This document shows, in pieces, positions 1 to 64,000 of a stretch of 64,000 nt of DNA. The notes below the pieces were generated by a model that was not told the DNA's origin, did not search any database, and saw only the letters and a list, made by a program, of their open reading frames with translations. The DNA lies in assembly GCA_016860985.1 (NCBI GenBank), contig BOKM01000001.1, forward strand, positions 463,462-527,461. The letters run 5' to 3'. Position 1 is the stretch's first letter. Each line of letters begins with the position of its first letter. The position numbers and the translations under genes were made by a program. Origin of the DNA: Patescibacteria group bacterium. Its GTDB lineage: Bacteria > Patescibacteriota > Dojkabacteria > GCA-002793355.

Positions 1-1
1 A

Positions 2-697
2 GACCAACATTTGGAGCGTTTTAAAAGCAAGTCGGAGCTTGCGCAGGCTCTTTCAGAAGTTTTTAGTAACAGTAAACCTCAGTCAGTAAAATTCTGCGAC
101 AAGGAAACAATTAATTTAATTGCTCCCTATTATCCAGAAATAAAAGAGATTCGAGTGCCAGAACCACTTACAAACGCGAACATGGTATCACTCTCAGAAA
201 GTAACCAACATAACCTACGATACGCGGTTTCAATTGCAAAGGAACTCGGAGTGCCAGAGGATATACTACACTCTGCAGTACAGAACATAGAACTACCCGA
301 AAGACGGCAACAGATGACCAATCTGTTTGGATTTGAGGCCATAGACGACTCATATAACATTAGCTTTACAACGGCAACCGCAGGAATAAAGGCTGCAAAA
401 GAACTTGCACAACAAAAAAATAAAAAACTGTTAGTAATTACCGCAGGCATTCCAGAATTGGCAAAAAACGAAAAGGATAAGAACAAAGAACTTGGAGTAT
501 TACTCTCTTCACACGCCGACTTTACTATTATCCTTGCAAGTATGTTTGCACAAGAGATAGCAAAAGGGTTTTCGAAAATGGATCACTACGCCATTGTTTC
601 TACGTTGACCGAAACGATTCAATCGGTACTACCTACCTACAATAAAGACGAATGGGTACTTCTTTTGCAGCCAGAGTTGAATGACTTATATTACTAA
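2..697 (+). CDS. murF: UDP-N-acetylmuramoyl-tripeptide--D-alanyl-D-alanine ligase (MurF), C-terminal part; 5' end lies outside the window
   Basis: Mur-ligase C-domain with 'IDDSYNIS' (the MurF DDxYNANP-type signature) and the end of the central domain. No start codon before position 11 in this frame. Lies in a mur/ddl neighbourhood. Confidence 0.75.
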   Translation, partial: DQHLERFKSKSELAQALSEVFSNSKPQSVKFCDKETINLIAPYYPEIKEIRVPEPLTNANMVSLSESNQHNLRYAVSIAKELGVPEDILHSAVQNIELPERRQQMTNLFGFEAIDDSYNISFTTATAGIKAAKELAQQKNKKLLVITAGIPELAKNEKDKNKELGVLLSSHADFTIILASMFAQEIAKGFSKMDHYAIVSTLTETIQSVLPTYNKDEWVLLLQPELNDLYY

Positions 698-1842
698 CTG
701 CCTTTAATAAACTTTTCTACAATATCCGTTGTGTAGTCGATTTCGTAACTCCGTTTTGTTGCAGCATCTTTAATACTTTGCTCAATGGCATCGGTTATTT
801 GCTGCTTAAACTGAATTCCAGTTGCTTCCCACAAGTAAAAGGCAAGAGAGCCAGGAATTGGGTTAATTTCTGTTAGGTAGAGATTATCGTCTTCTGCTGC
901 CATAAAATCTATTCGAACCAAGCCTTTACATCGACATGCGACATATGCCTTTTTCGCAAAATTTTGTATGGTTGTTTTTAGTTGGTCGGAAATCTTTGCT
1001 GGCAGTTCTCTTGTCAAAGAGGCCATTCCACTTCCTCCAGTCTTTTTGGCGCCCTTTTTATATTTGTCCTCAAAGCTTAGGATTTCATCTTTTCCCATTG
1101 GCCTTTCAATTTCGCTAGTTTCAAGTACACCATTTTGCATTCGAACTGAGCAGTTATACTCTACGTATTTGGGTATGAAGGTTTCGATTACCAATTCTGA
1201 ATCAAGATATGACGCCTCAAGCAACATTCTTTTTAAATCGCCTTCGTTGTGAGCAACAGAAATACCAATACTTGAACCTAAATGAGCGGGTTTAATAATT
1301 AGCGGAAGTCCCAACAAAGCGACAGCTTCTTTAGCAATTTGAGCATATCTCTCTCGCAGCGTAAAGGTATCGACACATATTCCAGGAACAGTAGCAATTC
1401 CCGCTTCTTTTACTAACTGCTTGGTAAGTTGCTTGTTCATTGTGAGTACAGAACCTTCTACACCCGATGAGGTAAACGGAATACCGACACTTTCTAATAA
1501 TCCTTGTAAGGCACCACCTTCCCCCAATCCTCCGTGAAAAGCCAGAAAAGCTGCGATTGGATAGATCTTCTGACCAAAGATGCCGCTAAGTTGGATATAT
1601 CCTCCTTTTTCGTCTCTCCCGAACGTTGCATTCTCCCGCCTCTTTTTTAAAAAATCCTTCTTGCTTCCCAGTTCTCCAATAAAGTGGAATTCACCTTTTT
1701 TTGTTACGTAGAGCACTTGAGGAATATACTTTGATTTGTCGAGATGTTCTGCTATTTGTAAGCCAGAAATAATTGAGACTTCGTGCTCAGGAGCAATACC
1801 GCCAAACATAATAAGCACTGAATGCTTTTCTACAGACGCCAT
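694..1842 (-). CDS. ddl: D-alanine--D-alanine ligase
   Basis: ATP-grasp Ddl hallmarks: N-terminal 'VLIMFGGIAPEHEVSIISG', 'LIIKPAHLGSSIGISVA' and 'RIDFMAAEDDNLYLTEINPIPG'. Its 3' end overlaps the murF stop by 4 nt (convergent). Confidence 0.9.
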   Translation of the reverse strand: MASVEKHSVLIMFGGIAPEHEVSIISGLQIAEHLDKSKYIPQVLYVTKKGEFHFIGELGSKKDFLKKRRENATFGRDEKGGYIQLSGIFGQKIYPIAAFLAFHGGLGEGGALQGLLESVGIPFTSSGVEGSVLTMNKQLTKQLVKEAGIATVPGICVDTFTLRERYAQIAKEAVALLGLPLIIKPAHLGSSIGISVAHNEGDLKRMLLEASYLDSELVIETFIPKYVEYNCSVRMQNGVLETSEIERPMGKDEILSFEDKYKKGAKKTGGSGMASLTRELPAKISDQLKTTIQNFAKKAYVACRCKGLVRIDFMAAEDDNLYLTEINPIPGSLAFYLWEATGIQFKQQITDAIEQSIKDAATKRSYEIDYTTDIVEKFIKGS

Positions 1843-1963
1843 GGGGTGGAGATTTTAGCTTAGTATTCAAGTGTACCACACTGCACTATTTTTGAGTTCA
1901 GTACGATACATTGGGCGATTACAAGCTAATCCGCATATTTTTTCTGCATGCTACAATCGAATA

Positions 1964-3355
1964 ATGAAACAATTTCCACAATATGAGGGCAAGAAAGTTC
2001 TAGTATTTGGGCTTGGCCTAAATGATGGAGGACTTGGAATGGTCGATTTTTTTGTAGAGCAAGGCGCAGAAGTAACGATAACCGATGGAAAAACCGAAGA
2101 ACAACTTGCCAGCACACTCGAAAAGCTCAAAGAAAAAGGAGGAACGCTAACCTTTCATCTTGGAGGGCATATTGAAAGTGATTTTACTGATAACGACATT
2201 ATTATTCGTAACCCGGCAATAAAACCAGACAACCCATATCTCAAAATTGCCAAAGAGGCAGGAAAAACGATAGAGATGGAAATGTCCCTCTTTTTTAAAC
2301 TCGCTCCCTGTAAAATCGTAGGAATATCCGGAACAAAGGGGAAGTCAACCACCACAACACTTACCTACCTTATGTTAAAAAAGAAATTCGGCGATTCAGT
2401 TGTACTCGCAGGAAATATAGGCAAGAGTGCGATACGGGAACTACCGAAACTGACAAAAGATAACCTTGTGGTTCTTGAAATGTCGAGTTTTCAGCTAGAT
2501 GCACTTCGTGATGCAAAACTATCTCCCCATGTTTCTCTACTTACAAATATCTACGAAGATCACTTGAATTGGCACAAAGATATGGCTGATTACATCGACT
2601 GCAAGCAGACGATGTTCACTTTTCAAAAAGCAGGCGATATTACCATTTTGAATAGTGATGACCCAAGAGTTCATAATATGGAAAACGCAGCAAAAAAAAC
2701 AGGAGCAAAAGTTGTCACTTTTTCGAGCCAAGAATCAGCCGATTACCAAAGAAAAGAAATGGTGGTTTTTGAACAAAGCAAAGAGCTACTCACACTTGAA
2801 GGAATGATCGTAAATGGCGAGCATAATTTTCAGAATGCACTTGGAGCAATTGCCCTAGCCCGACAGTTTGACGTGACTGTGCCACAAATTTTAGAGGTAC
2901 TTTCAGAATTCACCGGTGTTGACGGAAGAGAACAATTGGTACGAGAAGTAAACGGCATAAAGATTTATAATGATACCACCGCGACCGCGATGGAATCGAT
3001 GTTAGCTGCAATGAACCGCTTTGGGCCACAGTTTCCAAAAAAGATAATAATGATTGCAGGGGGAATGGATAAAGGTATGGATTATTCACAGGTTGCACCT
3101 GTATGGAATACCTACTTAAAAGCGTTAGTTTTATTGGAAGGGACAGCATCTGAAAAAATGGCAACCGTAATGGACTCGAGTACAGTTCCTGTTCACAAAT
3201 ATTTTGGAGTTTTCAAAGACGCAGTAGAAAAGGCCTACTCTCTTGCACAATCTGGGGATATGATTATCCTTTGCCCTGGAGGAACAAGTTTTAATATGTT
3301 TGCAAACGAATTTGACCGCGGCAGACAATTCAACGACTTAGTTAACGCACTCTAA
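1964..3355 (+). CDS. murD: UDP-N-acetylmuramoylalanine--D-glutamate ligase
   Basis: N-terminal Rossmann 'KKVLVFGLGLNDGGLGMVDFFVEQGAEVTITD' followed by the Mur-ligase P-loop 'GISGTKGKSTTTTL'. I chose the ATG at 1964 (MKQFPQYEGKKVLVFGLG) over the longer ORF from 1871. Confidence 0.9.
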   Translation: MKQFPQYEGKKVLVFGLGLNDGGLGMVDFFVEQGAEVTITDGKTEEQLASTLEKLKEKGGTLTFHLGGHIESDFTDNDIIIRNPAIKPDNPYLKIAKEAGKTIEMEMSLFFKLAPCKIVGISGTKGKSTTTTLTYLMLKKKFGDSVVLAGNIGKSAIRELPKLTKDNLVVLEMSSFQLDALRDAKLSPHVSLLTNIYEDHLNWHKDMADYIDCKQTMFTFQKAGDITILNSDDPRVHNMENAAKKTGAKVVTFSSQESADYQRKEMVVFEQSKELLTLEGMIVNGEHNFQNALGAIALARQFDVTVPQILEVLSEFTGVDGREQLVREVNGIKIYNDTTATAMESMLAAMNRFGPQFPKKIIMIAGGMDKGMDYSQVAPVWNTYLKALVLLEGTASEKMATVMDSSTVPVHKYFGVFKDAVEKAYSLAQSGDMIILCPGGTSFNMFANEFDRGRQFNDLVNAL

Positions 3356-3358
3356 ACC

Positions 3359-4726
3359 ATGCATCTAACTCAACAGCAACTATCTGATACATTTAGCAGC
3401 ATTAGAAAAGTCCACTTTATTGGGATTACATCTCCGTTCTGTAGCTTCTCGGCAAGTTACCTCCTTTCAAAAGGTATAACCGTTACCGCTTCGGAAGCGA
3501 ATCAGGATTCAGAGGCCGCACAAAAATGGATTGAAAAGGGGATACTCTTCAAAGGCGGTCATTCTGCCGAATATATTCATGAGGATATTGATTTGGTCGT
3601 TTTTCCAAATGGAATTATTCCTGGAAATCCAGAAGTTGAAAAAACGCAAGAGAGTGGACTTCCTTACGTGTTGGTACAAGAATTGCTCGGTATTATCAGT
3701 CAACAATACAAGACAATTGCAATTGCGGGAACACACGGAAAAACAACGACTACCGCACTCGTTATCTGGTTACTGCACAAAACGATAGGAACACCAAACT
3801 TTATAGTCGGAGATGCAAAAGATAAAATAGCAGAATTAGGAACGAACTGGGAATCTCACCCAGAAAGTGAATACTTAGTAATCGAAGCGTGTGAGTACAA
3901 AAAACAATTTCTTGCCAGAGCCCCCCGTCCATACATTTCGGTAATAACGCATATCGATTTGGATCATACTGATTTCTACCCTAATCAGAGCAGTTACAAT
4001 CAAGCCTTCACAGAGTTTCTATCACACACTACCAATACCATTATTATCGATGATGCAAAGAAAAACGAGAAGGAGGTACTCAGCAATCTTCCCAAGGATA
4101 TAGCGGTAGTATCAACTGCGAATTTGAAAAAAGAGCTCGGTACAATTGAGTCAACTCACTTATTTGGTCATCATAATCAAGAAAATCTTATACGGGCGGC
4201 TGGCGTGGCTAAGGTAATTGGAATCTCCAAGATAGAAGCACTCAAAGCACTTTCACAATTTCCTGGGATTTCTTCCCGTTTTGAATATAAGGGAACAACG
4301 AAACAAGGCACACTTGTTTACAAAGATTTTGCGCATAACCCGCAAAAGATAACGGCCTGTTTGCAAGGCGCCAAAGAGGCCTATCCTAACAAAAAACTTG
4401 TTGTCGTTTACCAACCGCATAACCATGAGCGAACCAAAACGTTTGAAACAGAACTTATCAATTCTCTAAAGCAAGCAGACGTTCTTATCGTCCCAAACAT
4501 TTATTCTTTACGCGAAAGCGCCGATGAACGGGCACTTATATCTGCATCTACATTTGTCCGAAACATTCAAAAAAAATATCCTAACAAAGAAGTATTTTTT
4601 ACTGATGAGTTAGGTGTTTACCCTAAAACGCTTCAAAAGCTAACCACATTCAGCAATCCAAATAATCTGATACTTATTGTAAGCGCAGGTGATGTCGACA
4701 AAATTATTCCGGATCTACTCGGCTGA
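3359..4726 (+). CDS. murC: UDP-N-acetylmuramate--L-alanine ligase
   Basis: MurC N-domain 'HFIGITSPFCSFSASYLLSKGITVTASE' and the P-loop 'IAIAGTHGKTTTTALV'. Starts 4 nt after the murD stop. Confidence 0.9.
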   Translation: MHLTQQQLSDTFSSIRKVHFIGITSPFCSFSASYLLSKGITVTASEANQDSEAAQKWIEKGILFKGGHSAEYIHEDIDLVVFPNGIIPGNPEVEKTQESGLPYVLVQELLGIISQQYKTIAIAGTHGKTTTTALVIWLLHKTIGTPNFIVGDAKDKIAELGTNWESHPESEYLVIEACEYKKQFLARAPRPYISVITHIDLDHTDFYPNQSSYNQAFTEFLSHTTNTIIIDDAKKNEKEVLSNLPKDIAVVSTANLKKELGTIESTHLFGHHNQENLIRAAGVAKVIGISKIEALKALSQFPGISSRFEYKGTTKQGTLVYKDFAHNPQKITACLQGAKEAYPNKKLVVVYQPHNHERTKTFETELINSLKQADVLIVPNIYSLRESADERALISASTFVRNIQKKYPNKEVFFTDELGVYPKTLQKLTTFSNPNNLILIVSAGDVDKIIPDLLG

Positions 4727-5776
4727 TTGGCGCTTAGGTAGTTCGGTTTTCGCTTTTGATTCTTTAGCCGTTGTGCTTTGTTTCTGATTTACCTCAACTT
4801 TCGTAGTTTTTGGTGCAACAGCAAGCCATATTCCTACTACAAACAATAGAAGTGCAACAACGCCTAAATACGAGCCTTGTTGAGCGATTGGAGAGCCAAG
4901 TGTTGTTTGAATAAGTTCGCTCATGGAACCTATCCCCTTACCAAAACCCAGTAAGAGTAAACTCGCAAGCCCAATCGTGCCACCTGTTGCAAAAAAAGCT
5001 GCTACACGTGGGGTAAAGAGAAGCAGAAGTAACATTATAGAGACTACAATTGCGAGCCAAACCATAAGGATTCCTTTATCTAAAAAGGACTTGAGCGAAA
5101 GAAAACGCTGCCTATCCATTTCTGTTGCATTAGAATCGGAGGTTATTCCCTTTACTAGTACTTCGTTGATTTGCGGAAGCTTCATGTACTCTTTGGCTGC
5201 TGCCTCATATGTTGCACGAGATGGAGTTCCAAATGCACAAGGGACTTCCAAAAAATCTTGGGGAGAAATTTTACCAAGCTCTTTGATTTGTGCCGGAGTA
5301 CACGCTTCCAGTGCATCGTACCGAAGTTTGAGGACTGAAACTGCGAGATCTAATTGTTCGGCTGGTGTTCCGCCTGGTTTATACTTCCAAACGAGGGTTG
5401 GAGATTCACCATCTAGCCATGTATAGAAACCCGCCGCATTTGTTTTAAGGTTTTCACCGACAGACTCGGGAGAAAGAATCTTTCTGACGGTTATTCCGAG
5501 GGGAGAACTTTTATTGGCAGCTAACTGCAACGCCTCTTTTAACATGGGGTCGTCAATCGCTGTCGAAGACGAAGCACTTTCAAGTAATCCATTTACAAAG
5601 GCTTCGACTGAGTCTTTATCAGAAGCAAACGCATTAATCCATGCAAGTCCACTCTCTTTTTTGAAGAGTTCTTGCCCTGCAATCGAAAGTGGAATCGTCA
5701 CCACTACCGCGACAATTAAGGACATTCCCAGAAACAAACCTAACAACCAACGCATAATTGCAAAAAGTGTATTCAT
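4715..5776 (-). CDS. hypothetical integral membrane protein
   Basis: N-terminal TM helix, a ~200-aa soluble middle region and several C-terminal TM helices. No recognisable catalytic motif. Its 3' end overlaps the murC stop (convergent). Confidence 0.5.
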   Translation of the reverse strand: MNTLFAIMRWLLGLFLGMSLIVAVVVTIPLSIAGQELFKKESGLAWINAFASDKDSVEAFVNGLLESASSSTAIDDPMLKEALQLAANKSSPLGITVRKILSPESVGENLKTNAAGFYTWLDGESPTLVWKYKPGGTPAEQLDLAVSVLKLRYDALEACTPAQIKELGKISPQDFLEVPCAFGTPSRATYEAAAKEYMKLPQINEVLVKGITSDSNATEMDRQRFLSLKSFLDKGILMVWLAIVVSIMLLLLLFTPRVAAFFATGGTIGLASLLLLGFGKGIGSMSELIQTTLGSPIAQQGSYLGVVALLLFVVGIWLAVAPKTTKVEVNQKQSTTAKESKAKTELPKRQSAE

Positions 5777-5827
5777 GTATCAGTGTAACAAATAATCAAA
5801 AACCTGCAAATTTGTTACAATTGCAAA

Positions 5828-6559
5828 GTGGCTAAACCTCTTATCACAATAGTTACCTGCACAAAGAATCAAGGGAAATATTTACCAGAGTTATTACAAT
5901 CGCTTACCACACAGCAAAAAAAGAACTTTGAGCATGTGATCATCGACGGTTTCAGCTCAGACGATACTGTTTCCCTACTAAATAAGTATAAAAAAGAAAA
6001 CGAAACTGCTTTTCCGATACATATCCATCAATTTCCTCCGTTAGGTATTGCTGATGCTATGAACAAAGGTATTCTTCACTCACACGGCGACTGGATAATC
6101 ATAATTCACGGAGATGACTATCTTATCAGCGAGAAAGCGACTGATGTAATAGAAAAAGCAGTAAAAATGAACACTCAATCAGAATGGATTGTTGCTAATA
6201 CGACTCGAAAGTTGTGGGGAATTCGATACACGACCAAAACATTTTTACTAAAGCCAATCTTATTTCGATTGCTCCCCGTCTACAACTTTTTAAACCATCA
6301 GAACATGATTATGAGGCGTGATTTATTCCTAAAATATGGTGGATTTCGAACCGATTTCAAAATCAATATGGATTATGAGTACTACCTACGCCTTTTGCAC
6401 CACGGAGTGATGCCTGCTGCTTTTGACGGGGAGTTTTCAGTCTTTCGAAGGCATGAATCGAGTGCCTCAGCAATGCGAGAAAATCAAGCAACCGTTGTTG
6501 AAGAATTCATAAAACTAAAGCGACAGTACAAGAATACAGTGAAATGGGGCAAAAGATGA
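5828..6559 (+). CDS. family 2 glycosyltransferase
   Basis: 'LITIVTCTKNQGKYLPELLQSL' plus 'HVIIDGFSSDDT' (DxD-type) are typical GT-A/GT2 features. Starts with GTG, preceded by TACAAT 6 nt upstream. Confidence 0.75.
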   Translation: MAKPLITIVTCTKNQGKYLPELLQSLTTQQKKNFEHVIIDGFSSDDTVSLLNKYKKENETAFPIHIHQFPPLGIADAMNKGILHSHGDWIIIIHGDDYLISEKATDVIEKAVKMNTQSEWIVANTTRKLWGIRYTTKTFLLKPILFRLLPVYNFLNHQNMIMRRDLFLKYGGFRTDFKINMDYEYYLRLLHHGVMPAAFDGEFSVFRRHESSASAMRENQATVVEEFIKLKRQYKNTVKWGKR

Positions 6560-6572
6560 TAAGATACCGAAC

Positions 6573-7517
6573 ATGACTCACCTTTCAGGAGAAACTGTCG
6601 CTACTCCACGAGCAACTTCTCAAGAAACAATCAGCAAACGACATGCACTTCCAGATGTTGCGGCACAATTTGCCGACCTAGAAGTTTCTTACGTGCACAC
6701 TCAAAACCGCAATACGTTTGTGCAGTATCGACTTGCCGAGAGTAACCCAGCAACAGCAGAAAACGTAGTACTCGCATTAAACGGAGGTGGAAATAATCCA
6801 TTGCACAACTTTGCACCTTTCGCAAAAAATATCTTGCAATCCGATGCGAACGTCACACGCTTTGTAGCGATGTATTATCCATTACACTACGAAGAACGTA
6901 ACGACGGTAGTGTTTTTGATATTCCAAAAACCATGGAGGATTTAGCTCAAGCGCGCGAACTACTCAATTTACCGCCAAAAGCGCGTATTCATCTTACTGG
7001 TTTAAGCCTGAGTGCCGATCAACTTATTGCCAGCATTGTCGGAGGACAATTACCACAAGAACAGTTTGCCTCCGTAACGCTACTCAGCCCTCTTGCAATC
7101 TTCCCAGAAGGAGAAAAGCATACAAAAGAACTACTCGCTCACTTTGTAGGTGAATCAATGGCGGCAAGAATGCGTGACCGAATAATTGCTACTATCGATG
7201 ATGTTACAAGAGCTTTTGAACTGCCACCGAACATGAAATATTTAGCAGAAACAATAGAACAATTTTTTGAGCAAATGCATCATTACCTAGCAAACCCTAT
7301 TGAACCTGTGAGTAAGATCCCACGTATTACCATGAAATGGGCGACCAAACGGGAGATACTCACCCAAGAAAGGAGAATGCAACTCGCTGCTTTATTAACC
7401 CCATTCACAGATCAACTACAACTCTCTCAGGAATTAATCCCAGGTCGTCACGGTGCGTCTATGCAACCGAAATACTGGAACGATTATTCGAGAGCAGTTA
7501 TCGAAGGTATTAGTTGA
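6573..7517 (+). CDS. hypothetical protein (possible alpha/beta-fold hydrolase, weak)
   Basis: Only a weak 'LALNGGGNN' and a 'HLTGLSLSAD' nucleophile-elbow-like segment. No confident family assignment. Confidence 0.4.
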   Translation: MTHLSGETVATPRATSQETISKRHALPDVAAQFADLEVSYVHTQNRNTFVQYRLAESNPATAENVVLALNGGGNNPLHNFAPFAKNILQSDANVTRFVAMYYPLHYEERNDGSVFDIPKTMEDLAQARELLNLPPKARIHLTGLSLSADQLIASIVGGQLPQEQFASVTLLSPLAIFPEGEKHTKELLAHFVGESMAARMRDRIIATIDDVTRAFELPPNMKYLAETIEQFFEQMHHYLANPIEPVSKIPRITMKWATKREILTQERRMQLAALLTPFTDQLQLSQELIPGRHGASMQPKYWNDYSRAVIEGIS

Positions 7518-8229
7518 TTTCGACTGGGTTTCCGGCGAAGTAGAGCTTCCCTTTTGTAATAACTAAAGCATCTTCGGGTCTAAGGGCAAAACCTTTTACC
7601 CCTTTTGGTAGAAGCTTTTCGACAGCCGGCAGCAGATTATCTTCAAAGTGAGGGTATACTTCAAAATTAACCAACCCTAATGGCTTAAAGTTCATTACCT
7701 GCGGATCACTCTCACCAATAAAGTTAGCTGCCCAATGCGTTGAAGTCGATACGCACATTGCGCCTGCGCTAAAGCCTACGAAGGGCTTACCTTTCTTAAC
7801 AATTTCTACTAAATTTTCCCGAATTCCTGCCTCATCAACTGCATGAAGTAACCTAGAAACAAGCCCTCCACTCATACATATCACATCGCACGTCTCCAAC
7901 GAGCGCAGCAGTATCTCTTTTGGCCACTTTTCTAAATCAAGTTGCTTGAGATACATGTTATTTATGGTCGTAAACTCTTGTAGGTACACATAACTCATGT
8001 CTGCACGTGCTTGATCCAGTCCACCATTCGGAATCAAGACGACTTTTTTATCATCAAGAGAACCACCAAGCATCTTCTCAAGCATTGGCTTCAAAGATTT
8101 AAATAGGTGTTCGGAAGGTAGAATCATATTGAGCGTTTCATCAGGATATGCTCCAATTTCCCTTACAGGCGAGTCTACCGAAAATACCTCTTTGAAGGCT
8201 GCTTTTCCTTTAAATTTGGAATACGACAT
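7510..8229 (-). CDS. peptidase S51 (dipeptidase E / cyanophycinase-like) family protein
   Basis: Class-I glutamine-amidotransferase-like fold with the S51 'ICMSGGLVSRLL' nucleophile region and 'KKVVLIPNGG'. Confidence 0.65.
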   Translation of the reverse strand: MSYSKFKGKAAFKEVFSVDSPVREIGAYPDETLNMILPSEHLFKSLKPMLEKMLGGSLDDKKVVLIPNGGLDQARADMSYVYLQEFTTINNMYLKQLDLEKWPKEILLRSLETCDVICMSGGLVSRLLHAVDEAGIRENLVEIVKKGKPFVGFSAGAMCVSTSTHWAANFIGESDPQVMNFKPLGLVNFEVYPHFEDNLLPAVEKLLPKGVKGFALRPEDALVITKGKLYFAGNPVEIN

Positions 8230-8250
8230 ACACGAAGTATAGCATCACAA

Positions 8251-8811
8251 TTACCTATTTTCCCCAAAGCTCAATCGTTCGCTCGCATTCATATCAATAC
8301 CTTTTGCAGCATATAATTTTGCAATATCGTAATCACCAACATCTTTTCCTTGCAAACCAAGTAACGCTAACCCTTCGTTTACTTTCTCTTTAGAGTTACT
8401 TTCTATCTCTAAGTACGTTTCAAGTTTTGGCCAGGTGCACAGACTAAACTCAATGTCGTTATAGTGAAAAATATGTATTTTCTTCTCTTGATACATAGAA
8501 CGATAAAAGAAGCCAAGTTTTTCGAGAATCTCGGTCGTTTTTTTGAAATCGGAGACTTCTACTTCGATTTCTGTTGTACTTCCAACGGATTCATCATCTG
8601 CCGGTTTATATTTGTAGGTCATTTTGGTAACACCGTTTTCTTGGCGAACTCGAACCCATTTCGTGCCTTCGGTTTTCATATCAAAAAGCATTCGGTATTC
8701 TAAATATTCTGGAGTCTCCTGTGCATTAAGCTCACGCAACTTTGCAATAATTTCGGAAGGATTGATATCGAGAACTTTTGTTTCATATTCGATGTGATTC
8801 ATAATTAGCAT
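8251..8811 (-). CDS. CYTH-domain protein (class IV adenylate cyclase / triphosphate tunnel metalloenzyme family)
   Basis: N-terminal 'IEYETKVLDINPSEIIAKL' (the CYTH ExExK-type opening strand) and size (~186 aa) fit CyaB/CYTH. Confidence 0.7.
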   Translation of the reverse strand: MLIMNHIEYETKVLDINPSEIIAKLRELNAQETPEYLEYRMLFDMKTEGTKWVRVRQENGVTKMTYKYKPADDESVGSTTEIEVEVSDFKKTTEILEKLGFFYRSMYQEKKIHIFHYNDIEFSLCTWPKLETYLEIESNSKEKVNEGLALLGLQGKDVGDYDIAKLYAAKGIDMNASERLSFGENR

Positions 8812-9164
8812 TATGATTTGTTCTTGATTTTCATCAGCGGGTGATTAGCCGCCTCTTTCATTGCCGAGAAATGTGACTCTTCGAGATCAATATCGTAATG
8901 TCGTGCAATTCGAACAAGCATTAGAAAAATATCGGAAAGTTCATCACCAATTTTACTTTTTGTTGCGTTAAACTCTTTGACTGTATCTCTTCCCGCCATA
9001 TAGTACCCTTCGGCAGCTAGGATCATTTTGCTTAATTCTCCAACCTGCTTCATAAGTTCGAGTGTCGCGCCCTCAGCTCCCCACGGTCGTTTTTCCACTT
9101 TTTCAAATGCATCTATCAACACATGTGATGCAGAAATAACCTCTTGAAATGTTTTTGATTGCAT
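8811..9164 (-). CDS. MazG-like nucleoside triphosphate pyrophosphohydrolase
   Basis: All-alpha NTP-PPase pattern 'ELMKQVGELSKMI...EFNATKSKIGDELSDIFLMLVRIARHYDIDLEE' with an EExxE/D-type metal site. Start moved to the internal Met (MQSKTF). Its stop overlaps the CYTH start. Confidence 0.65.
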   Translation of the reverse strand: MQSKTFQEVISASHVLIDAFEKVEKRPWGAEGATLELMKQVGELSKMILAAEGYYMAGRDTVKEFNATKSKIGDELSDIFLMLVRIARHYDIDLEESHFSAMKEAANHPLMKIKNKS

Positions 9165-9232
9165 AAAGGATTGTACTACAAACCATGAATGCAACACGAT
9201 ATTCCAACAATACCAAGTCACCGACATCAGCT

Positions 9233-10291
9233 TCAAGCCAAGCTTGGAAGTGGAATCAAATGTTTAAGTAATTTCCCTTTCTTAAATACCAATTTTCCGC
9301 TAGATGATACTACTCGATCAAAGAATGTGAATAACTCTTGAGGGAGTTTGACAGTACAGAATGGGTTTTCAATTAACACGTACTCCCTATTCCACGGTGA
9401 ATCAGGACCGATATCTTTGAAAAACAATACGGCACTAACTCGTGTTCCCTTTGACGCTGTAAAAATTGGGTCCAAACCAAAAGTCCTCTCACCAAACAGA
9501 GTTATCTTTGCTTCCATTGGCAATTCAACAGCCCAGTCCTCTAGATTAACTGCAATTATAAATGGAGCTTCGATGCTGTATGCGGAAGCTTTTGTCCGAA
9601 TGGTCTTCTGAAATCGAATAAACGGATCATTTCCTATCCAATTCGTTTCTACACCTGTCGAACAAACGAACCTTGTTCTTTTTGGTTCCGTCTTCTTTAG
9701 AAACTTGATTTCAATTTTCCAATCGTCTTGGGTGTACATTATCTGTTCGCTTCCGACATCCATAGCAGTAATACATTGTTTTCTCACTTCAGACACTTTA
9801 ATTGGTGTACTCCCTTTGTTTTGTGTTTCTAACCATCCAAAGAACAGAGTATCTTGCAATGTATTGTTGAGGTAATCAACAAGCTCGTTGAATAATTTAT
9901 CGGATAATTTTTCAGTAGAACTATCGACTGACGAGGTTGCGCACTCGATGTACACCTTTGATTTTCCTCTTGTTGCACAGAAATCAGGAGTTTGACCACT
10001 ACCGACAGAGGGTTCAACTTCAACTGCAAAACCTGTACTAATCAATAATTCTCGAACAAAGAGCTCGAAAAATGCTGGCTTCATATGAGTACGAAATTGA
10101 GAAATGAACCTCTTCTTCAAAGGTTCCGGGTATGTTGAAAACCATTTTTCGAATAGTAGTCTTCTTTGCTCAACCTCAACTCTCGATGATTGATTGTAAA
10201 ACGTGAAGAGATCTTCGGTATACTTCATTGGCCCAGTACGGATTCTAGGAATTTGATCAAAAAGGGTTGGCATATTGGACCAATTGTTCAA
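9233..10291 (-). CDS. hypothetical protein
   Basis: 352-aa ORF with no confident family. A short 'DDWKIEIK' segment is the only nuclease-like hint. The annotated start is 3 nt from the tmRNA 3' end, so the true start may be a downstream Met. Confidence 0.45.
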   Translation of the reverse strand: MNNWSNMPTLFDQIPRIRTGPMKYTEDLFTFYNQSSRVEVEQRRLLFEKWFSTYPEPLKKRFISQFRTHMKPAFFELFVRELLISTGFAVEVEPSVGSGQTPDFCATRGKSKVYIECATSSVDSSTEKLSDKLFNELVDYLNNTLQDTLFFGWLETQNKGSTPIKVSEVRKQCITAMDVGSEQIMYTQDDWKIEIKFLKKTEPKRTRFVCSTGVETNWIGNDPFIRFQKTIRTKASAYSIEAPFIIAVNLEDWAVELPMEAKITLFGERTFGLDPIFTASKGTRVSAVLFFKDIGPDSPWNREYVLIENPFCTVKLPQELFTFFDRVVSSSGKLVFKKGKLLKHLIPLPSLA

Positions 10292-10293
10292 AG

Positions 10294-10699
10294 TGGAGGT
10301 GAGGGGAATCGAACCCCTGTTCAGCTATTCTAAAAAAGAAGTTTCTCCCAAAACAGTCTGAGTTGTTTACGAGATTATGCCTAAAAATCAGACAAAAAAG
10401 CATAACCCGCCCACACAAATACGATTCTGGCAACTCAGCGGAACTAGCGGCCAGTCGGCATGAACTTTCTTACTCCTGGCTCTCCGCTTGTCATGCGAAG
10501 GAGGAAAAGCCAGTTACGTCGAAATTAGACGTATGAGAATTGCATTGCTGGAGAAACAGCTTTGAGGGCTGAGTTCACGAACGATGCGATTTTCTCAGAA
10601 AGGGTTTGTTTGGCACTTTATGTGCTTTGATAGTTTAACGGGATATCAGCCCGTTTGGCTACTTCTTTCAACGAACAACCGTCTAAACCGATCACCCCC
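10294..10699 (-). ncRNA. ssrA: transfer-messenger RNA (tmRNA, SsrA)
   Basis: Minus-strand RNA starts 5'-GGGGGUGAUCGGUUUAGACGG (cf. E. coli GGGGCUGAUUCUGGAUUCGACGG). It ends ...CAGGGGUUCGAUUCCCCUCACCUCCA, with a T-arm GGTTCGATTCCCC. The 7-bp acceptor stem GGGGGUG/CACCUCC carries the G3:U70 alanine identity pair. Length is ~406 nt. The 3' CCA is not encoded. The tag reading frame was not resolved. Confidence 0.8.
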
Positions 10700-10740
10700 G
10701 GTTACGGAATAATGAATTATATCATTTTTCTGGGGTAAAA

Positions 10741-10749
10741 TGCTATAAT
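10741..10749 (+). promoter_or_regulatory. extended -10 element (TGcTATAAT) in the divergent tmRNA / ZIP-transporter intergenic region
   Basis: TGnTATAAT lies 23 nt upstream of the ZIP transporter ATG. On the opposite strand, a TATAAT sits ~16 nt upstream of the tmRNA 5' end. Confidence 0.35.
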
Positions 10750-10772
10750 ACCCATTATTTGACAACTATTAC

Positions 10773-11513
10773 ATGTCACCCTTTTGGCAAGCATTGTCGG
10801 GCATTCTCATCATCAGTTTTATACCTGTAGTTGGTGTTATAAGTCTGTGGCTCTCAAAAAAAACGCTGTCCCGTTATACGCATTTATTAGTGAGTTTTGC
10901 TGTAGGTGCACTTTTAGGAAATGCAATTATTCATCTACTCCCCGAAGTGTTTACAGAAGCAGAGAGAACCGAGATTGTACCCTTTCTCGTTATTGCTGGC
11001 ATACTTCTTTTCTATCTTTTGGAACAATTCCTGCGTTGGCACCATAGTCACGAACAACCCGAAACAGCAAAAGCACAATCAATCGCGACGATGAGCATTT
11101 TTGGCGATTCTGTTCATAACTTTCTTGATGGGCTTCTTATTGCCGGAAGTTTTATTGTTGATCCTCGTTTAGGGTGGTCTACCGTATTGGCAGTAATTCT
11201 TCACGAAATCCCACAGGAAATCGCGGACATAGGCATTCTTTTCTATGCAAAATGGCCTACTAAAAAAATACTCATTGCAAATATACTTTCAGGATTAATC
11301 GCTGGAGCCGGTGTTTTGGTCGGATTCATCGCAAATAATACATTTGAGGCGTTTGCGCCGTACTCGCTTGCTCTTACTGCAGGAGGGTTTATTTATATCG
11401 CGTGTACCGATCTTATTCCAGACCTTCACCAACACGGGGCAGAATCAACAAAAGAACGGCTAATCCAATTCTGTATGCTTCTTCTTGGATTAGGGCTTTT
11501 TGCGATACTCTAG
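10773..11513 (+). CDS. zupT: ZIP-family metal (zinc) transporter
   Basis: ZIP signatures 'HNFLDGLLIAGSF' and 'HEIPQEIADIGIL' with multiple TM helices. Confidence 0.85.
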   Translation: MSPFWQALSGILIISFIPVVGVISLWLSKKTLSRYTHLLVSFAVGALLGNAIIHLLPEVFTEAERTEIVPFLVIAGILLFYLLEQFLRWHHSHEQPETAKAQSIATMSIFGDSVHNFLDGLLIAGSFIVDPRLGWSTVLAVILHEIPQEIADIGILFYAKWPTKKILIANILSGLIAGAGVLVGFIANNTFEAFAPYSLALTAGGFIYIACTDLIPDLHQHGAESTKERLIQFCMLLLGLGLFAIL

Positions 11514-11522
11514 CCGACAAAC

Positions 11523-14498
11523 TTATTCAGTGAGTCGGACAATCACATCTTCATTCCGTACAATGGTCTTGACCCACTTATCACCTTCCAACACAAATTC
11601 CTGCTCCCGAAGAAGCTGCTCAGAAATGAGTGAGTTATTTGCTCTCGTCACTATAACTCTAACTACTTCTGGTTCGTACCCAGATTGTTTAAAAAGCGAG
11701 AGTTGCTGTGGAATTGTAGTCATTGTGAATTCCAGAGTAACGGGCTTTGTTTCCTGAATTGCGATAACGGTTTCGCCAAGCAAATAGGGCACCTCTTTTG
11801 AGGTTTTATAAAACATTGGCTGCTTTGTATAACCTGAAGATTGCAAATAACTGAACTCTTGCGGCACATATACCCTTTGCACATTCACGTATTTACCCTC
11901 TGGATATCCCTCGCTTTTACTTTCGTTTGTATAAAGCATTGTCATTGTGGCCTTTTTGGTAACTTCATTCACAATAATATCTGTTGAGCGCTTTATATAT
12001 CGGTTAGCTTTGTTTCCTCCCCAATTCCAATCTACAGCGAACAGTGCACGCTGCTCCGGCAGAATTTTTCTGTATGTGTCGTAATAATCAAGCACGCGAG
12101 AACGAACTTCGTTGTTTGTGGAGTACACCATTATCGAACGTTGAGCGATTGCGTTCAGTAGAACTGTGATAATCTGCTGCTTTTGAGCTGCAGGAGCATT
12201 TGCCATTTTTTCCAAGAATTTTGGCATAAAGGTTGCAACTGCCTTTGTTTTTTCTTGCGATCCAGGCACAAATTCGGAATGTAAAACCCCGACCTTATCG
12301 TAAAGATTCGCTGCGTTTACCTCGCCAAGATTCTCTATCTCCACTCCTCCAATTACAGACAGAATATTTTTAACTACCTGAAAGGTCAATGAGATTGTAA
12401 CGTCATTCGCGTTTGAGACGCTCGCTTGCTTCATTAATTCGGTAACTTGAGAAGATACTTCGGACATTTCTGGACTCCAGTTACTTAGTGATGCTTTAAC
12501 TGTTTTGACACCTAGAGCTTTTTGCATATCAATCGGTGCAGGAACTCCAGAAATCAAGCCATCTACGTTATAAATGTCGTTGACGATAAGTTGTCGAACT
12601 TGCCCATTTTCGATTCCGAGCAAAGCATAGTTAGTAAACCACCCTCCAGTCGAGCGCAATTCTGTTTCGTTTTGAATCATGAGAAAGTAATTTCTTCTTT
12701 CTTTGTATCCAAGTAGGTATGGAATAAGATCGTAGGATTTTGCTACTTCTTCGATTGCAGCTGTATAGCCTGCTGATAACTCTTTAATTTTGTACACGTA
12801 ATTGCGAACAGGAGATGGAAAATCTAAAGGATTGAGGCGCTGAATTCTTGAGTTCCCAATTTTTGCATCTTGTACAGCCTGAGTAACGGCTGTTTGTTTT
12901 GCCATAATTTGGTCAATCTCTGTAAAGTAGTCGCGCGACACTGTACCAGCAGGGTTATTAGGAGAAACCTCGCTAAAGCCCTTTAAAATTGCAATCGCAG
13001 GGGCAAGAGAGTCAAGTGTGGTAGCACCACTTTCAACAAGAGATTTTGCACCATACAAGGCATTAGCGCCATTTTCGTAGAGTGCAGCTGAAGCTGGAAT
13101 ATATTTATAGTAACCAACAGCTTTATAGTCAGAAATCAAGCCATCCATCAAATCGGGTAACTCTGATGCATAGTTCTTAAGATTTTGCGATTCAAGAGAG
13201 GCAACATCTCGAGAGAGTACACTCGCGATTCTTCCCATCTTATAAATAGTCACACCAGCATGCACATATGGTGTTGCCACAAAAAATACAAGAATAAAGA
13301 CGACAAGTGCAATAATTTGCTTTGCTTTTGCATCTTTTTGAACCTGAGACTTTTTCTTTGTACGAGGTTTTGTAAACGAAAGCACAAAGAGTACAGGTTC
13401 TAATACTAATTTTTTGTAGAGCAAGGCAAAGAGACTTTCAGAAGTATTACCAAAACTCTTCGAAACGGGCTGCTGTTTTTCAGTTGCTGGCGGCTGGGGT
13501 GCTACTCCCGCTACTGGCTTCCAAGGAACATTAAGTTGCGTTGCCATTGCATCAACTGTTTCTGCTAGTGCTTGTTCTAACGGAATTTGAGGTTCCCACC
13601 CAAGGCTCAATACAGAAGGAGCTAAACAAATTTCTTTAAGATGAGCAACCTTATCATGATCAGGCAATACTTCGTTGAAAACCACTTGCTTCTCTTCTGA
13701 GGTAAGCTCGAGTAATTGGTAGGCCAAACTTAGTGAAGTAAAGGGGTGATTATACGCAGCAAGGTAAGTTTTCCCTTTTGCCTCGGGCGAAAAAGCAGCT
13801 TTCAACACGGCATATACGGCATCTTCGGTATGAACCAAAAAGTTCTGCTGCATTCCATCGCCAAAAACGTTGATTTTGCTTCGCACAAGTACTTCTCGAA
13901 CTAAGCGGGCGGTATAGGTTGGCGATGCTAAATCAGAATCGTGACCAATAAGTTCACCAATTCTAACGATTCTAGCATTTACATTGTTTCTTTCGACATA
14001 TTCTTGGACCAACGATTCTGCATATTTTTGAATTTGTATATTCGACTCAGGAATTGCCTCCAAGAACTGACTAATATATCCAGAAGTAATGAGTGTAAAC
14101 GTTGCTTCAAAAGAAACCGTTAACTTCATGTACGCATCAATTCGGTTGGACTCCCTAATAAATTCTTTATGATCAATTTTGTCGATTTCCATACTTTCTG
14201 CAAGAACTTCAGGGTACGAGCTACCAGCAGAAAGTTGGGCAAGAAAATAATAGACGTAGTCAATCTTTTTGAACTTACCAATATTCTTAAAGGTACTTTC
14301 AGAATCCATAAATAAACAATCAGACCGGTTCAACAAGTCGCCGAGTAGCTGTCGTTTTCCTGGATTCAGTTTATCGATCAACAATAGACGGCTTCCCTGT
14401 TCCAATAGAATTCGTGCCAGTTTTATTGCAACTGGGTTCGCAATATTGACCAGTACGGTAATCGGTGCAGATGATTTTGTAAATTGGTCGATTGTCAT
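11523..14498 (-). CDS. large membrane protein: N-terminal NAD-dependent epimerase/dehydratase-like domain fused to a C-terminal DUF4012-type domain
   Basis: Residues ~1-330 resemble the SDR/epimerase fold but the glycine motif is degenerate (VLVNIANPVAIKLARIL). A single TM helix follows (IIALVVFILVFFVATPYV). The ~550-aa C-terminal domain (YFLMIQNETELRSTGGWFTNYALLG...) is recalled as DUF4012. Confidence 0.55.
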   Translation of the reverse strand: MTIDQFTKSSAPITVLVNIANPVAIKLARILLEQGSRLLLIDKLNPGKRQLLGDLLNRSDCLFMDSESTFKNIGKFKKIDYVYYFLAQLSAGSSYPEVLAESMEIDKIDHKEFIRESNRIDAYMKLTVSFEATFTLITSGYISQFLEAIPESNIQIQKYAESLVQEYVERNNVNARIVRIGELIGHDSDLASPTYTARLVREVLVRSKINVFGDGMQQNFLVHTEDAVYAVLKAAFSPEAKGKTYLAAYNHPFTSLSLAYQLLELTSEEKQVVFNEVLPDHDKVAHLKEICLAPSVLSLGWEPQIPLEQALAETVDAMATQLNVPWKPVAGVAPQPPATEKQQPVSKSFGNTSESLFALLYKKLVLEPVLFVLSFTKPRTKKKSQVQKDAKAKQIIALVVFILVFFVATPYVHAGVTIYKMGRIASVLSRDVASLESQNLKNYASELPDLMDGLISDYKAVGYYKYIPASAALYENGANALYGAKSLVESGATTLDSLAPAIAILKGFSEVSPNNPAGTVSRDYFTEIDQIMAKQTAVTQAVQDAKIGNSRIQRLNPLDFPSPVRNYVYKIKELSAGYTAAIEEVAKSYDLIPYLLGYKERRNYFLMIQNETELRSTGGWFTNYALLGIENGQVRQLIVNDIYNVDGLISGVPAPIDMQKALGVKTVKASLSNWSPEMSEVSSQVTELMKQASVSNANDVTISLTFQVVKNILSVIGGVEIENLGEVNAANLYDKVGVLHSEFVPGSQEKTKAVATFMPKFLEKMANAPAAQKQQIITVLLNAIAQRSIMVYSTNNEVRSRVLDYYDTYRKILPEQRALFAVDWNWGGNKANRYIKRSTDIIVNEVTKKATMTMLYTNESKSEGYPEGKYVNVQRVYVPQEFSYLQSSGYTKQPMFYKTSKEVPYLLGETVIAIQETKPVTLEFTMTTIPQQLSLFKQSGYEPEVVRVIVTRANNSLISEQLLREQEFVLEGDKWVKTIVRNEDVIVRLTE

Positions 14499-15265
14499 TA
14501 TTTTTCGAGATTCAGTTGATATTGATACAATTTTGATTCGATTGTAATTAATTTGTCGTCTACGACTGTAATATCAAGGAGCACCGGTTTATAGCCCACC
14601 TTTTCAAGAAGAAGTTGGTGTACTCCGGCAGGGATATTTTCGTTTATATACGGCGTCGTTCCAACTTGCTTTCCATCTACAGATACAGATACGCCCTGTG
14701 GCAATGCTTTTACAATTAACTGAGCATCTTCGGGTGACCTGTCTTGTGCAGAAATAATTGTATAACTAAAAAGGCTTGAGTCAGGAGCAATGTTCGTTTT
14801 TATAATTGTTGTATTTCCTGGAAATATTTCAAAGCCAAGCGATTGCTCTTTAAAATAATTATTCACGTTATCAACCGCTTGGATAGTAAGCGTGTGCTTA
14901 CCTGCTGGAATATTCTCTCCAGTGAAGGGGGTCTGTCCAAGTGTTTTGCCATCTAGTTGCAGCTGCGTACGAACATATTCAGAAGACACAATCAGCGTGC
15001 CATTCCCTTCTTGAATGGGTGCGAATAATTTTCGTACCGGATCAAGCACGCCACTCACACTAACTAAAACGACGAGCGCAAAAGCAAGAAGAGCAACCTT
15101 TAAACCATATTGTACGAACTTGATACCTTTTCTTGATGCAACACGCGTGGGATAAAGCCCAGCTTCGATTGATTCTGTTACCTGCTTTTGTTGCTGAACT
15201 TTGTAGGTCATTACTCGCTGTTCAGGGACTGATTCTTTTTTTTTGCGTGAACGAAAGAGAGGCAT
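14498..15265 (-). CDS. PEGA-domain protein, membrane anchored
   Basis: One TM helix followed by two PEGA repeats ('IPAGKHTLTIQA', 'IPAGVHQLLLEKVGYKP'). The start overlaps the stop of the upstream DUF4012 gene. Confidence 0.65.
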   Translation of the reverse strand: MPLFRSRKKKESVPEQRVMTYKVQQQKQVTESIEAGLYPTRVASRKGIKFVQYGLKVALLAFALVVLVSVSGVLDPVRKLFAPIQEGNGTLIVSSEYVRTQLQLDGKTLGQTPFTGENIPAGKHTLTIQAVDNVNNYFKEQSLGFEIFPGNTTIIKTNIAPDSSLFSYTIISAQDRSPEDAQLIVKALPQGVSVSVDGKQVGTTPYINENIPAGVHQLLLEKVGYKPVLLDITVVDDKLITIESKLYQYQLNLEK

Positions 15266-15357
15266 GAGTCAGTATAGCATTATATTGGGCAAAATATAAA
15301 GAAATCCTCTTTATAGTATAGTTGCGATTGGCCACATGTGTGCTTTGAAATGGGGAG

Positions 15358-16689
15358 TTATTTTTTAATCTGTGCACGAAAATCCTGTTCCATCACTTTC
15401 TTTCGATATTTGTTGGCAAAACGATGGGCTTCATCTCTAAGTTCACGCAAATGGAGGTAGCCAATATTTGATTTTTCAACTTTTGTGACTCGCCACTTAC
15501 CCTCGACCTTTTTTAGAAAAAAGTCATTTGGTTTAAAGATTCCTACGATAGGGACATTCTCAAATGGAGTACCTTTGACGGCATCAATAACAGCACCTAC
15601 TTGCCCCTTTCCACCATCGATCAGAAGCAAATCGGGTAATCGCCAGGCTCGCTTGATTCTTCGGCCTAGAATTTCTTTCATCATCCAAAAGTCCGAAATA
15701 CCTGTTGTATATTTAATTCTGAATTTTCGGTACTGATCTTTAGCTAGCTTTCCGCCCTCGCTCACAACCATAGAGCCTACAGTCCATTTTTCCATGATAT
15801 TTGAGATATCGTAGCATTCTATTCGTTCGGCGGAAGGAAGTTCCAAAAATTGCGCTATATCGTCAGCCCGCCGTTTGTACACATCCACCAAGAGGTTCGG
15901 GTTATCAACATACTGGTCAGGAAGAATACTCGCGGTTTCCAATTGATGTAACTTCGAAAGTGTATCTCTAATTTCTTTTGCTTTCTCGTAATCCTCGGTT
16001 TGCGCAAGCATCCTCATCTCTTTCTCTAGCTCCTCGATTGCGGTGGAATATCCTTTTTTTAGAAACATTTCTAAACCAAGAATATTCTTTCTATTTTCCT
16101 GATATTTAGCGATATCTCCACAGGCGCCGGTGCACAAACCAATATGCGCGTACATACAAGCTCGGTGCTGTTTTAATGATTGAGTAAGCTTGGTTTTAGG
16201 ATATTCACAATGAGGGTAAATTCGTCTTAAATGCTTTAGTACTTGGATGACGAGCGAACCATCAGGAAAAGGACCGTAAAAACGAGTCCTTTTCAAACTC
16301 CTTCCATGAACACCAAAAATTTTTGAAAATGTGTATTTCTTACCTTCGAATAAAACATCAAAATCTTGCACCGCAATATATTTATATGACTTATCGTCTT
16401 TTAACGAGATATTATAGTGTGGTTTATACCGTTTAATGAGCTCTGCTTCAAGTAAGAAGGCCTCGATTTCGGAGCGGACTTGAATAATATCGAGGTCAAC
16501 AATCTGCGACACAAGCGCTTCGGTTTTGGGACCTTTGTATGTATCTACGAAATAACTTGAAACACGATTTTTTAAGTTTTTTGCTTTACCAACATAAATA
16601 ATTTTCCGCTTTTCGTTGTAGTAAAGGTAACACCCTGCGGTGGTTGGAAGGTTGGCTAATTTTTTTTGGAGTTTTATTGAGAGTACCAC
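15358..16689 (-). CDS. uvrC: excinuclease ABC subunit C (short form lacking the C-terminal HhH domain)
   Basis: GIY-YIG 'GCYLYYNEKRKIIYVGKAKNLKNRVSSYF', a UVR motif (EDYEKAKEIRDTLSKLHQLE) and an RNaseH-like endonuclease region. At 443 aa, no (HhH)2 tail is present. Confidence 0.85.
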   Translation of the reverse strand: MVLSIKLQKKLANLPTTAGCYLYYNEKRKIIYVGKAKNLKNRVSSYFVDTYKGPKTEALVSQIVDLDIIQVRSEIEAFLLEAELIKRYKPHYNISLKDDKSYKYIAVQDFDVLFEGKKYTFSKIFGVHGRSLKRTRFYGPFPDGSLVIQVLKHLRRIYPHCEYPKTKLTQSLKQHRACMYAHIGLCTGACGDIAKYQENRKNILGLEMFLKKGYSTAIEELEKEMRMLAQTEDYEKAKEIRDTLSKLHQLETASILPDQYVDNPNLLVDVYKRRADDIAQFLELPSAERIECYDISNIMEKWTVGSMVVSEGGKLAKDQYRKFRIKYTTGISDFWMMKEILGRRIKRAWRLPDLLLIDGGKGQVGAVIDAVKGTPFENVPIVGIFKPNDFFLKKVEGKWRVTKVEKSNIGYLHLRELRDEAHRFANKYRKKVMEQDFRAQIKK

Positions 16690-16715
16690 AGAGAATTATA
16701 CTATTTCTCAATTGT

Positions 16716-16994
16716 TTACGAATCTTCGAGTTCTTGCTTGGCTGCTTCCCAATCCATGTTTGGAGTGACTGTGATTTGCAGACTCGTTCCATCGGCATTC
16801 AGTTGCCTTACATCAGTGACAACTTTACAAATTCTGTGTGCAAACTGACAACCCACACATCCCTGATCAGCAAGCACTTTATCTATTGCTGCTGCTTCAT
16901 CGGGAAGAAAGGGTGGTTCTCCTATTCCGACTCGATGAGTATTTTCTTCATTCTCACACGGCATTTTTTCTAAAATTTCCCATTCAGTAGCCAT
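16716..16994 (-). CDS. small hypothetical protein with a C-x32-C-x2-C-x6-C motif
   Basis: 92-aa acidic ORF wedged between uvrA and uvrC on the same strand. Cys at positions 13, 46, 49 and 56 could bind Zn or an Fe-S cluster. Confidence 0.4.
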   Translation of the reverse strand: MATEWEILEKMPCENEENTHRVGIGEPPFLPDEAAAIDKVLADQGCVGCQFAHRICKVVTDVRQLNADGTSLQITVTPNMDWEAAKQELEDS

Positions 16995-16997
16995 GTT

Positions 16998-19900
16998 TTA
17001 CTCCGCAATATCTAACTCTTTAAGCATCTTACCCGTCCAACTCCTTGGATTTCGTCTAATGTCACCTATTGTGCCTGTCGCTACGATTTCTCCACCACCA
17101 GTTCCACCTTCGGGACCTAAATCGATGAGATAGTCAGCTTCCGCGATAAAGTCGAGGTTATGTTCAATTACAAAAACACTATTCCCTGTCGCAACTAAGG
17201 TTTTTAATACTGCTACCAGTTTCTCAATATCTGCAAAATGCAGACCAGTAGTTGGTTCATCAAGGATGTAGATTGTTTTACCTGTCGAACGCCTTCCAAG
17301 TTCTGCTGATAACTTCACTCTTTGTGCCTCTCCACCCGACAACATTGGGGCTGGCTCTCCAAGCTTCAAATAGCCAAGCCCTACTTGCTGAAGCATTTCG
17401 AATTTTTCTCGAATCATCGAGATTTCTGAAAAGAAAGCAGCAGCTTCATCTACCGACATATCCAACACATCTGCAATATTCTTTCCTTTGTACAACACTT
17501 CTAGAACCTCAGACACATATCGCTTACCGTGACAAACATCACAGTCAATATACACATCGGGCATAAACTGCATTTCGATCTTTATCTTACCCTCTCCTTT
17601 ACAGGCTTCACAACGACCACCTTTCAGGTTGAAACTAAAGCGACTTGCGGTGTAACCTCGCACTTTGGAATCCTTTGTTTGAGCAAAAAGTTCTCGAATA
17701 TCGTCGAAAACCTTTGTGTATGTTGCAGGATTACTTCTTGGTGTTCTACCAATTGGCGACTGATCAATGTAAAGGAGCTTGTCAATAACATCCGATACGT
17801 ATAGGTTTCTGTATTCTGTGTCGGGGCTATCTGTTCTCAGACCAAGAGTCTTTTTGATAGCAGGCAACAAGGTTTCCACCACAAGGGAGCTCTTTCCTGA
17901 ACCTGAAACACCAGTTATTGCAACAAATTTTCCGAGCGGAAACTTAACCGTTACATCTTTTAGATTGTGTGTTTTTGCCCCAGAAAGCTCTAAATACCGG
18001 TCAGCTACGCGCATTCGGGCATGTGACGCAAGAGCATCGTTTAATTTTTTGTTCTTACCAAGCCCTAACTTCACGAGTTTTTCGACTTCTTTTGCAATTG
18101 TTTTCTTACCAGCTAAGTACGGGCCAGTTACAGATTCGGGGTTGTCCATAATCTCTTTTGGCGTACCCATAGCAACGATTTTTCCTCCACGATCTCCTGC
18201 ACCCTTACCAAAATCAAGTACAAGATCTGCATTCATCATGGTATCTCTGTCGTGCTCAACAACGATCACAGTATTTCCCAAATCACGAAGATGCTTTAAT
18301 GTCGCGATTAATCGATGTTGATCTCGTGCATGCAGCCCAATCGAAGGTTCATCTAGTACGTAAATTACCCCCGAAAGGCCTGTTCCAATCTGACTCGCAA
18401 GGCGAATTCGCTGTGCTTCTCCACCAGAAAGCGTAGTTGCAGTTCTACTCACGGTTAAGTATTCAAGCCCCACGTCTAATAGAAATTGCGAACGAAGGAG
18501 GATTTCTCGAATTACTGGTTGTGCAATTGTCTGAGCTTTTGAATCAAATTCTTTAATAAATCCCTTGGTCTCATCTGTAAACTCTTTGATGGTTAAATCG
18601 CAAAGCTGGGAGATATTTAGATTATTAATGGTTACCGCAAGCACAATATCTTTAAGCCTTGTTCCTTTACAAGTTGGGCACGTAACCGTACTCATAAACT
18701 TCTCAATTTCGGTTCGAATAAAATCTGAATTTGTTTCTTTATACCTGCGCTCTAAGTTCGGAATTATCCCCTCGTATTTGGCATGAAGCGAGCGTTCTGT
18801 TCCGTCTTGGCTCGAAAAGTACGTTACTTTGTACTTTTGATCTCCCGTTCCGTAAAGAATCAGGTGTAATTTACCCTCAGTAAGCATACTCACTGGCGTA
18901 TGAATCGAAATAGTGTGTGCATCACAGACTAGTTCAAGCAACCTTCTAAAGTAAGAATCTCTCTCAAGCATTTTTGCGTACGGCATGATGCCACCTGCAA
19001 GTATCGAACGCTTTCCGTCGATAATTCCCTCTGTTGATATCTTCTTTATAACGCCAAGTCCATCACATTCAGGGCAGGCACCGTGTGGGGAATTAAAGGA
19101 AAAATCTCTAGGTTCAAGATCAGGAACAGAAATACCGCATTTTTTACAACTTTTGGTAACGCTATAATCGTGGGAAAGTACTGAGGTTGGACGAGCAGGT
19201 ATTCCCGGTTGTGGATCTCTTATTTCTAAAATTCGAACAAAGGTTGGTTGAATTTTAAGTGCGGCCTCAACTGATTGAAATATTCTTGAGCGCATTTCTT
19301 TTAGCGCTTCTTCTGAATCAAAGAGCGTTTTGCTCACACTTAAGGTGTCGACTACTACTTCTATTTCGTGTTGCTTGTACTTGTCGAGCTGTGGCAACAT
19401 TAATTTCAAGTCAATATATTCACCATCAACTCGAACAACATTCCACCCCTGTTTTCGCAAGTTCATAAATACCTGCTCATATTCACCTTTTCTTCCAGAA
19501 ATTGGAACTGCGGTAATCATAAAGCGGAACCCAAATTTTTGAGTATTTTTATCGTTTTCGTATTCGCGTTTTATCTTCTGCAATAAACCATCTACTACCT
19601 GGTCAATTGTTTGGGAGGTAAGTACCGCCCCACATTGTGGACAATGCGCAACACCGACTCTCGCGTACAACAATCGTAGGTAATCATAGATCTCGGTGAT
19701 TGTACCAACAGTCGAACGAGGATTATGTGATACCGTTTTCTGGTCAATAGCTATAGAGGGTGACAATCCTTCAATTTTATCGACATCTGGCTTACGTAGT
19801 TCACCCAAGAATTGCCTTGCATATGCAGATAAGCTCTCCACATATTTTCGCTGGCCTTCGGCATAAATGGTATCCATTGCAAGTGAGCTCTTGCCAGACC

Positions 19901-20000
19901 CCGACAAGCCAGTAAAAACAATCAACTTGTTTTTTGGGATATCGACGTCAATATTCTTGAGATTGTTCTCGCGCGCACCGCGAATCGAGAGAAAGTCCAT
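16998..20000 (-). CDS. uvrA: excinuclease ABC subunit A
   Basis: Two ABC ATPase modules ('GLSGSGKSSLAMDTIYAEGQRKYVESLSAYARQFLG' and 'GVSGSGKSSLV'), zinc-finger Cys pairs and a length of 1000 aa. Confidence 0.95.
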   Translation of the reverse strand: MDFLSIRGARENNLKNIDVDIPKNKLIVFTGLSGSGKSSLAMDTIYAEGQRKYVESLSAYARQFLGELRKPDVDKIEGLSPSIAIDQKTVSHNPRSTVGTITEIYDYLRLLYARVGVAHCPQCGAVLTSQTIDQVVDGLLQKIKREYENDKNTQKFGFRFMITAVPISGRKGEYEQVFMNLRKQGWNVVRVDGEYIDLKLMLPQLDKYKQHEIEVVVDTLSVSKTLFDSEEALKEMRSRIFQSVEAALKIQPTFVRILEIRDPQPGIPARPTSVLSHDYSVTKSCKKCGISVPDLEPRDFSFNSPHGACPECDGLGVIKKISTEGIIDGKRSILAGGIMPYAKMLERDSYFRRLLELVCDAHTISIHTPVSMLTEGKLHLILYGTGDQKYKVTYFSSQDGTERSLHAKYEGIIPNLERRYKETNSDFIRTEIEKFMSTVTCPTCKGTRLKDIVLAVTINNLNISQLCDLTIKEFTDETKGFIKEFDSKAQTIAQPVIREILLRSQFLLDVGLEYLTVSRTATTLSGGEAQRIRLASQIGTGLSGVIYVLDEPSIGLHARDQHRLIATLKHLRDLGNTVIVVEHDRDTMMNADLVLDFGKGAGDRGGKIVAMGTPKEIMDNPESVTGPYLAGKKTIAKEVEKLVKLGLGKNKKLNDALASHARMRVADRYLELSGAKTHNLKDVTVKFPLGKFVAITGVSGSGKSSLVVETLLPAIKKTLGLRTDSPDTEYRNLYVSDVIDKLLYIDQSPIGRTPRSNPATYTKVFDDIRELFAQTKDSKVRGYTASRFSFNLKGGRCEACKGEGKIKIEMQFMPDVYIDCDVCHGKRYVSEVLEVLYKGKNIADVLDMSVDEAAAFFSEISMIREKFEMLQQVGLGYLKLGEPAPMLSGGEAQRVKLSAELGRRSTGKTIYILDEPTTGLHFADIEKLVAVLKTLVATGNSVFVIEHNLDFIAEADYLIDLGPEGGTGGGEIVATGTIGDIRRNPRSWTGKMLKELDIAE

Positions 20001-20045
20001 GAAGAGTATTATACAGGATTGTTCGAAAAAATGGAACTTATAACC

Positions 20046-20675
20046 TTATTGGACTCCGGCCTTCTTTAGCTTTGTAATCACAAAATATGTTAATGGTGTT
20101 GCCACTACTTCATATACTACTTTTACGACCCATTGAGTAAGAACCATCGTTACGATTTGTGCCGATGCTAATAGTCCTCCAAATGCGATCCCCAGAAATA
20201 AGATTGTATCTACACCTTCACCGAGCACCGTTGAGGAGATAGTTCTCAACCACAAAAACCTGCCCTTGGTCAATTCCTTGATTTTGTGCATGCTCCAAGC
20301 GTTTAAAAGAGAGCCTCCCAAATAGCCGGAAAATGAAGCAACGAGGATTCTCGGTGCTACACCTAAAATAGCATCAAAGCTGAGCTGTAAATCCCAAAAA
20401 GGAGCAGCAGGCAAGGCTTGGGCAGCAGCGATGGCAAGCACCACAATAAAGTTTGCAACAAAACCAAGTAGAATTGCGAATTTTGCTTTCTGAAATCCAA
20501 ATATCTCCGTCATTACATCTCCAATGATGTAACTTAATGGGAAAACTACTATACCAGCAGGAAGAAAAACGCCACCAAGTCCCACAATTTTTACAGCAAT
20601 TATATTGGCAGCAATCAGACAGGCAATAAATAAAGAGGTCAACCCAACAAAATAACCTGAATACATAATTTGCAA
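20046..20675 (-). CDS. yhhQ: queuosine-precursor (preQ0/preQ1) transporter, YhhQ/DUF165 (VUT) family
   Basis: ~209 aa with 6 TM helices and the YhhQ-like pattern 'IAANIIAVKIV...FPLSYIIGDVMTEIFG...FVANFIV'. TTG start. Divergent from the TGT-like operon. Confidence 0.75.
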   Translation of the reverse strand: MQIMYSGYFVGLTSLFIACLIAANIIAVKIVGLGGVFLPAGIVVFPLSYIIGDVMTEIFGFQKAKFAILLGFVANFIVVLAIAAAQALPAAPFWDLQLSFDAILGVAPRILVASFSGYLGGSLLNAWSMHKIKELTKGRFLWLRTISSTVLGEGVDTILFLGIAFGGLLASAQIVTMVLTQWVVKVVYEVVATPLTYFVITKLKKAGVQ

Positions 20676-20728
20676 TCAAATTTATCTTTCTACCGATGAT
20701 ACATTAAGTTAGGCCCCCCCTCAATAGC

Positions 20729-20757
20729 TTGACTATGGGACCGCACTTCTTTAAAAT
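20729..20757 (+). promoter_or_regulatory. sigma70-like promoter (TTGACT-17 nt-TAAAAT) ending 5 nt before the ATG at 20763 (leaderless)
   Basis: TTGACT at 20729-20734, 17-nt spacer, TAAAAT at 20752-20757, ATG at 20763. No Shine-Dalgarno sequence. Confidence 0.5.
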
Positions 20758-20762
20758 AACGC

Positions 20763-21545
20763 ATGCGCCTTGCGATTATTGCACCAAATGCATATCTGCA
20801 GGATTTTTCAGCTTTTCATAACAACTCATACCATCTTGTTCTTGCACATCGATTCAACTCCGAGCCCGAATACCGTAGTTTTTACATTGAGCAAAGAAAG
20901 AAGACTCACAGTTTTATAATTCTTGATAACGGAGCTTGCGAACTCGGAGAGTCGATTAACAATGGCACACTACTAGAAACTGCCAGTGTCCTTCGTCCTG
21001 ACGTACTTGTTCTTCCCGACGTCTTGCATCAAAGTCAAGCAACAATTGCCAGAACAGAGAAATTCATTGAGTCCTATAAACACCAGAACAAAATAAAGTG
21101 CAAATTGATGGCAGTTGTACAGGGCAAAACAAGAAAGGAGTGGCTCTCAACATTATCTTCCTTTACCTCTAATCCATATATCGATATGATTGGGATTTCG
21201 AGTACAAACGCCGTATACCCGAAGACAAAAAACTACTATACCAGAATCAAAACACTTAGGTATTTGCATCAAAGACAACTTATAGGGAAGAAAAAAATTC
21301 ATATGCTCGGGTTAGATGACTCTGGACACTTCGAATTACGTCATTTCTCAAAATATTCCTTCATCGAAGGAGCAGATTCTAGCGCTCCAGTAGTTCATGG
21401 AGCAAAAGGGATAAAAATTTACAAGAACAAGCGTTACGAAAAGATTCGAACGTATCTACCAAGCGATGCAATCCTCACGAAGGAGCAGGTATTAGCAGTA
21501 AAAGCTAATCTGCAAGTATTTTTTGACATGGCTTCACATGAATAG
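20763..21545 (+). CDS. TGT-like (tRNA/DNA-guanine transglycosylase-like, DpdA-like) minimal TIM-barrel protein, putative
   Basis: Four collinear matches to TGT motifs with TGT-like spacing: 'FIILDNGACE' (cf. ILTDSGGFQ, catalytic Asp), 'LMAVVQGK' (cf. FGIIQGS), 'IHMLGLDD' (cf. LMGVGKPDD) and 'GADSSAPV' (cf. FDCVMPTR). 260 aa, with no CxCxxC...H zinc subdomain. Confidence 0.45.
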   Translation: MRLAIIAPNAYLQDFSAFHNNSYHLVLAHRFNSEPEYRSFYIEQRKKTHSFIILDNGACELGESINNGTLLETASVLRPDVLVLPDVLHQSQATIARTEKFIESYKHQNKIKCKLMAVVQGKTRKEWLSTLSSFTSNPYIDMIGISSTNAVYPKTKNYYTRIKTLRYLHQRQLIGKKKIHMLGLDDSGHFELRHFSKYSFIEGADSSAPVVHGAKGIKIYKNKRYEKIRTYLPSDAILTKEQVLAVKANLQVFFDMASHE

Positions 21546-23292
21546 AAAAATATTTGTATCGGGCGAAGGTGCTCGAGGAGCAGGAAAAACCTCTACGTTA
21601 AATGTTCTACTGCAAGAATCTACGACTCCCACTGCTGTTAACAGGGTAGCCCCAAACATACCTACAGAGCACCTTCTTCTGATTGACACTCATAAAGCGA
21701 CAAGCCCGTTTCACAAGAGAGCGCTCGAAATACATAAACAGTGGGAAGAAGCCGTCAAAACCCCAGGTGAAGGTGCAGAGCGATTATCATGGAAAAAGTT
21801 TGAGCTCGGAATACTACAGCTACGGTATGAATCCGACAGCTATCACGACGCAACTAGCAAAGCGGAGCAAATTTTTCTCGATAGAGATATTGATACAGCT
21901 GTCGTATACTCTGCAGCAGAGATTATTTTATCCAATCCTCACAAATACGATTCGGTACGTTCGCATATTGCGCTACTACACAATCTATGGCAGAAAGTAT
22001 ATTCAGTATGCCAGACAAACGACTGGGACGTGAGCACTTTTCCACACCTTGATACCGAAGATGATGTCTTATCATTAGTTGATTTTTTAAAACAACAACC
22101 CTTAAGGGATATACCCACTAATACCTTTTACTTCTTTACAAAAGATAAGACTGAATCACTAAAAAGGAGCCACACTTTACGTATAGACACTGCACTCGAA
22201 TACAATCTCACCGTAGTACAGCAAGCAACACAAGATATTATCCAACCATTGTACCTCTATTCCTTTCTCATCCGAAAACAATTATTCCCTGAGGCGCAAG
22301 TTCATTATCTCTCTTCAGATGCGCACAACATCAAAGAGCTCGCGAATTTGGTAAAACTACATGTTAATACGACGACGCTTGAGGTTCCAGGCGCAGACCA
22401 TATCCCCGTTAAGCTACGAATACCTTTTAACAAAGACCACTCCCTACCCTCATCCATTGAGACGCTTAGCCAAGTAATATTCGAAAGCACTGTTGGATCA
22501 ACCTTCCCAAGCAAACGAGAAGTACACATTAATGGAGAATCAAATTGTGTTTACAACAATAAGGCACTGTACGAATACGCATCATTACTAGGACTTGGCC
22601 ACATTGAATTCGTCCAAATTCAACGAGAGACATTCTCTGAAACTTGTCCTGTCCACTGGGCGTGTATTGAGTGGCTTACTCCCCAAAGAGATACTGCACG
22701 AATAATTGATCTGACACCTTTTAGAATTAAGCCCTACATTTCCCAACCTTGTAAAGTTACACACAATGGGGATACATACCAACTGACCTCGCTCACACAA
22801 CAGCCTATTGAATTTACTCAAGTAAAGAAAGAAACGTCATTAATTCCAGAAAGAGCCATGGAATTCGCCTATAACGTTGAATATACTTTCCAGGAAGAAT
22901 CGTTACAAGCATTAACACGTGAGGGATATGAATTGTTAGGCCAATCAAACAACGAATCGCAGAATATATTTTTAACTATTAGGTTAGGAAGATTGTTGCA
23001 GAAACAGGAACGCATCCAAGAGGCAGTCGAATTGCTTGAGCGAGCAGTGACCACTTTCCCGCAAAATCTTATACTTGCCAGGGAAGTTGCAAAGTATGTC
23101 ATTGATGGGTACATTAAATTCGTACCACCGTATTTTTATACTTACCTCAGTAACGCAAACCAGATTCTTGAACGAACTACCCAAACAATGCGAGAACATG
23201 ATATTGATGAAACTGAAATCAATGCGTATTATGAGTATAGGAAATTTATTCCACATGCACTTAAGTTAATCACCGAAGAACATGAAAGTTGA
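21538..23292 (+). CDS. P-loop nucleoside/nucleotide-kinase-like domain fused to a ~400-aa uncharacterised Cys-containing, partly TPR-like C-terminal domain
   Basis: N-terminus 'KIFVSGEGARGAGKTST' is a dNK/thymidylate-kinase-type Walker A, followed by 'LDRDIDTAVVY'. The C-terminal region contains 'CVYNN', 'CPVHWACIEW', 'PCKVTHNGDTYQ' and a helical repeat (LERAVTTFPQNLILAREVAKYV). The ATG at 21538 overlaps the upstream stop by 8 nt; the track start is a TTG at 21523. Confidence 0.5.
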   Translation: MNRKIFVSGEGARGAGKTSTLNVLLQESTTPTAVNRVAPNIPTEHLLLIDTHKATSPFHKRALEIHKQWEEAVKTPGEGAERLSWKKFELGILQLRYESDSYHDATSKAEQIFLDRDIDTAVVYSAAEIILSNPHKYDSVRSHIALLHNLWQKVYSVCQTNDWDVSTFPHLDTEDDVLSLVDFLKQQPLRDIPTNTFYFFTKDKTESLKRSHTLRIDTALEYNLTVVQQATQDIIQPLYLYSFLIRKQLFPEAQVHYLSSDAHNIKELANLVKLHVNTTTLEVPGADHIPVKLRIPFNKDHSLPSSIETLSQVIFESTVGSTFPSKREVHINGESNCVYNNKALYEYASLLGLGHIEFVQIQRETFSETCPVHWACIEWLTPQRDTARIIDLTPFRIKPYISQPCKVTHNGDTYQLTSLTQQPIEFTQVKKETSLIPERAMEFAYNVEYTFQEESLQALTREGYELLGQSNNESQNIFLTIRLGRLLQKQERIQEAVELLERAVTTFPQNLILAREVAKYVIDGYIKFVPPYFYTYLSNANQILERTTQTMREHDIDETEINAYYEYRKFIPHALKLITEEHES

Positions 23293-23794
23293 TCAAGCAA
23301 AACTTGGAGTAGGTACAATCTGTTACCTACACTCAAACGACTCTTACTTACTAGGCGAAAAAAAGTACGGTGGCGCACAAGGTAAAGTTAATGGGTTTGG
23401 TGGCAAGATCGAAACGACAGACCAATCAATCTATGATGCAGTTAAGAGGGAATTTCGTGAAGAAACATCAATCCAACTCAACGCACCCAAGTATTGTGGC
23501 ATTATCGAAATTTTTAAGAACGAGACGAGAAAAGCAATTTTTTATCTGTTTAAAGCAGATGACTTTATCGGCCAACCTCAAGAATCTGAGGAGATGAAAG
23601 TGTACTGGGTGAAAAATACTGAGGTCCCTTTCGAAAAAATGTGGGCATCAGATGCATTATGGCTTCCACTCTTTCTTAAAAATGACAATATACGTGTAAA
23701 ACTTTATTTTCAGGAAGGCAATGACAAAGCAGATCGAATGGAAGTAACCTTTAATGCGACTCTAGATGAAACATATCACGAAAACTTTATCTAA
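23282..23794 (+). CDS. Nudix hydrolase
   Basis: Nudix box 'GGKIETTDQSIYDAVKREFREETSI' (GX5EX7REUXEEXGU-like). 170 aa. The start overlaps the upstream stop (ATGAAAGTTGA). Confidence 0.75.
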   Translation: MKVDQAKLGVGTICYLHSNDSYLLGEKKYGGAQGKVNGFGGKIETTDQSIYDAVKREFREETSIQLNAPKYCGIIEIFKNETRKAIFYLFKADDFIGQPQESEEMKVYWVKNTEVPFEKMWASDALWLPLFLKNDNIRVKLYFQEGNDKADRMEVTFNATLDETYHENFI

Positions 23795-24668
23795 GGTTCC
23801 ATCCTATTTGATAGAAACTATTGAGAAGGAATCTATTCCCTACCTCGAGCAAGTTCGTGTAAAGGAATATTCTAAACGTCTTCCACCACTTGAAGGGCAA
23901 AGAGTTGCAGTAATCCCTTGGAGTGGTGGGTTAGACTCAACAACCAGTCTTATCATGGCGATAGAAGCAGGCATCTCAATCAGGACCATATTTCTGAATT
24001 ACGGACAACCTTACATAAAGAAAGAATTGCTCGCAACCAATAAGTTAGAAAAACTGATACGCGCAAAATATCCGGAAGCAGATTGGACCGAGCATTACAT
24101 AGTCGATGTGAGCTTCATAGACCAGCTTGTGAAATCGAAATTCAACGGAGAATGGGGACATATTTTCCCAATGCGTAACTTTCTCATCCTTGAAGAATCA
24201 GCCGCGATAGCACAACCAAATAGATACACAGAAGTTTGGTTTAGCAGTGTGCAAGGAGAAATGCCTTATTCAGGAGGAGACAAGAGTGTGGTATTTCTCA
24301 CCTATATGAAAGAAATTTTTGGAAAACGGAATATTAATTTAACCACGCCGCTCGTCGGCCTCACAAAGGCAGATATGGTTCAATGGGCTATTGCCCAACT
24401 AGATAGGTTCCGTATTATTCGACATACGATATCCTGCTTCAACGGAGAAGGAGATTCCCACTGTGGTGAATGTCAAGCTTGTTTCAATCGTGCAGTAGCA
24501 TTTTTCGCTGCAAATCAACTCCCACTTAGCGGAGTCCCTTACCACAAAAACGCATTGCAAAATTTTGGAGAAAATTATATTCGTAAACTTGCTAAAGAAA
24601 GTTATTACTCCCCAACAAGAAGAAGCCAGTTACAGCAGTTCATAAACTTTATAAGCCAACAAACATGA
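23766..24668 (+). CDS. QueC-family PP-loop ATPase (7-cyano-7-deazaguanine synthase homologue) with a ~50-aa N-terminal extension
   Basis: Collinear with B. subtilis QueC: PP-loop 'VAVIPWSGGLDSTT' (SGGxDS), 'NYGQ' (cf. DYGQRH), 'PMRNFLIL' (cf. PGRNLLFL) and a C-terminal zinc site 'SCFNGEGDSHCGECQAC' (cf. CYNG...GCGECPAC). Confidence 0.8.
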   Translation: MKHITKTLSKVPSYLIETIEKESIPYLEQVRVKEYSKRLPPLEGQRVAVIPWSGGLDSTTSLIMAIEAGISIRTIFLNYGQPYIKKELLATNKLEKLIRAKYPEADWTEHYIVDVSFIDQLVKSKFNGEWGHIFPMRNFLILEESAAIAQPNRYTEVWFSSVQGEMPYSGGDKSVVFLTYMKEIFGKRNINLTTPLVGLTKADMVQWAIAQLDRFRIIRHTISCFNGEGDSHCGECQACFNRAVAFFAANQLPLSGVPYHKNALQNFGENYIRKLAKESYYSPTRRSQLQQFINFISQQT

Positions 24669-25534
24669 TTAGCTTTGTTATACCCTCTTATCAGCGAGCA
24701 GACGGTGCAATCTTTATGATACTTAATTTGTTGCACCAAACAGTTTTCACAAAATATCCAACAGAACTAATACTGTCTATTGATGAAACTGATACCCAAA
24801 AAGAATTGTATGCAAACTACATCATTCAAGCAAAAAAAATTGCGCAAGAAATCGTACCTGCATGTAACATATCACTCCTGGTTAATCAGACAAAAGGCTT
24901 AGTCGCAGCAAAGAATAACGCTGTGCGAGCTTCTAAATACGAGTTCATCATGATGCTCGATGATGATCTTGCTGCAGTAGATAATTACGTTGAAGCCTTG
25001 TTAGCCGACATGAAGGCTGCCCCTTCAGTAGGTGCTATTTCAGGATTTATAGTTTCATACCTTTCTGCTATATCTCACACTCAACCCTCCGATTTCATTG
25101 AAGAGGTACCTAAGGAATCGCATCTACAGACACTAAAACTGGACTCCAACAATGGTGCTTGGAGAACATTTTTCGGCAAGAAAGAGCAGGTCATGGATTG
25201 GAGTAGAATCAATAAGAATATTCCTTCTACGGTTCGCTATACCATGGACTATTTTGTCAATTCGTATCTCTTTAGAAGAAGCGCATACAACAAAATAGGT
25301 GGATACTCAAATGATTTAAATTCTAAGACATCTGCCCACGAGGAGGTCGATTTCACTTATAGAATGAGAAAAGCTGGCTACCAACTTCTTTTTAATCCAT
25401 TTGTCCAGATGTGGCATATTACCGTCGGCCACGGAGGTATCTACAAAGGAGCAGATTACAATGAGAGTAAAGAAATCTTAGAAAAAGAGTATAAAGAAAG
25501 TATACCTCTATTTGTTCAGTCGATTTCCAGGTAG
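24665..25534 (+). CDS. family 2 glycosyltransferase
   Basis: 'ISFVIPSYQRADG' N-terminal GT-A start and the 'FIMMLDDDL' DxD motif. ATGA overlap with the QueC-like stop. Confidence 0.7.
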   Translation: MISFVIPSYQRADGAIFMILNLLHQTVFTKYPTELILSIDETDTQKELYANYIIQAKKIAQEIVPACNISLLVNQTKGLVAAKNNAVRASKYEFIMMLDDDLAAVDNYVEALLADMKAAPSVGAISGFIVSYLSAISHTQPSDFIEEVPKESHLQTLKLDSNNGAWRTFFGKKEQVMDWSRINKNIPSTVRYTMDYFVNSYLFRRSAYNKIGGYSNDLNSKTSAHEEVDFTYRMRKAGYQLLFNPFVQMWHITVGHGGIYKGADYNESKEILEKEYKESIPLFVQSISR

Positions 25535-25577
25535 AATCCTTGCCCTCAAGCTGTTTCCGTGTTAAACTCGCGCAAAG

Positions 25578-26372
25578 ATGAAATCCCCGTATGTTCAGGG
25601 TTTGAAACAGGGGTTCGCCGAACTTTCAGTCTACTCTCTCGATTTCCTGTTTGGGTTATTCCAAGCAGTTGCGCTTGTCGGCTTTGAAATACTCCTGTGG
25701 ACTTTTGTCCTCCCTGCTGATAACCAAACTGCCCTATTTGAACGCACCTCTTATTTTTTGCTAGCCAATGGCATTGCCTTGGTAATCGGAGGTGCCCGAT
25801 ATCGCTTTGCCAGAGATTTATCACTCGTCATCAAAGAGGGAACGTTGTCGCACTACCTTCTTAAACCGATTAATCCTGTACTTTACATCTATTCAGAACA
25901 TGTTGGAGGAAAAGGACCAGATTTTATGATCGGATTAATTTTTATAATCATGGGAACTTTGTGGATACCGACCTTTACGCTCGTTAAGCTACCATTGTTG
26001 TTGATAACGCTGGCTGCAGCTCTCATAAATACAATCTCACTAAACGTTATCGCAGGGGCTGTAGCCTTTTGGACAACCGAGGCAAACGGTATTAAGAATG
26101 CCTTTGCGCAAACAACGCGATTATTTAACGGACAGCAAGTTCCCATCAATCTTTTCATGGAAATGATCAGTCCTTTTTGGGCGCAATTCTTGTATATTCT
26201 CCCCTTCGCAAGTGTTGCATATACGCCAACGCACATAGTTATTGCCAAAACATTCGACGCAATAGATTTTAGATTTATCATCGCTTCGATTATCTGGGCG
26301 TTCATTCTCCCGTTACTCGCAACACTAATTTGGAATAGAGGACTCAAACGATATGAGGGGACTGGTCTCTAA
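25578..26372 (+). CDS. ABC-2-type transporter permease (6 TM)
   Basis: 264-aa polytopic membrane protein. First of two permeases preceding an ABC ATPase in the same operon. Confidence 0.55.
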   Translation: MKSPYVQGLKQGFAELSVYSLDFLFGLFQAVALVGFEILLWTFVLPADNQTALFERTSYFLLANGIALVIGGARYRFARDLSLVIKEGTLSHYLLKPINPVLYIYSEHVGGKGPDFMIGLIFIIMGTLWIPTFTLVKLPLLLITLAAALINTISLNVIAGAVAFWTTEANGIKNAFAQTTRLFNGQQVPINLFMEMISPFWAQFLYILPFASVAYTPTHIVIAKTFDAIDFRFIIASIIWAFILPLLATLIWNRGLKRYEGTGL

Positions 26373-27171
26373 CCTACGATTCTACTTTCGAGTACTTGCA
26401 AAAAAGATTTTGTTTGCCTGGCAGATAGAAACGGCTTACGCAGGGAACACGATAGGTGAGCTTTTTTCAACCATTTTTTACAACATTACCTTTATTATTT
26501 TTATCGATATTGTACTGCGAAAATATAAGCTGCTCGCTGGCTACTCTTTCAACGATATGCTGGTACTTGTTTTTGTGACACAGATTGTATTCTATACAGG
26601 ACTAACTATTACTTACGATAGCATGTCAAAATTCGTACAATCTGTAAGAGATGGTATTTTTGATACGTACCTTCTCAAACCGATGTCTGTTTTCTTTCAA
26701 GTGATGACCTTAAGCATCAGGCCGTTTTCTGGGCTGTTCTTTTCTGTTCCACCATTGCTAATTTATGTAGTGCTCATCATTAAAAATCAAGCATTTCATC
26801 CCGAACCTTTTGGGCTAACGGTTGGCTTACTTGGAATGTTGGTTGGGATTCTCTACCTTCATTTTTATCGATTTACGTTTGCGATGTTCGTGTTTAAAAC
26901 AAAACAGGTAAAAAACCTACTCAAAACACTTGACCTACTTGGGGATGCTGGATCTTTTCCCTACGAGGCTTATGTTGAACCGTTTAGAACAATTGTCTTT
27001 TTTATTGCGCCATTTCTTGCTGCGGCTGCCATTCCTGCAACCTACTTCTTAAACAAAACGACTTCTCTTTGGCCATTTGTTATTCAGATTGGACTCATGC
27101 TATTTTTTATGACTACTGCACTACTTTTATGGAGAAAAGGATTAAAAGAATATGAATCAATTTCATCTTAA
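26353..27171 (+). CDS. ABC-2-type transporter permease (6 TM)
   Basis: 272-aa polytopic membrane protein. The start overlaps the previous permease stop. Confidence 0.55.
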   Translation: MRGLVSNLRFYFRVLAKKILFAWQIETAYAGNTIGELFSTIFYNITFIIFIDIVLRKYKLLAGYSFNDMLVLVFVTQIVFYTGLTITYDSMSKFVQSVRDGIFDTYLLKPMSVFFQVMTLSIRPFSGLFFSVPPLLIYVVLIIKNQAFHPEPFGLTVGLLGMLVGILYLHFYRFTFAMFVFKTKQVKNLLKTLDLLGDAGSFPYEAYVEPFRTIVFFIAPFLAAAAIPATYFLNKTTSLWPFVIQIGLMLFFMTTALLLWRKGLKEYESISS

Positions 27172-27186
27172 TTATTCACCCCTATT

Positions 27187-28170
27187 ATGAAACCAGTTAT
27201 CACTACACAAAACCTCAAAAAGGATTTTCTTGTTCCTGCACGACAGTCATTTTGGCAAAGACTGTTTACTCCAAAATACGAAGAAGTCACGGCTGTCGAC
27301 AACATTTCTTTTCACATTATGGAAGGCGAATCTGTTGCACTTCTTGGACCGAATGGCGCGGGCAAAACAACAACCATGAAAATGATGACCGGCATACTTT
27401 ATCCAACAGCCGGAAGTTGCAATGTGCTTGGATACAACCCTAATAAACGCAACCCTGCGATGCTTAAAAACATTGGCTTTGTAATGGGCAATAAAAGCAC
27501 GCTTTCTATGGACCTTTCCCCTATGCAAAACTACGAGCTTAACAGAGTTATTTACGATATTGATGCCACAAGATTTTATAACACGATAGACGAACTTGGG
27601 GAACTTCTTGAGGTAAAAGATCATTTATATAAACAAACACGAAAACTCTCGCTTGGACAAAGAATGAAAGCGGAAATGATAAACTCGATACTACACAGAC
27701 CGAAGATTCTCTTTCTAGACGAACCGACCATTGGACTAGACATCTCCTCTCAGAACAATATTCGCACATTTCTTAAAAAAGTTAACAAAGAGCTAGGAAC
27801 GACGATTATCCTTACGAGCCACAATATGGAAGATATTTCACAAGTTTCTGAAAGAGTACTTATAATCAATCAAGGCAAACTCGTTTACGACAACTCTCTC
27901 GAAATGCTGAAGCGGACTTTTTCAACAAAAAAATACATCAAGGTTATTGTTACAACAAAAGGAAACTCCCGCTCCTTTGAGAAAAAGTTTAAGCCATTTG
28001 GTGACATTGTCAGCTCTGGTAAAGATTTCGTGACGCTCGAAATTGATAAAAACAGACAGGCACCCATTATTGCAGCAATACTCAACATGGAGCACGTTCA
28101 TGATATCGATATTGAGGGGGTACCACTCACAAAAATCATAGAATCGATTTTCAAGAAAAAACTTGATTAG
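27187..28170 (+). CDS. ABC transporter ATP-binding protein with a C-terminal accessory (DUF4162-like) domain
   Basis: Walker A 'GPNGAGKTTTMKMM', signature 'LSLGQRMK', Walker B 'ILFLDEPTIGLD' and H-loop 'TSHNMED'. The C-terminal ~100-aa extension is typical of ABC-2 exporter ATPases. Confidence 0.9.
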   Translation: MKPVITTQNLKKDFLVPARQSFWQRLFTPKYEEVTAVDNISFHIMEGESVALLGPNGAGKTTTMKMMTGILYPTAGSCNVLGYNPNKRNPAMLKNIGFVMGNKSTLSMDLSPMQNYELNRVIYDIDATRFYNTIDELGELLEVKDHLYKQTRKLSLGQRMKAEMINSILHRPKILFLDEPTIGLDISSQNNIRTFLKKVNKELGTTIILTSHNMEDISQVSERVLIINQGKLVYDNSLEMLKRTFSTKKYIKVIVTTKGNSRSFEKKFKPFGDIVSSGKDFVTLEIDKNRQAPIIAAILNMEHVHDIDIEGVPLTKIIESIFKKKLD

Positions 28171-28178
28171 GTTACGTA

Positions 28179-28991
28179 TTACTTTGTTACTTGCAGTGTT
28201 TTCATAACCGAATCACAAATGGCGATGTACGACGCATCGATTGAACAATACGCACTAAACCAAATGTCCTTATTGTAGGTTAAGGCGGGTGAAGCACAAG
28301 GCGATGTAGTCGCATCAGAAATAACAGGTTCTGTGCACTCTTTCCCACTCGAGAGAGAAGAAGGCGTCACATACGCAACAGCAAAGCTGTAGCTACCCGA
28401 ATTACCAAATACCTTTTTAGAACGAACTCTTTTTAAATCCTTAATTGATGAACTCACATTGGTTAGTGATGAGTAACCCTGAATTTCATACAACTCATAA
28501 GGGAGGTTAAACGCCATAAAGGCCTTCGTTCCCTTTCGTAAGAGAATGCCATTCCAGGTCCCAATTTTTGTTTCTGATACCGTCACATCTGCCGGCAATT
28601 TCATAGTAAAAGTGAGTGTAAAACTACCCTCCCACTCTTTAATTTTGGCCGTCTTTGTTACTGTAGATGCGGTGGCAGTCGGGGTTGGCGTTGAGGTTGC
28701 AGAAGGTGTTGGAGATTCTGTTGGTGTATCAGAAACCGAAGGAGTCACACTCTCGGTTGGGGTAGGTGTGACGGTCACAGTAGGAGTTGGAGTCAATGGT
28801 GTTGGTGTTTTTTGTTTGCCGGCATAAAAGCCCAAAGCGGAGGCGAGTGCAATAAGCGCGACTACTAGGCCAATTATCAATCCTTTTGATAATGACTGCG
28901 ATTGCACTTGAGGCTCAATCTGCGGCTGGCTATCTAACTGAACGCCTTCTGCATTTGCTTCAGGCATATTTGTTGGCTGTGAAATTTCCAT
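28179..28991 (-). CDS. membrane-anchored surface protein with a Pro/Thr-rich linker
   Basis: TM anchor (LIIGLVVALIALASALGFYAG), then 'TPTPLTPTPTVTVTPTPTESVTPSVSDTPTESPTPSATSTPTPTATAS', then a globular C-terminal domain. Start moved to the internal Met (MEISQ); the track ORF extends to 29060. Confidence 0.5.
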   Translation of the reverse strand: MEISQPTNMPEANAEGVQLDSQPQIEPQVQSQSLSKGLIIGLVVALIALASALGFYAGKQKTPTPLTPTPTVTVTPTPTESVTPSVSDTPTESPTPSATSTPTPTATASTVTKTAKIKEWEGSFTLTFTMKLPADVTVSETKIGTWNGILLRKGTKAFMAFNLPYELYEIQGYSSLTNVSSSIKDLKRVRSKKVFGNSGSYSFAVAYVTPSSLSSGKECTEPVISDATTSPCASPALTYNKDIWFSAYCSIDASYIAICDSVMKTLQVTK

Positions 28992-29003
28992 AATGAAGAG
29001 TAG

Positions 29004-29053
29004 CGCGAATTTTCGAATCTGTAAAATGAAATGCCTCTGGCGAAAATTCGCGC
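29004..29053. promoter_or_regulatory. perfect 13-bp inverted repeat GCGCGAATTTTCG-(24 nt)-CGAAAATTCGCGC immediately upstream of the tyrS -10 element
   Basis: Arms at 29004-29016 and 29041-29053. An extended -10 TGTATAAT follows at 29060-29067, with the tyrS ATG at 29073. Confidence 0.35.
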
Positions 29054-29072
29054 AAAACATGTATAATCTACC

Positions 29073-30425
29073 ATGTCAAACTTATCAGTAGACGAGCGAA
29101 TTGCTCTCATAAAATCCATCACCGAAAATGGTGGAGAGTTCATCGGCGAAGATGAACTAGAAAAGGTCCTTACCTCTGGAGAGCAACTCTATACGTACGA
29201 TGGGTTCGAACCCTCTGGCCAAATGCATATTGCACAAGGAATTATCCGCGCAATTAACGTTAATAAGATGATTGACGCTGGCTTCACTTTTAGAATGTGG
29301 GTAGCTGACTGGTTCGGTTATTTGAATAACAAAATGGGCGGCGATTTAGAGAAAATAAAAACTGTTGGTCGCTATTTTGTTGAGATTTGGAAAGCAAGCG
29401 GCATGAATCTTGATAAAACAGAATTCCTTTGGACCTCAGATTTTGTTGGCCAGCGATGGTACTGGGAATTGGTTATGAAGATAGCCAAGGCAGTTACCCT
29501 CAAACGTGCGCTTAGAACAACTGCAATTATGGGGCGGACCGAAAGTGACGATCTTTCCGCTGGTCAAATCTTTTATCCGTGCATGCAAATTGCTGACATA
29601 TTCGGTGTTATGAATGCGCAAGTTACACAACTTGGGCTTGATCAGCAAAAAGTAAACGTTCTTGCTCGAGAAATAGGAGAAGAATTAGGTTACTGGAAAC
29701 CCGTAATTGTGAGCCATGGTATGTTGCAAGGATTGCAAAAGCCAGAAGACAAAAAACGAACAGTTATCTCAACCAACAATTTTATGGCTCAAGAACTGAT
29801 TTACAAAGGGAGTAAAGCTTCTATTGTAGTTCAAGGAAGAGAAGAAAACTGCATAACCCTCAGTTTTGTTAATACAAAACAAGACGTACTACGAACCGAA
29901 GATGTGTCCACAGAAAAAAGTATAAAGTACTTCGATTTGCAGATTACATTACACACCAATGGCGAGCTCGAAATACTCGAGAATACTCCAGAAAGAATGA
30001 TATCCATGAAGATGAGTAAATCAAAACCAGACACCGCCATCTTTATGACCGACACCTCAGAAGAAGTTCAGCGCAAAATTATGAAGGCATACTGTCCAGA
30101 AGGAATAATCGACGACAATCCCGTACTTGATTATTGCAAACAAATCATTTTTAACGCTCACTATCTAAAACGCGAAAATCCACTTCTGAAAGACGGGGTG
30201 TTCGAGATTAAGCGAAAACCAGAGTTCGGTGGAGATATCACCTTTGCATCGTATCAGGTACTTGAAAAAGCATATGCAGATAAACAAGTGTACCCACTTG
30301 ATCTAAAGAATACCGTTATTGAGTACTTGAATGCATTATTGCAACCAGTACGAGATCATTTTGAAAACAATGCCGAGGCAAAAGCACTTCTTGAACAGGT
30401 GCGTAGCTTTCAAGTATCACGCTAA
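29073..30425 (+). CDS. tyrS: tyrosyl-tRNA synthetase, archaeal/eukaryal type
   Basis: Collinear with M. jannaschii TyrRS: 'DGFEPSGQMHIAQ' (cf. IGFEPSGKIHLGH), 'AGFTFRMWVADWFGYLN', 'FYPCMQIADI', the KMSKS loop 'MKMSKSK', 'KAYCPEG' and 'KRKPEFGGDITFASY'. An ~88-aa insertion precedes KMSKS. Confidence 0.9.
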   Translation: MSNLSVDERIALIKSITENGGEFIGEDELEKVLTSGEQLYTYDGFEPSGQMHIAQGIIRAINVNKMIDAGFTFRMWVADWFGYLNNKMGGDLEKIKTVGRYFVEIWKASGMNLDKTEFLWTSDFVGQRWYWELVMKIAKAVTLKRALRTTAIMGRTESDDLSAGQIFYPCMQIADIFGVMNAQVTQLGLDQQKVNVLAREIGEELGYWKPVIVSHGMLQGLQKPEDKKRTVISTNNFMAQELIYKGSKASIVVQGREENCITLSFVNTKQDVLRTEDVSTEKSIKYFDLQITLHTNGELEILENTPERMISMKMSKSKPDTAIFMTDTSEEVQRKIMKAYCPEGIIDDNPVLDYCKQIIFNAHYLKRENPLLKDGVFEIKRKPEFGGDITFASYQVLEKAYADKQVYPLDLKNTVIEYLNALLQPVRDHFENNAEAKALLEQVRSFQVSR

Positions 30426-31180
30426 TCCTGTGGATAGATGCATTCGAGTATCGTTGCAAAAAGTACTTTGGTCATGGGACTGTGCAATAAGGGAAGTACG
30501 TCTTCTAACCTGCCATTTCCAACAATAGGGCCATTATCCTCGCATAATCGGGGGTAAAGTATTTCGCACCGTTGCATTGCTGCAACTTCATCTTGCGCCA
30601 CATCTTTTTGATCGTACGCGGAGAATAGCTCCATCACATTTGATGTGCGCAAAAGATTATTAAGTCCAACTGCGAATTTGTCTCCCTGCTTTGCTTTCTC
30701 ACGTACTTCCTGTTGCAACGACTGCTGAACGAACATCGCCCGCGAACTAACAGAATCTCTTAGAGCAATCATTAATAATTTACCTTTTTTTTCGTCTACA
30801 AATCTTTTTGGGTGTTCGGGTAGAAACAACTGCCCCGCAAGTTTGTCGATATAAGCCAGAGGAGCTCCCATTATTCGTAGCTCATCTTTTAGGTTGGAAT
30901 TCCATGATTTAGGCAATAACAAGACAATATCAAACAACACTCCTACTCGTCCTCGGGTTCTTAGGAGTTTATCTAGTTCATACTTAACTCCCCAACTCAA
31001 TTTCTTCTTTTGTGTTTCCTGGCTGAAAATTCTTTGAAAACTCGTTAAGGTAGGCACAGAATCCCATTTTGTAAGTACGCCCTTTGTATCCATTTCCGCC
31101 GCAATGGTTTGAATATCACTTAAGGCGCCACAATCCGAGGCATATCCTCTTGCGCGCTCGTCTCGGTAATAATGAAACAT
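30422..31180 (-). CDS. hypothetical protein (possible Cys-containing nuclease-like fold)
   Basis: 252 aa. One N-terminal Cys (DCG) and three C-terminal Cys (RCEILYPRLCED...ECIYP) are reminiscent of Cas4/AddB-type 1+3 Cys sets, but no clear D...ExK motif is present. Confidence 0.35.
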   Translation of the reverse strand: MFHYYRDERARGYASDCGALSDIQTIAAEMDTKGVLTKWDSVPTLTSFQRIFSQETQKKKLSWGVKYELDKLLRTRGRVGVLFDIVLLLPKSWNSNLKDELRIMGAPLAYIDKLAGQLFLPEHPKRFVDEKKGKLLMIALRDSVSSRAMFVQQSLQQEVREKAKQGDKFAVGLNNLLRTSNVMELFSAYDQKDVAQDEVAAMQRCEILYPRLCEDNGPIVGNGRLEDVLPLLHSPMTKVLFATILECIYPQD

Positions 31181-31202
31181 TACACAATTATACTATAAGC
31201 CA

Positions 31203-33257
31203 CTAGCTTTTAAGATTTTTTATAAGTTCACGTAGTTCAATTGCTTTTTCAAAATTCAGGGACATCGCTTCTTTCTTCATCTCTTTTGTTAACCAATCAA
31301 TTGTGGATTTTTGCTCTTTTTTGGGCATAGTGCGGTACGAAGCAGTCATAATTTCGATATCTTTCCCAAGCATTGTATGGATCTTCTTCTCGCGTGCTAC
31401 ATCTGTTTCTTCTTCAATTTTTGGCAATATACGTTCTCTGATTGCTTTGTGGATAGATTGTGGAGTAATTCCCATCTTCTGGTTATACTCTAACTGTGCC
31501 TTTCGGCGTCTTTCTACTTCAAAGAGCGCTTCTTGCATACTGTGAGTTGTATGGTTCGCGTACAAAATGACTCGTCCTTCTACGTGCCTTGCTGCTCTCC
31601 CCATTGTTTGGATTAAACTTGTTCTGGAGCGCAAAAAACCTTCTTTATCCGCATCAAGAATTGCAACCAACGAAACTTCCGGCAAGTCCAAGCCTTCACG
31701 CAACAGGTTAATTCCTACCAAAACATCGTAATTACCTGCTCTTAGGTCAGAAAGAATATCAGTTCTGTCCATCGTATCGATATCAGAGTGCAAGTAGGTC
31801 ACCCTTACTCCACCTTCTTTTAGATACTCAGACAAGTCTTCTGCCATCCGTTTTGTCATTGTGGTAACCAGTACGCGTTCTTTTTTGGCAATTGTCGTTT
31901 TAATTTCAGTTACCAAATCCTGGATCTGATTTTCGGCAGGACGTACCTCAACAACCGGATCAACGATGCCTGTAGGTCTAATGAGTTGCTCTGCAACGTT
32001 CTCTTTTCCTGCTTTTTCCATTTCATATTCTTCCGGTGTTGCCGAGAGAAACACTGTATACCCCATTCGGTCTTCGAATTCAGGAAACCGCAAGGGTCTG
32101 TTCTCTTTTGCCGAAGGAAGGCGAAAGCCATAGTCTATAAGATTTTGCTTTCTTGCTTGGTCACCATTGTACATGCCTCTGATCTGAGGAACAGTCATAT
32201 GTGATTCATCAATAACCAGCAAGTAGTCTTTTGGAAAATAGTCCATTAGTGAATATGGCGGGTCACCAAGCTGTCGGCCATCAAAGTAATAGGAGTAGTT
32301 TTCAATGCCTTTGCAATATCCAATTTCGCGAATCATTTCTAAATCATATTGAACCTTTTGCTTTAATCGGTGAGCTTCTATCAATTTTCCTTGAGATTCG
32401 AACTCTTTAACTCGTTTTGCCGTATCTTGTTGTATCCTTTCTATTGCTTGCTGCTGAAGTGCCTCGTCCATTACATAGTGCTTCGCGGGGTACAAGACTA
32501 CTTTTTTAATCGCTTCGCCTTCTGTTTCTAGCAACATGTCGATATAGTACGAATAGTCTGTGATAACTGCTCCATCTATTGGGTTAAATAGCTCTAAAGA
32601 AGAAACCTCGTCACCCAAGTATGTGACTCGAACACCAATATCTGCATATGAAATGTAAATATCAACAGAATTACCCCTAATTCGAAAGGTTCCTCTTTTA
32701 AAGTCGATATCGTTTCGTTCATAATACAAGTTGACTAACTGTGCTTGCAGCTTTTGTGGACCATTTCCTTTTCCAACTTCAACCAGTGCCATCGCATTTT
32801 TATACGTTTTTGGTGAACCAAGGTTGTAAATTGCCGATACTGACGCGATAACAATTGCATCCTCTCTTGTCATTAATGCAGTAGTTGCAGCCAGTCGGAG
32901 TTTATCAATTTCTTCATTAATATCCGAGTCTTTTTCAATATACAAGTCACGCTGAGGAATATACGCCTCTGGTTGATAGTAGTCGTAGTAACTAACGAAG
33001 TAATGAACAGCATTTTTAGGAAAAAACTCTTTAAACTCTTGGTACAACTGCGCCGCGAGTGTCTTGTTGTGAGAAATAATCAGGGTCGGTTTTTGAACAC
33101 GCTGAATAAGATTTGCCACTGTAAAGGTTTTTCCGCTACCAGTCACTCCGAGTAATACTTGTGAATGTTGACCGTTACCGACTCCTGCAACTAGTTTTTC
33201 TATTGCCGTAGGCTGGTCACCCATCGGACTATATTGTGCAGAGAGTTGGAACTTCAT
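31203..33257 (-). CDS. uvrB: excinuclease ABC subunit B
   Basis: 'PMGDQPTAIEKLVAGVGNGQHSQVLLGVTGSGKTFTVANLIQ', helicase motifs and the C-terminal UVR domain 'NFEKAIELRELIKNLK'. Confidence 0.95.
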   Translation of the reverse strand: MKFQLSAQYSPMGDQPTAIEKLVAGVGNGQHSQVLLGVTGSGKTFTVANLIQRVQKPTLIISHNKTLAAQLYQEFKEFFPKNAVHYFVSYYDYYQPEAYIPQRDLYIEKDSDINEEIDKLRLAATTALMTREDAIVIASVSAIYNLGSPKTYKNAMALVEVGKGNGPQKLQAQLVNLYYERNDIDFKRGTFRIRGNSVDIYISYADIGVRVTYLGDEVSSLELFNPIDGAVITDYSYYIDMLLETEGEAIKKVVLYPAKHYVMDEALQQQAIERIQQDTAKRVKEFESQGKLIEAHRLKQKVQYDLEMIREIGYCKGIENYSYYFDGRQLGDPPYSLMDYFPKDYLLVIDESHMTVPQIRGMYNGDQARKQNLIDYGFRLPSAKENRPLRFPEFEDRMGYTVFLSATPEEYEMEKAGKENVAEQLIRPTGIVDPVVEVRPAENQIQDLVTEIKTTIAKKERVLVTTMTKRMAEDLSEYLKEGGVRVTYLHSDIDTMDRTDILSDLRAGNYDVLVGINLLREGLDLPEVSLVAILDADKEGFLRSRTSLIQTMGRAARHVEGRVILYANHTTHSMQEALFEVERRRKAQLEYNQKMGITPQSIHKAIRERILPKIEEETDVAREKKIHTMLGKDIEIMTASYRTMPKKEQKSTIDWLTKEMKKEAMSLNFEKAIELRELIKNLKS

Positions 33258-33288
33258 ACTGAATTATAGCGCAAAAGTGGGAATTTCC

Positions 33289-34050
33289 CTATTTTTTGCC
33301 CGTGTACTTTACTATCTTTCCTGTTCTCCACGCTTCTTCGAGATCCTTTGCACCAGTCATGCCACTACCTATATGTGCCATCTCTTGAGCTTCTCTGTAT
33401 CCTTGACGAGCTACGAGCCCAACTGCCAATCCACCTACAATACCCAATGGATTTAAACCAGTAGCCAACCCTCCGATGATTCCAGATAACATGACAAAGT
33501 CAGTGTCTGCACGCAATTTATCATGCTGAAATAGTGTTAATACCACCACACCAAACCTCTCCACTCCTGATTCAATCCGTTCCTTAATCGTTGGACGTGG
33601 CGCACTTTTCTGGATCCGACCTGTTTTTAGTGCTCTTGCGAGCATTGTAATTCCTGAAACATTAATATCTCTATCGTCTGGCCGAGTTATTTCGCGAACA
33701 GCGTTACCAACAAGAGGAGACACAAGAATCCCAAGCGCCGCCCCAGTTATTGGATTCGACGAAATAAGCCCAAGTGCCACTGCGGAAGCGAGATCTTCAT
33801 GAACATTCCGATTCGTAAGCATAGTCAAAAAAACGGCACCCGCTTTTTCTAATTGGTCAACAATGGCTTTTCCAACTTTGGTGGAGTCTAGTTTTTTAAC
33901 CAATGGGTCCGCAAGTTCCGTCACCTTTCTCTCAAAAGCACCCATTTTCGGCTGTTTCTTGACCGGACGAGCTGCATAATGCTCGACATATTGAAATGTC
34001 CTCCCGTTCGGTGCAACCCTAACTGGTTCTTTTGAAGGTTCAGTTGCCAT
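33289..34050 (-). CDS. hypothetical protein, Gly/Ala-rich amphipathic C-terminal half
   Basis: 253-aa ORF with no family assignment. C-terminal glycine-zipper-like segments (GIIGGLATGLNPLGIVGGLAVGLVA). Confidence 0.4.
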   Translation of the reverse strand: MATEPSKEPVRVAPNGRTFQYVEHYAARPVKKQPKMGAFERKVTELADPLVKKLDSTKVGKAIVDQLEKAGAVFLTMLTNRNVHEDLASAVALGLISSNPITGAALGILVSPLVGNAVREITRPDDRDINVSGITMLARALKTGRIQKSAPRPTIKERIESGVERFGVVVLTLFQHDKLRADTDFVMLSGIIGGLATGLNPLGIVGGLAVGLVARQGYREAQEMAHIGSGMTGAKDLEEAWRTGKIVKYTGKK

Positions 34051-34055
34051 ATTTA

Positions 34056-34403
34056 CTATTCTTCTTTTAATGCAAGATAAATTTCATGTCCCTTTTTTAC
34101 TAACTCTTCTTCAAGTGCTTGGGCATAGGAAACCTGCTCTTCTGCAGTGAGTGTCTTGAACTTTTGTGCAAAGACCTCAGCTACTAAGGAAGTTTGTTTA
34201 TCAGTATCTTTTGTTTGTTCAAGAATCTTTTCAACTAGTTGATATTCCTGAGGTGTGTTAAAAAGCATTTTTTCTGCATAAACAAACAGATGCATAATCA
34301 AGCGCTTTGTAATTTCTTCATATTCTTCAGGAAGTAAATCAGGCAAAAGCTTTTCTAAGGCCTGTCGGATTACTTCTGCAGAAATAACAGAGGTAGTTTC
34401 CAT
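34056..34403 (-). CDS. small acidic hypothetical protein
   Basis: 115-aa ORF, helical, Glu-rich. Confidence 0.4.
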   Translation of the reverse strand: METTSVISAEVIRQALEKLLPDLLPEEYEEITKRLIMHLFVYAEKMLFNTPQEYQLVEKILEQTKDTDKQTSLVAEVFAQKFKTLTAEEQVSYAQALEEELVKKGHEIYLALKEE

Positions 34404-34438
34404 CTGTAATTATACACCTTTAAGAGACATCGTGTCGA

Positions 34439-35812
34439 TTACCCAGCCTTCTTTGGCCTTCGAGCAACATTTACATATCGCGCTCCAACAAAAGCGAATA
34501 CTCCAATAGCATACAGCGTACCCCCAATGTATAGCAGCACATCGTCAGCAAAACCGGTTTCACTTGGAGTGTGAGTAACAGAAGGAGTTCTTGTGCCAGT
34601 TGTTGTTGGAGGTACCGTAGTTGTTGGAGGAGGGGGGAAGTTGCATGTGTAACTAGTATTGGTACAATCGTCACTTGTGTACTGACACCCAGAAGGAAGT
34701 GGAACCCTTGTACACTGAGGAGTTATCGAAGGGGTTGTTGTTCCAGTACTTGAGACTGTTGGCGTTGAGGTTGGAGTTGGGGAACCGGTGTTTGTTGGTG
34801 TCGGTGTCCTCGATGTTGTCGGAGTAGGAGTTCTTGTTGCCGTTGGACTTGGAGTACGTGTCGCTGTTGGTGAGGGAGTTCGAGTTGCTGTCGGAGTAGG
34901 AGTTCTTGTTGCGGTGGGGGTAGGGGTAACAGTATTTGTTGTTGCATCACAGTAAAAACTGCCACTCGTGCCCTTAACAACTGCTCCAGGAGCACAACAA
35001 TCTTTGATAACATCTGTAGAGGAAGCATTCAAACATTTTCTCCCAATGGCGTTAGCAACCCACTCATTTCTACAATCAAGTCCCGTCCCAAAATTTGCAC
35101 AAGAGGTATTTGAGCAAGTGTTTTTTGGATGCGAACCATAATCATTGCAATACGCCTTTGTTGGGGTTGGGACTGGGGTTGTTGGACCAATGATCACACA
35201 TGCGGTTCCGGCGCTGTTAATCACCTGCCCTGAGGGGCAACAATCAAATATTTGATCATATGTCGACCTACTTACACATTTTACATTCGATGCTCCTGAT
35301 AAAGATTTCGATGCACAATAACGGCCACTTGGGCACGTTGCATTTGTACATGAATTTTTGGCGTGATTTCCATAGCTACTGCAATACCCAGAACTTGGTG
35401 TAGGGGTGGGGGTAGGAGTTCGAGTTGGTGTTGGCGTAGCAGTTGGTGTTGTACCGGGGCAAACTCCAGAAGCAGATGGTGCTCCGTTGCGACAGCAGTC
35501 GACTATCTGATCCTGTTCTCCTATTATTCTACATTTTGTTACATACCCAGTCCCACTCAATGCACGTGATGCACATTTGTTCCCAAGATTTCCCGTTCCA
35601 AGTGCTGTAGTACACGATGTGTTATTACATGTACCTGAAGAATATGTTCCATAATTATTACAAAAGCCCGCCGCTTCCGAACCTGGCTCCCACAATTTTC
35701 TTCCTGGATCGGAAAGTAAAAAACCTGTCACGCCCAATACAATTAACCCAGCGATTGCAAAAATGATAGTTGGCAACTGTTTCATCCGATTCTTGGAGGC
35801 AAGTTTTTTCAT
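34439..35812 (-). CDS. membrane-anchored Cys-rich modular surface protein with a (TPTATRTPSP)n linker
   Basis: N-terminal signal/TM. Three ~65-aa Cys-rich modules share the pattern C-x-x-YG-x-x-x-K/G-x-x-C-x-N-T/A-S/T-C...KC...DCC. A Thr/Pro-rich repeat tract and a C-terminal TM anchor (LLYIGGTLYAIGVFAFVG-ARYVNVARRPKK) follow. Confidence 0.6.
   Translation of the reverse strand: MKKLASKNRMKQLPTIIFAIAGLIVLGVTGFLLSDPGRKLWEPGSEAAGFCNNYGTYSSGTCNNTSCTTALGTGNLGNKCASRALSGTGYVTKCRIIGEQDQIVDCCRNGAPSASGVCPGTTPTATPTPTRTPTPTPTPSSGYCSSYGNHAKNSCTNATCPSGRYCASKSLSGASNVKCVSRSTYDQIFDCCPSGQVINSAGTACVIIGPTTPVPTPTKAYCNDYGSHPKNTCSNTSCANFGTGLDCRNEWVANAIGRKCLNASSTDVIKDCCAPGAVVKGTSGSFYCDATTNTVTPTPTATRTPTPTATRTPSPTATRTPSPTATRTPTPTTSRTPTPTNTGSPTPTSTPTVSSTGTTTPSITPQCTRVPLPSGCQYTSDDCTNTSYTCNFPPPPTTTVPPTTTGTRTPSVTHTPSETGFADDVLLYIGGTLYAIGVFAFVGARYVNVARRPKKAG
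34765..34945. repeat. imperfect tandem 24-bp coding repeats encoding (T-A-T-R-T-P-S/T-P)n
   Basis: Repeated ACTCGAACTCC(C/T)... units on the complementary strand produce the spurious antisense ORFs 34471-34674 and 34723-35028. Confidence 0.5.
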
Positions 35813-35849
35813 ATCTACATTCTATCCCAATCGTTTTAAGACGTCAAAA

Positions 35850-37064
35850 TCATGTGCCTACCAAAATCAACTCCTCCTCCGCTCTTGTGACGCCAGTATA
35901 TAACCAGCGCCTCCATTCGTCATCGCTCATTTTAGCGAAACGTTCTTCAAAGAGAACAACACGTTTTGCTTGGCTTCCTTGGGCTTTATGCACGGTAAGC
36001 GCATAACCATAATCAAAAAGATCAAATTGTCGAGTAATAGATCGGTCTTTCGTAAAATTCATCGCTGCTGGGGCGTGAAATTGAGCTGCTAATACGTCCC
36101 CTCGGAATGGGTAATCTTCTCCGTCTAGCCGAGCTTCGATAAAATAATTACCATCGTCTCGCATATCGACTGTTTCTACAGTACCCAACATCCCATTATA
36201 AATCTGAGCAGTGTGATTATTCCGTAAACAGATGACTCTATCGCGAGGCTTTGGAATATCAGTTTCATAACCCCGCTGTTTTCGAATATATTTATTCAAA
36301 TCGACGCGCGTTTTGTTGTAACCGCAAAGAAGCATTGTTTCTGCGTTATAACTTTCAAGAATGGTACCAATTTGCTCTCTAGCCTCTGGATCATACCTAT
36401 TCACCTTCTTGACGCGTTCTCCATATTTGCCGATTGGAATATTCCCTTCTGTTCGTGCCATAAGCGAAACCATAATAATTGGATTCCCTTCATTTTGCCT
36501 ATGAATCTTTTCAAGTTTAATTTGTGGTTCTTGCATTAAGTTGAAATTTCCACGAACTGGAGGAAGTTGCCCATGGTCTCCGACTGCCACGATAGGAATA
36601 CCGTAAGATTGAATATCAAACCAAATATTTTCATCGACCATAGAGGCCTCATCTATAACGATTAAGTCGGCCTTTATCTCCTTTCTCCTTTCCCATCCTA
36701 TAATTTCTTCTGTTTTTGTGTCAGTTACGGGTGAATACATTAGGGAATGGATTGTTCCGACAGAATCGATAATTTTCAGCGCATTATGAATTTTTAACCG
36801 TTGCTGCAAAACTCTAGCTGCTTTTCCGGTGTAACTACAAAAAGCAACTTTTGTTAAGTCAGAAAGTTTTGAGAGTTCTTTTCTAAATTCTGCTAGTACA
36901 GTTGTTTTTCCTGTTCCGGCATAACCACCTACCGTAATGTAAGGTGCCCTTTGAACAGAGGTATTCCAATCTAACAAAGCCTCAAGGACTTTTCTTTGAT
37001 CTTCGGATAACTGGAATTCTGCCATGTGCGAGTATAGCAAGGTCGTAAAGGTATTTGGTTTCAC
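35850..37064 (-). CDS. RecD/PIF1-like ATP-dependent DNA helicase (short form)
   Basis: Walker A 'VGGYAGTGKTT', 'IVIDEASMVD' (Walker B), 'VGDHGQLPPV' and a C-terminal UvrD_C_2-like 'ALTVHKAQGSQ'. Confidence 0.75.
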   Translation of the reverse strand: MKPNTFTTLLYSHMAEFQLSEDQRKVLEALLDWNTSVQRAPYITVGGYAGTGKTTVLAEFRKELSKLSDLTKVAFCSYTGKAARVLQQRLKIHNALKIIDSVGTIHSLMYSPVTDTKTEEIIGWERRKEIKADLIVIDEASMVDENIWFDIQSYGIPIVAVGDHGQLPPVRGNFNLMQEPQIKLEKIHRQNEGNPIIMVSLMARTEGNIPIGKYGERVKKVNRYDPEAREQIGTILESYNAETMLLCGYNKTRVDLNKYIRKQRGYETDIPKPRDRVICLRNNHTAQIYNGMLGTVETVDMRDDGNYFIEARLDGEDYPFRGDVLAAQFHAPAAMNFTKDRSITRQFDLFDYGYALTVHKAQGSQAKRVVLFEERFAKMSDDEWRRWLYTGVTRAEEELILVGT

Positions 37065-37097
37065 GGACTCTCACAATATAAGCTATAATTTGCCATC

Positions 37098-38060
37098 ATG
37101 TTAACAGTTGGTAACCTCCTCAAAAAAGCTAGAGAGCACTCAGGCAAGCACATTGAAGAGATTGCACAGATTATAAAAATCAAACCCGAGTATCTTAATA
37201 AGATTGAACAGAACGACTTTTCTTCGTTTAACTCGTCAACTTTTGTAAAAGGTTTCATCAGAAGTTACGCCGCCTTTCTTGGACTTGATGCAGAGAATAT
37301 CGTGGCACTGTTTCGCAGGCAAATTGGGGAAGAAGATGTTCCTTTAAAAGCAAAAAAAACGCTAATAAAGCAGCAAAGCATCGTTATTTCTCCGACTTCA
37401 ATTATGTCGGTTGCAATTATTTTATTCTTTGTTGCAGTATTTGGATTTTTAATCAGTCAATTCTATCGATTACAACAGCCACCAGTATTAAAAATAGTAC
37501 AGCCAAGCACAGAGATCACAACATCTGACTCACCAAACTTTGAAATTAAAGGTCTCACAGAAGAAAACACTATAGTTACGGTAAATGAAACGCAACTACA
37601 ACTTCGCGAAGATAATACTTTTTCACTCGCCGTAGAATTAAAAGAAGGTGACAATACGTTTACATTCAATGCGTGGAAGAAAAATATTGAAGGCAAGCAT
37701 GCGACGCAAATTGTTACCATTCTCTATAATCCAAGGGGTAATTCATCCCCATCAGTTACACCAACTGAAGGAGCATCGACAAGTAATAACAATGGACAGG
37801 ACCTTCAAGTAGAGTTTACGCTTAGTGACCAAGCTTGGATTCAAATCGTAAGCGACGATACACAAAAGGCTGTTGGCGTAAAAAACAAAGGATATGTTCT
37901 GAACTTTACCGCAAAAAAGATGATTGAAATAACGACAGGAAAGCCAGCAGTATCTGCAATCAAACTAAACGGAAAACCAACCTCCTGGAGACTAAAGAAT
38001 GGCGTTGGCTCGCTTGTTTGCGCGTACAGTACAGAAATCAACGACTGGAAGTGTAATTAA
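37098..38060 (+). CDS. rodZ: RodZ-like cytoskeleton protein (HTH_XRE + TM + DUF4115)
   Basis: N-terminal HTH 'LGNLLKKAREHSGKHIEEIAQIIKIKPEYLNKIEQNDF', a single TM helix and a C-terminal DUF4115-like beta domain (QAWIQIVSDD...SAIKLNGKP). Confidence 0.7.
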   Translation: MLTVGNLLKKAREHSGKHIEEIAQIIKIKPEYLNKIEQNDFSSFNSSTFVKGFIRSYAAFLGLDAENIVALFRRQIGEEDVPLKAKKTLIKQQSIVISPTSIMSVAIILFFVAVFGFLISQFYRLQQPPVLKIVQPSTEITTSDSPNFEIKGLTEENTIVTVNETQLQLREDNTFSLAVELKEGDNTFTFNAWKKNIEGKHATQIVTILYNPRGNSSPSVTPTEGASTSNNNGQDLQVEFTLSDQAWIQIVSDDTQKAVGVKNKGYVLNFTAKKMIEITTGKPAVSAIKLNGKPTSWRLKNGVGSLVCAYSTEINDWKCN

Positions 38061-38066
38061 CCAACG

Positions 38067-39866
38067 CTATACTGCAAAGTTTCCAACTTCTGCCTCTGTT
38101 ACTTCTGCAAGATCTTCTCCTTTCATGGTAATTGAACATGTCTGCATACCTGCGTTAAACGACACCTGTTCGAGTTGCGCAATAGCGCTATCCATGTACA
38201 CTTTCATGCCCAAAAGATTGCCAAAAGGAGGGACTCCCCCAACTTTAATACCATAGGTCGCGAGAATGTTCTCTGGCTTCTCAAACTCTGCTTTTTCTCC
38301 AATGGCGGCAGTTACTGCTTCAAAGGATATTTTTTTATCGCCTGGAATAACTACCATAACCGGAGTATTGGTCTTTTTTCCAGAAAGAATAAGCGCCTTT
38401 GCTCCATTAGAGAGAGATGTTCCTCGAAGCGCTGCGGCCTCTTCACTTGTTCGCACAGCTTCGTGTTCAGAAAATTCGTATGCAACTGCACGGCTATCAA
38501 GTATTTTTTTAATTTTTGCCACAACTTCCTTATCAGAACCAAGCTTTTCCTTGATTCTATTTGCACCTGCGATTCTCTTGAGATCAGAAGGGAATAAGGT
38601 TGCCTCTCGGATATTTTGCAAGTTGAACAACTTCATGGTTAATCGCTCAAGTCCAAAAGAAAATCCTGCCTCTGAAGGCATTCCGTATTTAAAGGCTTGG
38701 AAATAGTGCTCGTAATACGCTTCAGACAAGCCTTGCTCTTTAAATCTTTCGAAAAGCTTTTCGTATTCGTGGATACGATGGGTACCTGAAAGCATTTCAA
38801 GACCTCTAAACTCAAGGTCAAAGCTAAGAGATTCCGAAGCTTCTTCTGGGTTATCCCATGTATAAAAGTTTTTGTTGCTTTTAAAGTTTACAACCCACAG
38901 AAAATCTGAACCTTTTTCCTCTAATGCCCACTTGCTAATCTCACGCTCGTCTTCCGGATCGAGGTCTAACTCCTCTCGTTCTGCTGACTTTCCGATTCTT
39001 CTTTCTATAATCTCCAAAGCTTCTCGAACTTTTATTTTCGGAAATCGACCATTTGGTAATTTGGGAAGCTCAACCCCATACAAGGCGAACACATCTTTTG
39101 AGGTCTCCACTACACCATCAACAATATGTCGAATAACATTTTCAGCAATCTGCATGGCCTCGTCGTAATTATCAATAAAGCCCATCTCCGCATCCATTTG
39201 CGTGAGTTCCATTATGTGGCGGGTAGTATTATGCTTCTCTGCTCGAAAAACGGGACCGACACAGAAAGCGCGTTCAAAGGCTGTAACCATAATTTGCTTA
39301 TAAACCTGTGGCGACTGCGCCAAATATGCTTTTCCTTCAAAGTAGTTCACTTCAAAAACACTTGCACCACTTTCAGACGGAGCACTCATAATTACCGGTG
39401 ACTTAAATTCGGTAAAACCTTGAGAGCGTAGAGATTCCGCAAACTTTTGTAAAATAACCGCTTGTACTTTAAAAATTGCTTGTTTTTTAAGATTTCTTAG
39501 CACCAAAGGTCTGTAATCCAACTCTGTGTCGATATTGACATCAATTGATTTTTTGTTGTACGAAACCGGTGGAACTTCCTTAATTGGGACCTTTATTTCG
39601 ACCGTAGGGTTAACTACTTCAACACCAATATCTGTTGAGTCAGTTTTTTTTACCGTTCCCACAACACGAACAACACTTCCGGGTTGCAACGACGCTAATT
39701 CTTTTAACGTATCTTTATTATCAACAACTACCTGAACTAAGCCACCTCGATCACGAACAATCAAGAAACCGAGTTTGCCTAACTCACGAAAGTTATGAAG
39801 CCACCCATCAAGGCGTACTTCTTTGCTCTCATATCCAGAGAGCTCTGTTGAAATAATACGTTCCAT
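38067..39866 (-). CDS. aspS: aspartyl-tRNA synthetase (archaeal type) fused to a C-terminal YbaK/ProX-type aminoacyl-tRNA deacylase domain
   Basis: Residues ~1-440 form a class II AspRS: N-terminal OB fold, 'AQSPQVYKQIMV' (QSPQ), motif 2 'GPVFRAEKHNTTRH' and motif 3 'GFSFGLERLTMKL'. Residues ~450-599 are collinear with E. coli YbaK: 'AYEFSEHE' (cf. IHTYEHD), 'GIKVGGVPPFG' (cf. GYLVGGISPLG) and 'VSFNAGMQTCSITMKGEDLAEV' (cf. [22 protein letters not shown]). A TATAAT lies 5 nt upstream of the ATG. Confidence 0.85.
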   Translation of the reverse strand: MERIISTELSGYESKEVRLDGWLHNFRELGKLGFLIVRDRGGLVQVVVDNKDTLKELASLQPGSVVRVVGTVKKTDSTDIGVEVVNPTVEIKVPIKEVPPVSYNKKSIDVNIDTELDYRPLVLRNLKKQAIFKVQAVILQKFAESLRSQGFTEFKSPVIMSAPSESGASVFEVNYFEGKAYLAQSPQVYKQIMVTAFERAFCVGPVFRAEKHNTTRHIMELTQMDAEMGFIDNYDEAMQIAENVIRHIVDGVVETSKDVFALYGVELPKLPNGRFPKIKVREALEIIERRIGKSAEREELDLDPEDEREISKWALEEKGSDFLWVVNFKSNKNFYTWDNPEEASESLSFDLEFRGLEMLSGTHRIHEYEKLFERFKEQGLSEAYYEHYFQAFKYGMPSEAGFSFGLERLTMKLFNLQNIREATLFPSDLKRIAGANRIKEKLGSDKEVVAKIKKILDSRAVAYEFSEHEAVRTSEEAAALRGTSLSNGAKALILSGKKTNTPVMVVIPGDKKISFEAVTAAIGEKAEFEKPENILATYGIKVGGVPPFGNLLGMKVYMDSAIAQLEQVSFNAGMQTCSITMKGEDLAEVTEAEVGNFAV

Positions 39867-40024
39867 GGGGAATTATAACGCAACACAATCGAGAATGAAA
39901 TAAACGTTGACCTGCCCACTGCCGCACGAAGTCGTATAATACGAGTATGGTTTATCATTCAGCAACAAAAGAGAATTGCGAACTCGTACTCCCTCCCTTA
40001 TCACTTAACTAAAAACCTTTTCAG

Positions 40025-40765
40025 TTGAATCAGCCAAAATTCGGTGCAAAATATAGTATGGAGACAATTAAACTACACTATTTTCAAAAAGAGTTATTAA
40101 AGAAACTCACACTTTCTGCCAAAGGACTTCGGTTCAACGAACTACTGATCGAAGGACTGGAAAGTGAGCACATGAATTACCATCTACAAAAACTTATTGA
40201 GTTCGAGCTGGTACAGAAACAAGAGCAATACTATCAACTAACAGATGAAGGAAAAGACTACTCGAATCAGCTTGATGACAATGTCGACGTTGTCGAAAAA
40301 CAGCCAAAGACATCGGTTCTGCTGGTAGTTGTTCGATACAACAAAGAAAAGAAAGAGGAAGAATACCTTGTGAATAAACGACTACGCCAACCATATTACG
40401 GAAAGGTAGGATTACTCACAGGGAAAGTCCGTTTCGGTGAATCTTTGGAACAAGCAGTCAAGAGAGAACTCTACGAAGAATCAGGGCTTTCTGCCGGGTT
40501 AGTAAAACTACTCAGCATTTATCACAAAATACGAACAAAAGGTGTGGAAACCGTTCAAGATGTAATCTTTTACAGGCATTTAGTCACAGAAATTTCTGGA
40601 GACCTCATCACTAAAACTGCGTTTCAAGAAAATTTTTGGGCAACTGCAAAAGAGCTGCAACAAAGAGACGATCGATACGATACCTTTCAGTTGAAATCAA
40701 CCGAGGCATACTTACAAGATATGCTCACGTACACAGAGGACATAGGAGTTGCAAAAGATTTTTAA
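40025..40765 (+). CDS. Nudix hydrolase with an N-terminal winged-helix domain
   Basis: Nudix box 'GKVRFGESLEQAVKRELYEESGL'. The N-terminal ~90 aa are predicted wHTH (LLKKLTLSAKGLRFNELL). Confidence 0.7.
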   Translation: MNQPKFGAKYSMETIKLHYFQKELLKKLTLSAKGLRFNELLIEGLESEHMNYHLQKLIEFELVQKQEQYYQLTDEGKDYSNQLDDNVDVVEKQPKTSVLLVVVRYNKEKKEEEYLVNKRLRQPYYGKVGLLTGKVRFGESLEQAVKRELYEESGLSAGLVKLLSIYHKIRTKGVETVQDVIFYRHLVTEISGDLITKTAFQENFWATAKELQQRDDRYDTFQLKSTEAYLQDMLTYTEDIGVAKDF

Positions 40766-41541
40766 ATAGCTAGATCAACAAGCAATGCTTTGTGGTCACT
40801 AATTGGAACTTTGAACATTCGCTTCCGTACGATTTTCATTCCTTCTGGGATAAGTATATGATCAAGTTGCTGGTGAAATGGGTAATTGGTCGTTTTAAGG
40901 TGTGCAAAGGGATTTTGTAGGTGATAGTCTTTCACGATTTTGTTTACTTCTTTTCGCTCATCATAAAAGTAATCACCCAATGTGTAACCACATGCCCATC
41001 CGGCAATTATTTTAAACATCATGTCGCTTACAATGTTGAAATCACCACAAAAGATAGTCCTTCCGTCGGCAAAGCGCTGAAGCATCTTAGTTAACTGACT
41101 TATTCTAACTCGTGGACCGCAGGCAGTAGAAAGATGTAGGTTAACTACTCTGTATTTCTCGCCATTTCGACGAAATGTGGTCACAAGGCCCTCGTGCCGC
41201 TCGCGTAATTTTGCAACTTTTTGATAGATAAATGCCCACGGCACAGCTATAGGTGAATCATAGTATCGTGCCTTCTCAACAGAGATAATACTCTGAGCAC
41301 TTCTCACGCCGGTTGTGACAAAACCCGTTTGCCCTCCGATATGTTGATAGTCAGCAACTTGTCCAGTCTTGTATCCAAGCTTGGTAAGATGATCAATTCT
41401 TGACTGCAAAACCTCTTGCAGACAGACAATATCGGGCAATCTTCGGTGAGTCATACGTAAGGCAAGCTTCCCAAACGGATTTTTTCTTCCGACATTCAGA
41501 CTTACAATTCGTAACGGTTTTTGTTCCATAGCAATAGACAC
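40762..41541 (-). CDS. endonuclease/exonuclease/phosphatase (EEP) family nuclease, ExoIII/AP-endonuclease-like
   Basis: 'LRIVSLNV...PDIVCLQEV' N-terminal EEP motif and the C-terminal 'SDHKALLVDL' (cf. ExoIII SDHAPV). Confidence 0.6.
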   Translation of the reverse strand: MSIAMEQKPLRIVSLNVGRKNPFGKLALRMTHRRLPDIVCLQEVLQSRIDHLTKLGYKTGQVADYQHIGGQTGFVTTGVRSAQSIISVEKARYYDSPIAVPWAFIYQKVAKLRERHEGLVTTFRRNGEKYRVVNLHLSTACGPRVRISQLTKMLQRFADGRTIFCGDFNIVSDMMFKIIAGWACGYTLGDYFYDERKEVNKIVKDYHLQNPFAHLKTTNYPFHQQLDHILIPEGMKIVRKRMFKVPISDHKALLVDLAI

Positions 41542-41546
41542 CGATT

Positions 41547-42359
41547 TTACCGTGGCTGAAAGAGATTTTCCAGCTTGTTAACAAAAGACGCAGCGTTTTT
41601 TGCAGAAAAACCAAAGCGCAGCCAGATACCTATTGAAAATACGAATACCGCAAAAAGGAACTCAACCCTGCCGTACGTCCAAAGAAGAGAGATAAAGGCA
41701 AGGAACAAAAAAAAGTTCCCAAAAACGCTTAAGCCCCTAGATGAGTAATTGCCAATCAAAAAAGTACGCTTCCTCCCTCCTTGTAGTTTTCCCAACTGTT
41801 TTTCTGCATGTAAAAAGCATGCAACAAAATACATCAGCGACAAAAAAGGAAGATAAGGGAGAAGTGTTGTAATTGCAACCCCACACAAAGAAAGTGCGGT
41901 AAGGTACTTAATAGGATGAGTGAAAGAAATAAACAGCAACTCAAGATACGGAACACCTTTCATTGCCCAAGAGTAAAATATATTAATTCCAAGAAGGAGC
42001 AGCATGTATCCAAGCATTTGCAAGGAAAACCACCCAACATACCCTAATGTAACCGCAATTAATACAACTGCTGCAAACGTTGCTGTTTTTCGGTTTAATC
42101 TATTAGAAGCAATCAATCTAGACTTGTTATGGTAATCTCTTCGATCTCCTTTGTAATCGGCTATGTCATTCAGCAAATACACTGCCCCATAAAAAAGTAG
42201 ATAGGCGAAAACTGCAACCGTATGCTTCCAATCAAATTGTGAATGACTCCAAAACAGGGCGAGTCCAATAAAAAAACTGGGATGAGAAGTAAATATTCGT
42301 TCTGGCTTTAAGGCAGGAAGTAACAAACCTACTTGCGTCATATTCGAACGATAACACAA
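41547..42359 (-). CDS. UbiA-family prenyltransferase
   Basis: First Asp-rich motif 'YLLNDIADYKGDRRD' and a polytopic membrane topology. Confidence 0.65.
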   Translation of the reverse strand: MCYRSNMTQVGLLLPALKPERIFTSHPSFFIGLALFWSHSQFDWKHTVAVFAYLLFYGAVYLLNDIADYKGDRRDYHNKSRLIASNRLNRKTATFAAVVLIAVTLGYVGWFSLQMLGYMLLLLGINIFYSWAMKGVPYLELLFISFTHPIKYLTALSLCGVAITTLLPYLPFLSLMYFVACFLHAEKQLGKLQGGRKRTFLIGNYSSRGLSVFGNFFLFLAFISLLWTYGRVEFLFAVFVFSIGIWLRFGFSAKNAASFVNKLENLFQPR

Positions 42360-42377
42360 CCGCTATAATACGTACAT

Positions 42378-43025
42378 ATGCAAAAGGTTACCATCTACGA
42401 GCTCTACGATATTCTGGAACGCGCGACCAAAGGGTTTCCAGAACCACTTGCCGAACACGTATTTCATTGGACAAAATCACCCTTTTTCACCCTTGTATCC
42501 ACAGTACTTTCAGCTCGAACAAAAGATAGCCTTACAATTACAAAACTCCCCGATTTATGGAGCACTGCGAAAACTCCGCTCGAGTTTTCGCAGCTCACCA
42601 CAGAACGACTCGAGCCAATGCTCCGCCCCATCGGTTTTTACAAAACGAAGGCACATCATTTAATCGACCTCGGAGCGATTGTTCACCAGCAATACAACGA
42701 TGTCGTCCCTTCTAATATGGAAGATTTACTTAAACTTCCAGGAGTTGGAAGAAAAACGGCGAATTTGCAGCTTTCTGTTGTTAATAATATTCCTGCAATT
42801 TGTGTTGATACTCATGTTCACCGCATCATGAATCACATTGGGTACGTTAAAACCAATACTCCTGAACAAACGGAATTTGCGCTACGAAAAAAACTTCCTA
42901 TGGATTTATGGAACAAAACTAACTACCTTCTTGTACTCACTGGGCAAAATCTAGCAAATCACATTCAGATTAAAGATCCCAACAACATACTAAACACCTA
43001 CGAGCTTATCGAGCGAGTCCGCTAA
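42378..43025 (+). CDS. nth: endonuclease III-like HhH-GPD DNA glycosylase lacking the [4Fe-4S] Cys cluster
   Basis: HhH-GPD 'LLKLPGVGRKTANLQLSVV' plus 'VDTHVHRIMNHIG' (catalytic Lys/Asp region). No C-x6-C-x2-C-x5-C tail. Confidence 0.75.
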   Translation: MQKVTIYELYDILERATKGFPEPLAEHVFHWTKSPFFTLVSTVLSARTKDSLTITKLPDLWSTAKTPLEFSQLTTERLEPMLRPIGFYKTKAHHLIDLGAIVHQQYNDVVPSNMEDLLKLPGVGRKTANLQLSVVNNIPAICVDTHVHRIMNHIGYVKTNTPEQTEFALRKKLPMDLWNKTNYLLVLTGQNLANHIQIKDPNNILNTYELIERVR

Positions 43026-43938
43026 AAAGCGCGACTCCTGCCACCAACAACGATAACAAGAGCAAGAGAAAGAGCACAAGACCTAGCCGGTGATGCAAAA
43101 AGAAAGCAAACCCATCTTCGGCAATATCCTTTCTGTTTTCTGCAAAGCACATATATTCATGCACTACTAACAAAACGAGAAAGTACAGGACATCCGTATA
43201 GACCAAAGGCAACGCGACCACCGACATTGCAAGAAAATAAAATATTACGGATACCATCATAAAAAAAGTCATGAGAAATTTCAGTGCACGAGGTGAGTAT
43301 TTCTTAATTACAGGTCGAGCCGCAACATTATTAACCGCGACTTCGGCAAGTCGTTGAACGGTAAGTATAAAAAGGAATAGTGCCATAACCGCACCAACCA
43401 AAAACCAATTCACTGCGACTCCAAGAAGAAAAAAACCGGAAGCGGCACGAATCCCCGCAAATAATGCGACAAAAACAATATCAACATACGGAATATGCTT
43501 TATGTAGTAGGTGTAAAGCAAGTTTAACAACACATACCCAAACAAAAGAGCCGTAAATTGGACATTTGCAAGTAACCCCACTAAAACAAGAACCAAACCT
43601 GAAAGTAGTACCATAAGGCTCGCGACCTCAAAAGGAGTAAGTACACCAGAAGCGAGTGGTCGCAACTTTTTTACAGGGTGTTGTCTATCGCGTTCTATAT
43701 CGCCAAGGTCGTTAATGATGTAAACTATACTACTCGACAATGCAAACGCGATTGCTCCTGCAAGAACTAAACTAAAAGAACCTACCGATTGATGTTGCAG
43801 AAAAAGGAGAACAGAAAAGACAAGAAGGGCCTTATACCACTGATGCCAGCGAAGTTGCCTAAGAATATCGTACGTTTTTACGAAAAGTTGCATTTTATTG
43901 ATATAAAATATACTACTCTCGTTTTCACGACAGTACAA
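43006..43938 (-). CDS. UbiA-family prenyltransferase (second paralogue)
   Basis: 'YIINDLGDIERDRQHPVKKLRPLASG' is the canonical NDxxDxxxD...RP(L)xSG motif. Its 3' end overlaps the nth-like gene (convergent). Its 5' end overlaps the PAP2 gene (divergent). Confidence 0.7.
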   Translation of the reverse strand: MYCRENESSIFYINKMQLFVKTYDILRQLRWHQWYKALLVFSVLLFLQHQSVGSFSLVLAGAIAFALSSSIVYIINDLGDIERDRQHPVKKLRPLASGVLTPFEVASLMVLLSGLVLVLVGLLANVQFTALLFGYVLLNLLYTYYIKHIPYVDIVFVALFAGIRAASGFFLLGVAVNWFLVGAVMALFLFILTVQRLAEVAVNNVAARPVIKKYSPRALKFLMTFFMMVSVIFYFLAMSVVALPLVYTDVLYFLVLLVVHEYMCFAENRKDIAEDGFAFFLHHRLGLVLFLLLLLSLLVAGVALFSGLAR

Positions 43939-44385
43939 AAGTATACCTTTCTTCGCATAGCGAGTAAAGTTATTGCCGAAATCTCCAATGGGCCAGCACT
44001 TCCCTTGTTTTTAATTCTCTATTGGTTATACGGTAATCCATCTGCATTTACGTTCTCTGCGTACATAATTTTTTGGGTTCTATACCACGAATTCGGAGTA
44101 AAAGAGCTCTTTCAGCGAAGTCGCCCAGATACAGCCGGGCAGCAAAAAGGGTTTTCCTTTCCCTCTTCCCACTCTTTCGCCTCTGGATTAATACTCACCA
44201 GTTGTATCTTCTTTTCACTTCCCTACGAACCAATAATAATGGCTTTTGCGGTACTCAACGCGATTAATCGACCTGCGATTGGCGTACATTATATCGCTGA
44301 TGTAGTTGCAGGCCTCTCACTTGGGGTAATCGCGGGCTTAGGCTGGCCGTTTATCCTAGAAATTGCAAGGGTAGCTCTACCGTAA
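43843..44385 (+). CDS. PAP2-family (type 2 phosphatidic acid / polyprenyl-pyrophosphate) phosphatase
   Basis: PAP2 tripartite motif 'QRSRPD' ... 'PSSHS' ... 'NRPAIGVHYIADV'. Start uncertain (track ORF from 43789; I chose the internal Met). Confidence 0.65.
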   Translation: MPAKLPKNIVRFYEKLHFIDIKYTTLVFTTVQKYTFLRIASKVIAEISNGPALPLFLILYWLYGNPSAFTFSAYIIFWVLYHEFGVKELFQRSRPDTAGQQKGFSFPSSHSFASGLILTSCIFFSLPYEPIIMAFAVLNAINRPAIGVHYIADVVAGLSLGVIAGLGWPFILEIARVALP

Positions 44386-45856
44386 TTACCTGTTTTCCAG
44401 ACTCCACTACGACTTCGTCTGCTTTGTAAGCCATAGACATCCCGACTGGATCAAAGAAAGGCATAAAAAGAACAACCGTATCCTTTGCAGATGATTCTGC
44501 GAATTTCTCAATTGTGGAAGCCAGACGTCGAGGGTCTTTCGGTTTAGCAAATAACACCCCAAAGGTTATGTCACCGCGCTCAAACACAATATCGACCTTA
44601 TGACCTGAATAATTCTGCCAATAGGTAATTTGGGGCACGTGTGCCAAAAGACTAAAGCCAGAGAGCATCGTACTTAACAGCCATGTTCCAACAATTCTTG
44701 AATAGGTATCTGGCCTGAGCATCTCTTGCATCGACGTCACATACGATAAATTGTTCAGAATTCCGGAATCAAGATAGTACATCACCACACTTTTAGTTGC
44801 ATCTTCATCCCCCCCACTTGTTAAGGGATATACCTTTTTGATCAAATAAGTGTTTTCGAGCAAATCGAGATATTTGTACAAACTTGGACGAGAAATACCA
44901 ACATCCTTGCTCACTTGATTGATATTAAGCGTAGAACCGTTTTGCTGCGCAAAAGACTGCAAACTGAGCCCAAACAATTCCAAATCAAGGTTACGGGCTA
45001 ACGTCCCAATTTCTTTTTCCATATACACGTCAATATAGTTTTTGATCATTCGAACACGTTCCTCAATAGTACTCGTAATTACGCGCGGAAGCCCACCATA
45101 AAAAAGCGTTTCGACCACACTGGCAGTTGCTTCTCTCACTATTGGTGCCAATTGTCGGTGATATTCAGGAAATTTTTGTTCGAAGTATTGCTTTATTTCA
45201 GAAAAGATTTCTTCTTTTGACTTACTCGCCGAGAGTTGCGAGAGTATTGAATCCGCAGAAGAATCAGCTGCTTCCCCACCTGAAATCGAGTCAACTTTCT
45301 GTATAAGGTCAAGAAAGAAGTGTTGCCGAACGCCTGTTTTTGCCTGCAACAACTCGCTATACACAAAGGGATAAACGTTAATATACTCCACTCTACCGGC
45401 AAGAGTTTCACTTGCAACAGAGGTAATTGATATTGCAGAAGACCCAGAGAGTACAAATTTTACATGCTCACTATTTGCATCAAAAATCTGCTTAATCCAG
45501 TCAAAAAGGGAAGGCATTTTTTGCACTTCATCTATAAAAATGAAAACTCGTTGCTCTGTCTTTTCGAGCGTTTCTCCCAACGATAATTCGATATCTTTTT
45601 GAATAAAGCGAATATCTTTTTTTAGTGCGCTTCGTAGCTGCAAATCATCCAAAATATAGGTAAAAACATTTCTGGCAAGAACAATTCCACCGGCCTCTTT
45701 GTTTTTCTCCTGCTCTTGAAGCTCAACTTTTGCCTGTGCTTGTTGCATTAAAGTCGTCTTTCCCACCTGTCGTGGACCAATTACCATTGTTATCAAGCCT
45801 GAAGAAATTGACTTTTCTAACCGTTCTTCTACAAATCGTGTGATATAACCTTTCAT
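44351..45856 (-). CDS. AAA+ ATPase of the AAA_14/DUF4143 family
   Basis: Walker A 'MVIGPRQVGKTTLM', Walker B 'VFIFIDEVQK' and a C-terminal DUF4143-like domain. Start set at the internal Met (MKGYITRF). Confidence 0.7.
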   Translation of the reverse strand: MKGYITRFVEERLEKSISSGLITMVIGPRQVGKTTLMQQAQAKVELQEQEKNKEAGGIVLARNVFTYILDDLQLRSALKKDIRFIQKDIELSLGETLEKTEQRVFIFIDEVQKMPSLFDWIKQIFDANSEHVKFVLSGSSAISITSVASETLAGRVEYINVYPFVYSELLQAKTGVRQHFFLDLIQKVDSISGGEAADSSADSILSQLSASKSKEEIFSEIKQYFEQKFPEYHRQLAPIVREATASVVETLFYGGLPRVITSTIEERVRMIKNYIDVYMEKEIGTLARNLDLELFGLSLQSFAQQNGSTLNINQVSKDVGISRPSLYKYLDLLENTYLIKKVYPLTSGGDEDATKSVVMYYLDSGILNNLSYVTSMQEMLRPDTYSRIVGTWLLSTMLSGFSLLAHVPQITYWQNYSGHKVDIVFERGDITFGVLFAKPKDPRRLASTIEKFAESSAKDTVVLFMPFFDPVGMSMAYKADEVVVESGKQVITVELPLQFLG

Positions 45857-45899
45857 ACAAAGAATGTAACAGGTGTTTACAAATTTAGCAAGAACTTTG

Positions 45900-46382
45900 C
45901 TAGTAACCAGTACAAGGAATCTGAACACTCCGGCTTACGGTTCCACCTGCAGCAACCGCGCTACTTGCCCCAATACCCTTAGAATTTCCAACTTTTTTAC
46001 CATATGCATCGTAGGCTGTTACGGTTTGAATTGCCATTGCTCGCCCTTTGTACGTTGTTTTTAACTGGTGAGTAAAGCTACTCGGAACGGCAGTCTTTTT
46101 GAATGAGGTTGTGGAGGAACCCCATTGAACGGATGTACTATCGGCATTAACCCATTTTGAATACACGGTGTAGGAAGCTATTTTCGAATTGCATCCAGTT
46201 TTGTTCAGGGTAGGTTTAACTTGCACATTATAGTAATACGTTGTTGCAGCCTCTGGTTCTACCTCAAATAAAGGATTTTGCACCACATACACTAGTCCAA
46301 ACATAGCGACAACCGACACAAATACGCCAAGAAACAACTTCAAGCTATTTTTCTTTGTAAAAGTGAATGTTTTTGCTTTCAT
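45900..46382 (-). CDS. secreted/anchored hypothetical protein
   Basis: N-terminal TM/signal (LKLFLGVFVSVVAMFGLVYV) followed by a beta-rich ~120-aa domain. Confidence 0.4.
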   Translation of the reverse strand: MKAKTFTFTKKNSLKLFLGVFVSVVAMFGLVYVVQNPLFEVEPEAATTYYYNVQVKPTLNKTGCNSKIASYTVYSKWVNADSTSVQWGSSTTSFKKTAVPSSFTHQLKTTYKGRAMAIQTVTAYDAYGKKVGNSKGIGASSAVAAGGTVSRSVQIPCTGY

Positions 46383-46418
46383 ATATCATTATACACTTCT
46401 CTTTTAATCTCCCGTTTT

Positions 46419-47972
46419 TTGCATTACAATGGGCATATGAAACAGTCCCGAGCAAAAATTTTGCTCTTTTTATTACTCTCCGCAATTGCGATTCCGCTCA
46501 CAATAGTCGCATTACAACGCTTTAACATCTTTAATCCAAACGCAGCGGGTGCAACACCAGAACTTGTAATCATTTCGAACCTTACCGATGTCACTGCCTC
46601 AATTTCCTGGACTTCTGGAGAATCCGCAACACTCACAAACCTCCATTGGGGAGAGTCCACCTTACTGGGTAATGTTGAATCTGATTTGCGCGATAAACGT
46701 GACAAAACGACCAAATTGCGCACCACTCATTACGTGCAACTCACAGGATTACAGCCCAATACAACCTATTACTATCGAATAATTTCGGGCGAAACGACAT
46801 ACCCCGCAGAAGACCAGCCTCCTGCTACCTTTAAAACACTGGCTAGATCGTCAGCTACCCAACCGCTTTCGCTTACCGCCTACGGAGATATTGAAACACA
46901 AGAAGAAGACGTCGTTGTTATCGCCTATATTCCAGGAAAAACCGCCTATGCCGGAATTATTCCCCTCTCCACGGTACTCAACGACGATGGTACATGGCTA
47001 CTCAATGTTGCCTCCGCACGGAATACCGACGGAACTTATGTAGATCCAGCCGAGAATGGAGAGATTGCCCTACTTACCATTGGAGCCCAAGGAAAAGGCT
47101 CAATAAAAACATATTCAATTGCAGACAGCCCGCTCTCTTTAAACGCAACTGCAACACTAACACAAAGCGGACTAGACTCCATACTTCTTTCTGCGCCTAT
47201 CACCACGACTCCTACACCTACCAATACTCCAACCACCACGACCAAACCACGACAAGACGTTCCCCTCAGACCTCCAGGCTCAACAGTAACAGTTACACCC
47301 ACGACCTCAGGTACTGTGACTCCAACACCGACGACCACCATTCCACAATCAAATATTTCAAAGAGCCAACTCCTGGCATCTTTTGCCTCGCCTTCAGTAT
47401 CAAACGTGACCGACAGCTCACTTAGTATCATGTTTCTTACCACCACAAAAATTGTTGGAACTTTAAACTGGGGCACGAGTTCAACTTCGCTCACATCAAA
47501 CCGCCTTGATGACCGAGATACCTCGGCAGCAACCGCTCGATACATCCACCACTACACACTAACGGGACTTACAGCCAACAAACAGTACTTCTTTAAACCA
47601 ACCGCCGACCCAACAACTCGTACCTTTACAACTCCAGCCAAAATCGCGACGCCTTCGGGGCAAACCATTATTACCGGTAGTCTTACAAATGGGTCGGGAG
47701 AATGCTTAGTAAGAACTCAAATCCAGCGAAATTCGGTCTATTCTTCTGTAATAACGACCTTACCAAACTCGCTCAACTCATGGGCAGTAAATGTAATGCC
47801 TGTTCGAACTGCTGCACTTGATACCTTTATGATACCAGTCGCAACCGACACAGTACTTACAAACGCGTTTTGCTTTGAATCTAATGGCGATGTGTACTAC
47901 CAAGCAGATGCCACAACGGTACAACAAGCTGTAACAAGCGGGATTTCAATGACTTTGGTTAAACTTCAGTAG
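46419..47972 (+). CDS. secreted protein with two FN3/purple-acid-phosphatase-N-like beta domains and a Thr/Pro-rich linker
   Basis: Signal/TM (ILLFLLLSAIAIPLTIVAL). 'NLTDVTASISWTSGESATLTNLHWGES...LQPNTTYYYRI' and 'SNVTDSSLSIMFLTTT...LTANKQYFFKP' are fibronectin-III-like. Linker 'TTTPTPTNTPTTTTKP...TVTPTPTTT'. Confidence 0.55.
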   Translation: MHYNGHMKQSRAKILLFLLLSAIAIPLTIVALQRFNIFNPNAAGATPELVIISNLTDVTASISWTSGESATLTNLHWGESTLLGNVESDLRDKRDKTTKLRTTHYVQLTGLQPNTTYYYRIISGETTYPAEDQPPATFKTLARSSATQPLSLTAYGDIETQEEDVVVIAYIPGKTAYAGIIPLSTVLNDDGTWLLNVASARNTDGTYVDPAENGEIALLTIGAQGKGSIKTYSIADSPLSLNATATLTQSGLDSILLSAPITTTPTPTNTPTTTTKPRQDVPLRPPGSTVTVTPTTSGTVTPTPTTTIPQSNISKSQLLASFASPSVSNVTDSSLSIMFLTTTKIVGTLNWGTSSTSLTSNRLDDRDTSAATARYIHHYTLTGLTANKQYFFKPTADPTTRTFTTPAKIATPSGQTIITGSLTNGSGECLVRTQIQRNSVYSSVITTLPNSLNSWAVNVMPVRTAALDTFMIPVATDTVLTNAFCFESNGDVYYQADATTVQQAVTSGISMTLVKLQ

Positions 47973-48666
47973 TGGCAACAACACGCTGCTCATACTGTTT
48001 TCGAGGATAGAGATACCATCCGATACCTGCAATAACAACCGCAACACCTACAATAATTCGAGGATCAACGCCAAGATTATCTGGTGGTTTTGGAGTCGGA
48101 GTCGCAATACTGTTTACGACAGAATAAGCCCCATCTTGAGGTGCAGTCATAATAAAGGTTGGAGGGCTGTTTGAGTCTTTAATACCAGACATACCATCTG
48201 CTTCGCGACCATTAAACATAAACGAAAGATCGGCAGTACCAGTTTTTTTTGCTTTAAATGTAACACGCGCAAACATGTTTCCCGCCGTTGTGATTTCTGG
48301 GTATGGACATGAGGTTTCTCCGGTAGAAATGCCGGTAATCATCAACTGCCCTTCTTCGTTATCGGCTATGTAGTTATCTTCGTCTGTTGGGTAGTTACAA
48401 AATAGACTTCCTGCCTCTACAGCTTGCGGAATTTCGAGCATAGTTGGATCAAAAACCAGGATTGCGCGTGCGTAGCTGATTTGCTTATTCGCCGTTGCTT
48501 TAAGATTGATTACCACATCAAACGACGTGTTTTTTACGACTGTTTTTGTCTTTGGAGATAACGCAAACGTAACCGTTGCACTTTGCGCAGCCACAGGGAG
48601 TATCCCCAAAGAAGCCACATAAAGTACAAACATTAAAATTGAGAAAAATCGTATGCACCAGTTCAT
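47959..48666 (-). CDS. secreted cohesin/Ig-like domain protein with a C-terminal TM anchor
   Basis: Signal peptide, beta-sandwich-like 'TVTFALSPKTKTVVKNTSFDVVINLKATANKQISYARAILVFDP', and a C-terminal 'IIVGVAVVIAGIGWYLY' anchor. Confidence 0.45.
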   Translation of the reverse strand: MNWCIRFFSILMFVLYVASLGILPVAAQSATVTFALSPKTKTVVKNTSFDVVINLKATANKQISYARAILVFDPTMLEIPQAVEAGSLFCNYPTDEDNYIADNEEGQLMITGISTGETSCPYPEITTAGNMFARVTFKAKKTGTADLSFMFNGREADGMSGIKDSNSPPTFIMTAPQDGAYSVVNSIATPTPKPPDNLGVDPRIIVGVAVVIAGIGWYLYPRKQYEQRVVATTEV

Positions 48667-48713
48667 ATCTGCATTATAGTAGCACGACCACGCAATACAT
48701 GCTACATTCAGTC

Positions 48714-49565
48714 ATGCCATTTCAAATGAAGAAACAATTTGGCCAACATTTTTTGCGGCAAGTTCCCAAGGAAGTTCTTTTTCCACTTGATGTGCTCGAA
48801 CAGCGCCAGTCTCTGCAAAAGAATACCTCCATCACTATTTATGAAATTGGACCTGGAAGCGGCGTGGTCACTCAAGCCGTTGTGCAGCAACTTCTCCCCT
48901 TCTCACACCTTTCGATAACCTACGAAGTCGTTGATATCGACCTTGAAGCAATACAAACTACCAAAGAACTTATCGCCGGCATGGCTCTACCAAAACGTTT
49001 CAAATTCATTTATACCCACAAAGACGTGCTAAAGCACTCGCCAACCGCGGTTGACAAAGCAGAATTTATCTACATATTTGGTTCACTGCCTTACAATATT
49101 TCCAAGAAAATTGTAAACGCTACCAAACATTTTTCTATAAAACTCTCTCAAAAAAGTGTACTGCTGCCTTCTCGCTTTATTATTCAAAAAGAGGTTGCAG
49201 AAGATTATGTTTCGGCGCCACCGAGCGCAGCTTTTTTGGGCGCCGACCTCTCTCTTTTTGCGGATTATCGGAAAATCACAAAGAAATTACCTCCAGGAGC
49301 TTTTTTTCCACCTCCAAAGGTCGAAAGTGCCGTGCTTGAGATAGGGTGGAAGTCTCTAAAAAATACCGAAGGTGATAAAGCTCTGGAGTTAGCCAAAGTG
49401 ATTCGCCAAGGATTTATCGCAAAAAGAAAGGTTATTGGTTCTGTATTTAAAAATCGGATTAGCGAAAAAAAGAAGACGCCGACGCTTGAACATCTCATGC
49501 ACCTTCGTGCTCACGAGGTGTCTCTTGCCGAATGGGAGTTGATTTTTCACTCACTTGGTAAATAG
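48714..49565 (+). CDS. rsmA: 16S rRNA (adenine1518/1519-N6)-dimethyltransferase KsgA/RsmA
   Basis: N-terminal 'KKQFGQHFL' KsgA signature and the SAM motif 'IYEIGPGSGVVT'. Start set at the Met giving MPFQMKKQFGQHFL. Confidence 0.85.
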   Translation: MPFQMKKQFGQHFLRQVPKEVLFPLDVLEQRQSLQKNTSITIYEIGPGSGVVTQAVVQQLLPFSHLSITYEVVDIDLEAIQTTKELIAGMALPKRFKFIYTHKDVLKHSPTAVDKAEFIYIFGSLPYNISKKIVNATKHFSIKLSQKSVLLPSRFIIQKEVAEDYVSAPPSAAFLGADLSLFADYRKITKKLPPGAFFPPPKVESAVLEIGWKSLKNTEGDKALELAKVIRQGFIAKRKVIGSVFKNRISEKKKTPTLEHLMHLRAHEVSLAEWELIFHSLGK

Positions 49566-49575
49566 CCGGGATTCA

Positions 49576-50004
49576 TTATGCAATAAATTTCTTCATCACC
49601 ACGAGTGCAGCGTACACAATCTGTTCATTGTCACCATAAACCTGTAATCCTTCATGCACAACTTCGTTACGCATATGGTGAAATTGCTTAAGAACTCTGA
49701 ATTGGTCGTATGTGAGAGTGTTTCTTTCAAGGGCGGAACGCAATTGTTGCTTCACACTTGAATCTTTTAGTCCGTAATTCCACAGAATTTGAGAAAGCAC
49801 TCGGTCTGCAGAGATGGTTAACTTATGAAGTCGAAGACGTTTTTTCTCTAAATCCTTTTCGGTATGAGCAATAAAATACTCGTCGATCAAACCTTTTACT
49901 GCTACTTCAAGGTACTTTGTATTGGGGTTAAGCCTTTTGGGAATAACGACCGCTGCAAGATAAATAAACAAAAGTAACAACGCAGCAAGAATATAGTAGA
50001 ACAT
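49576..50004 (-). CDS. membrane-anchored HEPN-domain protein (HepT/DUF86-like)
   Basis: N-terminal TM helix (YYILAALLLLFIYLAAVVI). The C-terminal 'HHMRNEVVHEGLQVY' matches the HepT R-N-x-x-x-H-x-Y motif. Confidence 0.5.
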   Translation of the reverse strand: MFYYILAALLLLFIYLAAVVIPKRLNPNTKYLEVAVKGLIDEYFIAHTEKDLEKKRLRLHKLTISADRVLSQILWNYGLKDSSVKQQLRSALERNTLTYDQFRVLKQFHHMRNEVVHEGLQVYGDNEQIVYAALVVMKKFIA

Positions 50005-50046
50005 GATTTTATTATAGCCGTCTATCCGATGTTTGTCACAAAGAGT

Positions 50047-50769
50047 CTAGCTCCCGCCAAAGCGTCGCTGCCTTTCGTAATATTCACCCACAACTTCCTT
50101 TAATTTTTGCTTCGTAAGATCTGGAAAGTTTATCGGAAGAAAACAAAGCTCTGCGTATCCCGATTGATAGGCCATAAACCCAGAAGTTCGTTGTTCTCCG
50201 GAGGTTCTGATAATAAAGTCTGGATTAGGAACTCCCTTTGTATCGAGGTATTCGGAGAACATATCTGTTGTAATGTCATCCGGCTGCAATTTACCAGCCT
50301 GAACATCCTCGATGATTTGTTTTGTTGCCCTTACCACTTCGTCTTGCCCACCGTAATCAAGCCCGACAATGTAGTGCCACTCTGTAAAATGCGCGGTGTC
50401 TTTTTCTAGCTGGGTTAAACCTTCAAGCAAATCAGGTGCGAGTCGATCCTTTCTACCAATGTGGCGAAAGTTAATCTTGTATTTGATAATGTCATCGCGT
50501 TTTTTCTTTATAAAATCTCGAAAAAGATTCATTAATTGCTCGACTTCTTCTGGACCGCGCTTCCAATTTTCCGTTGAAAATCCCCACATTGAAAGGTAGG
50601 GAATTCCGAGTTCTTGGCATGCTTCAAGTATTCCTTGGATATTTTCGGCTCCTCTGCGATGCCCCTCCCATGTTGGAAGCCCTTTCGCACGTGCCCAGCG
50701 TCTATCGCCATCGGGCATAATAACAAGGTGCTTTAAAGGAATCACCTGTTCTTCTTTATTTTCAAGCAT
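50047..50769 (-). CDS. uppS: undecaprenyl-diphosphate synthase (cis-prenyltransferase)
   Basis: 'HLVIMPDGDRRWARAKG', 'MWGFSTENWKR' and the C-terminal 'RRFGG'. Start set to the internal Met; the track ORF extends to 50817. Confidence 0.85.
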   Translation of the reverse strand: MLENKEEQVIPLKHLVIMPDGDRRWARAKGLPTWEGHRRGAENIQGILEACQELGIPYLSMWGFSTENWKRGPEEVEQLMNLFRDFIKKKRDDIIKYKINFRHIGRKDRLAPDLLEGLTQLEKDTAHFTEWHYIVGLDYGGQDEVVRATKQIIEDVQAGKLQPDDITTDMFSEYLDTKGVPNPDFIIRTSGEQRTSGFMAYQSGYAELCFLPINFPDLTKQKLKEVVGEYYERQRRFGGS

Positions 50770-50852
50770 GACATTTTTTGTAGATTTATACTGGATGCCA
50801 GTCAAGTAGAGTACCATATAAACGCGAAAAAGGCACCATTACCAACAGTAAG

Positions 50853-52673
50853 CTAGATTCCTTTTAACTCATCGACGGTTGTTGCCTGTTCCGCCTTCTT
50901 TTCCCTGAATTTTTTAAACCTTGGAAAGCGAAGTGCATAACCTGAAGAATGAAGGGGGCTTTTGGTTATTTCGTCTGCTTCGACTTCTACTACAAGCGAG
51001 GGCAATAAATAAACATCTGGAGTGAGCGACTTAGGAATAACTACATTATCCAGTTTTCTATCGGTCTTTACCTCGTCACAGGCTGCTTTAATGATTTTCC
51101 ATTGCTCGTGTGTAACCCCCGTGCCTATTTTTGTTACGGTTAGGTACTCATCTGTCTCTCGGTTATAAACAGCAGCAAGCAGTGCACCGATACCAAATTG
51201 GGCGAGTTTTCCTTCTCCGCGATAATAACCTACCAAAACGATATCAACCGTATCTGCGAGTTCTTTTTTCATCGCTTTTTTATATTTTAACCAATCAAAG
51301 TTACGCGTTCCTGGAGTATAAATAGATGACGTATCCTTAAAAATGACTCCCTCTAAACCCTCTGCCACATATTCAAGGAAAAGTTTTTCCGCCTCAGCAA
51401 CATCTTTTGGATAATGAATTGGAGTTTTAACAATTGTACGTTGAACCTCCTGATTTTCGTCGAGAAAAGTTAAGAGTTCTTTTCGAACTGAAAGTGATTT
51501 GTCCATCAAATTTTCATTATTTACCAAAAGAATATCAAAAGAGAAGACTTTAACAGGAACTTCGTTTGCTGCACCTTCTACCCCGTGTTTCCGCTTGCGA
51601 GTCATTGTTTGTTGGAAAGGAAGATACTCCTGAACGATATCATTGTAACCGATGACTTCACCATCGAGCACAATGGATTCAACAGAGACACCGTGCTTTT
51701 TTTCATACTGCAGTGGAAGCTTCTTTGCTGCTTCTACGACTTCGGGGAACATTTCGGTCATATTTTCGAGATTGCGGGAAAAAAGCATAACTGAGTAATC
51801 CTCTTTTTCATTCTGTTCTGGTTGAGAAAAAAGGCTAAGATTCGCTTCTTTTGACTTATCTTCGTGTGAAAAGTATGGTTGCCAAACTCTTTCTGCATAG
51901 ACGTTTTCAAGAACCTTTTCTTTGAATACGTGGAGTTGTATTCGCAAACCGTCATATTTTGGCTCTTCAATTGGCTCTGGAATTCTTTTGTAGATAGACT
52001 CGATTGAATCTTCACGTTCAACCAGCTTTGCTGAGACAGGAATTCCTGGTGAAAATACTGATCGTTCCGGGGCTGCTTCGCCATACTTTAGAGAGAGATA
52101 CACTGTATGCCCAATATCTGAACAATTCGCAAACAGCTTTTTTAGCTCGTCATTTTTTGTCCCCTGTAATGCGCCGAGTGCCTCAAGTATGGTTCTTTCG
52201 CTTGCTCCAAGCCGAAGTTTGCTGTTCACAATTCGCAGTGTATACTTGCCCGCTAGAGGTGAGCATCTTTTTAGCAGATTAATTAGTAATTCTTGTTTCT
52301 TTGCCTGTGAGCCTGTCCCTTTGGTTTTTGCAACATCCCACAAGAGAGAGTAGTAGTCGAGTAGGGTAAGGTCAGTCTCTTGTTTTGGTGCGTAGGCCTC
52401 CCATACTGAACCGATATCACCATATGTGGTTAAATCTTGCACAACATCTTTACCCAAGAGTGTTTCGACAACAGTTCGCAACGTTTTATCAGACAATTGA
52501 AACTCAACCGCAATAAATTCAGGGACAATTCTTCCTATTATCAAATATGCCGTAATTGCACCTTCTTCAGGGGTTGCCTGACGGAAATAATCAGTTAAAA
52601 GGGCCTGCATTTCGAGTCTTTTTGGTGTTTTCTCAATTGCCGAAAATAATTCCATTACTGTTGTCAGTTGCAT
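50853..52673 (-). CDS. ATP-dependent DNA ligase (archaeal/eukaryal LigB-type)
   Basis: Adenylation motif I 'EPKYDGLRIQLHV' (KxDG), downstream OB-domain motifs and a length of ~606 aa. Start chosen at an internal Met. Confidence 0.85.
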   Translation of the reverse strand: MQLTTVMELFSAIEKTPKRLEMQALLTDYFRQATPEEGAITAYLIIGRIVPEFIAVEFQLSDKTLRTVVETLLGKDVVQDLTTYGDIGSVWEAYAPKQETDLTLLDYYSLLWDVAKTKGTGSQAKKQELLINLLKRCSPLAGKYTLRIVNSKLRLGASERTILEALGALQGTKNDELKKLFANCSDIGHTVYLSLKYGEAAPERSVFSPGIPVSAKLVEREDSIESIYKRIPEPIEEPKYDGLRIQLHVFKEKVLENVYAERVWQPYFSHEDKSKEANLSLFSQPEQNEKEDYSVMLFSRNLENMTEMFPEVVEAAKKLPLQYEKKHGVSVESIVLDGEVIGYNDIVQEYLPFQQTMTRKRKHGVEGAANEVPVKVFSFDILLVNNENLMDKSLSVRKELLTFLDENQEVQRTIVKTPIHYPKDVAEAEKLFLEYVAEGLEGVIFKDTSSIYTPGTRNFDWLKYKKAMKKELADTVDIVLVGYYRGEGKLAQFGIGALLAAVYNRETDEYLTVTKIGTGVTHEQWKIIKAACDEVKTDRKLDNVVIPKSLTPDVYLLPSLVVEVEADEITKSPLHSSGYALRFPRFKKFREKKAEQATTVDELKGI

Positions 52674-52749
52674 ACAGGATTGTACCACTAGCAGCCGAAA
52701 TTGCCGTAGTATTTTACTTACACACTGCCACGTTATATAATTACTCAGT

Positions 52750-52946
52750 ACGCATTGACCCAGCAATCACTGGTGAGCGTCAGGAAGAAATGCACATTAG
52801 CATTGTAGAACCTGTCGGCGACCTCCGAACCAACTGGTTAAGCCATTTAGGCTAAGGGATACAAAAACGTATCTGAACGAGGGTGGTACCGTGAGCTAAA
52901 TCACTCACCCCTCTATAGGGATTTGCATTAATTTACTATAGAGGCC
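52750..52946 (+). promoter_or_regulatory. T-box leader (translational type) upstream of ileS
   Basis: Conserved T-box sequence 'AACGAGGGTGGTACCGTGAG' at ~52876-52895 (consensus AGGGUGGNACCGCG with the UGGN bulge). Antisequestrator arms are GAGGG/CCCTC and GTGAG/CTCAC. A mutually exclusive 9-bp helix CCTCTATAG (52909-52918) / CTATAGAGG (52935-52943) sequesters the SD 'AGAGG', 7 nt before the ATG at 52947. A candidate AUC specifier lies in a CAAUCA loop at ~52764-52769. Confidence 0.55.
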
Positions 52947-55883
52947 ATGGCACACAACGAATTTACACTCCCGAATGTCCGCAATTTTTACACTGACGTC
53001 GAACAACCTATTCTATCGTTTTGGAAAGAGAACAAAATCTTCGAAAAATCAGTAGATCAGCGCAGTGACAAGGATCGATTTGTATTCTACGACGGTCCTC
53101 CCTTTGTTACTGGTTTACCCCATTATGGGCACTTGCTTGCGAGCGTACTCAAAGACATCGTCCCTCGTTACCAAACAATGAAAGGCAAGAAAGTCGAGAG
53201 ACTCTGGGGTTGGGATTGTCACGGCATTCCAATTGAAGAGATGGTCGAAAGAAAATACAAAACAAAGAACCGAAGAGAAATCGAATCACGGGTTGGCATC
53301 AAAGAGTTTATAGAAGCCTGTGCGTCATATGTCACCGATGTTTCGGGAGAATGGGAGTGGTATATCGACAGAATCGCGCGCTGGGTCGATATGAAAAAAC
53401 CATACAGAACAATGGACCTTTCCTACATGGAAACAGTGATGTGGGTGTTTAAGCAATTCTACGAAAAAGGGTTAGTCTATAAAGGAAAACGCGTTTCTTT
53501 GTACTGCACCCGCTGTGGTACGCCTCTCTCAAACTTTGAAATCGCTATGGACAACTCGTACCGAGACCTTGAAGATCCTTCAGTATTTGTGAAATTCCCC
53601 GTCAAAGATGAAAAGAATACCTACATACTCGCATGGACAACAACACCATGGACTCTTCCGGCAAACAGTGCGTTGGTAGTTAATCAAGAGGCAGATTATG
53701 TAAAAGTAAAATCCGGCACCGATTCTATGTACCTTGCAAAAGCTCTCGTAGAAAAAGTCTTTAAAGATTTAGAATACACGGTAGAAGACGAAGTAAAAGG
53801 AGCAGCATTGATTGGGCTACATTACGAACCATTATTCAACTACTTTACTGCAGGGGAGCATGATTATCAGGTTTATCACGCAGATTTTGTCAGCATGGAA
53901 GAAGGTACAGGAATAATCCACATGGCTCCTGGATTTGGTGAGGACGACACTGCGCTCGGAAAGCAAATCGGGTTATCCATGCACGAAACAATCGACGACG
54001 AAGGAAGGCTTATACCCGAAGTTACTGATTATGCAGGCAAGTACTTTAAAGAAGCCGATCCATTTATCTCCGAAGACTTAACAAAGCGAGGTCTTATGCT
54101 AAAAGCGGAGCGAATCGTTCACAGTTATCCTATCTGTCACCGATGCAAAACACCTCTTGTTTATAAAGCACAGGACTCTTGGTATGTGAATATCCAGCAA
54201 ATTAAGGACCAACTCTACAAAAACAACGAAAATATCAACTGGATTCCAGAACATATCAAACACGGAAGATTTGAAGATGCGATTAAAACCTTCCCAGATT
54301 GGGGTATTTCAAGAACTCGTTATTGGGCAACTCCGATGCCAATTTGGGAATGTGACTCCTGTGACCACCAGGAAGTGTTAGGCTCAGTAGCAGAAATTGA
54401 AGAGCGATCAGGCAAAAAAGTTACAGACCTTCATCGTCCATACATAGATGAGCATACGTACGCTTGTAAAAAGTGTGAGAAAGGAACAATGAAGCGTGTC
54501 GCAGAGGTTGTTGATAGCTGGTTGGAATCAGCCTCCATGCCGTTTGCGCAATTCCACTATCCCTTTGAAAACAAAGAAAAGTTTGAAGCCAACTTCCCCG
54601 GTGATTTTATTACCGAATACGTGGGGCAAACGAGAGCTTGGTTTAACGTGATGCACGTGGTTTCAACTATACTTTTCGGTACAAATGCCTTCAACAATGT
54701 AATCTGCACAGGCGTTATCAAAGGAACCGATGGCCAAAAAATGAGTAAAAGCCTTGGCAACTACCCAGACCCTCGAGGTGTTATCGAAAAATACGGTGGC
54801 GACGCATTCAGACTCTATATTGCAGGAAGCGTATTACCATTAGGTGAGGACTTGAACGTTTCTGAAGAATCAATATCTGCCCCCGGAAAAGAGATTCTCA
54901 TGCCACTAATGAATACATACAAGTACTTTGCGTTATACGCCAATCAACATACCTTTGCTTTTGACCAAAATGCAAAATCGGAGCATGTACTCGATAGGTG
55001 GATTCTTGCACGTGTTAATTCTGTTGTTAGAACAATAGATTCAATGATTGCCGGATATACACTTCCAAAGGCAATTGCAGAGATTAAGCCCCTTGTAGAC
55101 GACATTTCCACTTGGTACATCCGAAGATCCCGAGATCGTTTTGTTGAGGGTGATAACAATGCATTGCAAACGTTATATCAAGTACTTCTTCTTGTGGTTA
55201 CCGCAATAGCACCAATCTCACCGTTTATAGCAGAGTATCTTTACCAAGAGTTAAAACGTGCGTTACCTACAGACCTTCAACAGGAATCAGTGCACCTACT
55301 CCTTTTCCCGTCACTTGCAGAGCAAACTGCAGAAGAACAATCAGTCCTAGCAACAATGGAACTTGCACGAAAGGCTGCATCGCTTGGGCAAAGTATTCGA
55401 GTAGAAAAAGCAATTGCACTCAAACAACCGCTTAGCCAAATGTTAGTTAATACAAAGGAGAAGCTCACAGCAGAATACCTAGACCTTTTATCAGAAGAGC
55501 TTAATGTTCAGGAGACACTCGCCGTGACCGAATTAACAGAAAAAGAGTTTTTGGCGGTTAAGAAAGATCAAGGAATAGAAGTCGGCTTAAATCTCGAAAT
55601 TACACCAGAACTTGCAGAAAAAGGGTTACTTCGCGAAGTGACAAGAGCGATCCAAGCCTCAAGAAAGAATGCTTCTCTCCAAATCGGGCAACATGCAAAG
55701 GTGCGAATTTTCACAGAAAGTACCGCAATCAAGGAACTTGTTGCAAAATACGGCACAGAGCTAAAGCAGGGAACACTCCTCGAAAGCATCGATACCGTTC
55801 AGCAACCACTTGGTGAAAACGCATTTACAGCAGCTGTAGGGCCACAGAAAGAGCAATTATCCATTGAAGTCACGCCACTTTAG
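52947..55883 (+). CDS. ileS: isoleucyl-tRNA synthetase, type 2 (archaeal/eukaryal-like)
   Basis: 'FYDGPPFVTGLPHYGHLLAS' (HIGH), 'KMSKSLGN', a CP1 editing region and a length of 978 aa without a bacterial C-terminal Zn domain. Confidence 0.95.
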   Translation: MAHNEFTLPNVRNFYTDVEQPILSFWKENKIFEKSVDQRSDKDRFVFYDGPPFVTGLPHYGHLLASVLKDIVPRYQTMKGKKVERLWGWDCHGIPIEEMVERKYKTKNRREIESRVGIKEFIEACASYVTDVSGEWEWYIDRIARWVDMKKPYRTMDLSYMETVMWVFKQFYEKGLVYKGKRVSLYCTRCGTPLSNFEIAMDNSYRDLEDPSVFVKFPVKDEKNTYILAWTTTPWTLPANSALVVNQEADYVKVKSGTDSMYLAKALVEKVFKDLEYTVEDEVKGAALIGLHYEPLFNYFTAGEHDYQVYHADFVSMEEGTGIIHMAPGFGEDDTALGKQIGLSMHETIDDEGRLIPEVTDYAGKYFKEADPFISEDLTKRGLMLKAERIVHSYPICHRCKTPLVYKAQDSWYVNIQQIKDQLYKNNENINWIPEHIKHGRFEDAIKTFPDWGISRTRYWATPMPIWECDSCDHQEVLGSVAEIEERSGKKVTDLHRPYIDEHTYACKKCEKGTMKRVAEVVDSWLESASMPFAQFHYPFENKEKFEANFPGDFITEYVGQTRAWFNVMHVVSTILFGTNAFNNVICTGVIKGTDGQKMSKSLGNYPDPRGVIEKYGGDAFRLYIAGSVLPLGEDLNVSEESISAPGKEILMPLMNTYKYFALYANQHTFAFDQNAKSEHVLDRWILARVNSVVRTIDSMIAGYTLPKAIAEIKPLVDDISTWYIRRSRDRFVEGDNNALQTLYQVLLLVVTAIAPISPFIAEYLYQELKRALPTDLQQESVHLLLFPSLAEQTAEEQSVLATMELARKAASLGQSIRVEKAIALKQPLSQMLVNTKEKLTAEYLDLLSEELNVQETLAVTELTEKEFLAVKKDQGIEVGLNLEITPELAEKGLLREVTRAIQASRKNASLQIGQHAKVRIFTESTAIKELVAKYGTELKQGTLLESIDTVQQPLGENAFTAAVGPQKEQLSIEVTPL

Positions 55884-56700
55884 CGAAAGAGAACCGAAAA
55901 AGGGGTACTGAAGCTAAAAATAAGCGAACCGACTGATCTTTTGACAACGTATCAAGCATTACGGTTGTTGTTGCTCCGGTTGTAATTACATCATCTACGA
56001 CAATCACTACCTCTGGAGCGAGTGAGATGAGGTTGGGGACTTGAAAAGCATTGAGGGAATATTCACTGTTTAGCGTTAACAACCGCTGTTGTCGGGTTTT
56101 TTTTGCTTGCGCTATGCTGCCTTCACGTTTTTTCAGAATTTCTTGCGAAATATAACAATTACATGCAAAGTTATCGCGAAGATATCTTCCGAGCAGAATC
56201 GCTAATTCTCGCGCGGGCGAAAAACCTCGTTCAGTATATTTATTGCGTGACATAGGGACCGGAAGGAGCAGTATTCTCAAGTCTTTCCATTTTTCGAAGC
56301 ATGAAACAATGTAATTAAACGGATCTAGCCGAAAGTACGACTGAATCATCAAGGCAATCTCATTAAAAAGATGATAACAACCCTTGTATTTATAGGTGGA
56401 GAGAAGATATTTTACAGTTTTTGCATACTCAAAGCAAGAAATCGTCTGGGCATAAGTTAATCGTTTTGTCTGACATATCGAATGAAGCAACCCTTTTTCC
56501 GAGAATTGATTGCATTCAGCACAGGAGGGAGTGGAAAAAAGAAATTGCTCTGCGCATGTACAACAAAGAGGGTACACTTCGTGGTTACAAGCAGCACAAG
56601 TAAAAAGCCCACAGTTTCGTGAAACAAAATACGATATTCGAGAAAAAAGATTTTCTGTGTACAAATTGTATTCAGACAGCAGGGCAAAATCTTTTCTCAC
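55870..56700 (-). CDS. comFC: ComF-family protein (ComFC-like phosphoribosyltransferase-fold protein with an N-terminal zinc finger)
   Basis: N-terminal Cys cluster 'CGLFTCAACNHEV...CCTCAEQ...CAEC' and the C-terminal PRTase motif 'VVIVVDDVITTGATT'. Confidence 0.75.
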   Translation of the reverse strand: MRKDFALLSEYNLYTENLFSRISYFVSRNCGLFTCAACNHEVYPLCCTCAEQFLFSTPSCAECNQFSEKGLLHSICQTKRLTYAQTISCFEYAKTVKYLLSTYKYKGCYHLFNEIALMIQSYFRLDPFNYIVSCFEKWKDLRILLLPVPMSRNKYTERGFSPARELAILLGRYLRDNFACNCYISQEILKKREGSIAQAKKTRQQRLLTLNSEYSLNAFQVPNLISLAPEVVIVVDDVITTGATTTVMLDTLSKDQSVRLFLASVPLFRFSFAKVA

Positions 56701-56727
56701 ACAAAGAATATATAGCCCAAATTATGA

Positions 56728-57408
56728 CTATGTTCTCTTTTTTAGCAAAAAATACTGAAAACTCCTCCCTTTTCGAATCCATTTTTGGTGAAAATGCGTG
56801 ATAGGGAGCCCAAACTTGGGCGCTTCATACACACCATCCTCGACAGAGTATTTCGTGGTGACTTCATTCGCCTGACTGGCTATAAACTTGCTGTAATCGT
56901 CCCAATCTGTGGCAATAAGTATTTCACCATTTGATTTGAGATAGGGATATACTTTTTCAAAAAATTCTTTGGTAATTGGTCTTCGTTTGGCATGCTTTTT
57001 CTTGTGCCAAGGGTCGGGAAAGAGAATCACAATTCGAGAAATTGAATCCGGAGCATAATGCAAATCGAGTGACTCGTATCCGCTTCCTTTATAGACAAAA
57101 ACGTCAGAGCGTTTACGAATTTTACGTTTTGTAAGCAAGTAAAAACGTGCCTTAATTTCATACCCGACAGTAACGGACCTTGCAGAATCATTTGCTAAAA
57201 GCACCTCTCCGTGTCCTGAGCCAATTTCAACTTGCAGTGACCTCCCTTGAGCTATTGCACTCCAGTTTACTGGCGAAGGAAGTTTTTGATACTCAATATT
57301 CTTAAGTTTTTCAACAGTTGGTCTAAAGAAAAAGCTTTGAATTCTCTTGGTGATACGTTTAAACACATCTCTACTTGTTTTTTTGAGTAACCACCAATTT
57401 CTTTTCAC
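56728..57408 (-). CDS. trmB: tRNA (guanine46-N7)-methyltransferase
   Basis: 'LQVEIGSGHGEVLL' SAM motif and the TrmB signature 'ILFPDPWHKKKHAKRRP'. GTG start. Confidence 0.85.
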   Translation of the reverse strand: MKRNWWLLKKTSRDVFKRITKRIQSFFFRPTVEKLKNIEYQKLPSPVNWSAIAQGRSLQVEIGSGHGEVLLANDSARSVTVGYEIKARFYLLTKRKIRKRSDVFVYKGSGYESLDLHYAPDSISRIVILFPDPWHKKKHAKRRPITKEFFEKVYPYLKSNGEILIATDWDDYSKFIASQANEVTTKYSVEDGVYEAPKFGLPITHFHQKWIRKGRSFQYFLLKKRT

Positions 57409-57459
57409 AATATCGTGCTATAATTGAATTGTTAGATTATATCGCATTATTGGGCAACA

Positions 57460-58665
57460 ATGAATAACCGACGCGAAGATTTTCCCTTACTAAAACGGCA
57501 CCTTAATGGTTTTCCACTTATTTACTTTGATAATGCTGCGACCTCACTAAAACCAAAACAAGTGATTTCTGCGATAAGCTCCCATTACGAAACACTTGGC
57601 GGAAATCCAGGCAGAGGAACACACGAGCTGGCATTTGAAACTTCGAAAAAAATAGCGCAAACCAGGCAACTCATTCTCCGCTTCCTAAATGCAGATGACT
57701 CTTATACGGTACTTTTTACAAAAAACGCGACAGAAGGGTTTAACCTTGTCGCACAATCTATAGGCAAAGATCCTGCGATTAATGCTGTAATCACGACCGA
57801 ACTTGAGCACCATTCTAACCTCGTTCCTTGGCTGCAATATGTAAAAGACAAAAAGATAGTTGTGGTTCCCATAAGTTCCGATGGACTCCTGAAAGAAGAA
57901 ATTATTGAACAAACACTTAAAAATGAAAAAGGTAGCGACCTGCTTGCAATAACACTCGCCTCCAACGTAACTGGTCAAACGATCTCATTCGACAAAATCC
58001 TTCCCATGGCACGTGCAAAAAACGATGTCGTCCTTGTTGACGCAACACAGGCTATTGGGCATAAGAAAATTAGCTTAAACGATACCCCTTTCGATTTTCT
58101 TGTTGCTTCAGGTCATAAAATGTTTGGACCAGAGGGGATTGGTTTTGTGGTTCTAAAAAAACTGCATCTCCCCCGTATGATTCCGCTTTTATATGGTGGA
58201 GGAGCAATTAAAACAGTGTCTACTCAAAGCTTTAAACTCCTCGAGGACTTAGAGAAATTTGAAGCAGGGACTCCCCACTCAGCGGGTATAAGCGGACTTC
58301 ATGCTGCCATTACCTACATTCAAGAGATTGGGATAGACGCTATATATGCCTACGAATCTGAACTAAAAGAATACCTTATCCAAAAGCTTACAAAGCTTCC
58401 GAGTTGTCGCGTTTTAGGAGAAAACGTACCACATGGAAGCCCAATATGTAGCTTTGTTCACGAAACACTCCACCCACACGATATTGCAGAATATCTGAAT
58501 GAACACGGCGTTGCTGTAAGGGCAGGGCTACACTGTGCAGAACCATTACATAAAGCACTCAAGGTGCAGGGAAGTACCAGATTAAGTCTTTCTATCGCAA
58601 ATACAAAAGAAGAAATTGATTATGTTATTTCATTGTTAACAGCATGCTTTCAGAAATACGCATAA
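57460..58665 (+). CDS. sufS: cysteine desulfurase (SufS/CsdA-like, class V aminotransferase)
   Basis: 'IYFDNAATSLKP', the PLP lysine in 'SGHKMFGPEGIGF' and the catalytic Cys in 'RAGLHCAEPLH'. Confidence 0.85.
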   Translation: MNNRREDFPLLKRHLNGFPLIYFDNAATSLKPKQVISAISSHYETLGGNPGRGTHELAFETSKKIAQTRQLILRFLNADDSYTVLFTKNATEGFNLVAQSIGKDPAINAVITTELEHHSNLVPWLQYVKDKKIVVVPISSDGLLKEEIIEQTLKNEKGSDLLAITLASNVTGQTISFDKILPMARAKNDVVLVDATQAIGHKKISLNDTPFDFLVASGHKMFGPEGIGFVVLKKLHLPRMIPLLYGGGAIKTVSTQSFKLLEDLEKFEAGTPHSAGISGLHAAITYIQEIGIDAIYAYESELKEYLIQKLTKLPSCRVLGENVPHGSPICSFVHETLHPHDIAEYLNEHGVAVRAGLHCAEPLHKALKVQGSTRLSLSIANTKEEIDYVISLLTACFQKYA

Positions 58666-58682
58666 AACCACGCCTCCCGAGG

Positions 58683-59267
58683 ATGATAACAAAATCAATT
58701 AAAGAGGTAATTGGTTTAATCGTCCTTTTTATAATTGGTAGTATATTGCTACTCCAGCTTCCTACCCAACAGCCTGCACCTTACGAGGATACCTACAAAT
58801 ATTTAAGCAGTACAGGCCAACTATACCAAGATGTCGCGATTGCAAAGGAAAAGAACTTAGAAAAAGTGTATGTAGAAGAAATTACAGACGGAGACACTAT
58901 AAAAGTTACTCGAGCAGATGGTTCCAAAGCAATAATCAGATATATCGGCATTGATACCCCAGAGATTAAACACAGAGAAGGTGAAATAAATGAGAAGTAC
59001 GGGCAAGAAGCAACTAGTGTCAATGCGTGGTTGGTATATAACAAAGAAGTATATCTGCAAAAGGATGCTGCAGAAACGGACAAATATGGAAGACTACTTC
59101 GTTATGTTTACCTTGAAGACGGCACTATGGTTAACTACGTGTTAATTCGTTTGGGCTATGCAACTATCATGACCATTCCACCGAATGTTGCTTTTCAGCA
59201 ACAATTTTATGCAGCACAGGAGCTTGCAAAAACGGAAGGGCGCAACCTTTTCGCACCAACAGAATAA
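58683..59267 (+). CDS. thermonuclease (staphylococcal nuclease / SNase-like) with an N-terminal TM anchor
   Basis: 'EITDGDTIKVT', 'IRYIGIDTPE' and 'DKYGRLLRYVYLEDG' are SNase active-site motifs. Start uncertain: the track ORF begins at 58644, overlapping the sufS end. Confidence 0.8.
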   Translation: MITKSIKEVIGLIVLFIIGSILLLQLPTQQPAPYEDTYKYLSSTGQLYQDVAIAKEKNLEKVYVEEITDGDTIKVTRADGSKAIIRYIGIDTPEIKHREGEINEKYGQEATSVNAWLVYNKEVYLQKDAAETDKYGRLLRYVYLEDGTMVNYVLIRLGYATIMTIPPNVAFQQQFYAAQELAKTEGRNLFAPTE

Positions 59268-59306
59268 CCAGCTGAGTCGATGAAAATAGTGTTATAATGA
59301 TTCAAA

Positions 59307-59453
59307 ATGCTCGGATTTTTGAGAAAAAATGATGTATTGCTCTTCTGGACTGCGTTTGTGATACTTTCATTCATTTGTTACGGAGGGTTCACTTACATGT
59401 TTAGCAGGTATTCACCTCCAACCGAAGCGGAACTTATTTTGAAAATCAAATAA
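59307..59453 (+). CDS. possible small membrane protein (48 aa) translationally coupled to murJ
   Basis: ORF MLGFLRKNDVLLFWTAFVILSFICYGGFTYMFSRYSPPTEAELILKIK is below the track's length cutoff. A TATAAT lies 8 nt upstream of its ATG. Its stop overlaps the murJ start (TAATG). Confidence 0.3.
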   Translation: MLGFLRKNDVLLFWTAFVILSFICYGGFTYMFSRYSPPTEAELILKIK

Positions 59454-61225
59454 TGACTATCGCCTCACTTAAAGAGAAAATATCACACTTTGAATCCAAG
59501 CTGATTTCAATTTCTATTTTGATCGGGAGCTTGTCAATTATTAGTAAACTCCTTGGTTTCTTTAAAGTTCACCTTATTGCCCGACTTTTTGGTACAAGCA
59601 AAGAGAGTGACATTTTCTATGCCGCCTTTGCTCTCCCTGATCTTGTTTTTGCATTGCTTGTTGTTGGAACAGTTAACGCAGCGCTTGTGCCGATTTTCAT
59701 CAAAATTATTAAAAAGAAAGAAGATAAAACGTTACATACAACCCTAAATACCGTTATTACACTGCTTTTTGTAACAATGTTGGTGCTTTTGGGGACGCTT
59801 TATTTTCTAATGCCCTCGATAACTTCTTGGATATTTTCCAGCAAAGAAGTATTAAAAGCTTTTGACCTAAGCTTAGATCTTCCTAGAGGGAGCAACGAGT
59901 ACTATCAAAACCTATTTGTTAACCTTTCACGATTAATGTTGGTTTCGCCCTTACTCCTTTCGGTAAGCAGTGTATTTGGGGCATATTTGCAAGCCCATAA
60001 ACGCTTTATTTCCACCGCGATAGCCCCTTTAATGTATAACATTGGAATTGTTATCGGCATTGCCTTTTTCGTGAAGTTCGCGCCACAGTATGGAGTATAT
60101 GCGTTAAGTTATTCAGTTCTTATCGGCACAATGCTGCACTTTATTACGCAGTTAATCGGAGTATTAAACCTGCACGATAACGATTTTTCCTGGTCTTTTT
60201 CAGTCAATTCCTACGTCAAAGATATTGCGAAACTTTCTCTTCCTAGAATTTTTGGCTTAGCAGTCGAGCAAACTGCTATTATGTTCAACACCTTTTGGGG
60301 TTTTACTCTTGGAACTGGGGCGCTTTCTGTGTTCAAATTTGCAAGTACCCTTTATCTAGTACCGGTAGACCTGTTGTCTGGTACCTTTTTGCAATTGGTT
60401 TTTCCACGATTAAACGAGCGAGCGCACGAAGATGACAATTACCGCTCGCTTAACAAGCTCTACTGGAGGACTCTTATATTGTTAGTGCTTATTGCACTGC
60501 CAATTATTATTCTTTTTATTGTACTTCGACTCCCTATTGTACGTCTTGTGCTTGGGGCAGGTCGTTTTACATGGACCGCAACACTCGTAACTAGTTTTAC
60601 ACTCGCGTTCTTTACACCGGCAATTCTTTTACAAGCGTTAGCTGCCCTAAACATTAGGACTTTTTATGCAATTAACAACACTAAAACACCGCTTGTCATC
60701 AGTATTGTTGGAGTAGTATTAAATATTCTTTTTAGCATTGGCTTTACAAACTTCTTCTCGCATTCAACTCAGATAAAAGCTCTTTCTTTAGGGAATCTTG
60801 TAAACCTTCAATCCATTGAACAGTTGTTAAGCTGGTTTACCACAAGAGGCGACTCGTTTGGTGCAGTTGCAGGTTTAGCTTTTGGTATTTCTGTGGGCCT
60901 GTTTGTTGAGGTTGCAGTGAGTTTTTGGCTCCTTTCTCGTAAAACAAAATTGTGGCAACACGCAAAAGCAGAACAAAAGCCAATTACTTCGATTAAGACG
61001 ATGGTATTTGCATCGATTGTGACGCTGCTTATTACCTACGGAATGTATAAGATTGCAGATATTGGCATTGACACAAGTAGAGCGCTGGGCGTCTTAACCG
61101 TCGGTGCCTTTACCAGTATTCCTTGTTTAATTGTCTATGGCTACCTTACACGCTATGTGTGGAATGATTATGTGCACATATCAAAGATAAAAGAAAAGGT
61201 TTCGAAAATTTTCAAGAGAAAATAA
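59453..61225 (+). CDS. murJ: lipid II flippase MurJ (MviN)
   Basis: N-terminal 'ISISILIGSLSIISKLLGFFKVHLIARLFGTSKESDIFYAAFALPDLVFALLVVGTVNAALVPIF' is a classic MurJ. ~14 TM helices, 590 aa. Confidence 0.85.
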   Translation: MTIASLKEKISHFESKLISISILIGSLSIISKLLGFFKVHLIARLFGTSKESDIFYAAFALPDLVFALLVVGTVNAALVPIFIKIIKKKEDKTLHTTLNTVITLLFVTMLVLLGTLYFLMPSITSWIFSSKEVLKAFDLSLDLPRGSNEYYQNLFVNLSRLMLVSPLLLSVSSVFGAYLQAHKRFISTAIAPLMYNIGIVIGIAFFVKFAPQYGVYALSYSVLIGTMLHFITQLIGVLNLHDNDFSWSFSVNSYVKDIAKLSLPRIFGLAVEQTAIMFNTFWGFTLGTGALSVFKFASTLYLVPVDLLSGTFLQLVFPRLNERAHEDDNYRSLNKLYWRTLILLVLIALPIIILFIVLRLPIVRLVLGAGRFTWTATLVTSFTLAFFTPAILLQALAALNIRTFYAINNTKTPLVISIVGVVLNILFSIGFTNFFSHSTQIKALSLGNLVNLQSIEQLLSWFTTRGDSFGAVAGLAFGISVGLFVEVAVSFWLLSRKTKLWQHAKAEQKPITSIKTMVFASIVTLLITYGMYKIADIGIDTSRALGVLTVGAFTSIPCLIVYGYLTRYVWNDYVHISKIKEKVSKIFKRK

Positions 61226-61258
61226 ACTGATCACTGAACGGCACACTCTTTTGGTAAC

Positions 61259-62413
61259 TTAGAAACAATCCGAGTAAATCGCCCTCATCTGTTCTTCGTT
61301 CAGTGGAATTTCTCCCATTGGGTCACGATTAACGGCCTTTTCCACAAGCTTCGCAACCTCAGTAGAGGAGATTCCCCATTCAGAAAAGGTCATTTTGACA
61401 CCCAAACTCTCAAAAAATTCACTTGTCTTGTTTATGGCTTGTTGCGCTACTTCCTCGTTTGTACCTGACAATCCCCATACACGACGCCCATATTGTGCCA
61501 TTTTAGCGAGTTTTTGAGTCAACCCAATATGCTTCATCCACCGTGGCGTAATTACCGCTAAACCAGCTGCATGGGGAATATCATAAAAGCCACTAACAAC
61601 ATGCTCTAATTCGTGCGTAGCCCAGTCTTGGCCAACACCAGAGCCGATCAGATTATTAAGCGCCATTGAAGCAGCAAACGCAATATTCGCACGTGCGGAA
61701 TAGGAGGTAGGTTCTTTCAGCACTACTGGCCCCCATTCGATTAGGGTTAACATGAGCCCTTCTGCGAACCTGTCCTGCACTGTTGCATGTTCAGTTTGAT
61801 TAATATATTGCTCCAATATATGTGAAAACGTATCAATTACCCCATATGCAGATTGATCGACAGGCAGAGAATACTGAAACTCAGGATTCACAATTGAAAA
61901 GACGGGATTGACCTTTACAGTGGAAAAATAGTCTTTCTCGTTTGTTTCCCATTTTGTAATAACCGAACCGCCGTTTACCTCAGAAGCCGTTGCAGAAATC
62001 GTAAGTACTGTTGCCAAAGGAATAATTTTTGCTGCAATTTTTTCGCCTTTTGTCGCGATTACATCCCATGCGTCACCATCATAATAGGTAGCTGCAGCAA
62101 TAAGTTTAGAGCCATCTATCGTACTTCCTCCACCAACAGCAAGAATAATATCTGGCTGAAATTCTTTTGCTTGGGCGATAGCTTTTCGCAAGGTCTCAAC
62201 ACGTGGATTTGGCTCAATTCCGCCAAACTCTTGTACGTCAAAATCAGTGAGTTGCTGCATCACTTTGTCGTAGATACCATTCTTTTTAATACTTCCACCA
62301 CCGTAGGTTACAAAAACTTTTTTGCCAATCTTTGCTGTCTCGCTTGCTAATGAGTCGAGTGCGTTTTTACCAAAAATGTAATTTGTTGGATTATAAAATG
62401 AGAAATCTTCCAT
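61259..62413 (-). CDS. iron-containing (group III) alcohol dehydrogenase
   Basis: 'KVFVTYGGGSIKKNGIYDKV', 'ILAVGGGSTIDGSK' (GGGS) and His-rich metal-site motifs downstream. Confidence 0.85.
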   Translation of the reverse strand: MEDFSFYNPTNYIFGKNALDSLASETAKIGKKVFVTYGGGSIKKNGIYDKVMQQLTDFDVQEFGGIEPNPRVETLRKAIAQAKEFQPDIILAVGGGSTIDGSKLIAAATYYDGDAWDVIATKGEKIAAKIIPLATVLTISATASEVNGGSVITKWETNEKDYFSTVKVNPVFSIVNPEFQYSLPVDQSAYGVIDTFSHILEQYINQTEHATVQDRFAEGLMLTLIEWGPVVLKEPTSYSARANIAFAASMALNNLIGSGVGQDWATHELEHVVSGFYDIPHAAGLAVITPRWMKHIGLTQKLAKMAQYGRRVWGLSGTNEEVAQQAINKTSEFFESLGVKMTFSEWGISSTEVAKLVEKAVNRDPMGEIPLNEEQMRAIYSDCF

Positions 62414-62434
62414 TATTCGTATGAATAAGTTTAT

Positions 62435-64000
62435 TTATGACTCATCAAAAGCATCGACTTCATCAATACTTGTAACGAGGACCTCTCGTGGTTTACTCCC
62501 ATTTGGACCACCCACGACTCCAATTTTTTCCATTAAGTCGATATAACGCGCAGCTCGATTAAAACCAATCTGCAAAAAACGCTGAATAGTTGAAGCAGAA
62601 CCTTTTTGTTGCTGAATTACGAGCTCAACCGCTCTTCTGAATAAAGGGTCGCTCTTTATCTCTGCGCCATAATCTCCGTCGCCTTGGCCACCCGCGCCGC
62701 CGCCTGCAGCATTAAAGTTCTCGATACCAGCGAGATACCATGTCTCTTGCCCTGGATCGAGTAATCTTGCTTGATCACGAATAGCTTTTGTAACCTTATT
62801 TACCTCATCTGTACCTACAAAAGCGCCTTGTAACCTTCGGATTTTTGCGTTATCAGGTGTTTTTACCAACATATCACCCTTTCCAATAAGTGTTTCTGCA
62901 CCTTGTTGGTCAATGATTACACGAGAATCAACCCCTTGTGATACAGCAAGAGAAATTCGTGCGGGAATGTTTGCCTTAATAAGTCCGGTAATAACATTTA
63001 CGCTTGGCCTTTGCGTTGCAAGAATCAAGTGAATTCCGGTCGCACGTGCAAGCTGGGCAAGTCGAACAATCTTGTTTTCTACCTCTTGCTTTTTGGTCAT
63101 CATAAGGTCAGCCATTTCATCTACCACAATAATTATGGTTGGAAGTTTATAACTCGCTTTTTCGTTGAACTCTTCTAGATTTCGCACAACATTATCCTTA
63201 AACAGCTGCAAACGCTTGGTCATTTCTGTAATTGCCCAGTCGAGAGCGTGAACAACGTTGTCCATTTCGTCGATTGCAGGGGTAAGTAAATGCGGGATTC
63301 CATTATATGGCGTCATTTCAACACGCTTTGGGTCAACAAGAATCAAGCGAAGCTCGTCTGGAGTGAACTTCATGAGTAAACCTACCAAAATGGTGTTAAT
63401 TGCTGCAGATTTACCTGTTCCTGTTGCACCCGCTACAAGCACGTGAGGCATACTATAGAGGTCGATAACTACCGATTCATTGCGAATATCGGCACCCAAC
63501 GCCAGTGGAATCTTTTTAGTTTTTCGGGACATTTCGGCAGATTGGATAATTTCGCTAGCTCGAACCATTCTGCCTTTTGTCTTTGGAACTTCAATACCAA
63601 CATACGATGTGTTTGCGATAGATTCAATACGAATATAGTCTGCGGACGCAGATTCTAAGGCAACACCAATATCTCTTGCTAAGCCCTTAACTTTCGAAAG
63701 TCTTGTTCCGGTGGCAAGATTTAACGCGTACTGAACAACCGAAGGACCAGGAAAGACTTTAACAACCCTTGCCTGTATATTGAAACTCGCAAGTGTTTGC
63801 TCGATTTTTTTACTCTTTTCAATCAAATCCGCCTTATCATCAGTACCCGCAACTGGTGGTTCTAAAAGGGAGAGTGGAGGGAGAGCCCAGTTTTCAAAAC
63901 GAGTTGGATACTTCGAGCGAAATTCTTGTTCCAAGTCAGATACCTGAACATTTCCTTCTTCGCCACTTTCAGGGTTACCTTGTAAATCTTTACCATAAGA
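62435..64000 (-). CDS. ftsK: DNA translocase FtsK/SpoIIIE, motor and gamma domains; N-terminal part lies beyond the 3' edge of the window
   Basis: Walker A 'VLVAGATGTGKSAAINTIL', Walker B 'IIVVDEMADLMM', the gamma domain 'LFRRAVELVIQQQKGSASTIQRFLQIGFNRAARYIDLMEKIGV' and its terminus '...GSKPREVL'. The reading frame stays open upstream of the track's TTG 'start' through to position 64000. Confidence 0.9.
   Translation of the reverse strand, partial: SYGKDLQGNPESGEEGNVQVSDLEQEFRSKYPTRFENWALPPLSLLEPPVAGTDDKADLIEKSKKIEQTLASFNIQARVVKVFPGPSVVQYALNLATGTRLSKVKGLARDIGVALESASADYIRIESIANTSYVGIEVPKTKGRMVRASEIIQSAEMSRKTKKIPLALGADIRNESVVIDLYSMPHVLVAGATGTGKSAAINTILVGLLMKFTPDELRLILVDPKRVEMTPYNGIPHLLTPAIDEMDNVVHALDWAITEMTKRLQLFKDNVVRNLEEFNEKASYKLPTIIIVVDEMADLMMTKKQEVENKIVRLAQLARATGIHLILATQRPSVNVITGLIKANIPARISLAVSQGVDSRVIIDQQGAETLIGKGDMLVKTPDNAKIRRLQGAFVGTDEVNKVTKAIRDQARLLDPGQETWYLAGIENFNAAGGGAGGQGDGDYGAEIKSDPLFRRAVELVIQQQKGSASTIQRFLQIGFNRAARYIDLMEKIGVVGGPNGSKPREVLVTSIDEVDAFDES

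What the first reader, a model, noticed from the sequence alone, without database searches (positions are those of the whole stretch)
38067..39866. AspRS fused to a YbaK/ProX-type trans-editing deacylase domain
One uninterrupted 599-aa ORF encodes two collinear units. The first is an archaeal-type class II AspRS (QSPQ, FRAE motif 2, GLERL motif 3). The second is a ~150-aa C-terminal domain that aligns along its length with E. coli YbaK, including the GxxVGGxxPxG substrate loop. Freestanding YbaK/ProX deacylases and ProRS INS domains clear mischarged tRNAPro. I do not know of a proofreading domain of this family attached to AspRS. In an organism that probably uses a non-discriminating AspRS (no AsnRS in view), it could police Asp-tRNA(Asn) mischarging or a different mischarged species.
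Basis: partly seen in the sequence, partly recalled or inferred. Interest (0 to 1): 0.65.

Follow-up and report, generated by a model that had tools for sequence, protein, structure and literature searches.

The report
AspRS with built-in tRNA-editing domain
This gene joins the enzyme that loads aspartate onto tRNA to a proofreading domain never reported on that enzyme, and the same join recurs in many ultra-small bacteria and archaea, so it probably serves an unrecognised quality-control step in translation.

Summary
Window 38067-39866 (minus strand) is one uninterrupted 599-aa ORF. It holds an archaeal-type class IIb AspRS (OB fold 17-90, catalytic core 112-427), a 13-residue linker, and a full-length PF04073 aminoacyl-tRNA editing domain (445-599).

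It is not a frameshift. 56 of the best 120 homologues have the same architecture, at 92% down to 43% identity, mostly Candidatus Dojkabacteria (CPR). The editing residues are invariant across 47 aligned fused proteins: K490, the G543-GVP-P547 loop and H468.

The domain belongs to the INS superfamily. It is closest to E. coli YeaK/ProXp-ST1 and to the uncharacterised 3OP6, not to YbaK proper.

The main new finding is that the fusion is recurrent:
- The same domain family sits on the C-terminus of bacterial-type (GAD-containing) AspRS in more than 100 Woesearchaeota/Nanoarchaeota (DPANN) clusters.
- It sits on a bacterial-type AspRS on another metagenomic contig.
- It is a separate gene 2 nt downstream of aspS in a split version.

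DPANN carriers encode a complete GatCAB nearby.

Most likely this is an AspRS-coupled post-transfer deacylase. The substrate is unknown: a Ser/Thr-like error or leaked Asp-tRNA(Asn). I found no published description. I rate it a new variant of a known kind.

The parts
38067..39866 (-). Whole aspS-edit ORF (599 aa plus stop codon)
   Evidence: the ORF listing; translation and coordinates re-checked
39597..39818 (-). N-terminal OB-fold anticodon-binding domain (residues 17-90). It includes His24, which occupies the position of T. kodakarensis W26.
   Evidence: Pfam PF01336, E 1.2e-14; alignment
38586..39533 (-). Class IIb catalytic core (residues 112-427). It has no GAD insertion, so it is archaeal/eukaryal type.
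   Evidence: Pfam PF00152, E 9.8e-76; nearest solved chains are T. thermophilus AspRS2 1n9w (E 3e-91) and 3nel/1b8a (TMt 0.88)
39306..39317 (-). QSPQ aspartate-recognition motif (residues 184-187)
   Evidence: Q184, S185 and Q187 are invariant in 47 fused homologues
39237..39248 (-). Motif 2 FRAE (residues 207-210)
   Evidence: F207, R208, A209 and E210 are invariant
38640..38654 (-). Motif 3 GLERL (residues 405-409)
   Evidence: G405, E407 and R408 are invariant
38535..38573 (-). Short linker IAGANRIKEKLGS (residues 432-444). It follows FPSDLKR, the position where unfused AspRS ends (...FPRDxxRxxP*).
   Evidence: The 10-residue blocks spanning the linker have mean pLDDT 75 and 63 in the AF2 model. 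The split-gene homologue L064 ends at FPRDVKRTTP*.
38070..38534 (-). C-terminal INS-superfamily, YeaK/ProXp-ST1-like aminoacyl-tRNA editing domain (residues 445-599)
   Evidence: Pfam PF04073, residues 468-588, E 2.7e-26. AF2 model of the domain alone has pLDDT 93.3. All 37 significant Foldseek PDB hits are INS-superfamily members, best TM 0.87. hhalign to YeaK gives E 1.6e-27.
38397..38399 (-). Lys490, the superfamily's conserved catalytic lysine
   Evidence: Invariant in 47 fused homologues and in 226 free-standing relatives. It aligns with the Lys of YeaK, YbaK and 3OP6.
38226..38240 (-). G543-G-V-P-P547, the GXXXP loop of the INS superfamily
   Evidence: G543 and P547 are invariant; G544 and P546 are conserved at 90% or more
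38463..38465 (-). His468, invariant in the family (HEAV motif, shared with YeaK THEAV)

Best explanation
The ORF encodes one bifunctional polypeptide. The first part is an archaeal-type class IIb aspartyl-tRNA synthetase. Its C-terminus continues, after a 13-residue linker, into a catalytically competent aminoacyl-tRNA deacylase of the INS (YbaK/ProX) superfamily, from the branch closest to E. coli YeaK/ProXp-ST1.

Proposed mechanism, step by step:
1. AspRS charges tRNA(Asp), and possibly tRNA(Asn). This is shown by homology only.
2. The 3' end of a wrongly acylated product, either still on the enzyme or rebound through the AspRS anticodon-binding domain, enters the appended domain. This step is inferred.
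3. The invariant Lys490 and the GXXXP loop position the ester for hydrolysis. This is inferred from the family's conserved catalytic residues.

The domain is therefore a post-transfer editing module dedicated to the tRNAs that AspRS handles. The acyl group it removes is not established. By nearest characterised homologue, a small polar non-cognate residue (Ser/Thr-like) is the first candidate. Asp-tRNA(Asn) that has escaped GatCAB is the second.

My rough probabilities: architecture real, about 0.97. Domain is an active deacylase, about 0.75. Function specifically coupled to AspRS, about 0.55-0.6. Ser/Thr-type substrate, about 0.3.
For: Architecture.

Conservation: 47 fused homologues down to 43% identity were aligned. 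K490, G543, P547, G549, H468 and F570 are invariant. The editing domain is as conserved as the OB domain (0.65 vs 0.65 mean column identity).

Fold: the domain-alone model has pLDDT 93.3. Foldseek TM is 0.87 to 1wdv, 0.83 to ProX 2cx5 and 0.81 to YbaK, and only INS-superfamily hits are significant.

Family placement, using profile A2:
- YeaK 106.6 bits and 3OP6 104.5 bits.
- YbaK 56.9, ProXp-x 43.7 and ProXp-ala 25.8 bits.
- hhalign to YeaK E 1.6e-27, against YbaK 8.7e-15.
- YeaK nests inside the family in an NJ tree.

Coupling to AspRS comes from independent associations:
(a) Many fusions to archaeal-type AspRS in CPR bacteria.
(b) Fusions to bacterial-type, GAD-containing AspRS. P0284 scores 815 bits on NF001750. 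107 of the 120 best clusters have this architecture, and those that carry a source name are called Woesearchaeota/Nanoarchaeota.
(c) A bacterial-type fusion, P0244, on a separate metagenomic contig, whose C-domain branches elsewhere in the tree.
(d) A split version in which aspS ends at its normal stop and the editing gene starts 2 nt later (L064).

Reviews state that ProXp-ST1/ST2 clear Ser/Thr-tRNAs made by several synthetases, including the class IIb LysRS (PMC7373986; PMC11295145).
Against: - No activity data exist for this domain or for its closest relatives; 3OP6 is uncharacterised.
- Identity to YeaK is only about 27%.
- The AspRS synthetic site keeps every canonical Asp-binding residue (QSPQ, K190, R364, motifs 2 and 3). 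Nothing suggests that it is unusually error-prone with amino acids, and AspRS is not among the synthetases known to need editing.
- Most members of the domain family are free-standing. Of the four free-standing homologue loci examined, three share TIM-PGK-edit-HIT-RecJ synteny and none has a synthetase within 5 kb. They share the same pocket residues as the fused forms, so the activity may be generic rather than AspRS-specific.
- Fused and unfused AspRS interleave in the tree. Unfused Dojkabacteria loci have no editing gene within 6 kb.
- The relative geometry of the two active sites could not be measured. I had only pLDDT and pTM (0.72) and no coordinates.
Confidence: 0.55

Rival explanations
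1. Generic trans-editing factor that is merely tethered. The domain has the same broad activity as its free-standing relatives, for example Ser/Thr- or Ala-tRNA clearance for ThrRS, AlaRS, ProRS and others. Fusion to AspRS would only provide co-expression, stability or a general tRNA-rich location, with no special relation to AspRS products.
For: - Free-standing proteins of about 160 aa at 40-50% identity dominate the family.
- Their gene neighbourhoods contain no synthetase.
- Catalytic and pocket residues are the same in fused and free forms.
- Fused and unfused AspRS interleave phylogenetically, which suggests that fusion is easily gained or lost.
- Class II synthetases release product quickly and appended INS-like domains are expected to edit mainly in trans (PMC11286415).
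Against: - Every synthetase partner I found was AspRS. The 10 non-standard architectures scanned with Pfam, out of the 150 best representatives, gave AspRS or AspRS fragments, Peptidase_S11, tandem copies and one unassigned N-terminal extension. No other synthetase appeared.
- The fusion arose on two deeply different AspRS scaffolds, in Bacteria and in Archaea.
- An aspS|edit operon with a 2-nt spacer exists.
- Random tethering would not be expected to hit the same partner repeatedly.
Confidence: 0.22
2. Asp-tRNA(Asn) safety valve. The AspRS is non-discriminating, and the appended domain hydrolyses Asp-tRNA(Asn) that is released without being amidated by GatCAB. It would recognise tRNA(Asn) acceptor-stem features, as other INS members read N73 and the 1:72 pair. 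Asp would thereby be kept out of Asn codons.
For: - NCBIfam places the core in the aspartate--tRNA(Asn) ligase equivalog.
- Its nearest solved relative is the non-discriminating T. thermophilus AspRS2 of the transamidosome.
- DPANN genomes with the equivalent fusion carry GatC-GatA-GatB 4.5 kb from aspS-edit.
- Leaked Asp-tRNA(Asn) is documented to cause misincorporation and toxicity despite rejection by EF-Tu (PMC3367201).
- INS members discriminate tRNAs through the acceptor stem (PMC11295145).
- C-terminal fusion of AspRS to a transamidosome partner has a precedent in the AspRS-GatC model NF009460.
Against: - The pocket residues are those of the free-standing family and of YeaK, which acts on Ser/Thr. 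No fusion-specific basic residue that could bind a carboxylate was found.
- CPR AspRS lack the L1-loop proline seen in ND-AspRS that sit beside gatCAB. tRNA(Asn) charging is therefore not assured.
- Hydrolysing the obligatory intermediate would be costly.
- GatCAB and AsnRS content of the window's own genome is unknown.
Confidence: 0.18
3. Non-hydrolytic module. The domain binds the aminoacylated CCA end or the tRNA acceptor arm without cleaving it. It would act as a tRNA-affinity or hand-off element, for instance holding Asp-tRNA(Asn) for GatCAB.
For: - Other appended domains on editing factors mainly raise tRNA affinity, for example the plant ProXp-ala CTD (PMC11295145).
- GatCAB lies close by in DPANN carriers.
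Against: The catalytic Lys and the GXXXP loop are invariant over 47 CPR fusions and conserved at 97% or more in 107 DPANN fusions, together with H468, FNAG and other pocket residues. That pattern is expected for an active enzyme.
Confidence: 0.04
4. Assembly or annotation artefact. Two adjacent genes (aspS and a free-standing editing gene) would have been joined by a sequencing frameshift or a lost stop codon in this assembly only.
For: A genuinely split arrangement exists in one relative (L064).
Against: The identical collinear architecture appears in dozens of independent assemblies from NCBI, JGI, ENA and Logan. These include a complete genome (CP129470.1) and a 659-kb single-contig assembly (CAZGEO010000001.1). 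Linker length is conserved.
Confidence: 0.01

Closest known systems
ProXp-ST1 (E. coli YeaK), a free-standing INS-superfamily Ser/Thr-tRNA deacylase
   Same: Closest characterised homologue of the C-terminal domain: hhalign E 1.6e-27 and 106.6 bits on the family profile. It shares the HEAV, R-G, QGAKAL, G-x-x-P-P-F and FNAG motifs. YeaK nests within the family in the NJ tree.
   Different: YeaK is a single-domain protein that acts in trans with broad tRNA specificity. Here the domain is covalently attached to AspRS. Identity is only about 27%, and activity on Ser/Thr is untested.
ProXp-ala-ProRS fusion of protists (Plasmodium, Trypanosoma) and the INS domain of bacterial ProRS
   Same: An INS-superfamily deacylase built into a class II synthetase polypeptide, joined by a flexible linker, and proofreading that synthetase's products (PMC11286415).
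   Different: The partner there is ProRS and the substrate is Ala-tRNAPro. The domain is N-terminal (protists) or inserted between motifs 2 and 3 (bacteria). Here the partner is AspRS, the position is C-terminal, and the subfamily differs: ProXp-ala and INS are the weakest profile matches, at 26-30 bits.
PDB 3OP6 (lpg1207, Legionella pneumophila), deposited as an oligonucleotide-binding protein
   Same: Best solved-structure sequence match to the family: 105 bits, E 2e-29. Same fold.
   Different: It is free-standing, no function has been determined, and it falls outside the CPR/YeaK cluster in the NJ tree.
Thermus thermophilus AspRS2 (1N9W; transamidosome 3KFU), a non-discriminating archaeal-type AspRS
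   Same: Closest solved relative of residues 1-432 (E 3e-91). Same OB plus class IIb core without a GAD domain.
   Different: AspRS2 ends at the canonical C-terminus and has no editing domain. It has the L1-loop APGG proline, which the window protein lacks.
Bifunctional AspRS-GatC (NCBIfam NF009460)
   Same: A curated precedent for a functional partner fused to the C-terminus of AspRS.
   Different: The appended module there is GatC, an amidotransferase subunit, not a deacylase.

Membership tests
Archaeal/eukaryal-type class IIb AspRS (NCBIfam NF003483 / TIGR00458) | Whole-protein score above the curated cut-off | tested here: met
   NF003483 scores 463.9 bits against 353. TIGR00458 scores 370.6 against 368.4.
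Archaeal/eukaryal-type class IIb AspRS (NCBIfam NF003483 / TIGR00458) | N-terminal OB anticodon-binding domain plus class II core with motifs 2 and 3 and the QSPQ Asp-recognition motif | tested here: met
   Pfam PF01336 and PF00152. QSPQ at 184, FRAE at 207, GLERL at 405. All are invariant in 47 homologues.
Archaeal/eukaryal-type class IIb AspRS (NCBIfam NF003483 / TIGR00458) | No GAD insertion domain, which distinguishes it from bacterial-type AspRS | tested here: met
   No PF02938 hit. The DPANN fusions do have GAD.
Non-discriminating AspRS (functional class) | Aspartylation of tRNA(Asn). Sequence proxies recalled from the literature are His at the T. kodakarensis W26 position and Pro in the L1 loop. 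| tested here: inconclusive
   His24 is present. The L1 loop is STDIG, without the AP-GG proline found in Thermus, Deinococcales and Clostridiales enzymes next to gatCAB. The activity itself cannot be tested here.
INS (YbaK/ProX) superfamily, Pfam PF04073 | Profile match above the gathering score over the full domain | tested here: met
   92.5 bits against 25.5, covering profile positions 1-122 of 123.
INS (YbaK/ProX) superfamily, Pfam PF04073 | Strictly conserved catalytic lysine and GXXXP loop (PMC11286415) | tested here: met
   K490 and G543-GVP-P547 are invariant or at least 90% conserved.
INS (YbaK/ProX) superfamily, Pfam PF04073 | YbaK-like alpha/beta fold | tested here: met
   AF2 pLDDT 93.3. 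Foldseek TM 0.87 (1wdv), 0.83 (2cx5), 0.81 (1dbu). All 37 hits with E<=1e-3 are INS-superfamily proteins.
INS (YbaK/ProX) superfamily, Pfam PF04073 | Aminoacyl-tRNA deacylase activity | not testable with these tools
   Requires biochemical assays.
YbaK proper (Cys-tRNAPro deacylase; TIGR00011 / NF007951) | Score above the equivalog cut-off | tested here: not met
   TIGR00011 scores 68 bits against 153.25. NF007951 scores 20.6 against 243.
ProXp-ST1 (YeaK) family | Closer to YeaK than to any other characterised INS subfamily | tested here: met
   Profile bits: YeaK 106.6, YbaK 56.9, ProXp-x 43.7, ProXp-ala 25.8. hhalign E 1.6e-27 against 8.7e-15. The NJ tree nests YeaK within the family.
ProXp-ST1 (YeaK) family | [quoted passage not shown] | not testable with these tools
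   There is only about 27% identity to YeaK, and no curated model for this subfamily was available in NCBIfam or Pfam.
ProXp-ala family | Family-specific conserved residues (Cc H23, K50, R80, H130; PMC11286415) and a strong profile similarity | tested here: not met
   Weakest of all references: 25.8-29.8 bits and PDB 5vxb E 6.7e-5. Residue-by-residue mapping was not done.
ProXp-7 (MCP3) family | Eukaryote-only cluster with an N-terminal helical extension (PMC11286415) | tested here: not met
   The carriers are CPR bacteria and DPANN archaea, and the domain is C-terminal to AspRS.

The most novel reading that the evidence does not exclude
The appended domain is a hydrolytic safety valve of the tRNA-dependent asparagine pathway. 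It would be a deacylase that recognises tRNA(Asn) identity and destroys Asp-tRNA(Asn) that escapes GatCAB. That would make it the first editing activity directed at the deliberate 'mischarging' product of a non-discriminating synthetase. It would have evolved convergently on archaeal-type AspRS in CPR bacteria and on bacterial-type AspRS in DPANN archaea.
Probability: 0.18. Interest if true: 0.85.

Novelty: new variant of a known kind. Interest (0 to 1): 0.72.

Why it matters
AspRS is treated as a synthetase that needs no proofreading. A 2020 review counts editing in 10 of 23 synthetases (PMC7373986). A 2024 review counts seven synthetase families with editing domains, and describes INS-superfamily members other than the ProRS INS domain as single-domain proteins (PMC11295145). 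That AspRS is not among these families rests on my own knowledge.

A conserved, catalytically intact editing domain welded to AspRS, on two unrelated AspRS scaffolds and in both CPR bacteria and DPANN archaea, implies a fidelity problem at Asp or Asn codons that has not been recognised. It may be specific to ultra-small, host-dependent cells with skewed amino-acid pools, or to cells that rely on the ND-AspRS/GatCAB route.

The fusion also gives a functional handle on an uncharacterised branch of the INS superfamily: the 3OP6 and CPR YeaK-like proteins. It supplies a ready-made Rosetta-stone prediction that deacylation assays can test directly.

Tried and rejected
- **Frameshift or assembly artefact:** rejected by conservation across independent assemblies.
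- **YbaK orthology:** rejected. ProXp-ala, INS and ProXp-7 membership: rejected.
- **GatCAB, AsnRS or ProRS in the window:** Pfam scans of the 30 largest ORFs found none. tblastn with GatA, GatB and AsnS seeds against the window and all loci also found none there or in Dojkabacteria loci. The S. aureus GatB seed was recalled from memory and validated against PDB 2df4. The GatA seed was also recalled and was not separately validated. AsnS was read from the E. coli K-12 record. The seeds hit only Clostridiales aspS-gatCAB loci and the DPANN locus L063. Whole-genome content of carriers such as CP129470.1 could not be retrieved with these tools.
- **ND versus D sequence signatures:** no difference between fused and unfused CPR enzymes, so inconclusive.
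- **Editing gene next to unfused aspS in Dojkabacteria:** none within 6 kb.
- **Synthetase genes next to free-standing homologues:** none.
- **Fusion-specific pocket substitutions:** only a clade-specific E-F-E-K-P segment was found. The DPANN fusions do not share it, so it is more likely a docking surface than a specificity change.
- **Fold search against afdb50:** the library was unavailable.
- **Literature:** ten full-text searches found no description of an AspRS-INS fusion. Kuzmishin Nagy 2020, Bacusmo 2018 and Liu 2015 were not held, so the ProXp-8/-9 definitions could not be checked.
- **Distance between the two active sites:** not measurable, because model coordinates are not exposed.
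Full report
**1. What is in the sequence**

Window positions 38067-39866 hold a single 599-codon ORF on the minus strand, with an ATG start and no internal stop.

Pfam finds three collinear units:
- an OB-fold anticodon-binding domain, residues 17-90, E 1.2e-14;
- a class II D/K/N catalytic core, residues 112-427, E 9.8e-76;
- a complete 'Aminoacyl-tRNA editing domain' PF04073, residues 468-588, covering profile positions 1-122 of 123, E 2.7e-26.

NCBIfam places the first 432 residues above the curated cut-offs of the archaeal-type 'aspartate--tRNA(Asn) ligase' models: NF003483 at 464 bits against 353, and TIGR00458 at 370.6 against 368.4.

The AspRS part ends with FPSDLKR (residues 425-431). 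This is the position where unfused relatives terminate (...FPRDxxRxxP*). It is followed by a 13-residue linker and then by the first helix of the editing domain at residue 445.

**2. It is not an artefact**

Among the 120 best database matches, 56 are 560 aa or longer with the same three Pfam domains. Identity runs from 92% down to 43%. They come from NCBI, JGI, ENA and Logan assemblies, mostly named Candidatus Dojkabacteria (WS6, CPR/Patescibacteria), with one Doudnabacteria.

A scan of GTDB species genomes found the fused gene in a complete Dojkabacteria chromosome (CP129470.1, 889 kb) and in a 659-kb single-contig assembly. It found an unfused gene in another complete Dojkabacteria genome (AP026679.1).

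In an alignment of 47 fused proteins, the editing domain is as conserved as the OB domain. H468, K490, G543, P547, G549 and F570 are invariant.

Local synteny is conserved with a 75%-identical relative: NUDIX | aspS-edit | RodZ-like | PIF1-type helicase ... UvrB | class Ic synthetase.

**3. What the C-terminal domain is**

A model of the domain alone is confident (pLDDT 93.3). All 37 significant Foldseek hits in the PDB are INS-superfamily proteins: 1wdv TM 0.87, T. thermophilus ProX 2cx5 TM 0.83, YbaK 1dbu TM 0.81, followed by ProRS INS domains and ProXp-ala.

The two features used to define the superfamily are present and conserved. These are a strictly conserved lysine and a GXXXP loop (PMC11286415), here K490 and G543-GVP-P547.

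It is not a YbaK orthologue: TIGR00011 scores 68 bits against a cut-off of 153.

Its nearest relatives are free-standing proteins of about 160 aa, at 40-50% identity. A profile of that family (A2) scores as follows:

| Reference | Bits |
|---|---|
| E. coli YeaK (ProXp-ST1) | 106.6 |
| 3OP6 (Legionella lpg1207, uncharacterised) | 104.5 |
| YbaK | 56.9 |
| 1wdv | 47.5 |
| ProXp-x 2cx5 | 43.7 |
| ProXp-ala | 25.8 |

hhalign gives E 1.6e-27 to YeaK and 8.7e-15 to YbaK. In a distance tree YeaK nests inside the family, whereas 3OP6, YbaK and 1wdv fall outside.

ProXp-ST1 is described as a Ser/Thr-tRNA deacylase with broad tRNA specificity. It acts on errors of ThrRS, AlaRS, IleRS, ValRS and the class IIb LysRS (PMC11295145; PMC7373986).

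**4. The fusion is recurrent and specific to AspRS**

An exhaustive HMMER search of 1.84 billion cluster representatives with the C-domain found 2283 relatives. I scanned ten proteins with non-standard lengths against Pfam:
- seven were AspRS or AspRS fragments;
- two were Peptidase_S11 fusions;
- one was a triple tandem of the domain.

No other synthetase appeared.

Two of the AspRS fusions (P0244 at 748 aa and P0284 at 744 aa) are bacterial-type AspRS with the GAD insertion domain. They score 706 and 815 bits on NF001750 (cut-off 443), followed by the same C-terminal editing domain.

Searching with P0284 showed that this architecture accounts for 107 of the 120 best clusters, from 100% to 51% identity. 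Where a source gives a name, it is Candidatus Woesearchaeota or Nanoarchaeota, that is DPANN archaea. Their editing domains score 130-168 bits on the CPR family profile. They keep the His, Lys, GXXXP and FNAG motifs.

In the C-domain tree, the archaeal-type-fused domains form one main clade. P0284, P0244 and two further archaeal-type fusions (P0260, P0377) branch separately among free-standing proteins. This suggests several independent fusion events, although the tree is a crude NJ tree.

One contig (L064) carries the split state. An archaeal-type aspS ends at its normal stop (…FPRDVKRTTP*). Two nucleotides later comes the ATG of a 162-aa editing gene that belongs to the main fused clade.

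The same partner has therefore been captured on two deeply divergent AspRS scaffolds, in two domains of life, and an operonic intermediate exists. This is the strongest available argument that the domain's function is tied to AspRS.

**5. Context bearing on mechanism**

The window contains no tRNA genes. The 30 largest ORFs I scanned include no GatCAB, AsnRS or ProRS. It does encode a class Ic synthetase, IleRS, UvrABC, Mur ligases and other genes. The window is 64 kb, whereas the related single-contig or complete assemblies are 0.66-0.89 Mb, so absence here says little.

In DPANN carriers, a complete GatC-(PPIase)-GatA-GatB cluster lies 4.5 kb from aspS-edit (L065 and L066). GatC-GatA lie 3 kb from it in L063 (GatA confirmed by tblastn). 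The indirect Asn pathway uses ND-AspRS with GatCAB, whereas archaea make Gln-tRNA with GatDE (PMC2943598 abstract). These fused enzymes therefore probably supply Asp-tRNA(Asn).

That argues against the idea that the domain converts an ND enzyme into a discriminating one in cells without GatCAB. It leaves open a 'safety valve' role against leaked Asp-tRNA(Asn), which is known to be misincorporated and toxic (PMC3367201).

For the window's own enzyme, the ND proxies conflict. These proxies are recalled from the literature and were not verified here. His24 is present at the T. kodakarensis W26 position. The L1-loop proline of Thermus, Deinococcales and Clostridiales ND enzymes is absent from all CPR sequences, fused or unfused.

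The synthetic site keeps every canonical Asp-binding residue. Nothing in the sequence suggests relaxed amino-acid specificity.

Catalytic and pocket residues of the editing domain are identical in fused and free-standing relatives and largely in YeaK. Only a clade-specific E-F-E-K-P segment distinguishes the main CPR fused clade. The split-gene form also has it, but the DPANN fusions do not. I read this segment as a possible docking surface rather than a specificity change.

The full-length model is good (pLDDT 87.8, pTM 0.72). The linker region is the least confident part outside two active-site loops. No solved chain spans both modules. The geometry between the two active sites could not be measured.

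**6. Best explanation and rivals**

The explanation I commit to is an AspRS-coupled post-transfer editing module. It would be an active YeaK-like deacylase that hydrolyses a wrongly acylated tRNA(Asp) or tRNA(Asn). The first-choice substrate is a small polar non-cognate residue, by homology. The second choice is escaped Asp-tRNA(Asn). Overall confidence is about 0.55.

Shown here:
- the architecture;
- its conservation;
- family placement;
- intact catalytic motifs;
- recurrent AspRS association;
- co-occurrence with GatCAB in DPANN.

Inferred:
- hydrolytic activity;
- coupling to AspRS-bound tRNA;
- substrate identity.

Rivals:
- a generic trans-editing factor merely tethered to AspRS (0.22);
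- the Asp-tRNA(Asn) safety valve as the primary role (0.18);
- a non-hydrolytic tRNA-binding or hand-off module (0.04);
- an artefact (0.01).

**7. Comparison with what is known, and novelty**

Appended INS-like domains are known on ProRS: the bacterial INS insertion and the N-terminal ProXp-ala of protists (PMC11286415). AspRS is known to be fused to GatC (NCBIfam NF009460).

[quoted passage not shown] That AspRS is not among them rests on my own knowledge. Ten full-text searches found no description of an AspRS-INS fusion.

The proteins themselves are in public databases, named only 'aspartate--tRNA(Asn) ligase' or 'aspartate--tRNA ligase'.

I therefore rate it a new variant of a known kind. 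The parts are familiar. The combination is unreported and evolutionarily recurrent, and it implies an unrecognised fidelity checkpoint in CPR and DPANN translation.

Noticed in passing
L005/L006 (NCBI GCA_964525295.1, contig CAZGEO010000001.1, about 558.7-578.6 kb): A block of about 5.1 kb [NUDIX - 551-aa unknown - HhH-GPD glycosylase - aspS-edit] occurs twice in tandem, giving two identical 599-aa fused genes. It is either a real duplication or an assembly artefact.
   Followed up: no
P0319 (486 aa), P0370 (505 aa); L062 12309-13391: The same YeaK-like editing domain is fused N-terminally to a Peptidase_S11 D-Ala-D-Ala carboxypeptidase in two clusters. In L062 an S11 gene directly follows the bacterial-type aspS-edit gene. 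A cytoplasmic tRNA deacylase joined to a cell-wall peptidase is unexplained.
   Followed up: partly
P0247/P0391 (448 aa), P0364 (491 aa), P0339 (3719 aa): There are proteins made of three tandem copies of the editing domain. There is also a giant protein with 23 partial matches to residues 20-70 of the domain.
   Followed up: no
P0318 (499 aa): OB domain, then only the first ~195 profile positions of the class II core, then the editing domain. This is either an AspRS lacking the motif-3 half or a mis-assembly.
   Followed up: no
window 39597-39818 (residues 17-90) and the homologues: All CPR AspRS, fused and unfused, keep His at the T. kodakarensis W26 position. They replace the 'AP-GG' L1-loop proline with T-D/E-L/I-G. 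That proline is found in Thermus, Deinococcales and Clostridiales ND-AspRS, and the Clostridiales genes lie next to gatA/gatB. How or whether these enzymes read tRNA(Asn) is unclear.
   Followed up: partly
L065 16737-20389; L066 7470-11122: The Woesearchaeota-type contigs carry GatC, a cyclophilin-type PPIase, GatA and GatB in a row. The PPIase is inserted between gatC and gatA.
   Followed up: no
window 29073-30425 (+), 52947-55883 (+), 50853-52766 (-): The window also encodes three notable proteins: a 450-aa class Ic (Trp/Tyr) synthetase matched in two stretches, an IleRS with the DUF5915 C-terminal domain, and an ATP-dependent (archaeal/eukaryal-type) DNA ligase. Dojkabacteria are reported to carry archaeal/eukaryal-type TyrRS (PMC5370408).
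   Followed up: no
window 1-64000: ARAGORN finds no tRNA or tmRNA gene anywhere in the 64-kb window.
   Followed up: no
window residues 524-531 (38274-38297) and L064 P0125: The main CPR fused clade, including the split-gene version, has a conserved acidic E-F-E-K-P segment where free-standing relatives, YeaK, YbaK and 3OP6 have x-F/L-A-x. The DPANN fusions keep Ala. It may be a docking surface for the archaeal-type AspRS core.
   Followed up: partly

What the first reader, a model, noticed from the sequence alone, without database searches (positions are those of the whole stretch)
52750..52946. Translational (SD-sequestering) T-box riboswitch on ileS in a CPR-like genome
The canonical T-box sequence GGGUGGUACCG is present. 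Two mutually exclusive helices share the CCCTC segment. One is the antisequestrator (GAGGG...GTGAG/CTCAC...CCCTC). The other is a 9-bp hairpin that occludes the AGAGG Shine-Dalgarno, 7 nt from the ATG. This is the reduced, translational T-box architecture described for actinobacterial ileS rather than a terminator-based one. Finding it here suggests tRNA-sensing control in this lineage. Most other genes in this window appear leaderless and SD-less, so ileS stands out.
Basis: partly seen in the sequence, partly recalled or inferred. Interest (0 to 1): 0.5.

Follow-up and report, generated by a model that had tools for sequence, protein, structure and literature searches.

The report
Isoleucine T-box riboswitch on CPR ileS
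The roughly 200-base leader in front of the isoleucyl-tRNA synthetase gene of this ultrasmall (CPR/Patescibacteria) bacterium is a genuine tRNA-sensing T-box riboswitch that most likely switches translation on and off by hiding the start-codon region, and no paper in the searched library reports T-boxes in this group.

Summary
Window 52746-52915 matches Rfam T-box (37 bits, E 8e-7; below the 93-bit gathering score because distal Stem I is absent). A covariance model built only from other CPR ileS leaders finds it as the sole hit in 64 kb (71 bits, E 2e-16).

All modules are present: K-turn, 4-bp Stem I with terminal loop CAAUCA (AUC plus A), Stem II S-turn, IIA/B pseudoknot, Stem III, and A1/UGGUACC/A2. 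An 8-9 bp hairpin shares CCUC with A1' and ends 2 nt before the ileS AUG.

Five further distinct leaders from close relatives (74-96% IleRS identity) keep the leader and the U-less hairpin. The ON fold covaries: 12 compensatory pairs, including the pseudoknot. The hairpin arms are invariant.

About 70 more distant CPR ileS leaders belong to the same family; 62 of the 63 examined (all but the window) have U-run terminators.

The "Shine-Dalgarno" label is not supported. GAGG is 2 nt from the AUG, becomes GAGA in relatives, and the genome is leaderless and SD-less.

Best reading: an Ile T-box that controls translation by occluding the start region. It is a new member of a known class in a lineage with no T-box report in the searched literature.

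The parts
52713..52741 (+). Putative ileS promoter: -35 TTTACT (52713-18), 17-nt spacer, -10 TATAAT (52736-41). The predicted transcription start is about 52747-49, giving a leader of about 200 nt.
   Evidence: 10 of 12 consensus matches. A TATAAT about 10 nt before the K-turn is conserved in L170, L162, L164, L165 and L166. The start site is inferred, not measured.
52752..52778 (+). Stem I, ultrashort. K-turn (GC-AUU-GA on the 5' side, U-GA-GC on the 3' side), 4-bp helix CCAG 52760-63 / CUGG 52770-73, and terminal specifier loop CAAUCA 52764-69 with Ile codon AUC 52766-68 and the conserved purine A52769.
   Evidence: Rfam alignment and R2 alignment. The Stem I helix covaries across 69 CPR leaders, with all 4 pairs showing double changes. 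The specifier loop of nearly every confidently aligned leader contains AUC followed by a purine.
52780..52815 (+). Stem II. Lower helix CAGG 52781-84 / CCUG 52811-14. S-turn strands AAGAA 52785-89 and GUAGAA 52805-10. Upper helix AUGC 52790-93 / GCAU 52800-03.
   Evidence: GAA and UAGA are invariant in the 17-sequence alignment. The lower helix has 5 of 5 pairs compensatory in the family and 3 of 4 in the clade.
52816..52839 (+). Stem IIA/B pseudoknot. IIA is CGG 52816-18 / CCG 52825-27. IIB is the loop GACC 52820-23 pairing with GGUU 52836-39 after an 8-nt linker.
   Evidence: In the clade, 3 of 4 IIB pairs have changes on both sides (GACC/GGUU, UACC/GGUA, GUCU/AGAC, GCCU/AGGC) and 91.7% of cells are paired. 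In the wider family, 36 of 66 leaders have a helix of at least 4 bp at the canonical offset, against about 29% for shuffled loops.
52841..52853 (+). Clade-specific linker hairpin AGCC / GGCU between the pseudoknot and Stem III.
   Evidence: 100% of cells paired, and 2 of 4 pairs compensatory, across 6 sequences. It is absent from most other CPR leaders.
52854..52878 (+). Stem III with flanking purines: AAGGG, then helix GGAUAC 52857-62 / GUAUCU 52869-74, then GAAC. This fits the RRRxG-Stem III-AA motif.
   Evidence: 97% paired, 2 compensatory pairs. The motif definition is from PMC7583486.
52879..52913 (+). Antisequestrator, the core of the discriminator. A1 is GAGGG 52879-83 / CCCUC 52909-13. 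The T-box bulge is UGGUACC 52884-90. A2 is GUGAG 52891-95 / CUCAC 52904-08.
   Evidence: In the family, A1 has 5 of 6 and A2 5 of 5 pairs compensatory. The isolated fold is -11.8 kcal/mol.
52910..52944 (+). Sequestrator hairpin: 5' arm CCUCUAUAG 52910-18 and 3' arm CUAUAGAGG 52936-44. It shares CCUC with A1', is followed by no U-run, and ends 2 nt before the AUG.
   Evidence: -12.7 kcal/mol; the unpaired probability of 52936-43 is about 0. Eight of 9 pairs are present in all 6 clade sequences while the loop varies in sequence and length, but there is no compensatory change.
52947..55883 (+). ileS coding sequence (978 aa). ATG 52947 is the first start codon after the upstream in-frame stop.

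Best explanation
The leader 52748-52946 is an isoleucine-specific T-box riboswitch with an ultrashort Stem I. It controls synthesis of IleRS at the level of translation initiation.

How it works:
1. The mRNA starts a few bases before the K-turn.
2. Stem I presents AUC-A in its terminal loop to the GAU anticodon of tRNA-Ile. The Stem II S-turn, positioned by the IIA/B pseudoknot, clamps that codon-anticodon duplex.
3. If the bound tRNA is uncharged, its 3' ACCA pairs with UGGU of the T-box bulge and stabilises Stem III plus A1/A2, the antisequestrator.
4. That holds CCUC 52910-13 in A1 and leaves the 33 nt before the AUG (67% A+U) single-stranded, so ribosomes can initiate.
5. With charged tRNA or no tRNA, CCUC pairs instead into the 8-9 bp hairpin 52910-44. 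This buries positions -11 to -3 immediately 5' of the AUG and blocks initiation.

Shown here: the RNA family, its fold (by covariation), the specifier, the two mutually exclusive helices, and their conservation.

Inferred: tRNA binding, the direction of the switch, and that the output is translational. The occluded element is the start region as a whole, not a Shine-Dalgarno.
For: T-box identity:
- RF00230 hit, E 8e-7.
- Window-free family model R2: 71.3 bits, E 2e-16, the only hit in the window.
- Family fold on 69 leaders: 95.3% of cells paired against 41-45% when slid, and 534 double-change cells against about 100.
- Clade fold on 6 sequences: 95.5% paired against 31-42% slid, and 12 compensatory pairs including the pseudoknot.
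- The specifier AUC plus a purine matches the downstream gene across the confidently aligned leaders.

Translational output:
- No U-run follows the hairpin in the window or in L170, L162, L163, L164, L165 and L166. The hairpin always ends 2-4 nt before the AUG, although the loop and spacer sequences vary.
- By contrast, 62 of the 63 CPR leaders examined (all but the window) carry a U-run or a near U-run.
- The two states are nearly isoenergetic (-13.0 against -11.8 kcal/mol). [quoted passage not shown] That matches the bistability described for translational T-boxes (PMC11297988; PMC7583486).
- Without ligand the sequestrator state is favoured by about 5-6 kcal/mol, and 52936-43 are fully paired in the ensemble.
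Against: - The sequestrator shows no compensatory change (7 of 9 pairs invariant), so it rests on conservation alone. L165 has a G.G mismatch in it.
- The AUG itself is predicted to be mostly unpaired.
- The genome shows no SD usage, so how a 30S or 70S ribosome starts on this long leader is unknown.
- Intrinsic terminators are not enriched in this genome, so the lack of a U-run is weaker evidence against attenuation than it would be in Firmicutes.
- No tRNA-Ile gene or 16S 3' end is in the window, so anticodon/discriminator matching and the presence of an anti-SD could not be checked.
- There are no experimental data.
Confidence: 0.7

Rival explanations
1. It is a T-box, but the output is transcriptional. 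The hairpin 52910-44 would act as a non-canonical (U-less) terminator or pause site, or the OFF state would expose the RNA to factor-dependent termination, as in the rest of the CPR family.
For: Of the 63 CPR ileS T-box leaders examined, 62 are terminator-type. The window's hairpin occupies the same position as the canonical terminator of its nearest T-box relatives L133, L045, L134, L037 and L136. The genome shows no enrichment of canonical terminators, and its convergent genes overlap, so termination here may not need U-runs.
Against: No U-run is present in any of the clade's 6 distinct leader sequences. The stem is AU-rich and weak (-12.7 kcal/mol) compared with -21 to -32 for the terminators of most of the canonical relatives, including all of the closest subgroup. 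The conserved 2-4 nt distance to the AUG has no role in termination. Near-isoenergetic states do not suit a kinetic, irreversible switch.
Confidence: 0.15
2. It is exactly the first reader's model: a true SD-sequestering T-box in which AGAGG 52940-44 is a functional Shine-Dalgarno.
For: GAGG is present in the window and in L170 and is fully paired in the OFF state. This is the actinobacterial design (PMC7583486).
Against: There is only a 2-nt spacer to the AUG. The motif is GAGA in L162, L163, L164, L165 and L166. Only 1 of 36 genes has an SD-like motif at normal spacing, below background. The 3' arm must resemble GAGG in any case in order to compete with A1.
Confidence: 0.08
3. It is a decaying relic. 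A former terminator-type T-box would have lost its U-run and would no longer regulate, so ileS is expressed constitutively.
For: Relatives at 59-74% identity (L167, L168, L169, L002) have no T-box and have a leaderless ileS. The element has therefore been gained or lost within this group.
Against: The promoter, the K-turn, AUC-A, the S-turn, UGGUACC, A1/A2 and both hairpin arms are intact and conserved over a 74-100% IleRS identity range, with compensatory changes in 12 pairs. That is purifying selection on the fold. A constitutive OFF-favoured hairpin in front of an essential gene would be costly.
Confidence: 0.04
4. It is a chance resemblance: not a T-box at all.
For: The score is below the Rfam gathering threshold (37 against 93 bits).
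Against: An E-value of 2e-16 with a model that excludes the window, all modules in the right order, a specifier that matches the gene, and conservation with covariation in the relatives.
Confidence: 0.01

Closest known systems
Actinobacterial translational ileS T-box (Mycobacterium tuberculosis or M. smegmatis, Nocardia farcinica; Sherwood et al. 2015; structures 6UFG and 6UFM as cited in PMC7583486)
   Same: The same gene (ileS) and the same specifier logic (AUC plus a purine in the terminal loop of an ultrashort Stem I that lacks the elbow-binding distal motif). [quoted passage not shown] The alternative hairpin uses the A1' strand and reaches the ribosome-binding region. There is no terminator U-run, and the ON and OFF states are nearly isoenergetic.
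   Different: It is found in CPR/Patescibacteria, not Actinobacteria. The occluded segment holds no conserved SD, and the host genome does not use SDs. The hairpin ends 2-4 nt from the AUG. The pseudoknot has an 8-nt linker, and an extra covarying hairpin precedes Stem III. The specifier loop has 6 nt. Direct sequence or model comparison with actinobacterial leaders could not be run here, so common descent is untested.
Canonical transcriptional T-box (Rfam RF00230; B. subtilis tyrS and glyQS type)
   Same: The K-turn, the specifier-anticodon and UGGN-NCCA logic, the T-box sequence, the antiterminator geometry, and a competing helix that uses the 3' strand of A1.
   Different: About 70 nt of distal Stem I (the tRNA-elbow platform) are missing, so the score of 37 bits falls below the gathering score. 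The competing helix is weak, lacks a U-run and abuts the start codon.
CPR ileS T-box leaders found here (for example L045 Dojkabacteria, L037, L133-L136; L032 and L059 Saccharimonadales)
   Same: One RNA family: the window scores 71-85 bits against their model. All have an ultrashort Stem I with AUC-A, the S-turn, the F-box region, Stem III and UGGUACC. The window is 65-73% identical to the L133/L045/L134/L037 subgroup, which has the same canonical switch topology.
   Different: Outside the window's own clade, all the leaders examined end in a U-run or near-U-run terminator 10-40 nt or more upstream of an AUG. Most Saccharibacteria members use a terminator whose 3' arm pairs with the Stem III side instead of with A1'. 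These leaders are not described in any paper the library search found.

Membership tests
T-box riboswitch (RF00230) | Reaches Rfam's curated gathering score | tested here: not met
   37 bits against 93. The shortfall is explained by deletion of 74 model positions of distal Stem I. E 8e-7 locally.
T-box riboswitch (RF00230) | K-turn (GA motif) at the base of Stem I | tested here: met
   GC-AUU-GA on one strand and GA-GC on the other, aligned to the model's K-turn columns. The C-stem pair covaries (GC to AU) in the clade.
T-box riboswitch (RF00230) | A specifier codon that matches the regulated gene, followed by a purine | tested here: met
   AUC 52766-68 plus A52769 upstream of ileS. AUC plus a purine is present in nearly every confidently aligned CPR leader and in all 6 clade sequences.
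T-box riboswitch (RF00230) | The T-box sequence forming A1, a 7-nt UGGNACC bulge and A2 | tested here: met
   GAGGG / UGGUACC / GUGAG...CUCAC / CCCUC. A1 and A2 covary in the family, with 10 of 11 pairs compensatory.
T-box riboswitch (RF00230) | A mutually exclusive alternative helix that uses the 3' strand of the antiterminator | tested here: met
   CCUC 52910-13 is shared. The helix is conserved in 6 of 6 clade sequences but without covariation.
T-box riboswitch (RF00230) | Binds cognate uncharged tRNA, through anticodon GAU and 3' ACCA with A73 | not testable with these tools
   There is no tRNA gene in the window. UGGU predicts A73, which is the usual discriminator base of bacterial tRNA-Ile (general knowledge). 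Binding needs experiment.
Translational ileS T-box, actinobacterial type | Ultrashort Stem I with the specifier in the terminal loop and no distal elbow-binding motif | tested here: met
   A 4-bp helix plus a 6-nt loop.
Translational ileS T-box, actinobacterial type | Stem II with a conserved S-turn | tested here: met
   GGAAGAA and GUAGAAC, with invariant GAA and UAGA. The flanking helices covary.
Translational ileS T-box, actinobacterial type | Stem IIA/B pseudoknot | tested here: met
   GACC 52820-23 / GGUU 52836-39. Three of 4 pairs are compensatory in the clade. The linker is 8 nt, against 4-6 in other CPR leaders.
Translational ileS T-box, actinobacterial type | The sequestrator masks a Shine-Dalgarno sequence | tested here: not met
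   GAGG is 2 nt from the AUG, is GAGA in 4 of 6 clade sequences, and the genome lacks SD usage. The hairpin masks positions -11 to -3 instead.
Translational ileS T-box, actinobacterial type | No intrinsic terminator, with ON and OFF states close in energy | tested here: met
   No terminator-like site. The energies are -13.0 against -11.8 kcal/mol, whereas the terminator-type relatives differ by 16-24 in the closest subgroup.
Translational ileS T-box, actinobacterial type | Sequence or model-level homology to actinobacterial ileS leaders (for example TBDB's translational_ILE.cm) | not tested
   No actinobacterial leader sequence or model was obtainable.
Translational ileS T-box, actinobacterial type | tRNA-dependent control of 30S binding or translation | not testable with these tools
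   Needs toeprinting or reporter assays.

The most novel reading that the evidence does not exclude
This would be an SD-independent translational T-box. The lineage initiates mostly on leaderless mRNAs, has no detectable SD usage and shows no enrichment of intrinsic terminators. In it, a terminator-type CPR T-box would have been rebuilt into a hairpin that gates access to the start codon itself.

Together with the roughly 70 CPR relatives, this would show two further things. First, T-boxes are widespread in Patescibacteria. Second, an ultrashort Stem I is compatible with transcription attenuation, often through a terminator that competes with Stem III rather than with A1'. That runs against the current generalisation that short Stem I goes with translational control.
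Probability: 0.4. Interest if true: 0.65.

Novelty: new member of a known kind. Interest (0 to 1): 0.5.

Why it matters
T-boxes are regarded as a feature of Firmicutes, Actinobacteria and a few neighbouring phyla, and translational ones as almost exclusive to Actinobacteria. Finding one in CPR bacteria gives this almost unstudied, mostly uncultivated radiation a concrete, testable regulatory RNA. CPR bacteria have tiny genomes and few known regulators. It also shows that tRNA-charging feedback on an aminoacyl-tRNA synthetase survives extreme genome reduction.

The window's clade is a natural experiment on how a T-box couples to translation where there is no Shine-Dalgarno. The wider CPR family challenges the proposed link between Stem I length and mode of regulation. 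A native ligand-responsive leader could also serve as a genetic tool, which a recent perspective on Patescibacteria calls for (PMC11665869).

Tried and rejected
- Rfam at gathering threshold on the whole window found only a tmRNA. The T-box appears only with permissive filters.
- The genome contigs and metagenome-contig scans with IleRS gave no relative above 64% identity. For a while this made the window look like the only U-less member. The large protein database plus contig look-ups then supplied relatives at 74-96%.
- An unconstrained search for the longest helix between the IIA loop and the downstream sequence did not discriminate from shuffles. Constraining the offset did, and the clade alignment settled the question.
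- I considered a second, internal promoter: TACTAT 7 nt before the ATG, which would produce a leaderless ileS mRNA. I rejected it because the hexamer is GACTAT in L164 and AACTAG in L165 and matches TATAAT at only 4 of 6 positions.
- I briefly misread the 63-67% relatives as N-terminal NUDIX fusions, which would have moved L002's start codon. The ORF listing shows the 1135-aa ORF starts at L002:1501, so the extra domain is internal or C-terminal.
- ORF 52556-52855(+) and the TTG-extended ligase ORF reaching 52766(-) overlap the leader. Both were rejected as artefacts. The gene call is 606 aa starting at 52673, with its own leaderless promoter TGGTACAAT-CCUGU-AUG.
- Attempts to obtain an actinobacterial ileS T-box sequence from papers or supplements failed.
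- I did not search for tRNA-Ile or 16S outside the window.

Full report
**1. Observation.**
- GGGUGGUACCG lies at 52881-91.
- Helix A1 is GAGGG 52879-83 with CCCUC 52909-13. Helix A2 is GUGAG 52891-95 with CUCAC 52904-08. The 7-nt bulge between them is UGGUACC.
- A perfect 9-bp hairpin, CCUCUAUAG 52910-18 with CUAUAGAGG 52936-44, shares CCUC with A1'. It is followed by CC and the ATG at 52947.
- The loop CAAUCA is exactly at 52764-69.
- The ORF is ileS (TIGR00392, 848 bits).
- ATG 52947 is the first start codon after the upstream in-frame stop.
- A good promoter (TTTACT-17-TATAAT, 52713-41) lies just upstream, and no terminator-like site is found.

**2. Is it a T-box?** Rfam's RF00230 does not reach its gathering score on the window. 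In a local search it aligns end to end over 52746-52915 at 37 bits, E 8e-7, with 74 positions of distal Stem I replaced by 4 nt.

I then collected ileS loci from reference genomes and metagenomes. Many Patescibacteria loci carry GGAUGGUACC about 100 nt upstream of ileS.
- An alignment of 17 leaders gave an RNAalifold consensus with Stem I, Stem II, A1 and A2. Of its 23 pairs, 19 are compensatory.
- A covariance model built from that alignment found the element on the ileS strand in 41 of 80 genome loci and 30 of 80 metagenome loci.
- On the 69-sequence alignment, 95.3% of pair cells are standard pairs, against 41-45% when the partners are slid by one column. There are 534 double-change cells against about 100.
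- A second model built without the window scores the window at 71.3 bits, E 2.2e-16. This is the only significant hit in 64 kb on both strands.

The element is therefore a real member of a structured RNA family that is itself a T-box.

**3. Anatomy.** I compared the leader with the parts list in the review PMC7583486. The window has all of the following.
- A K-turn (GC-AUU-GA on one strand, GA-GC on the other).
- A 4-bp Stem I capped by the specifier loop, with AUC followed by A.
- Stem II, with the S-turn strands AAGAA and GUAGAA.
- Stem IIA (CGG/CCG) and a IIB pseudoknot (GACC 52820-23 with GGUU 52836-39).
- An extra small hairpin at 52841-53.
- AAGGG-Stem III-GAAC.
- The A1/bulge/A2 discriminator.

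The specifier loop of nearly every confidently aligned leader reads NNAUC plus a purine. UGGU predicts a tRNA with A73. That is the usual discriminator base of bacterial tRNA-Ile, a point of general knowledge that could not be tested because the window has no tRNA gene.

**4. The window's own clade.** The contig collections held nothing closer than 64% IleRS identity. The large protein database did hold closer relatives, at 96, 87, 87, 77, 75 and 74%, and I fetched their contigs.

Every relative with an intact upstream region (L170, L162, L163, L164, L165 and L166; L162 and L163 carry identical leaders, so these are five further distinct sequences) has the following.
- The same divergent DNA ligase, about 260-330 nt upstream of ileS.
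- A TATAAT about 10 nt before the K-turn.
- An R2 hit of 59-71 bits (L162-L166; L170 was fetched afterwards and its leader aligns throughout).
- A U-less hairpin, CCUCUAUAG...CUAUAGAG, that ends 2-4 nt before the AUG.

On the alignment of the six distinct sequences (window plus five), the ON-state fold including the pseudoknot is 95.5% paired, against 31-42% when slid. It has 12 compensatory pairs: Stem II 3, IIB 3, linker hairpin 2, Stem III 2, and one each in the K-turn stem and A2. None of 500 shuffles reaches this.

For the sequestrator, 8 of 9 pairs are present in all six sequences, apart from one G.G in L165. Seven pairs never vary and none is compensatory. The loop between the arms differs in both sequence and length. 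The hairpin is therefore supported by conservation and position, not by covariation.

**5. Transcriptional or translational?** Among the 63 CPR leaders from the first two scans that have an aligned T-box bulge, every one except the window has a U-run or near U-run just after the switch helix. The window's nearest T-box relatives (65-73% identity: L133, L045, L134, L037, L136) have textbook terminators that use the A1' strand.

[quoted passage not shown] In the window the two states are -13.0 and -11.8 kcal/mol. Near-equal energies are what the literature describes for bistable translational T-boxes.

Without ligand the hairpin state is favoured by about 5-6 kcal/mol, and bases 52936-43 are fully paired in the ensemble. 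A hairpin at a conserved 2-4 nt from the AUG, the lack of a U-run in the clade's six distinct leader sequences, and the bistability together favour control of initiation.

There is a caveat. This genome shows no enrichment of intrinsic terminators, and its convergent genes overlap. Absence of a U-run is therefore less telling here than in Firmicutes.

**6. The Shine-Dalgarno claim.**
- The 3' end of AGAGG is only 2 nt from the AUG.
- The final G, and the C-G pair it makes, exists only in the window and L170. The other leaders read GAGA.
- Of 36 ATG-start genes in the window, 16 have a -10 box ending 4-9 nt upstream, so they are leaderless. The background over all ATG triplets is 3.9%.
- Only one of the 36 has an SD-like motif at 3-12 nt, against a 9.4% background.
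- A GAGG-like 3' arm is also dictated by the need to mimic the A1 5' strand.

I conclude that the hairpin occludes the start region, not an SD. When the antisequestrator forms, it frees 33 nt of 67% A+U RNA in front of the AUG.

**7. Lineage.** The best 80 IleRS matches among species-representative genomes are nearly all labelled Patescibacteria, Saccharibacteria or other CPR groups. L002, a 659-kb contig of a Saccharibacteria-labelled MAG, and L082 share the ligase, ComF and TrmB neighbours with the window. The CPR assignment therefore holds at the genome level.

Within this group the T-box comes and goes. L002, L167, L168 and L169 (59-74% identity) have no T-box and have a TATAAT-like box 5-7 nt before the ileS ATG.

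**8. Novelty.** Full-text searches that combined T-box or T box with Saccharibacteria, Patescibacteria, candidate phyla radiation or TM7 found no paper. The six papers that combine riboswitch with CPR do not mention T-boxes.

TBDB searched its translational ileS model only against Actinobacteria. Rfam's threshold would miss these short-Stem-I leaders.

The mechanism class is well known, so I rate the window element a new member of a known kind. Its lineage and SD-less context are unusual.

**9. Limits.**
- I have no tRNA-Ile gene, no 16S 3' end and no actinobacterial leader for direct comparison.
- The sequestrator shows no covariation.
- There are no experimental data.
- The model-guided alignments lean towards the model's own structure, so I relied on the slid-partner controls.

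Noticed in passing
window, whole (for example 16998-20000(-), 29073(+), 31203-33257(-), 38067-39866(-), 49576-50004(-), 52673(-)): The genome is dominated by leaderless genes. Of 36 ATG-start genes, 16 have a box matching TATAAT at 5 of 6 or better that ends 4-9 nt before the ATG (background 3.9%). SD-like motifs are at or below background (1 of 36 against 9.4%). ileS is the exception, with a 200-nt leader.
   Followed up: yes
L010-L161 (69 loci, alignment A2), for example L032:1260-1430, L045:480-661: ileS T-box leaders are widespread in Patescibacteria: 41 of 80 genome loci and 30 of 80 metagenome loci. Essentially all confidently aligned members have an ultrashort Stem I, yet 62 of the 63 examined have U-run terminators. 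This runs against the published generalisation that transcriptional T-boxes need a long Stem I with the elbow-binding motif.
   Followed up: partly
L032:1380-1450, L059, L081, L023, L025 and about 40 others: In 46 of 61 CPR leaders, the 12 nt before the U-run pair best with the segment from -16 to -2 just 5' of A1, which is the 3' strand of Stem III. The terminator therefore encloses the whole antiterminator and competes with Stem III, not with A1'/A2'. Only 9, including the window, have the canonical topology. I know of no description of this switch geometry.
   Followed up: partly
L062:669-1112, L124:602-1138, L065:912-1493, L048:269-865, L021:1109-1459, L058:518-1474, L148:506-1183: In several Saccharibacteria loci the T-box is followed first by a small unrelated gene (NUDIX, GNAT acetyltransferase, CAP, cupin, DUF5655 or DUF4145) and only then by ileS. 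The 63-67% IleRS relatives (P0008-P0014, including L002, 1135 aa) carry a NUDIX domain fused within IleRS.
   Followed up: partly
L002:1480-1503, L167:1-41, L168:1470-1503, L169:1480-1503: The closest relatives without the T-box have a leaderless-type ileS (TATAAT-like box 5-7 nt before the ATG). The leader has therefore been gained or lost within a narrow clade, at 59-74% IleRS identity.
   Followed up: partly
window 1-64000: There are no tRNA genes in 64 kb (ARAGORN). Terminator-like sites are not enriched (17, 16 and 17 against 16-19 in shuffles). Convergent genes overlap or abut (for example 55883/55870, 30425/30422, 40765/40762), so there is little room for intrinsic terminators.
   Followed up: partly
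window 10291-10699 (-): A standard one-piece tmRNA (RF00023, 92 bits, E 1.6e-34). It is the only Rfam family above its gathering score in the window.
   Followed up: no
window 5784-5819: A perfect 9-bp inverted repeat, TGTAACAAA...TTTGTTACA, in the 51-nt divergent gap between genes 4715-5776(-) and 5828-6559(+). It looks like an operator shared by two back-to-back leaderless promoters.
   Followed up: no
window 50853-52673 (-): An ATP-dependent DNA ligase (dnl1 superfamily, 606 aa) lies divergent from ileS. It has its own leaderless promoter signature, TGGTACAAT-CCTGT-ATG, and the arrangement is conserved in all clade members.
   Followed up: partly
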